Assembly (NCBI GenBank): GCA_008636045.1
Contig: SNRW01000007.1
Coordinates: 1 to 49,897 of the forward strand
Length of the DNA stretch: 49,897 nucleotides
Direction: 5' to 3'
From: Streblomastix strix
Lineage: Eukaryota
The notes below the pieces were generated by a model. The model saw only the letters and a list, made by a program, of their open reading frames with translations, made no database searches and was not told where the DNA came from. The translations under genes were made by a program, and so were the position numbers. How positions within the stretch are numbered: position 1 is the first letter of the stretch; every line of letters begins with the position of its first letter. Shown one piece after another: positions 1 to 49,897 of the stretch.

Positions 1-44
1 ATAATCAATTATTCATTCATATTCATAACTTATTATTAATACAG

Positions 45-366
45 CTACTGTTCAGATATGATGGTTATTGATGTTCTCTTCCTCATTGCCAAACTACTCA
101 GAATGGCCACACCTGAAACTAAAGCTGCAGTTCTGGCTGGAAAACCGTTGGAGGTAATTAAATATTATTTATATTATAATAAATATATTAGAAATTTGTA
201 TTATTATATTATTATAAATAATCTAATTATTTAATTATATAATAATATTATAACTATTGTTATTATTATCTGCATATTCTACTACATGTAGGCAATCAAC
301 GAACTTGAAGGACGCAAAGACGAGACAGTCAAAAATAAGTCAGCATTTGTCAAGTCGCTTTTGTGA
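45..366 (+). CDS. 3' end (last two exons, 45-153 and 292-366) of a gene beginning upstream of the window; helical/ARM-like protein of unknown function
   Basis: AG acceptor at 43-44, GT donor at 154, AG at 290-291; spliced frame YCSDMMVIDVLFLIAKLLRMATPETKAAVLAGKPLE/AINELEGRKDETVKNKSAFVKSLL ends at TGA 364-366. Confidence 0.75.
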
Positions 367-724
367 GTCTATAAGTTTCAGTTATAAATAACTCCTTTCT
401 TTCTTACACAGATATAGTTAAGATGTGTCAATAAACTAGATTTTTTGATTCGTTAATAAAAATATAAATAGCTTAATGTGATTGTAAAGAAATGAATTGA
501 TTTTTGCTTTGAATCAAATAATATCCAATAATTTATTAATTATCCTTACTTTTCATTTCTTAAAATAAAACTCATTATTCAATAAAACAAAGGATTAAAA
601 TTATTACAACTTTAATATAAAATTAAACTAATAAAAATACAGGTTGTACTAATTAGTATGAAATGAATGACTGGTGAATAAAAATGAAAAATAGAAATAA
701 CTGAATATGCAAAACTTGTCATAT

Positions 725-1408
725 TCAGTTATTGTGAATGAAGCGGTTAAGTGTTGCATCTTTGGCCAAGTTTGCATAAACTTTGACAACACCAAAATAT
801 CCAACATTATCCATTTAAGCTTCCATTTCTTCTAATGCTCCATCTTCTTCCATTTATTCTTCTGTCCTTCGAACAAGTAATGGAAGAGGTTGGAAAGATG
901 GTTAATAATGATTTCTCCCTTCTTGAAGTTCTCTGAGAAAAACGTAGATGTTTATCAATCCACTCTTGATCTCCTCATCATCTTCCTCGCCGATGCCTCC
1001 AGCTGTGCTGAAGGAAATGCAAATCACTTTTCCAAATCCAACATTTACAAGATCAGCAAAGTCTTATGCATCTCCATATTCCGGAATTTTCAAAAGATAT
1101 TATCTACTTTTTTATCTGACATTAAATCTCAATCGATCGACTTCTTAGTTCGAATGTTTGCCAAGTTTGAATATGGTCAGTGATGCGAGTGGTCGAAGTA
1201 GATTCTGATTCTTAATCATTTATTTAAATTCATTATTATACCCAATTTAATCACTAAGATATTTAAGATAAGCTGCAATTTCAATTAGAGAATCTGTTGA
1301 TTCTGATTCTGGTTATTCAGTTTATTTTCTTTCCTTTTTATATGCGTATGAATCAGTAAATGATTTTATGGCTCTAGCAGCATCTTACATTTCTTATTCT
1401 GTTTGCAT
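725..1408 (-). CDS. 227-aa intronless lineage-specific helical protein, paralogous to the C-terminal domain of the gene at 19933-23843
   Basis: With TAR=Gln the frame is open from ATG 1408 to TGA 725-727 (MQTEQEMQDAARAIKSFT...STAGGIGEEDDEEI...EEQMEEDGALEEMEAQM...LNRFIHNN). It resembles SSCGGNEVENDNEI...EEQSEAEGLNEEIEAHL at ~20030-20235. Confidence 0.8.
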
Positions 1409-2834
1409 TTTATCCTGATTTTTATATAAATAAAATAGAAATTGAAATAATTAATAAGAAAACTAAAAGAGAAAGAATTATAAATTGGTAATTTAGTGTA
1501 TAAAATAAATGGAAATGGCGAAATAAAGCGTTATTTAAGAAAAAAATCTTTTTTAACGTTAGAAAGCATCATATTTATGACGCATTTTGTAAAAATTAAG
1601 TGTCGCGCCTATTGAAGTTGTATAAAATCATGTTAAAATTAAATTTTGATTTATGTAACATGTGTAAGAAATGATATTATGCGAAGAATTTTGAGTAAGC
1701 AATTAAGAAGCAATTATAATTAGGTATAAGTAGAATTGTTGAAAAATTGTTATAAAGATTAATTGCAATATTCAGCATATATCTATTTAGAGTATTGTTA
1801 TGTTGTTCACCCGTATTTTGCAAAATTATATTTTAGCATCATATAACAACTTATAAATAATTTTGAATGTGATATTAGATAAATTTATTAAATGATGATT
1901 GAAAAAGCTCATATCATAGCAAATTTATAATTAATTTATTGGAAAAATTGAATTCCAAAATTGGAGTTTGTAACGCTTCTAATTCTTGTAAAATGTTTCT
2001 ATTAAATATAAATTTATTATTTTTAAATAAATTATTTAATAAATTAATACTATTTCAATATATAATTGTTTACATTCAAATAATAAATTTTTTTTTTATA
2101 TCATTTAATTGAAAAACAACTCGTCAGCTAAGTTATTCAGGATACCAATTATTTAAATATATAACAAATAATCAAATGTCTATTTTTAAACAAGAATTAT
2201 TGCTAAATTAATGCAAATCTGTAATAAACATTAATTAATAAATTTCTCGATACTATTATAAGTTTATTCAAAATCGAATCGATATTGAAATATTGATTTG
2301 TTATCCCCGTATCTCCTTATCTCACCTCTTTATTGAGATATCATTGTGGCTCCAATACGTTCGGTTCGTGTACATGAATCCGACCTATGGGTTGGCCAAT
2401 TTGATGTGGCTAAGAATTCAAATAAGAAAACAACAACTTTACAAAAGTAATAAAAATTACATTTGAGTCCCGGTAAAGAGAGTTCGGCAGAACGAGGCAA
2501 GACAAGAAGAAATTAAAAATATAATAGTCAAAGTGGGAAAAAATTAAATAATAAAAACCCTCTGGGAAAAGTATTGATTAACGTTAATAAAAAACCCAGT
2601 TAAATATATAAAAAATTTAGAAAAACTTTAGAAAAAACTAAATTGAGAGTAAAAAATTGTTTTGAAAAAACTTCTCTCATGGGGAAAATAAATAACTAAG
2701 AGTAAAAAACCCCAATAAAATTGATAAATTAATGGTTTAACTGCTCTCTTGAGGAAAAGAAAATATTGAATCTAATAGAAAAGCATCAGGGAATAGTGGT
2801 ATATGTATAAAATAATTGTTAAACTGTTAAATTA

Positions 2835-3140
2835 AAAAATTAAATGCGCCAATTCTCCATTGACTGTTTTATCATTCTTGAGGATTGGTTTAATTTCACT
2901 CATTCGTATATTTCTTCTTCATATTCGTCGATGCAATTCGTTGACAACATCTCTTTATTGATAATCCGTTATATCCAACTCATCAAACTTTAACAGGGTA
3001 GTGTCCTTATCTCTGTATTATCATTCCATGCGCTCCAGCCCACCATCAACATCATTCGGCTTGTTCGATCAATAATATATAAACTCATCTTCAAATTTGT
3101 TGGATTTTTTTCTATCCTTAATTTGCACATTTCATCTGTC
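2835..3140 (-). pseudogene. Degenerate ORF overlapping the left inverted repeat of the Tc1-like element and running outward from it
   Basis: Protein-like frame NVQIKDRKKSNKFEDEFIYY*SNKPNDVDGGLERME*QYRDKDTTLLKFDELDITDYQQRDVVNELHRRI*RRNIRMSEIKPILKND with three TGA; higher GC than flanks; no recognisable family. Confidence 0.35.
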
Positions 3141-3316
3141 ATGAATACCAATCTATTTATATTAAATAATTTTTAAATAAATGAATTTTATATTATATAT
3201 ATGACTTAATAGTAGCATATCATTAATTAAAGTCCATTTGTCGGGCATACATTGAAAAAATAAAGATGTATTAATTTTGCTCATTAAATATTGAACCAAT
3301 TTATTTGATAAAATCA
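3078..3316. repeat. Left inverted repeat of the Tc1-like element
   Basis: tataaactcatcttcaaatttgttgga...ttatttgataaaatca is the reverse complement, with scattered mismatches, of 4462-4700. Confidence 0.9.
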
Positions 3317-3372
3317 ATTTTTCGTTCGAATGGTTATGTATTTACAAATGCGTAATATATGATGTGAAACTC

Positions 3373-4383
3373 TCATTGTACATATTTTCCTCCTCGCTTT
3401 AACAACTCAGTAAATCTTTTCTAGAACGAGTTATTGAGTAGTAGTATGTCTTTTTTTGTGATTTTCCTTCCTGCTCCTTGAATTCCAGCCCAGAGATCTT
3501 CTTCATTTTCGTAGTTGACTCCATCTTCATATACTTTGCGAACCAAGATTGACCACATGTTTTCGACTGGATTTAGGTCAGGTGATAGCGCTGGCCAGTC
3601 CAGAAATGAAAATCCGTAACTTTCAAGGTCTTTCAAGGTCTCCTTGTTTTTGTGACAGGATGCACTATCCATCTAGTATTTGAATTATTCTCCAAGTTCG
3701 GTATGAATCGATGGAAATACTTAACTTAACAATAGTTCTCTCTATACAACTGCTGTTATGCTTCCTTGCATTCTATCGTGAGACAAAATGCCGGCACTAT
3801 TAATTGTAGCAAGCACCATAACACCTTTGTATTTCCCGTAGTCCTTGCTGTATATCGAATTATCATCCTTCTCATCAAGTGAATACCAATAATAAGCCCA
3901 TCCGTCAGGTCCATCAAATCGAAATTTTTTCTCATCTGAGAAAATAATTTCAGTTTTCTTAGATTGATCATTCAATAAGAATTCTTCTGCAAATTGTATT
4001 CTTTTAGCAATATGTCTTTCCGTTAATTTAGGACGTCTTCTAAGTCTTTTTTTCTTTATTATCATGATATGCAACGTTCGTAATGTTGTCGACGGAGAAC
4101 TGTTAAGTGACAGCACTTTTGTTAATGTTCTATGGGATACTTTTCGATGTTTTTTTCAGATATCTGGAAATTCTTCTAAATGCGCGAACAGCAACCTTTG
4201 GCTTTGGACCTCTCTTTTTCGGTTCAAGGAGATTATTTCGATGAAGTAGCACTTGTCTAACCGTTTCGTAAGGTATTCCTTGCTTTTAAGAGATCTTTGT
4301 GAAAGATAACTTCTTTTTTTCACTCAATTCAATGATTCGCTTTTTCTTCGCCAGTGACAACGCAACGCCTCTAACCTTGCCAT
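3373..4383 (-). pseudogene. Tc1-family DD34E transposase with 5' frameshifts
   Basis: Motifs IIFSDEKKFRFDGPDG, YQMDSASCH (Q encoded by TAG) and WPALSPDLNPVENMW; 34 residues between second D and E. Track ORFs 3742-4116 and 3421-3672 are in one frame joined by TAA/TAG and end at TGA 3373-3375. Frameshifts occur near 4370 and in the homopolymer near 4155. Confidence 0.92.
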
Positions 4384-4461
4384 AAAAATGACATATTAAT
4401 TGAAAATTATTAGAAAAATTAGTAAATTAAACGTTAACGCACTCATACGTTTGATGACTAA

Positions 4462-4700
4462 TGATTTTATCAAATAATTTGGCTCAATATTTAATGGGCA
4501 AAATTAATACATCTTTATTTTTTCAATGTGTGCTCAACAAACAGACTTTAATTAATGATATATTACTAGTAAGTCATATATATAATATAAAATTCATTTA
4601 TTTAAATATTATTTAATATAAATAGATTGGTATTCATGACAGATGAAATGTACAAATTAAGGATAAAAAAATATCCAACAAATTTGAAGCTGAGTTTATA
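4462..4700. repeat. Right inverted repeat of the Tc1-like element, interrupted at 4700
   Basis: Reverse complement of 3078-3316; a short continuation (tatatattatt-atc) reappears at 11853-11866. Confidence 0.9.
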
Positions 4701-4975
4701 GACTGCACCACAGGGCTTTAATTCTGCCACGCTATTTGTAACCATAATCTCCGTGCCAAATGACTTTTATTACTAAGCTCAATTCATCAATGTGATGCAC
4801 AAATGATATTGACAATTCTATATAAATATCCATGACACAAATGAACAAAATTCATTAATGTGAGGCACAAATAACATAGACAATTCTATGTAAATATCTA
4901 TGACACAAATGAAAATAATTTATCAATGTGATACACAAATGATATAGACAATTCTAAGCAAACATCTATGGCACA
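4701..4975. repeat. Left TIR of the PolB element, including three tandem 68-bp units (starts 4781, 4849, 4917)
   Basis: Unit ~aattcatcaatgtgatgcacaaatgatattgacaattctatataaatatccatgacacaaatgaacaa repeated with period 68; each unit has two CACAAATGA-like motifs. Confidence 0.88.
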
Positions 4976-4997
4976 TTCATAATCAAAAATAGTGATA

Positions 4998-7900
4998 TCA
5001 TTAATCAATTAAGTAGTGATCTGCATTAAATTCATACATGAATGGTGCACAACATCCATTAGATAATACTACCATTTTATTATGAATACCTGTTAGCGCT
5101 GACTTTTCTATACTAATCATGGACATTATCCCCATTTTCTTCTAAAAATTATTAGTTGTCACATTGATATTACACCCATCATTCAAGCATTTAATGTAAT
5201 CATCATTTGTTAGATTTGTCTTCTTTTCACTGACTCCTTTCATCCGATTCACTAATGAAACTATGTCTTCATTTTATTCATTTCCATTGTATAGACTATA
5301 ACATTTAGGTGCAAGACAAATGATATTTTCTCCTTATGATTCAGTAGTGAGATTCATTAATCTCTTCTCTTTAGCAACAGTACAATTGTCCCATGGAAGC
5401 CTCTCTTTATTATGCAGGTCATAGAACAGTTAGTCTTTAATCACATACTTCAATCCTTATTTATAACCTTCAGTTTATGATCCAGCAATAGAGAAATACA
5501 TTGAGTCAGTATCCATATTACAGAAGTGAACTCAATTCATATCAATATATTTATAGAGGAAGTTATATATAAAATTTAAAAACCAAAACTTGCTATTATC
5601 CAGTGTAAATACAGCTTCTTGCAATGGCTTATTACACTTAAATTATGTAGGTGACTCACTATTCATATATTATGCTTCTTCAATAACATCACCATCAGAA
5701 TTGTATATATCTTCACTTAATTTTCTAGTTGCCTTATGATCTTATTTCAATTACTTGAGTGATGCTTGTCTAGCATTGTTAAATGATATCCTATCAAATT
5801 TTGCATTATTTTATCCCTCTCCTCCAAAAGCACTATTCAGAATCTATTTGTAGTATAACGATTTTGTATCATTGTGTTGACTAATTGCATCCTATCTTTT
5901 ACTCATCATTGTACACACAAATGATTCAAAACCTAGGTGTTTATCAAATAGGGCTATTGAATCAATGTCATCAATAATTAAATTACAATAGTCAATCAAA
6001 AACCATAAAATGTAACAAGTGAAACATATAAATTGGTTATATGTTGATATTAATGATGTTAGTTTTGTAGTTGATTTGTCAACAGTAAGTTTCTATGATT
6101 TCATCTTATTACACATAAATTCACCTATCTATTCAAATGAATTAAAATATGTCAATTTTCTCCAAATTGTTGCTAAACATTTGTGTGAATTAATATGTTT
6201 TTCATCAATATGACATTAAATTTTGACACAGAACAGTTATCCTTTGTCATTAAATCTATCATCACTCATAATTATATCACGAGCTTTTTTTTTTGAATTA
6301 TTAGATGAACATTTGTAACAATTAATTATTCCACCTGCTTGATATACACTGTGATTTGTATATGAATTATTTTTGTTGAAGAATCCATTATAGACGGAGG
6401 GAAGAAGAGAATTGAAATCTAAGTCAAAAATGTGGGTAACAATATACTAATTATCATATGATGTTATTGTTTTAGTAACATGATTATATATAAGTTTGTT
6501 GATGTGTGTGATACCTTTCAAATTACATTAATGATACACATTAGACAGTCCACCTTACATACATTCCTTTAACATATTTTATACGGATTCGTTGTTAATT
6601 GTCATTGACAGATGTTCATGGATAGCATATTTCATTAATTGTATGTTTAATTTACTAATATCATTATCTTTGTCAGCCTTAACAGTATTACATATTTAAT
6701 AAGCTAGTTAACAGTTCTATTTTGTATGACAAATTGAATTATCAATTCTGTCTAAAGTAGGTTTGTTTTCTTTAGTGAATTTGTTGTGGCATAGAAGACA
6801 TGGCTCCCTAAAAACTTTATCTCTAAACCAATCAATATTATCTTCAGTAACATTATTAATTGTATCCCTCTTAGCAAACTCATCTTGATTAATATATCCT
6901 TTGACTTTGTAATTCCACCAGTATTAAGTAACTTCGAATTATTCAAATCCATTAACTATATTATAACTTGTATTGATAACGAATTTATCATAACAGTACT
7001 TGTATTTAATTTAACTAGCAATTTGAGCTAATGATATTCAACCTAGCATATCAACTTTCTCTTTCCATGTAATTTGAAAAAGATGACTGAGTGGGTTAAT
7101 CATACAAGTAACATCCCTGATATTATAGTGCTTTAGATACTCCCATTTATTTTCAATATTGATTGAATCATTACAGTACTGTTCATAATCTTCGTCACTA
7201 ATATTCTTATTATTAAGTTTGTCAAAGAAATTATCTTTAGTAAATGGAGTTATTAGTCCTAATACCTATTTGTAGTTATCATAATTGAATGATCCATATG
7301 GTAATATACCCTTTGTTAGTTTTATACCTTTAGTACCAAATTTCTCAACGAATTACTTTAATGTGTTGTTTGGTAGGATGAATAATAATATATCGATAAA
7401 TTTCAAGTCAAAATCATAATCTTAATGTGATACTACTGTCTATTAAGCTTATGTTGTTGATCTCATATATTAAATTTTAGTCTTATTTTTAATTAAGTGT
7501 TTTAGTAACAAATTCATTTCAAACTTCTTAGAATTGAATCCTATAACTGACACTTGAGGCTTATATGGAATATAGTTCTTGTCATTGATTAATACTTCTG
7601 GAATATTCGATTAATTAGCTTCATTGACTTTTATAGCAACTTCAAACAATTAACTTATCCATTATTCAATAAAATCAGTTCCGTTTCGTAAATCAAAATA
7701 TAATGTAATAATTTAATCATTTATTGTTTCTGCTGATGCTACAGATAACGGTTCTTATTAAGCTAACACATTGTCTTCATTAGTTATGTTCTCTACTGTC
7801 TCAAAATCAAATGTAATGTAATTTAGTGAAGGAGTTAACTAATCTGATTAGCATGTTGCTACCAATTTCTAGAGTAACTTACTATTTGATATATGTGGAT

Positions 7901-10112
7901 AATATGACTTTGGTAAGTGATCTAATTTAACTAATTTAGATGTCTCAGGACCCTAACAGAACTTCAAATATCTAGCAAGGTCTCGCTTATAATTCTAATT
8001 CTTAGTATTAAATATCATCTAACAGTTGCGTGGACAGAGCTTTCCATTAATTACTTTATCAATATAACTAATATATATCGCATGGATTTCACCTACTAAT
8101 GACAATGGAACTAATAGAACATTAACGGTAAAATAGTCATTATCGATAATGTATTCATCATATTTGTTAAATTATTCGACATTGCAACGATTTGTTTTTT
8201 TATTTTACCTCATCACATGTGTATGTTATTATATTTAATTTGAATATTTGTTGATATCTTTCGAGATCAGTAACTAAATTGAAACGTTTATATGATTCAA
8301 GTAGCTAATTATTAGCTCTATTTAATCTCTAACTTGAGTTAACGTCATAGTATTAGAGAAACAGTTTAAAAGCATCACTAACTCTAGTTCTTGTTTAATC
8401 AATCTCAGGATGTAAAGCAAATGATGCGACTATGAACCAACAAATTTTGTAATCACATTCTACGTTTCTAGTAGTTCCTTTTTTTTTGAAGTGCTAACAT
8501 ATTCTATCCATTTTAGTACCTAACGGCAGTCTATAAACAATAATCAAAAACGAATAAAGTGCTACCTTTAATGTAGTTGAGTCTTCATGAGTTGCGTTTT
8601 AATAATCGGATAGTAAATCAACAACTTTCTATTTGAAATAGTTATTAGTTTGATTATCTCGAACTATAGTGTTAGGTAGAGTCTTGTTACTGTTAACAGC
8701 ACTAGGTCCTGTGTGAGAGTAATGATATTCATCTAATGTTTGTTAATGCTTGTAGATTTATTTCTTTTTCTAACAGATAGATCCAAAATGAATGTATACT
8801 TTATAGGATTTAGCTTTCTCTAACTCATGTACTTAATCAATTTTATCTTTCAGTTGCTATAAGTCATAGAAATGATCGTAATAGTATTAGAAATATGGCT
8901 CTTTATTGAATATATCTTTTGACTTCATTAATTTATCAGATAGTCCTTCAATATTGACTTCATTCTTATTTTAGAATTTCTTGCGTGCCTGAGCTAATGT
9001 GGCATAATAAACTGATAAATTCTATTGTGTGAAGATAACGAATGCTTTCTATTCAAGTTCTCTATTTTTATTTAATTATTGTGTTTTTGTTATATTTGGT
9101 TCATTAAAGTGATCCATATGTAATCCATGTTACTCATCATTAAATATGTAATCCATGTTACTCATCATTAAGCTTTTTAACTCTTCTATTGAATTCTTTA
9201 GCACCTAATTTTGTTTCTAAGAAACTGAGAATTCTAAATGGTTTTTCACTTTATCTCTTATATCTTTAATTGATGAGTATCTATTACAATTATTCGTATA
9301 GCTTATATCTCTTCCATTTGCCTTAAATCACTTTAGCAGCATTTACTTACTATTTCATTATTTATTACGCTAAGTGTCTTCGATAATGCTTTTGGATTAG
9401 AACAGCTGCTTTATTCTATTTCTCTAACTTATCCTTTAATTCTTGTATCTTTTATTGATGTAATTGTTCTTATTAATCTAATTCTTACTAATGTTTCAAT
9501 TATTGTTCATCAAATTATTACTTATAATTCTCATTAATCTCTTTTCGCTACGAACTATGTTCACGGCATAAATGCTATTGAATCTATTCTTCCAAATCAA
9601 ATTTCTCTCTTAATATATTATTAATTGTTTGTAAAGACTCTTATAACTAATGTATCTAGTTAGTTATTTATTGCTGTGCTTGTATCAATTATTATGTACG
9701 TTATCTTCGACCACTTTCTACAAATTTTTATTTATAATTATCTCTGAATTTACTAGAATTGAATAGACCATTATCATCAATATTATCAGGTTAATTCAAA
9801 TCGTTTATAATTTCATCAATACTTGTATTTAATTGTAGTTATTGATCATTAACTGGTTTCATTATTGGTTCGATTATTGGTTCCATTATTGATTATTATT
9901 GATTATTATTAATATTGTTATAGTTTGACTAATTTATTAACGAATGTTGTAATTGTTATACCATTTCTCTTCGAACCTTAATATCCTTATTAGTGAATAT
10001 GAGGTAATAATATATCAAGTGATTACTATCTTGTTGAATGTATTGTTGGGATTGATAAGTGTAATGAGTTAATTAAAGTGTATAATTAGTCAAGAGATAG
10101 GTACTTGTTCAT
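4998..10112 (-). pseudogene. Giant (~1700-codon) protein-primed-type family B DNA polymerase with long N-terminal extension; disrupted
   Basis: With TAR=Gln: ExoI YITFDFETVE (~7800), ExoII VIGFNSKKFE (~7530), KGILPY (~7300), ExoIII YLKHYNIRDV (~7120), motif A DLDFNSLLPS (~6410), motif B YKQILNSAFG (~5840), motif C CNMDTDSMYF (~5510), then APKCY and KGV; final TGA 4998-5000. In-frame TGA at 5532-5534 and 7038-7040; frameshifts in the N-terminal half, including a 28-bp tandem duplication at 9116-9171. Likely ATG at 10112. Confidence 0.9.
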
Positions 10113-10209
10113 TTTACTATAGCAATAAATTAATAAAAAAAAATTTTTTTAAAAGTTGATCAAAAGTTGATTAATAAATGTATGTTTGTCTTTTTATTCT
10201 TAATACAAA

Positions 10210-11082
10210 ATGAGTAAAACTTATGATGATGCTGAAATCAATGAATAAGTATAATATAATGATAATAATAACACCTTTGGTGTCGGCATAAATGCTACCA
10301 ACTCTGTTGGCTCTCATGGTATTGATGAATAATTAACATAAAAATAAAAATCTACTCTATTAAATGAATTATCTTAATTACATGATTCAAAATCAGTTAG
10401 AAAATATTTAATAATTCATCCTCAATTAATGTAAATATCATTACATGAGATGAATACTGCGTTGCGAGTTCCGGATTATTAACTTTCACGAAGAAATGAT
10501 AAATTAATATTATATACTGCTAAACATTTAAAAGAAAAAAGTGACAACAATAATTCTAATATTACTTGAGAATTTGATGATTAAAATTCTAATGAATCTC
10601 CGTAACTAACTCCATCTATACAATAGTCACAGATGATTCCTTAAGTATAGGAATAGCTTAAAAATAAAACACAATAAAATTTATTGATTGATAATGGAAT
10701 ATTTTAAAGTGATTTAGGTTAAATTTTAGAAGCAAGTTTTGAATATTTACGTTAAATAACTGGAATTGATTCAAATATTAGCAATGATTAATATAGTTAG
10801 GTTAGATAGTAATATATTGATAACACTAATCAATACGATATCATAAAAATAGATAAATTAATCACTTTACTTGATTAAACTCTAATTGGATTATACATTA
10901 GAAATATATATTCATTATCAACCCTATTCTTTGAATAAAATTAATACATACATAAATCTTAACATTAATAATTCATTGAATAATTATATAGACAAAATAA
11001 TCCTAAATATCAACAAGAAAGTAATATTGCAGAGAGATTAGGTTTCAAAAAACATAACAATGTATTAAATATACATCAATGA
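10210..11082 (+). pseudogene. ORF2 of the PolB element, 290 codons, unknown function, one in-frame TGA
   Basis: ATG 10210 to TGA 11080-11082 is open with TAR=Gln except TGA at 10567-10569 (MSKTYDDAEINEQ...LLNELSQLHDSKSVRKYLIIHPQL...NIAERLGFKKHNNVLNIHQ); divergent from the PolB start across 97 bp. Confidence 0.7.
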
Positions 11083-11578
11083 TTTAGTAAATCTTTATTT
11101 TTATTCATAATATTTGAAAATATTGATACACAAAGTACTCTCATATTTGAAATTATTTGAAAAATTTTAGCAAATTATTTCATACTACATTTACACACAA
11201 CACTATAGCACTATATTAATTAGTATACATATTAGTGATGGATATAATGATATATACTATTTATATAAACAATTGATATATTTAGTTTATTAGTTAGTGA
11301 AGAAATTATTAGTCAAAATTGTTAAATTTTTTTATAAATTTTGAAAATTACAGGCCTGTAATTCAAATAATTTTGAACATTTTTGAACATTTTTGGTAAT
11401 TATTTCTTATCATTAATTTGATGATAGATATGTAAATAATTTGTTTAGATTATTAAATAACTTTATGAAAATGCTTAATATTCTGAAGTCATAGATTTGA
11501 AACCATAGGTTTGAGTTTCACTAAGCTCTGCTAACTATTTGAGTAACATAAATTGTAAATTTTGATGATTAATGTGTT

Positions 11579-11851
11579 TACTCGAAGTGTAAAAATGCAA
11601 AGCATTATCATTTGAATCATAGGTATTTGAATAGAATTGTTACTCGAAGAGTCAGAATGCAAAGCGTTATCCATATCATTTGTGTATTACATTGATGAAT
11701 TATGTTCATTTGTATCATAGATATTTGTATAGAATTGTCCATATCATTTGAGAATTACTTTGATGAATTGATCATTAGTTGCAAAAGTCATTTGGTATGG
11801 AGATTATGGTTACAATTAGCGCGGCAGAATTAGTAGACTGTGATGCAGCCC
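11579..11851. repeat. Right TIR of the PolB element (~11665-11851) plus a subterminal 62-bp-period repeat
   Basis: Reverse complement of 4701-~4890; tactcgaag...aatgcaaagc.ttatc occurs at 11579 and 11641. Confidence 0.85.
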
Positions 11852-11892
11852 ATATATATTATTATCATTAGTTGCAGGTTCAAATAAAAGAG

Positions 11893-12680
11893 TTTCAATT
11901 ACTGTTCAGCTAATAATTACTTATAATTCTCAATAATTTCCTTTGGCTAGTCTTTAGGCTATTCAATTTCATTATCCAAATCAAATTCTTCTCTTAAAAT
12001 ATCATTAAATGTTTATAGTTACTCATAAAGCTAATGTATCTAGTTAGTGATTTATTATTATGCTTGCAACATTTATTACATGCGCTATCTTTGACCACTT
12101 TCATCATATTTTTATATATAATTAGCTCTGTACTTATCAGGATTGAATACATCTTCATCATAAATATTGTCAGACAAGCTCAATTTATTTATAATATGAT
12201 TAATATTTTTGGCTGATTTTAGTTTTTTTCATTAGTTTCATTAATGTTCAACTATTATTATGAATTCATCAATACTTATAATTAATTATGGTAACTGTTA
12301 ATCATTATTCAACTATTATTACTATTCATTAACTTCTTCAGTTATTGGCTATAAATTGGTTACTGTTATTGTTCATTAATGATCAACTATTATTGCAATT
12401 CATTAACTGTTTCTATTATTGGCTATAATTAGGGTTTTTGTTATTGTTCAACGAATTCTAATTTTTATTACTGTTAGTCATTTCTTTCAGCAACAAATTG
12501 ATTTACAAATGCAACTATTTCAGATATAATAGTTATGTGGTCTTAGTAATGTAATCATTATAATTCATTAGTTAACATATTTCTTAATTCAACTACTGTA
12601 TGATTGCGTTGGTATACAACTTATAATTGATCTAGTAAATTTTAAATCTATGTTTTATTCATTCGATACTTCTCCAACAT
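11893..12680 (-). pseudogene. N-terminal fragment of a second PolB-type ORF
   Basis: ESGQRQRMQQMLQAQQQITNQIHQLYEQLQTFNDILREEFDL aligns with ESGRRQRTQQLIQAQQQITNQIHQLQESLQTINNILREKFDL at ~9590-9720; ATG 12680; in-frame TGA 12555-12557; truncated near 11893. Confidence 0.78.
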
Positions 12681-12750
12681 TTTATGATAAGATAAAAAAT
12701 AAGTTTTTTGTTAGAATTTGCCGCAGTTTAGTATTTTTATTTTTTAATAA

Positions 12751-13080
12751 ATGACATAAGAATGGTAGTCGTTATTAACGTAAATTCCATCAATCAAATC
12801 AATTAAAGAAAAGCATTAATTTGTAGAAAAGAATTATGAATTGATATCTAAAGCAAAAGCGTTCACATTGAATAAATACATGACAATATCATTATTTAAA
12901 TTTTATTATAAAAATAATCGATTAGATGTTTATCATATAACAGAACATAAATTATACCATTGCAAGCAAGTTGAATTATTGCAATAGACAGCTAATTAAC
13001 TTAGTGATTAGAATGAAGATATTAATGAAAATTCTGGTGGATTATATATTATTTTTATCCATAATATTTTTAATTATTGA
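12751..13080 (+). CDS. 109-aa ORF2-like protein of the second element
   Basis: Open ATG 12751 to TGA 13078-13080 (MTQEWQSLLTQIPSIKSIKEKHQFVEKNYELISKAKAFTLNKYMTISLFKFYYKNNRLDVYH...); syntenic with ORF2 and has a similar hydrophobic pattern by eye. Confidence 0.55.
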
Positions 13081-13857
13081 TACTTAAAGTACACACGTAT
13101 TTGAAAATATTTGAAAAAATTTGATAATTTATTTCATACTATTTTTATACACAACCCTACAGCACTATCCTAATTGCTATTCATATTAATGATGTATGTA
13201 GTGATATAGACTATACATATAAGTAATTGATATAATTAGTCTATTAGTTAGTGAAGAAATTAACAGTTAAAATTGCTAAATTTTTTTATAAATTTTGAAA
13301 ATAAGACATTTATAATTCAAATCATTTTGAATATTTTTGATCTTTTTTTAAATATTAATCCATATCATTTGTGCAATACAGGAATTTAATTGAGCAATAA
13401 TGGAAATTAATTGTTCAATAAAGAAATTTAAATGTTCAATAAAGGAAAAAATAACTACCATAGAATTTAATTATTACTCGATGTCATTATCCTTATATTT
13501 ATTTAATACGTATATAAAAAAATCAGGAGTATATTTCAGTCCAAGTATTTTTCACAATTATTTCAGTTTGCTTTCTACATTAAGAAGTTTGTTAATATAA
13601 AAAGTAAATAATTCAATTAACCAATATATTCAACTATTTTCCAATCTCTGAGCAACTTTAGGAACCAATAGGATTTATTCTGCTGTGAAGCGATGATTAG
13701 GATTCTAGATATAAGAAATTTAATAGAATAAATGTAACTTAAATACTGATTTTAATTTGAAAAAAAAAAAACATTTTAAATAAAACATTCAGAATTGATT
13801 ATGAATAATTTTACACTCATTAATTAATTTATTCGAAATTTAGTAAAATTTATAAAA

Positions 13858-16800
13858 TCAATCACTACTTTCATCTTATTAGTCTTCATTAAGGTCATTT
13901 TCATCTTCCTCTAAATTTGAATCTTCATCTTTATCCATTTCCTTTATTTCATCATTATCAGAACTTTCATTCAATTCTTCTCTTTCTTCACTTATTTCAA
14001 TTTATTTATTTTCATCTTCTTCCTCACTAGTTCCATTTTATATATCATCATCTTCATCATCATCTTCTTCTTCATCATCATCATCATCATCATCTTTTTT
14101 ATTATTATCATCAATATTATCACTATCTTCTTAATTATCTTTTTCATTACTAATGTCTTCATCATCTTCTTCATTCTCAACTTTACCTTCTTTTTCATCA
14201 TCGCTGAAGTCTTCATATAATTTTTTACTTATATCCAATTCTTTCTTCATTGATTTCTTTGCTTTTTTGTCTTTAATTTCAATTTTCTTTATTTTTTTCT
14301 TCTACAAATTTTTAATTTGTTTTGTTTCTTATTCATTCTAGCCATCAATATTGATTACATATAAAGCATTGCTGTTCAAATTAATTTTATTATCTTTTTC
14401 TTTATCATTTCTAAGTTATGTTAAATTCATATATTTTCTTATTTTATTACCATCGTCATCATAATCACCAAAATCATCATTATTATTGAATAAATATTGT
14501 TCAATCAAACTTTTATTATTAACTTCTTTATTATAATCTTTATATATCTCTTATGTATTATTCAATTATTATTATCCAATCTAATTTTCATTCATTTTTT
14601 GCATTATTCTCTGATTATTCTTAATCAATATTTATCCTTCTAATAAATTGAAGGATATTCTGGCCTATTTGATCTGAATGATATTTTGGGTTCTTTCTTT
14701 TATTGATCTCTGGAATGAGAGGATCAGTTGTTTGGATGGAAGATGAAGACGGATGAAATCTGAATATAGGAAAAATAAAATAATATATTTTATATATTAT
14801 ATTTTATGATTGAGAAATGCTAATAAATAATATAAATATATTTATGATATTCAAATTCACACTTCCATGCACTTGTAAAATAATTCGTAACCATCTCAAT
14901 TTCTGAATTAATTACAAATATGATATAATATAATATATAATTTTATAGAAAATTAATTAATTAATTATTATTCATTCATTCATACTTGCTTCATTTACTT
15001 GTATTTCTAAGTTTCATTTTCTTCGATTTAATTCTTTTCATCTTCTTAATTCTCAGTTTAATTGCCTTATTTTTATTTATCAATTATATTTTATTCACAG
15101 AGTATTTTAATGAGAAGATGTATAATATTTGGAGGGAGTGAAGTAATTGTAGCCTATAAATGAATAATAATAATATGGAATATTAGAAAATATTAGTAAT
15201 AGAAAGTATATAATACAATATCTAATGTAATATTTGTTAATATATTAATCATAATTTCAATTCTATTAAAATAATTCAATTATATAAACCAACAAACTTT
15301 AATAACATCACTAGATTACTCATTCAGGATCAGTCTAATTGAATTTGTATTTGATGAAATGAGAGCTTGAGATAAAAGTGTTGAGAGAGACAATGAAGAT
15401 TAATTAATTTATTATTACTATTATTATTATTATATCTCTGATTATTATTATTTTTATTTATTAATTTTTTTTTCATTCTTTTATGATAATGGTGTTATTT
15501 GAGATTATTATTATTATTATACTTGTAATTGAATGATTATTGGAAATAGAGGTTCAGAATGAATCAGTGCTGAATCAGAATATTTAGAAGAAATAAATAT
15601 AAATATAAATAAAAGATAAATAATTTTAACAATATGAATTATTGAATATTAGTAGAAAATTAATCAATTAATATATATTTATATTTATATCTCATTCATA
15701 CATGTTTATTCATTTCCTCTACTTTCATTTTCTAATTTGTTATTCATATCTTTAACTTCCCCATTAAATTCTTATTCTTGTTCATCTTTATCTTATCCTT
15801 CATTCTTTCCTTCTTCGCCACCTATTATATATAATAGTAATAATAATAATATAGAAATTAATAAAATATGACTCAATTAATATATAAATTATAAACTAGT
15901 ATAAAACTAATGATAAAAATTATATAATATAATAAAATGAGCTATTAATATTCATAAACCATATGTTCTAACAACGAATGTTGGGCTTACGAAGTTTCCA
16001 ACCAACATTTTAATCTTATTCCAATGAACAATGAAGTTAGAATTAATAATATTTTATTGCTTATTACTAATCATCTGTGAAATATCAGTTTGAGCAACAA
16101 CAAGTGGCATTATTGATAAGATTCCTATTGCAATAAATATAAAACATATAAATTTGATATAAATGCAATAATAATAATATTATTATTATTAAATAAATAA
16201 ATAAATAAATAATAATAGTTAATATCATAATATAAAAATAATAATTATAATAAATCTATATTAGTAAATAAAATAAATAAATAAATAAATAAATAATAAT
16301 AAATATAAATATAACACCATTAATCATTCCTCTTCCTCCTTTACTCATTATTCCCAATCTCCCTTCAGATGCATATTGTCTGTTAAGCCCTCTTTTCTTG
16401 GCCTAATATTATATATGTTATTATATTGGATGTATATAAGAAATAATGGATGGAATAAATATAATTAAATAAATAATAATATATTATAAAATATTGAATA
16501 TAAGAAATAATGGATGGAATAAATATAATTAAATAAATAATAATATATTATAAAATATTGAATATAAGAAATAATGGATGGAATAAATATAATTAAATAA
16601 ATAATAATATATTATAAAATATTGAATATAAGAAATAATGGATGGAATAAATATAATTAANNNNNNNNNNTAAATAATAATATATTATAAAATATTGAAT
16701 ATAAGAAATAATGGATGGAATAAATATAATTAAATAAATAATAATATATTATAAAATATTGAATATAAGAAATAATGGATGGAATAAATATAATTAATTA

Positions 16801-19339
16801 AATAATAGATATTATAAGCATTTATATTTAAATTAATTAATAAAACCAATTATTATATTTCCACAAATAATAAATAAATAAATTCATACATTCTGATCTA
16901 AAGCAGATATTTCAACTTCTCTTCTCAACTGTCTTCCTCTTTATTTGTTCATTGGAGCCAATTATTAACTTGAATTTGAATGGGACAAAGATTATTATTA
17001 CTTTTATTATTATTGATTGGATTATGAATCATTTGAATTCAAAGGAATAAAAGAAGAATCGGTTGATTATTATTAATATTAATATTATTATATGGAATTT
17101 GATTTCAACTTATTTTCATATATCTGATCATATCTAATTGTGAAATGTGGTGATATTGGTATCAGAGAATGATTGGAAAGTTTATAGTTTGATTAAACCA
17201 ATTATTGTTATTTTTGAGATATAAGTTATAATTATGGTTATTTTGATTATTTTATATTCATATTTTTATTTCCTTTTATATTTCTCCATATGAATACATC
17301 TCCAGATATTCCAAGAATGAACATTGAATATTATGATTAATTATAGATTTTATTACTTTAATTTACAATTTCATCTTCTTACTCTTTTTCTTCATTTTCT
17401 TCTTAATTTTTATCCTTTTTCATTTATTTCTTCTTTTTCTTGGTAATTTTCTTTTGTTCTTTAACAATTAATTTCTGATTAATATTCTCCTTTTCAATAT
17501 TATTTTATTTCTTCTATTTATTTTCATTACTTTTATTCATTTCTATTTATTTGAATATGTGCAATTGATATACTGGAGATGGCGAGAGAAATTCAGATAT
17601 TGGATATTAATATTATAGCTTATTACTAATTTAATCTATTTAATTAAATTAATTTTCACTTTGGACAATTTTTTCAGAATATTATTTATTTAATCTATCT
17701 TTGTTATTATTATTATTACTATATTCACAATTATATTCCCACATGTAAACTGGTGAACTACTTTTGTTAGGATAAGTTGACCCAATCTATTATTAAATAA
17801 TATAATAAGTAAAAGAGAAATATAATAAAATAAGATAATAATAAATAAAACATAATTATTAATAAAATATTTAATAAACAAATCCAAATAATTAATTATA
17901 AATATTAATAAATACTTTTTCTCCAATCTTCAGCATAGTGTGTGAAAGAGGCAATATTGTCTAATTGATGTGGAATGAAGGGAGAAGCAACGATCCAGCA
18001 AATGAGAACTGCAATATTGACTTTTTTGTTTAATTGACTTCCTTATCATTTTTATTTATTTTTATGTTGTTATTCGATTACTTCATATTCTAATTCATTA
18101 TTACTGGTTCCTGTATCCAATACAATTATCCAATTGGAAGTGGAGATGGAGAAAAGAATGTTGCAATTTTCTTCGCTTTATTTTAATTAGAATTATTTTA
18201 ATGAGAAATTGAATGATTTTCATTCAAATTTTCAACATTTCTGTTGTTTTCTTCAGATAAATTGAATTACCACAGTTAAATACAATGTCTGTTTAAATCT
18301 TCATCAACAATTTCATCATATTTATTATTATTCAATCCATCTTTTTCTTTTTCTTAACCTTTCTCTCTTTAATCTTTCTCCAATTAATAATCCACCTCTG
18401 ATTAGTAATTAGAATATGAAGAGAACAATGATGATGAGGATGCAATTGACACCAGAATAAAATATGGTTCTGCGAATATGGCTGAAATAACGAACTACTT
18501 CTGCCCAGAGAGTATTCCTTATAATGTGTGCGTAAACTAAGGGAGAATTGAGAATGTTATGAGTGGTTGAATATATGTGTGTTATTAATCTTATTATTAT
18601 TATTATTATTATTATTATAATTATTATTACTGTTAAAATGATTAACTATGTTATTATTGAAGAGTTTATATAGATGATGATGATTAAATTGGTTATTAAA
18701 TTGGTTATTATAATGAAGATGAAGATTGCTATGATAAGTTGTTATTGTTATTATAGATTGAAACATATCCACTCATTTTAACAATTATTAATGATTTATT
18801 AGTATTTCTTATTTACTAATCAATTTTCTAATTTTAATCATTAATTTATTCATTGTTCTATCTCAATGAAATGATATTGACAACTGGTGATTTATTTATT
18901 GTAGATGAATATGAAGAAGATTCAGAATAAGAAGAAGATTATATTTATTAATGTTTTTGAAGTCCTTCAGAATTTATCAGTGTTGGTGCACCATGATAAT
19001 CAGCAATGTCCCAAATATACACATTTCCTTCACTGTTTCCAGCAGCGAGGCATTTCTGATTTTAATATGAAAATAATGAAATGATAATAAGATAAAATAT
19101 TATGAATAAAAAAGAAATGAAAAGAAATAAATAAATAAAAATTAAAAAATTTGAATATATCAAACATTTCCTTCGCTTTATGAATCTATCCATCTCATAC
19201 ATGTCCAATCTCTAGCTGCATTTGCAATGCGAAGTGTCCGTCTGAGTTTTCCAGTTATTGTGTCCCAAACTTTTATCGATCGGTCGGGTGTAGAAGCAGC
19301 AAAAAGATCTGCTGATTTATTAAAACACGCAAGTGCCAT
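13858..19339 (-). CDS. Multi-exon WD40-repeat protein with Utp12-like C-terminal domain and acidic tail (WDR43/UTP5-like small-subunit processome component)
   Basis: N-terminal MALACFNKSADLFAASTPDRSIKVWDTITGKL...WTCMRW and CLAAGNSEGNVYIWDI; SLSTLLSQALISSNTNSIRLIL (~15325-15395) resembles the Utp12 domain start; D/E-rich tail ends at TGA 13858-13860; GT-AG introns. Not every exon was traced. Confidence 0.7.
16434..16800. repeat. Intronic 64-bp tandem repeat spanning an assembly gap (N x10 at 16661-16670)
   Basis: aaataatggatggaataaatataattaaataaataataatatattataaaatattgaatataag recurs at 16441, 16505, 16569, 16633 and twice after the gap. Confidence 0.92.
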
Positions 19340-19932
19340 AATATATTCTGAAAATCGTATTATGAATAAAATAATTATATAAAAATGTTAAAAAAATAAA
19401 AAAATATAATACGAATGTGACATTAATAGAAAATAGTTGAGCATTTAACCAAAAAAAAATTGTTGATTGTAAATTCAACAGCAATTAATCTATTTTGATA
19501 ATTATTATAGCTTATATGATAAACATAATATAGTTTTATTTTAATGATGATTTTACTCGTATATTTAATTTATTGTTAAATAGAAAAGGCGATTAGAAGT
19601 TTAGAATTTACATTCTTAATCAACAGTTGATATTTATTAAAATAACATCATAAATTAGCAAAATAATTATTTTAGGAATTAAATATTTCAACTTTCAATC
19701 TTTAAAATACTTTTGTCAAAACAGTTCAATTTTCCTTGATAACCACAACACAATCTTAGAATATCTTAATAGCTCCTAATAAAAAAATCAATCAAACATT
19801 CATAAAAATTTTAAAATTGATATAAATATACTTTTATTGATTTTACCAGCTCAAATAATCTAAAAAGTTTATTAAAATGGAAACCTCTTTCAAATACATA
19901 CGCTATATATGTGTAAGTTTCTTTCAGTGATG

Positions 19933-22900
19933 TCAACGATTATTACGTTTGAAGATATTTGATATCAAACTCTTTAATTCATGTCCGATAGTTGTCTCAT
20001 CATCCCATTGATTCCTTTATACCTTCAAATGTGCTTCAATTTCTTCATTAAGACCTTCTGCTTCACTTTATTCTTCTGATTCCTTGAAAAGAACCAGTTG
20101 TGTTGAAGATGATGGTCAATTTGGATCTGTTTCTCCAACTGTATGAAGAAGAGCAATTAGGAAATTGTTTAAGTTATTAAATGCTCTGTAAATCTCATTA
20201 TCATTTTCAACTTCATTTCCACCACAAGATGAAATTGAGAATGAAAGAGCACCTGCATAGAATGATTGACAAAGTTGGAATTTTGCAGTATTATCACCAT
20301 TCATTTGAATATAACTAAGATCTTACCTACTGAAGTTTCTAATGCTAACTATGTCTTTCTCATCATTCTGAAATGAATTTGATCCTAATTTGTAATTGCT
20401 TAACTTTACTAATGAGGAAATCAGATTTGGTGATGTGGATGCTATTTAACAAGCAGTAGAATTGTCTCTGATAAGAATTTAAAGAAGATTTAATGAAGAA
20501 ATAACGACAGTTACTGAAGAGAATGATATTATCAGCTGAGAAAGATGTTAAATAATATTGTGTTTGTCAATGAGGAAATGTTGGAACATGAGTTTGTTTG
20601 AAGCAACTACTGCAAGTGCATTTAATGATGCTGCTTATAACTGTTATATTCCAGGAGATGCTTGAAATGCAAGACGATGTTTGCAAAATAACTCAACTGG
20701 ACAATTGATATGAATTAGATATATTATTCTTTCACAAATTAGTATACCAATATTCTGAGGAATCTTGAATTCATAATAATTATCTTTTATTATAAATTAT
20801 CCAATTGAATCAATTGATTTCACAATTTTCATTATTTATTTATCAAATTTTTCAATTTATTCTTCTGTTCTTATTTATTTAAAATATTCCTTTCTATTAT
20901 TAATTAATTAATCCAAATTATGGACGATATTCTACTACATTACTTTTGAACATGCATCTTCCATTTCTGTTTCAAACGGACCACACTTATTAAGCTATAT
21001 ATATATCTGAGTTAAAAGAACAACAGTATTTGAATATATAATATTATCATCTACTTATTCTTCTTATTCTATTTTATCTATAATTAATTATTCAATCATA
21101 TTAATTAGTCCAGATTCTTCAAAGATATCGAAGAATACATTAATGTGTTATTATTAATCCCCTTTTTCTGATAATTTTTCAATAATATTAAGAAGAATCC
21201 TTTAATATTCAGAAGTGCAGTCTCCAATTCTTTTCAGAATTATATCAATCATCCAAATATCAAATATCTTTATTAATTCATTAATTTCTTTATTCTTTAT
21301 ATCTTCAATTAATTATTATGCTTTTGATTATTTTTCTTATTCGGGTTATAATCTACTTCCAAGAATGTAAGAATCACTTTTATCCTTTATTTTGATGATT
21401 CCTTTTTTCATTTCATCTTTAATTTAATATCCTTCCATCATGTTCAAATATAATTTCATCAATTATTCTGTGATTTCAGAAAAAGGAATATTATCATTTT
21501 CTTTTTCTTCTTATTCTATTTTCTTTTATATTAATTATTCAATCTTCACTAATAGCCTAGATTTTTGAAAGATAATCTAGAATTCATTATCATCATATTA
21601 TTGAATTCCTTTTTCTATTAATTATTTAATAATATTAATAATAATCTTTTCTGATTCAGAAGAGCAATTTCCAATTCGTTTAATAATTAAATTTAGAACC
21701 CTAATATCAAATATTTGTCCAATATCATTTTCTTCGTAATATGCAAAATTAGTGTATAATTCTTCGAGAGTAACAAAACTTTGCAGATTAATCACTTACA
21801 TGCGAAATTTTTCCAGAGAACTATTATAGTCTTCTTCATTTTAACCCCAAAATCTCCTTGGTCTGAATACACCTTGATGTTACCTCCTAAAAAATCCCCT
21901 CTAATATCCCTTATACCCAGGTTATCCTTATCCAAATCTTCTTCTGTAAGGAAGAAATTGTTCTTCATCATCGATCTACTGGTTATCAAAATAATCTCGT
22001 TTCCATTCTGGTTGGATTTCATTTATATCAATATTCCATTATTTATCATCCAAAATCTATGGACAAAAGATCTAATTCTTCTGATCTAAATAATGCAATT
22101 CAATTCTGATTTTTCTTCCATCCAATTCATACCCATTAAGCTGCTATTGAGCTCGATTTGCAGTTTCAAAGTCTTCCATATCAACAAACCCAAAACCACG
22201 AGGTACACCATTAAAAGTTGGAATAGTCGCACATTTTCTGGGAATAATTATTAGAATAAATAAGTATGCACTAATAATATATAAAAATACATAATCCCAA
22301 TTGTCTCAAATAATTTCCCAATCGTCTATGCAGTTGTAAATGTATCTAGATTTCTAATAAATAATCTTGAAGTCATCGATTGAGTTTCACCTAAAAAGAA
22401 AATAAAAAATATTTATGAATATTATTAAATAAATATTTTAATAATGAATATAGAATAAAAGTATGAAACTAATATCATACAATCTGCATTTGAGAGAATT
22501 CTTAATGGAAAATGAAGTATTTCAGTGGGATAATCATCTTATTCTTCTTTCTAATAAAATAAATAAAAAATTAGAAAAATGAATAATGATGATAAATTTA
22601 TTTAAACTTATATTACAATAATTAAAAATTAATAATAATTAAAAAATTATTTTTTCATCTGATTGAACTTCAGTTTCTCTATTATCGAAAGGCGCACTTC
22701 TTCTTTCTAACAATGGTGAACCATCCTATTTATTATTTCTAAATCTTCTGAATCCATCTAGACTTTTATTCTATTTTCTTGTTTGTATTTCTTTATCCAA
22801 CTTTTGGAAATTGTTCTTTTATTCTTTTGATAATTCTACACGAAGTTGCCTTCCTTCCAATTCATACCCATTAAGCTGCTATTGAGCTCGATTTGCAGTT

Positions 22901-23843
22901 TCAAAGTCTTCCATATCAACAAACCCAAAACCGAGAGATGTACCATTAAAAGATGCAATAGTCGCACTTTTTCTAGGAATAATTAATAGAATAAATAAGT
23001 TTGCACTAATAATATATCAACATACACAATCCCTACTGTCTAAAATAGATGTGCTATCGTCTCTGTAGTTGTCATTGAATCTAGATTTCCAATAAATATT
23101 CTTGGTGTCTCTGTTAGAATTTATGTTAAAAAGAAAAAAATTATTTATGAATATTATTAAATAAATATTTTAATAATGAATATAGAATAAAAGTATGAAA
23201 CTAATATCATACAATCTGCATTTGAGAGAATTCTTAATGGAAAATGAAGTATTTCAGTGGGATAATCATCTTATTCTTCTTTCTAATAAAATAAATAAAA
23301 AATTAGAAAAATGAATAATGATGATAAATTTATTTAAACTTATATTACAATAATTAAAAATTAATAATAATTAAAAAATTATTTTTTCATCTGATTGAAC
23401 TTCAGTTTCTCTATTATCGAAAGGCGCACTTCTTCTTTCTAACAATGGTGAACCATCCTATTTATTATTTCTAAATCTTCTGAATCCATCTAGACCTTTA
23501 CTCTAATTCCTTATTTGTATTTCTCCATCCAACTTTTGAAAATTGTTCTTTTATTCTTGTGACAATTATATACGAAGCTGCCTTCCTTCCAATTCATACC
23601 CATTAAGCTGTTATTGGGCTCTATTTGCAGTTTCAAAGTCTTCCATATCAACAAATCCAAAACCGAGGGATGCGTCATTAAAAGTTGCAATATTCGCACT
23701 TTTTCTAGGAATAATTATTAGAATAAATAAGTATGCACTAATAATATATCAACATACACAATCCCTATTGTCTCAAATAATTTCCCAATCGTCTCTGCAC
23801 TTGTCTATGCGTTTAGATTTCCAATAAATAATCTTGATGTCAT
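19933..23843 (-). CDS. Multi-exon protein: three tandem RRM domains, an R/G/F-rich linker and lineage-specific helical domains; in-frame TGA at 20116-20118
   Basis: Each RRM has RNP2 (L/I)FI(G/R)NL and RNP1 (L/R)GFGFVDM, then QQQLNGYEL(E/D)GR. The third RRM runs without a break into a ~2.3-kb frame ending at TGA 19933-19935. Confidence 0.8.
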
Positions 23844-23870
23844 CGATTGTGTTTCACCTAAAAAGAAAAA
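22095..23870. repeat. Tandem ~720-bp exon/intron units carrying the RRM (two full copies and one partial)
   Basis: 22410-22770 and 23135-23495 are nearly identical including introns; RRM exons recur near 22100-22390, 22850-23110 and 23570-23855. Confidence 0.9.
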
Positions 23871-24637
23871 AATTCATATAAATTAGTCAAAAAAGCAGTT
23901 TACAACGTGCTTTTTTCCAATTTTAATAAAAAATTAAGTGAATGGATAATTCTGTTATTTGCTAATTAAATATGATAATTATTTATATTTAATAAGATAA
24001 TTAATATAATTCTGTTTAAATAATGAACTTATTTGAAAAATTATATAAGTATTGCCGAGAAAAAGCGATAAAAATAATAAAATTTTCATTCTAAGATAAA
24101 AATAAATAATTAATAAAATAATATCATCAACTAGCTAAGTATATATTTAAGAAATTTACTATTCCTACTTCAAACCTTATATATACTTCTGTCAATATAA
24201 TTCAATTTCCTTGTCAACAACAGACCAATATTGTAACAGCTTTATTTATTTTGAATGTCGTTTGCTTAATCATAATTTATTAATAAACGTTTATATGTGT
24301 ATTTTTAACTTTAAGCAGAAAAATCAGCAATTTAAATTAATTCGAAATTTTTCTCGTTAATAAATGAAATTAGATGATAATTAAGAAGATTTTTCAAACA
24401 AAAGGCAAATTTTCGAATTTATTTATTTAAATATAACAAACATTACAATATTTTGATATCATAATTAATGTTCTATTTGTTTTTTACTTTTAATTTAATA
24501 CATATAATCACCATGGCGATAACATTTGAGTTTTACTAACATAATTTATTTATTGTTTGTATTTTTGCTATTTCAATAAATATTTAACAATTTATTTCTT
24601 CATTTTTTTGATCTTTATTTGCTTTATTCGTCAGAAA

Positions 24638-25745
24638 ATGTTCATACTCATTCTCATTACTAGTGGGCTAACTTAGTCAATTCCTGAAATTATTAATTCA
24701 ACCCCTAACTCAACATGGGTATGGATATTATATTACATGTCAAATGATAAATACCAATATTTTTATACATTATAACTAATAGGTAGCGGTTGATTATCCT
24801 CCATCAATAATGAACAAAATGAAGCACAATTCATAAATATCCAACCACATCACTTCACATAAAACTGAGCCATATAGAGATAACAGTAATGTTCCATCAG
24901 ATTTTGATGCCAGAAAACAATGGCCTGGATTAATACTCGGAGTTCGTGATCAAGGGGTAAATTCATATATTTTATTCATTTTATTTGATTTTTCACCTTA
25001 ATAATTCTATTTAACCCAATTTTTTTCCTAATAATTCTATTATTGTAAACTCTTTCCAATTAGAACTGCGGTGCATGCTGGGCGTTTTCAATTGCTGAGA
25101 ACATCGGAAACAGACTTGGAATACTCAAATGCAGCCGAGGATTTATGAGTCCACAAGATCTGATAAGCTGCAATGATTTTGGAAGCGGATGCAAAGGAGG
25201 GTATTTATTATAGGCCTGGGAATTTGCAGTGGATAAAGGGCTGGCTACTGATAAATGCATATCGTACAGCGCATCTAATCTACCTTGCCCTAAGAGTTGC
25301 AACGATGGAATGAAGATTAAAAGAACACCCATATCTAAATTCAGGTTTGTGAATTCAACCAATATCCAGGATGAGATCTACAAGAATAGCACAGTCTCAG
25401 CCAATATGATTGTGTATTCAGATTTCATGAACTACAAGAGCGGTGTTTATGTTCATTAAACTGGACTTAGCACTGGTTCGCATGCAGTTATTATTATTGG
25501 GTGGGGAATAGAGAATAATATTCCTTATTGGCTTGTATAGAATAGCTGGGGTTAAGATTGGGGCGAGAAAGTGTGAATATTAGTTGAATTTGATTTATTA
25601 TTATTAAAATATTATTTATTTATTTATTCATAATTTATTTATTCATAATATTTATTAGGGATACTTCAAAATCATAAGAGGAAATGACCATTGCGGAATT
25701 GAGTCTAGTGTAACTACTGGTGATCCAAAGTGTGTCAAAGAATGA
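24638..25745 (+). CDS. Cathepsin B-like papain-family (C1A) cysteine protease, 4 exons
   Basis: Signal peptide MFILILITSGLT; VPSDFDARKQWP, VRDQG/NCGACWAF (catalytic Cys), YSDFMNYKSGVYVH, GSHAVIIIGWG (His), YWLVQNSWG (Asn; Q encoded by TAG), GYFKIIRGNDHCGIE. Introns ~24719-24782, ~24958-25063, ~25571-25658; TGA 25743-25745. Confidence 0.95.
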
Positions 25746-26374
25746 ATTCTAATTGTAATGTTGATTGTAATATGTAAAAATAAATAATCGGTATTAATAT
25801 ATAAATATTTAAATATGTTAAATAATTGAAAAGAATTAAACAGAAATACAAATCTTTAAAAATTAAGTTTGATAGTAATTGTAAGAATGGCTATAAATTT
25901 TATGATTATTTTAAAGAAAATAGATTAAATTTATGAAATATTTACAATTGTACTTCCAACAAAAAATTTTGGGAAGCAAAGAGCATTTTTCTAGGTCAAA
26001 AAATGGGATACTAAATTTGAGCTGTGTGATCCTTGGCATCAGCATCCTCATCAAAAAATCAACAATAAAACTGCTAGTTACATATTATTCCAACAATATT
26101 TCAACGAAATTATTGATACGTGTCTGAGTTACAAAGTTATTTTTTAAACTTGGTTTTCTTCACTACATATGAGTTTTCAAAATAGAAATTATAATATAAT
26201 TTTATATAATACAACGGAATAACATCATTTTCATAACTATTTAGATAAATATATCACTTTTCCATAAATATCGGCGAAATTTCTTCTTTTTTTATTTTTA
26301 TTTTATTTTATTTATTATTCTCTACATTTATTCTTTATTTTTGGTTTCCTTCTTATTTTTCTTCAACAGTTAAG

Positions 26375-29300
26375 ATGGACAACGATCTTGAAGAAGAAAT
26401 TGGGAGAAATTTATAACCTGAATACGAAGTTTGCTTTTGTATATATTTAACTTTGCTTTTGAATATATTTAACTTTGCTTTTGAATATAAATGACTTTGC
26501 TTTTAAATATATTTAACTTTGCTTTTAAACATTTTTGACTTTGCTTTTAACTTATTCTACTTAAATATATATTTCTTTAATATTATTAAGCATTCACCTG
26601 CTACAATAGAATAAATTCGTTCTTTTCGGTAAGAAATTGAGGAGATACGATGAGAAAAAGACGATATCGAAAAGAGATTAAATGATCAGATAAGAATTCT
26701 TGATTCAAATTACAGAGATGAGAAAGAGCAGAGAGAAACAATTGAAAGGAAATTAAAACAATCTGAAGAAACAGCAAGTAAAGAAAAGAGGGAGAAAATT
26801 GAGCTGTAATTAAAATTGCAGAATGAAGAAAAAGATAAGAAAATTGTTTAATAGAAATTTAATGAATTTAAATAAGTTTCATATGAAAAAGAATAAGAAG
26901 CAGAATCCTAATTGAATGAGAAAGAAATAGAAAGAAGGAAAACAGAATACGCATTGAAATATGAATAAGAAGAAAAGAAAGAAGCAATTGATAGATCAAA
27001 TGAATTTGAAAAGAATTATTAATAAGAAGTTGCAAGAAGAAGAAATGTTGAAGTAGAAAGAGATAAATTGAGTAAAGAAAATGATAAATTAAAAAGGGAC
27101 ATTGAAAGATTGAATAAAGAAATTGAGAATTAATAAAATCTTGTGAGTGAATATGAAATTAAATATTAAGCAGAAGTTGAAGCAAAAGAAAGAATGAAGA
27201 ATGAATATGAAGAAAAGATTGAATAATTAAAAAAAGATTCAGAAGAAAGAATTGAGAAAGAAAAGAAGAATTCATAAAATGAGATATTTAGAAGAATTTA
27301 ATTAGAAAATGATATAAAGAATTAAATTAAATTAAAAGAAAATGCACTTTTACATGTTCAATAATCTGAGAACGATAATTCTGAGTTAGAAGCAAAAATT
27401 ATTGAATTGTAAAATGAAGTAGAAATTTTGAAAGAAGAAATCAATAAAGAAAATTTAAAATCTGAAAAGGAAATATAAAAATCTTCTGAAGAAGAAAGAA
27501 AAAGAAAAGAAATTGAAGATCATAAATAAATTATTGAGAATTAAAATTAGACAATCAAAAGAGAAAATTAAAAAATTAAAATTGAAGTTAATCGAATAAA
27601 GAAGAAATTTGGGGAAGAAATTGTTGAAAATGAAATTTAATATATTTAATAAAAAGAGAAAGAAAAAGAAGATTAAATATCCGAGTTAAAAGAACAAATT
27701 GAAAGAAAAAAAGTTGAAGTAACTATGAAAGCTAAAATTGATGAAAAAGAAAAAAAATAATTAAATGAATAAATTAAATGGCTGAAACTCCCAGATGATT
27801 TATTAAAGAAACTTGGTGAAGATTTAATGAAACCTTTATTAGGAACGGAAGTTTAGAAGAAAGAAGCTTTACAATTGCTAGAAAATGATTGTAAATTCTT
27901 ATCATTGGCTTTAAATGATAGAAAGGATGATGATGGAAGAAAAAGAGTTATTAAATCAGGAGTAATTGAAGGATTCAATAATGTATTTGAGAATTATGAA
28001 CTAAATTCAATCACTCGAACATAATCATAATCATTCTTTCATATAACAAACAATTCAAGTGATGAATGCAATCTTCTCCTTTTAGAAAAGAAACCATTTC
28101 TTGGTTTGATTCGTCTTCTTGAACACACAAATAATCATATTGTTAATGAATCCATTTCTTCAATATTCTTAGTTCTCCAAACTGGAATAAATACTACACC
28201 AAAATCAGATCCACATCCTCATTATGAATTAATATAAGAAATTGATGGAATTAAGAAGATCTTTGCTTTGTTTCTAAAGAATGGGAACAAATAAAGCAGA
28301 GACAGATCAGCATTATGCATTGGATATCTGTTCAAAGCTCGGGAGATAGCAGATCCAATTATGAGATAAGAGATAATAAATCATCTCAAGAGTCTTCTGA
28401 ATGATGAAAATGCATGGGTGAAAGAAGGAGCAAAATATGCACTGAAATATCTTGCTCAAAATGAATGTATGCTTAATATTTTAAACATAAATAAATTATT
28501 ATTTAATTTAATTTAGTTATTAAATTACAATATTTGTTTTATATTAATTATTATTATTTTTATTCATATTATATTTAAATTATTTTCTTTTTTACAAATA
28601 TCAAAGAAAACCGCTCTAAAATTTTGAATGAATAAGAATTAAAAAGAGTTGGTTAAGATTTGAAATAACCAATTGATGGAACAGAAGAATAGTAGAAAGA
28701 TATTACTCAGAGACAAGAAACCGATCTTCTTCTTCTTTCATCAGTAATAAAAGGTCGTAATGACACTGAACTTCGCAAACGGATTATTTCATCTGGAATT
28801 GTTGAATCACTGCTGACAATCTTCACCATTAGAGATCTTAATTCAATCACTCGGGCATATTCATAATCATTCTTTGATCTCACAAACAATTCAAGTGATG
28901 AAAGCAAACTTCTCATTTACAATAAGAAACCATATCCTGGTTTAATTCGCCTTCTTGAACACACAAATAATGATATTACAAGTGATACAATCATTTCAAT
29001 CTTATTAATTCTCCAAACTGGTTCCAACACTACAAAAGAATCAGATCCACATCCTCATTATGAATAAATATAAGAAAGTGATGGAATAAAGGAGATATTT
29101 GCTTTGTTTCAAAAGAATGGGAACAAATACAGCAGAGACAGATCAGCATTATGCATTGGATATCTCTTCAAAGCTCAGGAGATAGCAGATCCAATTATGA
29201 GACAAGAAATTATCAATCATATCAAGAGTCTTATAAATGATTCTGATGCATGGGTGAAGGGAAGAGCAAAAAATGCACTGAAATATCTTGCTCAAAATGC

Positions 29301-29410
29301 TGGTATGATAAATTATTAAATGGAATATTAAAAATATTTGTTTCTTCCATATTTTAAACCCAGAAAACAAAGTTGTGATTGAAGCTGGTGGCTTTACCAT
29401 TGCAAAGTGA
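26375..29410 (+). CDS. Long coiled-coil protein with two tandem ARM/HEAT-like lineage-specific domains; in-frame TGA at 26651-26653
   Basis: Exons ~26375-26428, 26591-28466, ~28607-29302, ~29364-29410. E/K/Q-rich region followed by duplicated LNSITR...GLIRLLEH...DPHPHYE...SRDRSALCIGYLFKA.EIADPIMRQEIINH...ALKYLAQN; ends IEAGGFTIAK then TGA. Confidence 0.8.
26430..26551. repeat. Intronic 22-bp tandem repeat (~5.5 copies)
   Basis: tttgcttttgaatatatttaac repeated from the splice donor onward. Confidence 0.88.
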
Positions 29411-29794
29411 GTTTAAGATATCTGAAGTTCGGAATAAATATCTTAAGGTATAAAAAATTATAATCACAACGTTAAAATAGAACATTTAATCAATGTAAAA
29501 AATAAATTCAATACAAAGTTATTATACAACTTTAAAGATTTTAATTTGTAAGTTTGAAGGTTATTTAAGTAGTTATTCTGATTATTAAATCTCTTGTTAT
29601 GAAGATTGTTTATAGTTATATCTTTTCAAAAATAGAACTTTAATATTAAAAAAATAAACTTTATTTAAGACTCTTTTTTTATTCATATACGGAAGGTTTA
29701 ATCTAGAGAAATTACAAAATCAGATACTTAAATCAAAATATATGAGTTGATATTTAGTTTCAATTTGGTCTTGTTCTATCTATTTTGTCTTGTT

Positions 29795-37152
<7,358 letters not shown>

Positions 37153-38519
37153 TACGTCAAACTAAATAAATAATAAATATAATTTGAGCTAATAGTTATA
37201 TATACATAGCAGGGAAGTTGTGAATAGCATTATTTTGAATAATTTGTTTATTGTGATTTAAATCATTCATTATAACATTCAGTATTTATATTTATTACAT
37301 ATAATGACCGCAAATATGAATATTATAAGAATTTATGGGAAATTAGTTGCACAATTTCTATGGTGGGGCTGGAGCGATGTTTTTAATAAAAGAAAAATGT
37401 AATATTTTTTATGATTATTACTTATTATATTTAGTGATATTTTAATGAATTGAGTTAAATAAATATATAATTAAGTGAAAAGGATATAAGAATAAATTTT
37501 TAAATTGAATAATTTGTTGGAAATAACTGATTTAATTTTAAAAGCTATAAAATATTGAATAAATAGATGTTAAATAAGTATTTTAATCGTATATTCATAT
37601 AAATATCGATTTAATTATACTAAAAACAAATTTTAACTTTTACTTTATTTTTTTGTTTAATAGAAAATGAGAATTTTTTAATAACAAAGGCAAATGGGTA
37701 AAAATAATGGCTTTTATAGGTCATACCTATCATTTTTGAGTAAGTAGTAAAATATTGTTCTATGACATATAGCTTCCAAATAAAAATGAAATTTCCGAAC
37801 GAACATAAACTCGAAGATATCGAGATACAGATCATTTATTTTTGAAATTTTTTATAAAATATAATTTTATAATTCAGTTATGAAATTATTTTTATATCAT
37901 AGCTAACCGCACTGAGATCAAAATGGGAGTATTTAGAGTTGTAGGTTGAAAGTCTGCAATTTGATTTGAATTATTTCATTAAATATTTCCTTTCGCGTAC
38001 AGCTATTTTATAATAATATAGCATATGATATTTGGCAAAGTAAATCTAACTAATAATAAAAATATGAAAATAAATCGAATTCGTAACTTATTTACAGAGT
38101 TACTAACAATTTTTCATATTTACTCATAAACTTCATTTTTCTTAAAATTCATTATAAATTTCACAGGTATCATACTACATAATAAAATAAATGGAATCTA
38201 AATATCTTCCACAATTAAATTTTAGAGAAAAAACTTATCTACAACAAAATTGCATCTAGCGATTTTTCCATATTATATTATTTAATATATTTACTTAAAA
38301 TATGAATTATTAATTATATATGATCAATTTATATAAAATTTGTTTAATATTTATATTAATTTAAACCAAATTAATTTGAAATTTCTTCTTCTCGTTTTAA
38401 ATCCACATATACTGTGTTAAATTTTATTATTATTAAAAATTTAAATATTTAATATTATTTTTCATATTATTTTTTTTTCATTTATATTTTTTTAATAATT
38501 TATTTATACAGAAAAATCG

Positions 38520-41500
38520 ATGCATCTCATAATCATTATATTATTTTTCTATTTCTTGCCGACTTTTATTGCGGTAAATCACCATTTCACTTCATACAGA
38601 TCATCATAATCACGTTCAATAAATTTGCACAGAACTCAAACAAAAATTACAAATACTGTCACTGGAATTTTAGAACATGAGGTTGGATTTAATAATTGGA
38701 TTTCATATTCTTGGAATAATCCATCAGGAAAGAAATTAAGGTTTAGATACGCATCTTCTGTATCAGACGTAATTGGCACATTTTAACTAACTAATTTTCA
38801 TAATGAACAAGATTTTGAATACTTCGAAGTTGGATCAGCAAGGACATTGCCACTTTTTAAAATAGATAATGGAACATTGAGTTTGACTGATGCATATATT
38901 CACAACATTGTACTTGATGATTGTTCATTAATTGAGATAACTGGTTATCCTTCTATTGGCAGTGCTATAGTTGTTATCAATCACTGCCGATTTGAAGAAA
39001 TTTCGCTTCATTTTGCAACAAATTACTATCCTGTATGAAAAATATTATTCATTACTTTTTTTATTAAATATTTGTTTTACATTTTAAATTAATTTATATA
39101 TCAGATTGCTCCTTCACAAAATCCGACATAATGTTGTGTATTACTAATTAAAGTACCTTAACCAGGGATATAATCATCAATTACAGTTATTAATTGTCTT
39201 TTTGCTCATATTTCAGCTGGAAGTTCAGATCCTGATTTCAGAATGACTCCGTAATCAGATTATGCTCCAGTGATGATAACATATAATGGATACCCATAAT
39301 CAATGGAAGAAGAATCCAATAATAACATTGAATTCATTTAGACTCGATTTATATCAACACATGGTTCACACACAGGAGCTATTGATATTCGTGGTTCAAT
39401 TGGATCAGTTAAACTTGATTGTGTAACATTCAGTAAGACAGTTGCTGAATTGAGCACTCGCTTTGTTTCTGATGCATTCTATGGTAATGTAATGTATGTG
39501 AGTGGTATTCATGATTTGCAATATTTTGCATCATAGTTCATTGTGCATTGTCGATCTGATTCTGATTCTCCAAAATTAGCTGCATAAAACTCTCTTGATT
39601 TTGGATTGGATGATTATCTTATTCCAGATTTCTAATCTTCGATGATAATATCTTAAAGTGGGAGTGATTCAATGGGAATGGGAACTGAATTGCTTCCTTT
39701 CTCTTCAATTTAAACAGCAATTGCAATATGTAATCCTAAGAAAGCATTATTTGTTGAGAAATAAGTTGATATGGTATATTACCCAATATCGATTAATATC
39801 AAAGCAGGAATGTATGAAGAATCAGAAATAAAGATTGTTTCTGAGAGAATTACTATGAAAGGAGAAGGAATTGGAAACACAACAATTTAAAACAAAGATT
39901 CATCCTGTGTTTTATCAATTGAATCAGACAACAAATTTTGTAAAATGGAAATAATTGGAATAACATTTGAATAAGTAAATATTGGAACATCAAATGGAGA
40001 TAATGCATTAATGATGATATAATATGGAGAAATTAGTTTAATTCAATGCTCTTTTAAATAAACGAATTCAATCACTCCATCAAATGTTCCATTCATCAGA
40101 AACTATTGCAAAAACACAATTCTTTCATAAGTTTCATTCAGTAATAGTAAATTTAATTCAATTAATTCTATATCATCCATTGAAGTTATCTCTGGAGGTG
40201 GATTTAGATTAGAGAGATGTCAATTCATCAACATCAGTGGTGCTTCAGTTATAAAAGCAGTTCTTTCAGATACATTCTCTGATTTAATAATCCGTGATTG
40301 CAAGTTCAATTAATGCGTAAATACTCTTGAAGGCTCAATTGTTGTTACAAATTCAATGATTAATAATCCAACCATTTCAAAGGTGTAATAAATCCTCATT
40401 TCACCAATTTCTACTTTTACTCGATGTGAATTCACTTCAAACATTCAAAATGGCGGAGTTAAATTTCTTGGTAATTATTTCCAGATTGGATTTGTATAAT
40501 GCGTATTTGATAGCACCAGTACTATTTCATATAGTGATTAATGGAACAATCTAAATGGAAACGAGATTAAATCCTATTCATTTGGCGGATGCACTGGAAA
40601 TGCATCAAGTGAATCTTTCTCTATCAATATAACAGGATCATCATATAGTTCAATTATATAAGCCATTAATTAGAAGACTTAAGGTGGATAATCATTACTT
40701 ACATTATTTGTTGGATAAGGAACTTGGTAAGACGATGGATTGATGATTGGAGCTCGATCTATCAAAATAGAAGGGTCAGGTGTCAATGAAACAATATTGA
40801 TGAATAAAGCAACCAATTGAATTTGGCTTGCTTTTGTTATTGGAGGAAAACTTACTATTCAAAATGCATAACTACAGCAGGTCACATCAACTCAGTTTTA
40901 TGGTGGAATATTAGTCCTTCGTGGAGATGGAATTATTGATTTAACAAACGTTGTTATCAAACAAAGAGAATTAGTTTTAAATTAAACAAGCAATTCAATA
41001 TATGCAACAGCTGGTGACATAATTATAACAAACTGTAGTTTTGAAAAAGCATCATTCAAAAATGATTTCTTATAATCAATTCATATAGCAACAATTTATT
41101 GTGAGGATAAATTTGGATCATTATCAATCGCATAAACAAACATTTCACAATAATTAACTTCTTTCATTAATCCACCAACCGATGAACAAATTAGAGATTA
41201 AAATAATATTGAATATGGAGGAGGATCAATCGTGATATAAAATGCATAAAGATTGAAATTTGAAGAATGTTACTTCATTCAGAATCAAGGATGGCGCACT
41301 GGAGCGATTAATATCCAATAAATGAGCAATAATTGGATTTCGTCAGGAAACTAGTAAGAATTAGAATTTGATGCTTTTGAAATAAGAAGATGCATATTTG
41401 ATAGTAATACTGCAAACAAAGATAAAAGTATTTCATAAATGCATTTGAAAAGAGATTTTGGCAATGATATTATATTTGATTATGAATATTCAAAGACTGA

Positions 41501-44500
41501 CATATTATCAAACATAATATAAACTAATTCTTCATCACTAATTCCTAAAACTGGAAGCATTCATAAACAATTTGCTTTGAGTGTATTTGATTAGTAGCTT
41601 AATGCTAAATGGACATTTGAAGTTGCATATATCAGTCTTGAAGGTTGTAATTAGCAAACAAATACATCTGGACAATAGCGAAATCCATATTATACGATTG
41701 AATATGCAAATTTTCACACAACTTCATCACAAAGACGTACAAAATATCTTTTTGTCTTTCCAGGTAACTTCACAGAAAATTGTATCTTTATTGGAGGTTA
41801 AAATGCGTCAATTACAGGAACTGTTGTAGGACTTACCGATCCAAAAGATGATTTTTCAGCATAAAACGATTTTCCTGGACCAACCGAGATTCATAATTCA
41901 ATATTGACTAATGAAGACTTAATCCAAGTCTATGATGGAGCTCTTACACTTCATACTCTTGTTATACGAATTGATAACAGCGATGATAGTTTCTCAATTC
42001 CAATCAGTGCGATTGCAATTCATGGATAATAAGCATCCGCAACAATTGAATAGTGTGCATTTCGAACAGTAAATAACAAATTAGCCTTGGATAAAGACTT
42101 CTTATCGCTTGATAGAGGAGGCAACCTTACTATTAGAAGTGCATCAATTCAAAACGTATTAGAGAATTATAGACCAGTATTATATATTGTTGTTTCAGAG
42201 AAATCAAACGTAATTCTTCAATAAGTCAATATTACGAGCTGTGAAATATTTGAATCAAGTTCAGGAGTTATTCATCTGCAATATTACACTGGAGGAACAG
42301 TAACATTAGATCAATGTTAATTCAGATATAATATTGCTGTAACTTATATGTATGAAGGATATAAACCATTTGCAGGAGCATTATTGATCCAGTTATGTGA
42401 AAGTTCTTTATCTTCATCTTATAGATCTGGAAGTGAATAATAATAATTGGAAAGTTCCAGAATGCTGATACTTAATAATTGCAGGTTTGTTTGAATTGAA
42501 AATGAATATAGAAAAATAATATTAATATTAGAAATGTATTCTAATTTACTTATATTCATATTCATATTAATTCATTTATCAATATAATCATATATTCATA
42601 TTAGTTTTGATAACAACATTGGTGATTGTGGTGGAGCTGTAACTGTTTCTGGAACACGAACTCTTCTATAAGAAGAATGATTGAGATTTAATCGATGCTT
42701 CTTTGAAAGTAACAGAGCTGGATCAACAATTTACTTTGATTATATGCCTTTTGGAAATGATATATACTTCTATATTAAAGGTATTGCATATAATAAATGA
42801 TTAAGAAATTGAATTGAATTAAATTATATTTATGGACTAAATAGAGCTAAAATATTTAATATTTCTTAATTAATATTACTTATTATTATTTATCTTTTTC
42901 TTTGTTTATTAACAGATATATATTCCTTTCTTTTTAATGAGACATAAACATCTCAAACTAGTTCATTTCATTCTTCCTATTTCTAAAAGTGCTCTTCAAG
43001 TTCATATGTTCCTTTAATTAACCATATGGAGAATACTTTGGGAACAGATAAATTAGATTAGTATGTTAGATTGAAAAAGAATTACAAGAACTTTTATATT
43101 TAATTTTTTATTAACGTTAAATTTATTTATATATAAATTTAATTTTAATTAATATTTTCCTTCTATTTAATTTGTTAATATATTTTCCCTAGACTTTTTC
43201 TTGCTAATACAGTTCGGTCACGATTCGTTATTTATGTTTCACTTTCTGGAAATGATGCAAATGGTTTGATAGATCAATAATAAGATAAAATTATTATAAA
43301 ATGTTTAATTCAATGATAATTCTCATTCATATATTCATTATTGAAGTTGGTGATCAATCATCTCCTCTCAGAATGATTTCTCATTCATTTTCAATGTTAA
43401 ATAGATCAGGTCGTTAAAATTATAAAAATGCATCTTTATATTTTTTTTATCATTATATTTTTTATTTATTTGTTTTACTTTTTTTTAACTATTTTATACA
43501 TAATAAATAGCTGGGCATAAAGAGATAAATGTGATGAAAGGCTTATTTGAAGAACCAATGCTTTGTACTGGGAATGTTTGTTCATTAAATAACGATTTAA
43601 TTATTTTAAATTACTTTTATTAAATTAATTATTTTGATAAAATAATTTTCCAACTATTTTTTATATAATTTTTTTTAGGTTTTAATAACAATTTCAGGCT
43701 AAGGTCATCATGCCACTTCAATTTGCAATACAATGCAATCTGAGAATAGTATTGTTTGGGTACAACAAGGTTTATTTGATTTTTATATATTCTCACATAT
43801 TTTGACTTAATTTATTCATTTTTCCCCTCAATTTGTTTATAGGTTCTAATGTAATTATTCAAGACTTCTATTTATTCAGATACAGTATGATTAGCACCAA
43901 TGCATATTTAATTGATTGCGATCCAGATTGTTCAGTATTTTAATTTGATGATAAATCATTATTTAAAAAATAATTAATATTTTTATATATTTTGTATTCA
44001 ATTAACTATTTTCTTTTATATTTTAATTACAATCCCATCATAAAGGCTATTATAAAGAGATGCGTATTGTGCAATGATTAAAAAGCAAATCCAGGAGATA
44101 AATTCAATACTGGAATATTTAGGTACATTAATTGTTACAATTTTAAACATTTTTTTTTAAAAACATAATTCATTTATTATTTATTTATTTTTAAATTAAA
44201 TAAAGTGGATTTTAAACATCTGGAGGCTTCTTTAACTGTCTTTTCTTAAATTCACACATAACTTCTGGTCCATTGATATGGATTAAAGGAGCAATTGATT
44301 TTTTTGACTAAGATTTGCATGAATCAGCAAATAATAAATGTAAGTTCTAATTTGATATAGGATATATTCCTGATGGTAATCCAACTCAAGCTTTGTTTGA
44401 ACTCTATAATGTGACATTCAGAAATGTGAGCACTGTTGATTCTACAACTCCTCTAATTAATATTTCATCAACTCCAAGCATCTGTGTAACATTTGATTTT

Positions 44501-46925
44501 TGTTTATTTGAAGAGACAACTGGAATTCTTATTTAGTTAAATAGATCATATTTCAACACTGAAGAGGGTGATATTAAACAAATTAAGTTTAATCACTGCA
44601 CTTGGATATAAAATGGAAAGATAATGAATTCCACTGATTTATATGAATCAGGAGTTCTTACAATATAATATACTTATTATTAAAATTATACTCCTGACTA
44701 ATTCTCAGATTAGAATTGTATGATTAAGATTGGTAATGTGATTGTTGAAAATTGTATATTTTCAGATAATGTAGGATCAAAAGCAAATGATATATTGATT
44801 TAATATGGATTATTTGATGAATAATTAATAACATTCTAAAATTGCTTTATCAGTAAATAAAGCTCTTCACTAACAACACAAAACTTTTCTACATTTGTTT
44901 ATCATACAAATCTTGTTGATAAAAGTCTAACATAATTATCTTCACTTGAAGGCATTTCTGAATATACATCATCACAAAATAGAAATAAGATAATAACTTC
45001 TTATTCAACATTGATTGAAGGTGAATTGACTTAATTTGTTTCAATGATGATAAAATATGATCCTGGTTATAATATTCAATTTCAAAAAGGAATAACAGCT
45101 GAAGAGACAACATTAAATGTTAGATGTATGATAAATATTTAAATAATTTTTTGAAAATTAATATTTTGAATTGAAATTGGAATATTTTATTTTATTCGTA
45201 AAAATATTTATTTTGTTTATTTATTATAAAACAGACAACAAATTATCCATATTCAAAGATGATAGCGTATAAGAAGAAGTAATATTCAGAGCAAAGGAAA
45301 CTCAAATTTCTTCTTATTATGCTCCATTTAAAGAAAATGGAGCTTTTATTGATCCTTATTCATCTCCACTCATTGCTGTTGAATAATCAGGAGAGATTTC
45401 AATGAAAGCAATTGTTATTCTTCATTTCTATGAGAAAAGTCTACATTCTGTAATTGAAGTCAAAGATGAAGCTAAATTCAATGGAATATAACTTATATTT
45501 AGACCAATTGAAGAACAACTTGTTGGAAGGACATCATTACCAACAACCGAATAAACATCACCTTATCTTCTATGTCTTGGTGGATTCACCATTTTAGAAT
45601 CATGCCAATTCTTACCAACAAACTTCGAAAACTCTGTTGCAATCAGAACAATGCATGAAATTGGAATTAACAGCAAAGAAGGAGCTTAATCAGATGATTA
45701 TAATCTAACACTTATTGGATGTTAAATGATTGGAATGAATAGAATTGATGAAGCAGAGAACAGTGGATCAGCAATTGATGCAATTGGAATGTAAATAACT
45801 CTTGAATCATGTATATTTGATATGAATACATAATAATCCAATATGATGAAAAACAATATAAATAAATAAGAACAAAAAAGAAATGAAGATGAATAATAAC
45901 AACCTGAAGAACATCTTATTCCAACATGTGGATGGAATACAGCATACGTCAGACAGAATACTGGAAGTCTCATTCTTTCTAAAGGAACATAATTCACTAA
46001 TTTAAATAAAGGTGCAATTTCACTTCTTGGTGCTAATCTGAATATTGTTGATCCTGATGTGCAATTCCTAAATAACATTGACAATTCTTTATTATAAGGA
46101 TTGCGTAGAAATGAAGATGAACCTATAATTATAAAACCAACTTTCTTAAGAAGAAATATAGCATGTGGATATGGAAGTAGAATCACTTCACCGATTGAAA
46201 GTTTCTCAGAGAATGGATTGTAAGAAGATTCACTTTGGATATTGAAGACTTATGAAGGAAAGAAAATTGATGGATAATAATAAGATATTGTCTATGAAAG
46301 TGAATGTTAATTAGCTGGAGGATTATAAAATGTGAAATCACCCCTGTTTATTCCTCATATTGATGAAGCCAGTGGAATTATAAGTAAAGATAAATTAGGT
46401 ATAGATATTTAGATAATTGGAAGGCATTTAGTCAGATGCGGAGTAGTGAAGTATAAAATATGCGAGAAGATGAAAGTAACAAATGATGATGGATAAGAAT
46501 TAGAAGAGATAATATAAGAAAAAGAAAAACACTGCCAAACTGAATTGATGGAAAATACATTTCAATGGGAAAGTGAATAAGAATTTACTATTCAAACACG
46601 ATATAAAACTGTCCGTAAATGGAAACCAATGGAAGTTTGGCTTATGTATGCAGATTAATCATAAATAAGCGAAATATTGAGTTTATCCATTGGAAAGCTC
46701 AGTACAAGTGCAATTATCATAATTGTTGTTATTTCAGTGGTAGCTATTATTGTTGTAGTTGCAATCTTAATTGCACTTCTGATTTATGGATACAAATAAA
46801 AGAATAAAATCTATGCAATGAGATAATTGGAAGAAGAGATGGAAAATTAATCAAATCATACTTAAATGTATGAGTTAAACGGATAATAAAACTTACTTTT
46901 AATTTAATCATCGTAATATGAATGA
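38520..46925 (+). CDS. Very large multi-exon type-I membrane/surface protein with probable beta-helix (pectin-lyase-like) repeats; in-frame TGA at 42678-42680
   Basis: Hydrophobic N-terminus MHLIIIILFFLFLA; recurring ..CxFxxN and G(G/T)A(I/V) motifs and SxxGxD...G....P...I segments; single C-terminal TM AIIIIVVISVVAIIVVVAILIALLIYGY followed by KQKNK (~46705-46805); TGA 46923-46925; exons over 3 kb are open only with TAR=Gln. Confidence 0.8.
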
Positions 46926-48799
46926 ATGTTTTAATTAATTATTTTAAATAATATTAATTTTTTTTAATAATTTATTTATTTATCAAAGATTATATTTATT
47001 ATCTTTTATTTTATACCTATATATATAATGTTAACATAATATTTTTTTTAATTTTTCAGAATTCATGAAATTGCATGTTTATTAACATTTTTTTATTTAT
47101 CGAAATTTTTGAAATTGTTTATTTTATTCAAATTTTTAAAATAGTTAATTTTTATCTGGCCATTTAATAGATTTAAATAAACAACAACTTTGAATTATTT
47201 GATTGGTATTTTTCATCAATATTTTTTATTTCATTAAATATAACTTTATTATAAAATATGTGATAGTAATGCAATTATATTATTGATTTGTTCAATAATA
47301 TTATTCTTTATCAATATCATTTGTTCAAATGAATTTGGATCTTTATTCTACAAAATACATTATTCTTCTTTTTTAAGTTTTGGTTGAGGTATTCGTGGTC
47401 GAGGTCTATTCTTCTAATTTTGATATTGAATATGATGCTCGTGGAATTCTGATAGGTAAAACTATTCAATCCTTCTTCTTTGAATTTGTTATTTGTTGTT
47501 ATTTGGAATTTCTATTTTTAAATTTATTCAACGAATCTAATTTTTCAAATTTTTCAAATTTCTTGTTTTTGAAGGTAACACAAGAGAAACAATTCTCTCA
47601 GTCTCTTCGTTATCAGATGACTGTGGAAAACTCGTCGGAAGCAAGTATCAACGTTGGAAAAAAAAAGGAGACTGAAGTTCCTCCTGATAACTCTTCCACC
47701 TTACATTGAAAACTTTTACTTATTGACATTAAAAATTGATTTAATTCCAGTAAAATTTAATATTTTGATCATTTCTACAGTATGACTTATTTATTCAAAT
47801 AAGTATTTTAACTTCCAAGCATCCTTCATTTTGACTAATTCAAATTGCAATAAATACGCTTAGTCAATTTCTCTCAGTCTCTTCGTTCTTCATCTTTCTG
47901 TGAAGCTCGCATGCAGCGAGCATTCAGTCTATAGTTATACAATTTCCAAATGAGAACATCCTGCGATAGTGATCTTATTAAAAAAAAATTATATTAAAAA
48001 TATTATAATTCGAATTTATTAATAATAGTTTTATAATTAGTTTAGATAAAAAATACAGAACAATAAGAATTTCGAGTTTTCATTATATTTTGAGAACCTA
48101 AATGAATACTGATTTGAAAATTGCATTTAAAATAAGTAAAGGATTTTAAGTTTGAATTTTTTTACATTTTTAATTTAATAAATTTAAATATTAAAATAAT
48201 TCAATTTAATTTAAATAAAATATAAAAAATATTTAACTGGTTATTTTTAAATAATTTGAAATCTAACGTGTTGATTAAATTAAAAATATTTTTTTTTATA
48301 TTTATAATTCTAATAGTTTTAATGCAATTTTTTAAATAATAAAATAATTTTATTAGTAAAAACTCGTTGATATTAAAATATGCATAAAGTTTGGAATTTA
48401 TTAGGAGTTTTTAAGATAATTATAAATAAACAAAAAGTAGTTATATAAATGTAATGAACGATAATAAAACCAAAATGTCGATTATTGTGTTTATTAAATA
48501 CTTTAATTCAATATTCTTTTTTCATAATTTATTTTGCATCTATCTGAGTTTTGTGCAATATATAAAATAGCGCAAGTGCACTTGTTGTAAGTTTTCCTTG
48601 GTGTTTAGTTGCAATAATAATACAAAATACCCTCATTTTTCATTTTATGTGCTAATTATTATTATAAATACGTTTATTTTATTGTGTATGAACTAACATA
48701 GTTATGAATTTTTGAGAATATATATATCTATTATTTATAATTATAAATTTATTAAACGCACATTTGTAGTATTCAAATGAACCTTTAGTGATGTTTTTG

Positions 48800-49158
48800 G
48801 TTGAACAAAAGAGATTTGGACAAAAAGGTAATATCTACGTACCGAACGTTTTGCCAACAGTTTATGGTGTTCGGTTGCTAAATATGTAAATTCCGGTTAA
48901 TGGTACTTGGTTTCCAAACAATTTTTCTAATATCACTGGTGCCTGGTTTCCAAATAAGTTATCTAATGTTGTTGGAGCCTGGTTCCTAAATAAGTTTGCT
49001 CCTGTTGATGGTGCTTGGTAACTAAATATATAAACTCCTGTTAATGGTGCATGGTTTCCAAATGCCCAGCAGATGCTCGATGGTAGGCGAAACTTTGCGA
49101 ATTCTGACATTGTCGTCAATCTTGAGGTCTGGTGTGAGTGGTACGTTGAAATCTACAT
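48800..49158 (-). pseudogene. Short ORF with degenerate 12-aa LFGNQAPxTGxN repeats (FG-repeat-like)
   Basis: 36-bp periodic sequence giving AFGNHAPLTGVY IFSYQAPSTGAN LFRNQAPTTLDN LFGNQAPVILEK LFGNQVPLTGIY IFSNRTPQTVGK TFGT; 3' end unclear. Confidence 0.4.
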
Positions 49159-49845
49159 GTATGAAAACAGTCTGGCCTTTTATATCAGCGTTCGCGTACA
49201 GTAGCTAACGGTTAATTCGTACAATTGTTAATTCGTAAATATGGATAATTCGTAGTTTTAAAAAAAATTGAAATAAAGTTAAATTTTTAATTAAATTTCA
49301 TCGATTAATTTTTAAAATAAAATAAATAATTTGTGGATAAAATTTCAATATAAATTATAATTTTTAAATTATTAAAAAAAATTTCAAAAAAAATTTTTTT
49401 TAAAATAAAATAAATATTTTAAAAATTTATTAATATAAATTTTATTAAATAAATTGCAAAATTTTCAATATTTTTTTAAAAAATTTTCTTTACTTAATTT
49501 ATTAAAATTTAATTAATTAATAATATTTATTTTACAACTTTTTTGATATGTATTATCCATATTAATTTTTTTGATTATTAATTTTTAAAGAAATTATTAT
49601 TTAAATATTTATTAAATGATTTTTGAAAAATATATTATTAGCGATGAATAAATTTTATAAAATTAATATAGAAACGAATTATAAAAAAGAAATATATATA
49701 TATATTATCATCAATAAATTAATTGTTAATAAATGCGTTAATTTTCAACAGTTTTATTGCTTTGAATGGTAGTAGTTATGAGAATATGGAGAGTGCCCCA
49801 CATAGAAAAATAAAATAAATAATGTTAAATAAAATAATGATTATA

Positions 49846-49873
49846 AAATAATAATAATAAATAATAATAAATA
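49846..49873. repeat. (AAT)n microsatellite
   Basis: aataataataataataataataataaa near the window end. Confidence 0.7.
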
Positions 49874-49897
49874 AAAATATGATGTTTATTAATGTAA

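Follow-up and report, generated by a model that had tools for sequence, protein, structure and literature searches.

A decayed Polinton-derived element of Streblomastix strix that may represent an amplified compact family using integrase in trans

The window, a 49,897-nt stretch of S. strix contig SNRW01000007.1, contains an element of about 7.2 kb (without a nested Tc1/mariner transposon) bounded by a pair of terminal inverted repeats (TIRs). Both TIRs are present as proposed in the initial annotation, with the repeats detected at 4697–4960 (left) and 11658–11854 (right); they are about 210–300 bp long and 81–82% complementary over 80–188 nt. As was also proposed, the interval between them is occupied by a DNA polymerase gene (PolB, minus strand), a divergent open reading frame (ORF2, plus strand) and a conserved block of 320 bp, which fill it. 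The features are as follows.

3067–3079, no strand: outer tip of the left TIR, severed from it by the nested Tc1/mariner
3080–4698, minus: nested Tc1/mariner with 239-nt TIRs and a frameshifted transposase gene, separate from the element
4701–4985, no strand: left TIR, including three 68-bp subrepeats (4781–4984)
4998–10112, minus: protein-primed PolB (pPolB) pseudogene, 5.1 kb; an intact relative has 1653 aa
6687–6800, minus: PacI-like HNH insert in PolB, recognised in the motif comparison; one cysteine changed in the focal copy
10113–10209, no strand: head-to-head intergenic region, 97 bp, between starts at 10112 (minus) and 10210 (plus)
10210–11082, plus: ORF2, 290 codons, one in-frame TGA at 10567–69
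11095–11414, no strand: AT-rich conserved block, 320 bp, 82% identical to the block of the neighbour copy
11658–11865, no strand: right TIR, tip degraded
11892–12662, minus: 5' end of the neighbour PolB, which is of a second subtype and has its match in the intact P0356; at the DNA level, 74% identical to the focal copy
12751–13080, plus: neighbour divergent ORF, 109 codons, weakly similar to gene family C7 (see below), unalignable to ORF2
13049–13380, no strand: neighbour conserved block and TIR remnant, the latter (13358–13380) directly after the block

The genes are visible under genetic code table 6, which is the code used here. Standard-code ORF calling indeed misses them, and under table 1 the interval includes no ORF of at least 150 aa. 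The left end does not lie at 4701, where it had been placed. The Tc1/mariner transposon, whose transposase matched Pfam DDE_3 (E 6.6e-13), inserted at a TA in the left TIR tip, and this TA is duplicated at 3078–79 and 4699–4700. The 13 nt displaced outwards agree with the reverse-complemented right tip at 12 positions. In other copies, as judged by loose ends of read contigs, the TIRs extend ~20 nt past 4701 and 11852. No clear target-site duplication was seen by eye at the ends, the tips being degraded and the left one split by Tc1. The 97-bp intergenic region is likely a shared promoter of PolB and ORF2. The AT-rich block is apparently non-coding, with no Rfam match and a fold z of −1.8. Exact look-ups of ten window ORFs gave no match (0/10), nor did a search for the TIR pattern in IMG/VR.

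PolB, initially described as one giant ORF, is split over four frame pieces by three frameshifts (near 9.9, 9.15 and 8.2–8.35 kb) and further includes two in-frame TGA codons (7038–40 and 5532–34) and, near 9.15 kb, a duplicated stretch of 31 bp. Motif A and one cysteine of the HNH insert are altered. Two observations speak against TGA being read as a sense codon, and this reading was rejected: the two sites are occupied by Cys and Arg in intact relatives, and the focal copy has frameshifts as well. Both genes of the focal copy are broken, which had been missed previously, and the copy is dead.

The PolB layout comprises a coiled coil with an IQ motif, a putative terminal protein (TP) and vOTU domain, an exonuclease, the HNH insert and the palm. 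Exo I–III and motifs A–C are carried by the relatives and identify a protein-primed family B polymerase; Pfam DNA_pol_B_2 was matched by 4 of the 34 aligned relatives. Cys and His motifs of the putative TP/vOTU region, the basis of this assignment being motifs only, are kept in five of the six relatives shown. The HNH insert of a T. vaginalis relative matched Pfam HNH (E 1.9e-4); the best PDB match of the insert was PacI, with an E-value of only 0.48. No significant match of PolB to the PDB was found by sequence, and none to IMG/VR or prokaryote genomes. The closest proteins are S. strix PolBs with 63–85% identity. Full-length copies are 84–91% identical to one another and retain the Exo and palm motifs; many related copies with intact catalytic motifs exist. 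The intact 1653-aa PolB lies on a contig of 6375 bp, and 6.4 kb is expected for an element of the neighbour type.

ORF2 was confirmed as a divergent plus-strand ORF. However, it is neither intact, given the TGA at 10567–69, nor, probably, an orphan as had been stated. None of 538 candidates was found to be a homologue and there was no Pfam match, but residues 40–110 gave weak profile matches, below usual thresholds, to a small conserved gene of full metamonad Polintons (C7), and this segment is probably homologous to that family. The structure model is mostly helical and of low confidence (pLDDT 65–84 at residues 41–100), and fold searches with it gave nothing usable. The C7 protein of one full metagenomic element (L010) gave only HTH-like leads in a protein atlas, with scores of at most 0.85. 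The assignment of ORF2 as a divergent integrase or capsid was rejected, as it has no match to either profile and the model is mostly helical, if of low confidence.

Besides profiles for integrase, capsid and packaging ATPase, those of five further Polinton gene families were compared with the six frames of the whole window, and every domain E-value was at least 0.02. The integrase profile, built from the integrases of eight relatives, gave no domain with E <1, and there is no coding room for this gene. The capsid profile (150 proteins) and the ATPase profile gave nothing within the element. Thus, the reported absence of an integrase, a double jelly-roll capsid and a packaging ATPase holds. No Ulp1-like maturation protease was found by Pfam among the ORFs of the element. 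Polintons are characterised by TIRs of 100–1500 bp, a target-site duplication of 5–8 bp and a length of 13–25 kb. The TIRs of the focal element fall within that range and its length falls below it.

The diverged neighbour copy, initially taken to share the right-end layout, does show the same order, but it is only a 1.5-kb right-end fragment with a small ORF that cannot be aligned to ORF2. Its PolB and ORF are separated by a gap of 88 bp (between 12662 and 12751), and its TIR remnant is identical to 11669–11691 at 21 of 23 nt. The PolB N-termini of the two subtypes are barely alignable, and they have in common the order PolB, small ORF, block, TIR; the layout therefore predates their split. 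A codon-position test between the two copies showed no bias, indels making it uninformative.

In the phylogenetic tree, which contained no plasmid PolB, the focal PolB belongs to a clade of S. strix sequences (8 rows, with a support of 100) that lies within metamonad Polinton PolBs, nested among metagenomic relatives in the full elements L008 and L010. These are 14 kb long, with TIRs, integrase, ATPase and a double jelly-roll capsid. The PolB is thus of Polinton ancestry. An integrase or ATPase gene adjoins PolB at four of the five loci of the wider clade, and the compact form is therefore probably the result of genes having been lost rather than a separate plasmid lineage. The nearest known systems are the metamonad Maverick/Polintons (the MMN capsid group, Bellas et al. 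2023; TvMav of T. vaginalis; the pPolB2 class, Jeong et al.). The focal element resembles them in its PolB, which shares 39% identity with a T. vaginalis protein, in its TIRs and in the small gene probably shared with C7. It differs from them in its length of about 7 kb, against 10–28 kb for TvMav (PMC12289875), in the absence of integrase, ATPase and capsid, and in PolB ending right at the TIR.

Capsid-bearing Polintons, which are possible helpers, occur in the same host species. An S. strix capsid profile gave 366 matches, and all 120 of the matches listed come from S. strix; 820 capsid genes are given in a published Table S4 (PMC10120064). Equal contig size was used as a proxy for linkage only at 8 kb or more, since a contig of 4262 bp is too short to hold both of two tags (026673 and 026675), and equal size was rejected as proof for short contigs. 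By this measure, one of 20 same-clade PolB contigs of at least 8 kb equals one of 68 capsid contigs in size, PolB tag 012092 and capsid tag 012095 both lying on contigs of 10113 bp. In a control clade the ratio was 1/6; hence, the test discriminates poorly.

Read run X1 may be the source sample of the window itself. In X1, the block is joined to TIR sequence in three listed contigs (11387–11675, 11394–11669 and 13373–11617), the sides of the joints being only 24–30 nt. Coverage, which is summed contig depth and not copy number, was 770–1580 for the neighbour spacer versus 890–2010 for the neighbour part of PolB. By the same measure, the two blocks sum to about 3300–3500 versus 3060–3720 for PolB at 9.0–9.5 kb. 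ORF2 itself reached a summed contig depth of only 76–212; therefore, most copies with a PolB start of the focal type carry something else upstream, possibly longer. No second copy running from TIR to TIR was seen.

The most probable explanation, with a probability of about 0.58, is that the focal element is a decayed Polinton-derived copy, with TIRs, PolB and one small gene, of an amplified 6.4–7.2-kb family that uses integrase in trans. An amplified family rather than a one-off deletion is hinted at by the diverged second subtype, the block–TIR joints and the single contig match in 20, and most copies of the focal PolB clade would be compact. Protein-primed replication of such a family would rely on a polymerase of its own. 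On the model of Krupovic et al., the N-terminus of this enzyme would act as a terminal protein, which the vOTU domain would cleave off. The integrase would come from full Polintons of the same genome and would recognise the TIR tips, and ORF2 would be a small DNA-binding helper. Of the initial proposal of a distinct family, the compact, integrase-less, multi-copy form is thus supported by several indirect lines of evidence. A separate lineage or an endogenised linear plasmid is not, given a PolB within metamonad Polintons, sisters with integrase or ATPase next to PolB, and the likely C7 relationship of ORF2.

It is rather unlikely, if the best of the alternatives, that both window copies are ordinary internal-deletion relics among many truncated dead derivatives of full-size Polintons with the same PolB and TIRs, existing now or recently. 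The integrase or ATPase genes beside PolB in the wider clade, the same-clade PolB whose contig may also bear a capsid gene, the rarity of ORF2-type copies and the two broken genes agree with such an origin. However, the layout is common to two diverged subtypes, the neighbour spacer is covered as deeply as the neighbour PolB, and 19 of the 20 long contigs have no counterpart among the capsid contigs listed. If the element is deletion debris only, it is ordinary.

A split-virus segment, in which the compact unit feeds polymerase to polymerase-less capsid/ATPase/integrase elements with the same TIRs, is improbable. In its favour, the S. strix capsids can be grouped by their identity to the query, at about 85, 70 and 59%, and the only capsid linked to a PolB is one at 58%, the PolB being from another clade (tags 005858/005861). 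Yet the PolB search under-samples distant clades, so that other capsids may have their own PolBs, and no common TIR was seen. Least probable is an endogenised, mainly extrachromosomal linear plasmid integrating by accident or via the HNH domain: despite the plasmid-like gene content, the HNH insert and the proposed origin of cytoplasmic linear plasmids as Polintons that lost the capsid module (10.1101/2024.03.18.585575), contigs of other copies pass from the TIR into flanking DNA (for at least 255 nt in X2; P0367 reads through), the element neither encodes nor has space for an RNA polymerase or capping functions, and the HNH insert is also present in integrase-bearing relatives.

The compact family favoured here can be compared with three other systems. 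Non-autonomous Polinton derivatives, reportedly described by Kapitonov and Jurka in 2006, likewise keep the TIRs and need help in trans for integration. Unlike them, the focal family keeps the largest gene, PolB, intact in many copies, and therefore replication would be autonomous, but integration and packaging would not. Like pGKL-type cytoplasmic linear plasmids and transpovirons, the element is a linear, Polinton-derived TIR replicon without capsid and has a putative TP–vOTU-type N-terminus, as judged by motifs only; in contrast to them, it is integrated in the nucleus, uses the host genetic code and lacks RNA polymerase, capping enzyme and SF1 helicase. The PLVs AHEV_PLV1 and Ca_PLV1 also have PolB and no detectable integrase. 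One was found integrated, integration in trans is proposed by the authors and divergent capsid proteins are reported (PMC11296320), whereas the focal element has no room for capsids. Nuclear intermediates between Polintons and linear plasmids have not been described, as far as found.

If the preferred explanation is correct, a polymerase-keeping family that multiplies without integrase and capsid would mean that Polinton modules work in trans. The minimal requirements in cis (TIR and block) would be defined, and helper dependence would be testable from one assembly. At somewhat less than even odds, the family would consist of stable, replication-competent two-gene Polinton satellites without integrase or capsid, on the order of a hundred copies, which parasitise capsid-bearing Polintons or feed polymerase to them and represent a living intermediate between Polinton and linear plasmid.

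The window carries a reduced element with real terminal inverted repeats (TIRs), although its ends differ from the 4701..11852 proposed in the initial annotation. The left tip proper is at 3067-3079, cut off by a Tc1/mariner transposon that inserted into a TA within it, and contigs of other copies extend about 20 nt past both proposed ends. The tip may resemble the adenovirus core origin.

Features of the element and of the adjacent fragment
3067-3079, outer left TIR tip, split off by the nested Tc1/mariner
3080-4698, Tc1/mariner, inserted in the TA of the left TIR tip
10112 (start) to 4998-5000 (stop), minus strand, PolB with three frameshifts and two TGA stops
10210-11082, plus strand, ORF2 with one stop
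11095-11414, AT-rich block
11892-13380, neighbouring right-end fragment of a second subtype

PolB had been described as a single giant ORF, a description contradicted by its lesions, which were scored against an intact 1653-aa relative (74-79% identity). The reported lack of integrase, capsid and ATPase genes was borne out, as neither these profiles nor those of five further gene families, all from related elements, matched the window below E 0.02. The element is a real, decayed and reduced Polinton, which by full gene set is not a member.

A PacI-like HNH insert at 6687-6800 is also present in the PolB relatives P0003, P0019, P0028, P0064 and P0409, and is widespread in metamonad PolBs, including those of T. 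vaginalis. Jeong et al. present an HNH insert as unique to nematode and oomycete pPolB2; the metamonad one may be the same insertion or a separate one. The N-terminal coiled coil of PolB includes an IQ calmodulin-binding motif (9362-9412, minus strand; Pfam E 2.8e-5), retained in intact copies, and just after it a second IQ-like stretch. The gene model of another relative, P0367, continues past the TIR and takes in an ORF of the flanking DNA (residues 1453-1695) that had no match among the proteins retrieved. This ORF has two GG motifs, which resemble protease sites of Polinton core proteins.

The window has a G+C content of ~26%, and its genes are readable with table 6. To the right of the element are intron-bearing host genes (ABC transporter, papain, RRM), with tandem duplicates at 21795-23873 and 26654-29379 (RRM units ~732 bp apart; ARM-like genes). 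On the left, the element adjoins a repeat (2190-3066) with the top summed depth of the stretch compared, whose tested ORFs gave no Pfam match. Another high-depth stretch, 13380-13540, truncates the TIR of the neighbouring fragment and is likely a further repeat.

This fragment has the same part order as the element and ends in a TIR remnant. In contigs of sequencing run X1, summed depth, which is not copy number, was 2100-7700 in PolB bins versus 54-160 in host-gene bins (13.7-16.4 kb). By the same measure, the neighbour's spacer is at the level of its PolB part, and the depths of the blocks add up to that of the PolB 5' part. Three listed X1 joints link block to TIR, though short-sided joints can mislead. 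At low depth, run X3 from another study gave much the same picture. The element probably belongs to a family of compact copies that has been amplified. The summed depth of ORF2, ~20 times below that of PolB, counts against a simple picture of such a family.

One of 20 clade PolB contigs of at least 8 kb was equal in size to any of the 68 capsid contigs among the matches listed, versus one of six in a more distant control clade; equal size is not proof of one contig, and the capsid set comprised 120 of 366 matches and part of 14 capsid clusters. Without the cluster members, the count was 0/18. The comparison leans towards compact copies without deciding. The literature searched, which does not extend to subscription papers such as the two founding Polinton papers, nowhere described a Polinton family with PolB only.

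A homologue search with ORF2 revealed no close relative. A profile of C7, a small gene of metamonad Polintons present in 14 loci, ranked the ORF2 segment first (E 0.03) and the neighbour's small ORF third (E 0.6) among 602 window segments. In the reverse search of 2577 locus segments, of which 14 are C7, a C7 member was the best match for both (E 0.02 and 1.1, respectively). Shuffle controls for this match, which was spotted post hoc, gave 3/2000 and 100/2000, and hhalign probabilities were only 1-2%. Homology of ORF2 to C7 is quite likely on these sequence comparisons; DNA binding is a guess from a predicted helix-hairpin and weak atlas leads.

The top PolB matches are Streblomastix strix proteins, which points to an oxymonad host of this type. 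Searching with the polymerase part yielded 81 matches among 3383 candidates, of which 41 are from S. strix; the others are a T. vaginalis cluster with 350 members and proteins from metagenomes. A 70-row tree was built with a quick method, rooted at its midpoint and given SH-aLRT support only; it had neither a plasmid nor an adenovirus outgroup, and partial S. strix models as well as six metagenome proteins were omitted. In this tree the window PolB is nested in an S. strix clade of eight rows, then in a second S. strix clade, and then in a 19-row clade with support of 96. Five of 70 metagenome loci were placed nearest this wider clade; integrase or ATPase directly follows PolB in four, and neither gene occurs in the fifth, a stretch of 1.5 kb. 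At a greater distance, L008 and L010 each form a complete TIR element of 14 kb, whose predicted capsid matches the PBCV-1 and Sputnik capsid folds at low confidence. Two further AT-rich Polinton-like loci, L002 and L003, include PolB, ATPase, a capsid-like gene and C7, with no integrase profile match within the stretches retrieved; L002 also has a KilA-N gene. C7 and the clade letters are labels coined here; MMN and pPolB2 follow published work (PMC10120064, 10.1101/2023.08.22.554363, 10.1101/2024.03.18.585575, PMC11296320, PMC6431247, PMC12289875, PMC13215967, 10.64898/2026.06.19.733378).

Deletion debris is a less likely explanation of the compact copies, with the shared part order and the depth of the neighbour's spacer against it and the low depth of ORF2 in its favour. 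A segment of a split virus is improbable, and a mainly free plasmid, the linear-plasmid origin once suggested, very much so. The preferred reading (probability about 0.58) is that excised linear copies would have relied on the element's own TP-primed PolB for replication and on full Polintons in the same genome for the integrase that inserted them; the putative priming and cleavage steps are modelled by analogy on 10.1101/2024.03.18.585575 from motifs. The integrase or ATPase beside PolB in the wider-clade loci, together with the complete L008 and L010, indicates that the compact state is a loss from Polintons.

What the first reader, a model, noticed from the sequence alone, without database searches (positions are those of the whole stretch)
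6678..6800. HNH/zinc-binding nuclease-like module embedded in the polymerase between ExoIII and motif A
Seen in frame with the polymerase: CLLCHNKFTKENKPTLDRIDNSICHTKQNCQLAYQICNTVK. Established: CxxC...(T/S)LDRID...H...N...CxxCN..K is the pattern of HNH (beta-beta-alpha-metal) endonucleases; here one Cys of the second pair reads as Tyr. Inference: a nuclease inside the PolB could nick or resolve replication intermediates, or provide an integrase-independent way into the chromosome.
Basis: partly seen in the sequence, partly recalled or inferred. Interest (0 to 1): 0.75.

Follow-up and report, generated by a model that had tools for sequence, protein, structure and literature searches.

The report
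PacI-like nuclease inside Polinton polymerase
A broken copy of a virus-like transposon's DNA polymerase, likely from a termite-gut protist, carries a built-in zinc-binding domain with a predicted DNA-cutting fold; this layout is already published for worm and water-mould elements, but here it is kept in nearly all close relatives, including those of Trichomonas, and likely helps the element copy its own DNA.

Summary
Real, and of a known kind. Read with TAA/TAG=Gln, window 9964-4998 (minus strand) is a protein-primed PolB pseudogene (two frameshifts, two stops), 84% identical to Streblomastix strix proteins, inside a 7.2-kb element with terminal inverted repeats. Between ExoIII and motif A lies a ~120-aa His-Me finger: the model (pLDDT 88) matches PacI best (Z 8.2), and the family profile aligns PacI's D-R..Y..N..CxxCN with D-R..H..N..CxxCN. 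The same architecture (PacI-like HNH between Exo_III and Pol_A) was published for nematode and oomycete Polinton pPolB2 (Jeong 2023). New here: 76 of 77 relatives spanning the site carry it, including Trichomonas vaginalis Maverick-type polymerases, against the paper's claim of an oomycete-nematode-only trait. I could not obtain nematode or oomycete sequences, so shared origin is inferred. It co-occurs with integrase-like genes in 4 loci, so it is not simply an integrase substitute. Activity is untested. The scan held no look-alike by sequence; two notes describe other nuclease-polymerase fusions.

The parts
4998..9964 (-). [quoted passage not shown]
   Evidence: tblastn with P0001/P0168 in three frames; model of 7826-5001 pLDDT 87, best solved match phi29 polymerase Z 21.3
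6610..6950 (-). PacI-like His-Me finger (HNH) domain inserted in the polymerase: N-terminal helix with Y..QD, CxxC, P-T-L-D-R, H, N, CxxCN, C-terminal helix
6789..6800 (-). First zinc pair CxxC
   Evidence: 38/38 and 37/38 in homologues
6747..6752 (-). Asp-Arg, aligned to PacI chain residues 92-93
   Evidence: 38/38 each; alignment
6726..6728 (-). His aligned to the loop Tyr of PacI (chain residue 100); candidate general base or nucleophile position
   Evidence: 38/38; role inferred from PMC5714182
6687..6701 (-). Second zinc pair and Asn (Y-x-x-C-N here; C-x-x-C-N in relatives)
7113..7808 (-). 3'-5' exonuclease motifs I (DFE, 7808-7800), II (Glu here, Asp in 31/32 homologues) and III (Y...D, 7127-7113)
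5505..6419 (-). Polymerase motifs A (D at 6419; Leu here where 37/37 homologues have Tyr), B (K..N..G) and C (DTD, 5513-5505)
4697..4975 (.). Left terminal inverted repeat with three 68-bp tandem units
11604..11854 (.). Right terminal inverted repeat (82% to the left over 188 nt)
10210..11082 (+). Second reading frame of the element (about 290 aa, one in-frame TGA), no family assigned

Best explanation
This is a PacI-like zinc-binding HNH domain built into the protein-primed DNA polymerase of a metamonad Polinton-type element, kept in nearly all relatives, and in intact copies it likely works as a polymerase-tethered nicking nuclease on the element's own replication intermediates; this copy is a broken gene. 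Shown: sequence, position, fold prediction, conservation, co-inheritance with the polymerase, pseudogene state. Inferred: two CxxC pairs bind zinc; Asp and the final Asn hold the catalytic metal; Arg stands where most HNH enzymes have the general-base His, and the invariant loop His would do the job that a loop Tyr does in PacI. Inferred further: being carried on the strand-displacing polymerase, it would cut one strand of branched, hairpin or panhandle forms made while the linear, TIR-bounded genome is copied out of the chromosome or replicated. It probably began as a homing endonuclease and was domesticated long ago.
For: Fold and motif. Polymerase type. Conservation: nine motif residues at 37-38 of 38 homologues, as strict as the polymerase's catalytic residues (38 rows chosen from the 65 hits, leaving out mostly partial or degraded S. 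strix copies). Presence: 76 of 77 site-spanning proteins from polymerase-wide queries, 139 of 140 in all; the exception has an internal deletion. Co-inheritance: identity matrices of insert and polymerase correlate at rho 0.60 (0 of 2000 permutations as high; same-size polymerase windows 0.59-0.71), and 9 of 13 well-supported insert splits are in the polymerase tree. dN/dS of the insert 0.015-0.33 in 7 of 7 pairs. His rather than Tyr in 244 versus 4 polymerase-linked hits and 9 of 9 helicase-fused ones, against 16 His / 15 Tyr in other long proteins: the His type goes with replication proteins. No Hint/intein family among Pfam hits.
Against: No activity has been measured. PacI matches are modest (profile E 0.022; Z 8.2, near the level common for unrelated models, though most of the next rows are also HNH proteins). 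The insert is less constrained than the rest of the polymerase in 6 of 7 pairs, and 5 of the 7 pairs come from one family. Only 13 of 33 insert splits overall match the polymerase tree. Related phage families are annotated as sigma-factor decoys, not nucleases (16 of 18 members hit phrog_4592). Many protein-primed polymerases work without such a domain, so no step strictly needs it. The queries included the insert, which biases the presence count upward. The substrate is a guess.
Confidence: 0.5

Rival explanations
1. A still-selfish or competitive homing endonuclease: the in-frame domain cuts insert-free polymerase genes of rival Polintons or co-infecting viruses and so spreads or excludes them; the polymerase merely tolerates it.
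For: Krupovic 2024 read such inserts as remnants of intein invasions; different nucleases sit at different places in pPolBs (HNH before Pol_A, VSR after it); HNH and GIY-YIG fusions to PLV replication proteins are common; weaker constraint than the polymerase.
Against: Fixed in 76 of 77 relatives over 30-45% identity with residues intact, where a homing enzyme without empty targets should decay (general knowledge); co-inherited with the polymerase; no splicing domain found.
Confidence: 0.2
2. A catalytically dead His-Me finger kept as a zinc-stabilised DNA-binding or protein-binding module (for example a processivity or origin-binding aid).
For: The canonical general-base His is Arg and PacI's Tyr is absent; groups lacking both are inactive (PMC5714182); related phage proteins are annotated as sigma decoys.
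Against: An invariant His occupies the Tyr position, and Asp, Arg and both Asn are invariant in 38 of 38, more than a binding module would usually need.
Confidence: 0.18
3. One reading: the domain nicks host DNA and lets integrase-less elements insert by polymerase-driven copying or recombination.
For: This 7.2-kb element has no integrase, ATPase or capsid match; L017 is TIR-bounded at 11.8 kb with ATPase but no hit to the relatives' integrase profile, and 20 of 26 metagenome loci had no such hit (many are partial contigs).
Against: The same intact domain is in polymerases beside integrase-like genes in L001, L002, L003 and L011 (weak Pfam rve support, 3 of 6, best E 0.034) and T. vaginalis pPolB2 are listed with adjacent INT. 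TIR-bounded non-autonomous elements normally borrow an integrase in trans (general knowledge).
Confidence: 0.12

Closest known systems
HNH-bearing pPolB2 of terrestrial nematode and oomycete Polintons (Jeong et al. 2023, PMC10748475)
   Same: Protein-primed PolB; HNH between Exo_III and Pol_A (label order in Suppl. Figs 1 and 9); same structural match, PacI 3M7K; zinc Cys and PacI catalytic residues conserved 'except a Tyr' (Suppl. Fig 10 legend).
   Different: Host lineage (oxymonad, parabasalid and gut-metagenome elements), which the paper excludes from the HNH trait; window element lacks INT, ATPase and capsid genes. Residue-level identity of the insertion site could not be tested.
PacI restriction endonuclease / His-Me finger group 20 (PMC5714182)
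   Same: Fold (Z 8.2, 107 aligned), D-R in place of D-H, two CxxC, N-terminal helices.
   Different: His instead of the loop Tyr; embedded in a polymerase rather than a free dimeric enzyme; specificity unknown.
pPolB-S1H ('Tlr1-like helicase') proteins of Polinton-like viruses with C-terminal HNH (PMC11161782)
   Same: His-type D-R HNH with the same upstream Y..QD helix on a replication protein (P0131, P0142, P0144, P0145, P0148, P0308).
   Different: Terminal rather than internal; those proteins have a helicase and no exonuclease.
Group I Maverick pPolB with VSR insertion (as described in PMC10328495; PMC10748475)
   Same: A nuclease domain fixed inside a Polinton polymerase.
   Different: Different fold (VSR) and position (after Pol_A).

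Membership tests
His-Me finger (HNH) superfamily | beta-beta-alpha fold | tested here: met
   Model E80-84, E96-100, H101-107 at pLDDT >90; PacI, Gme HNH, Cas9 HNH, McrA, EndoVII among VIA rows
His-Me finger (HNH) superfamily | General-base His at the end of strand 1 | tested here: not met
   Arg in 38/38, as in PacI; so it is not a canonical HNH
His-Me finger (HNH) superfamily | Metal-binding Asn/His on the helix and structural Asn | tested here: met
   Both Asn 38/38, aligned to PacI chain residues 104 and 113
His-Me finger (HNH) superfamily | Metal-dependent nuclease activity | not testable with these tools
   needs an assay
PacI-like group 20 | D-R motif with two CxxC zinc pairs | tested here: met
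   one Cys is lost in this copy only
PacI-like group 20 | Catalytic Tyr in the loop | tested here: not met
   His in 38/38 and 244 His versus 4 Tyr: PacI-like, not a group 20 member in the strict sense
Protein-primed PolB | phi29-type exonuclease and palm with motifs Exo I-III, A, B, C | tested here: met
   phi29 Z 21.3 versus 12.9 for the next family; bidnavirus-type, adintovirus and tectivirus polymerases top the viral list
Protein-primed PolB | N-terminal terminal-protein and vOTU domains | not tested
   N-terminal 700 residues were not folded
pPolB2 with HNH (Jeong 2023) | HNH between Exo_III and Pol_A | tested here: met
pPolB2 with HNH (Jeong 2023) | Placement in the pPolB2 clade; same insertion event as nematode and oomycete proteins | tested here: inconclusive
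   No nematode or oomycete sequence was retrieved. Indirect: T. vaginalis relatives of 1148-1155 aa match the lengths of the paper's T. vaginalis pPolB2; Atlas lead to an oomycete cluster at 0.87
Polinton/Maverick (complete element) | Terminal inverted repeats | tested here: met
   4697-4975 / 11604-11854
Polinton/Maverick (complete element) | Integrase, packaging ATPase, capsid genes | tested here: not met
   No match in the window to relatives' integrase profile, ATPases or capsid-like proteins; a reduced derivative, not a complete Polinton
Polinton/Maverick (complete element) | 5-8 bp target-site duplication | tested here: inconclusive
   Left end abuts a Tc1 element and right end a decayed second copy
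Intein-borne homing endonuclease | Hint splicing domain flanking the nuclease | tested here: not met
   No intein family in Pfam scans; the ~125-aa insert is filled by the HNH fold

The most novel reading that the evidence does not exclude
The His-type PacI-like domain is an ancient, active part of the pPolB2 replicase, shared by descent from metamonad to oomycete and nematode Polintons, and it lets small integrase-less TIR elements such as this 7.2-kb one cut themselves out of, or copy themselves into, chromosomes with the polymerase alone.
Probability: 0.15. Interest if true: 0.7.

Novelty: new member of a known kind. Interest (0 to 1): 0.35.

Why it matters
The architecture is published, so the finding itself is not a surprise. 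It matters in two smaller ways. First, Jeong et al. call the HNH a unique shared trait of oomycete and nematode pPolB2 and use it to support gene transfer between those phyla; finding it at the same place in oxymonad, Trichomonas and many gut-metagenome polymerases suggests it is older and wider, which weakens that one argument (their tree evidence stands). Second, its near-universal, strict conservation and the His-for-Tyr change argue that it is a working part of the replicase rather than an intein scar, and give exact residues and intact natural copies for a first assay of why Polinton polymerases carry nucleases.

Tried and rejected
Standard code: no long frame; table 6 used. No own genome held. 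Pfam gave no family for the window's polymerase pieces or insert; phmmer on PDB gave no HNH. IMG/VR scan with the polymerase alignment: 528 pattern matches, none confirmed; with the insert: 20 loci, all free-standing small proteins, none a polymerase, mostly Tyr-type. Attempts to reach nematode/oomycete pPolB2 failed because close relatives filled the lists; the paper's alignments are pictures and could not be read. Atlas rows under 0.9 are leads only. A tree of 59 HNH domains was mostly unresolved (bootstrap not converged); it only weakly separates Tyr-type free proteins from the His-type replication-linked ones. Integrase identity of the relatives' gene got no PHROG, NCBIfam or full-length Pfam/PDB support and only weak core hits; it rests partly on motifs recalled from knowledge. 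The shuffle test (1 real, 0 in 200) used a pattern fitted to the observation and carries little weight. No RNA holder listed. Assembly error as the cause of the breaks was rejected for the 8197 frameshift, where a contig matches 8097-8397 with no difference; the other breaks were not checked this way. Foldseek on PDB was never run. Shen 2010 and Kapitonov 2006 are not held.

Full report
Observation. The window has no long frames in the standard code but reads well with TAA/TAG as Gln. On the minus strand, 8543-4998 is one frame with two TGA stops, and 6800-6678 gives exactly the peptide reported. The best database relatives are Streblomastix strix proteins at up to 84% identity; Bellas et al. 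note that endogenous viruses of this oxymonad use the same code (PMC10120064, passages). The full gene runs from about 9964 to 4998 with frameshifts near 9145 and 8197. It also has Glu for the ExoII Asp and Leu for the motif A Tyr. A contig of run X1 matches 8097-8397 with no difference, so that break is in the DNA. This copy is a pseudogene.

The polymerase. A model of 7826-5001 (X at stops, 39-row alignment) has pLDDT 87 and pTM 0.84. Its best solved match is phi29 polymerase (Z 21.3, rmsd 3.8, 526 aligned; next family 12.9), and the top viral matches are bidnavirus-type, adintovirus, MELD-virus and tectivirus polymerases. It is a protein-primed PolB.

The insert. It lies between ExoIII and the GG motif before motif A and spans about 6950-6610. 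Folded alone it reaches pLDDT 88. Against 48,161 solved chains the best match is PacI (Z 8.2, rmsd 3.4, 107 aligned); rank 2 is unrelated (Z 6.0), rank 3 the Gme nicking HNH (5.5), and Cas9, McrA and EndoVII domains follow. A profile of 18 inserts also ranks PacI first in PDB (E 0.022) and aligns PacI D-R(92-93), Y100, N104, CxxC-N113 with D-R, H, N, CxxC-N. PHROGs endonuclease VII and HNH families hit 18 of 18 members, the window's at E 7e-9; Pfam HNH hits 5 of 18 weakly and not the window. In PacI a loop Tyr replaces the general-base His (PMC5714182 and PMC3384342, passages); that this is residue 100 is my reading of the alignment and recall.

Conservation. Among 38 homologues chosen from the 65 hits (27 left out, mostly partial or degraded S. 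strix copies; all rows are shown), the four Cys, Asp, Arg, His and two Asn are kept in 37-38 of 38. The window's Tyr is Cys in all 38 and in 97% of laid depth in run X1. Of proteins that span the site, 76 of 77 from polymerase-wide queries and 139 of 140 in all carry the domain; the queries included the insert, so this is biased upward. Insert and polymerase distances correlate (rho 0.60, 0 of 2000 permutations; control windows 0.59-0.71); 9 of 13 supported, but only 13 of 33 total, insert splits match the polymerase tree. dN/dS is 0.015-0.33 in 7 pairs, higher than the rest of the polymerase in 6 of them. His at the PacI Tyr position is found in 244 polymerase-linked hits against 4 Tyr (n about 260), in 9 of 9 helicase-fused proteins, and in 16 against 15 Tyr of 33 other long proteins.

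Range. The family includes S. strix, many gut-metagenome proteins and Trichomonas vaginalis: cluster P0066 has 350 members, and full-length members of 1148 and 1155 aa carry the intact domain at the same site. These lengths match the T. vaginalis pPolB2 rows of Jeong et al. (29 rows seen), so they are probably the same Maverick polymerases; this link is inferred. The profile finds 8180 proteins at E 0.001 and 327 at 1e-10 among 1.84 billion; distant ones are free phage and giant-virus proteins or C-terminal domains of PLV polymerase-helicase fusions.

Context. The gene lies in a 7.2-kb element with inverted repeats at 4697-4975 and 11604-11854, one further unknown frame, a Tc1 transposon against its left end and a decayed second copy to the right. 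No integrase, ATPase or capsid match was found in the window. Of 26 related metagenome loci, several have an A32-type ATPase and 6 have an integrase-like gene; 4 of those 6 show the HNH-bearing polymerase on the same contig. The integrase call rests on recalled motifs and weak hits (Pfam rve 3 of 6, best E 0.034; PDB integrases E 0.6-1.5). The other 20 loci, many partial but including TIR-bounded L017, gave no hit to that profile.

How it likely works. Shown: an HNH-fold domain with strictly kept zinc and active-site-type residues, inherited with the polymerase. Inferred: it is an active, single-site nuclease using His where PacI uses Tyr, carried by the strand-displacing polymerase to nick branched or folded-back intermediates of the element's own replication or release (0.5). 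Rivals: homing or competitive nuclease (0.2), dead DNA-binding module (0.18), integrase substitute (0.12).

What is known. Jeong et al. 2023 (PMC10748475; passages, section 8, supplement text and legends; alignment figures are pictures I could not see) report a PacI-like HNH in nematode and oomycete pPolB2, labelled between Exo_III and Pol_A, with PacI's residues conserved 'except a Tyr', and call it a unique synapomorphy 'to the exclusion of other pPolB2s'. Krupovic et al. 2024 (PMC11161782, passages) note diverse nuclease inserts in pPolBs and HNH on PLV helicase fusions and suggest intein invasion. PMC10328495 describes the VSR insert; PMC12220804 HNH-helicase fusions. Passages of PMC12721341, PMC5718144, PMC8502044, PMC3671162, PMC11296320 and bioRxiv 10.64898/2026.07.28.741278 held nothing on this insert. 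Seven searches listed no paper reporting it in metamonad polymerases; subscription papers, Repbase and Kapitonov 2006 were not available and may do so.

Verdict. Observation confirmed; interpretation partly supported; new member of a known kind. The addition is the wide, fixed presence in metamonad polymerases and a defined His-type active site to test. Without nematode or oomycete sequences the shared origin remains inferred. Interest 0.35.

Noticed in passing
window 9412-9300 (-): The polymerase's N-terminal coiled-coil region carries an IQ calmodulin-binding motif above Pfam's cut-off (23.9 bits), followed by a second IQ-like stretch; both are also in S. strix copies P0168 and P0172.
   Followed up: partly
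window 4697-11854: A 7.2-kb TIR-bounded element with only the polymerase and one unknown frame; laid contigs are deep over the polymerase and thin over the second frame, hinting at a large family with variable right halves.
   Followed up: partly
window 3078-4700: Tc1/mariner element (DDE_3 E 7e-13, 239-nt inverted repeats, TA ends) directly abutting the left TIR.
   Followed up: partly
window 11892-13380: Decayed second copy of the element's right half in the same orientation, with the polymerase's N-terminal part.
   Followed up: partly
L001, L002, L003, L011, L023, L024: Integrase-like proteins have Asp where DDE integrases have the Glu (HNKxID), by my reading of the alignment.
   Followed up: no
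L017 1-11850; L012; L013: Polinton-like elements with ATPase and a capsid-sized gene but no hit to the relatives' integrase profile; L017 is bounded by 142-bp TIRs; L012 and L013 have about 100-bp repeats between genes.
   Followed up: partly
Atlas: A mostly arthropod cluster has DNA_pol_B_2 (59%) with Endonuclease_7 (43%): possibly another His-Me finger fused to Polinton polymerases; score 0.79, lead only.
   Followed up: no
P0047, P0049, P0060, P0051: Some relatives are about 2050 aa with a long extra C-terminal region after the polymerase.
   Followed up: no
window 2500-3070: Another high-depth repeat left of the Tc1 element, not identified.
   Followed up: no
window 16406-16871; 20116-23873; 30874-37266; 37965-46925: Host context: 64-bp tandem array, repeated RRM genes, an intron-split ABC transporter, and a long membrane-anchored protein with no Pfam family.
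   Followed up: no
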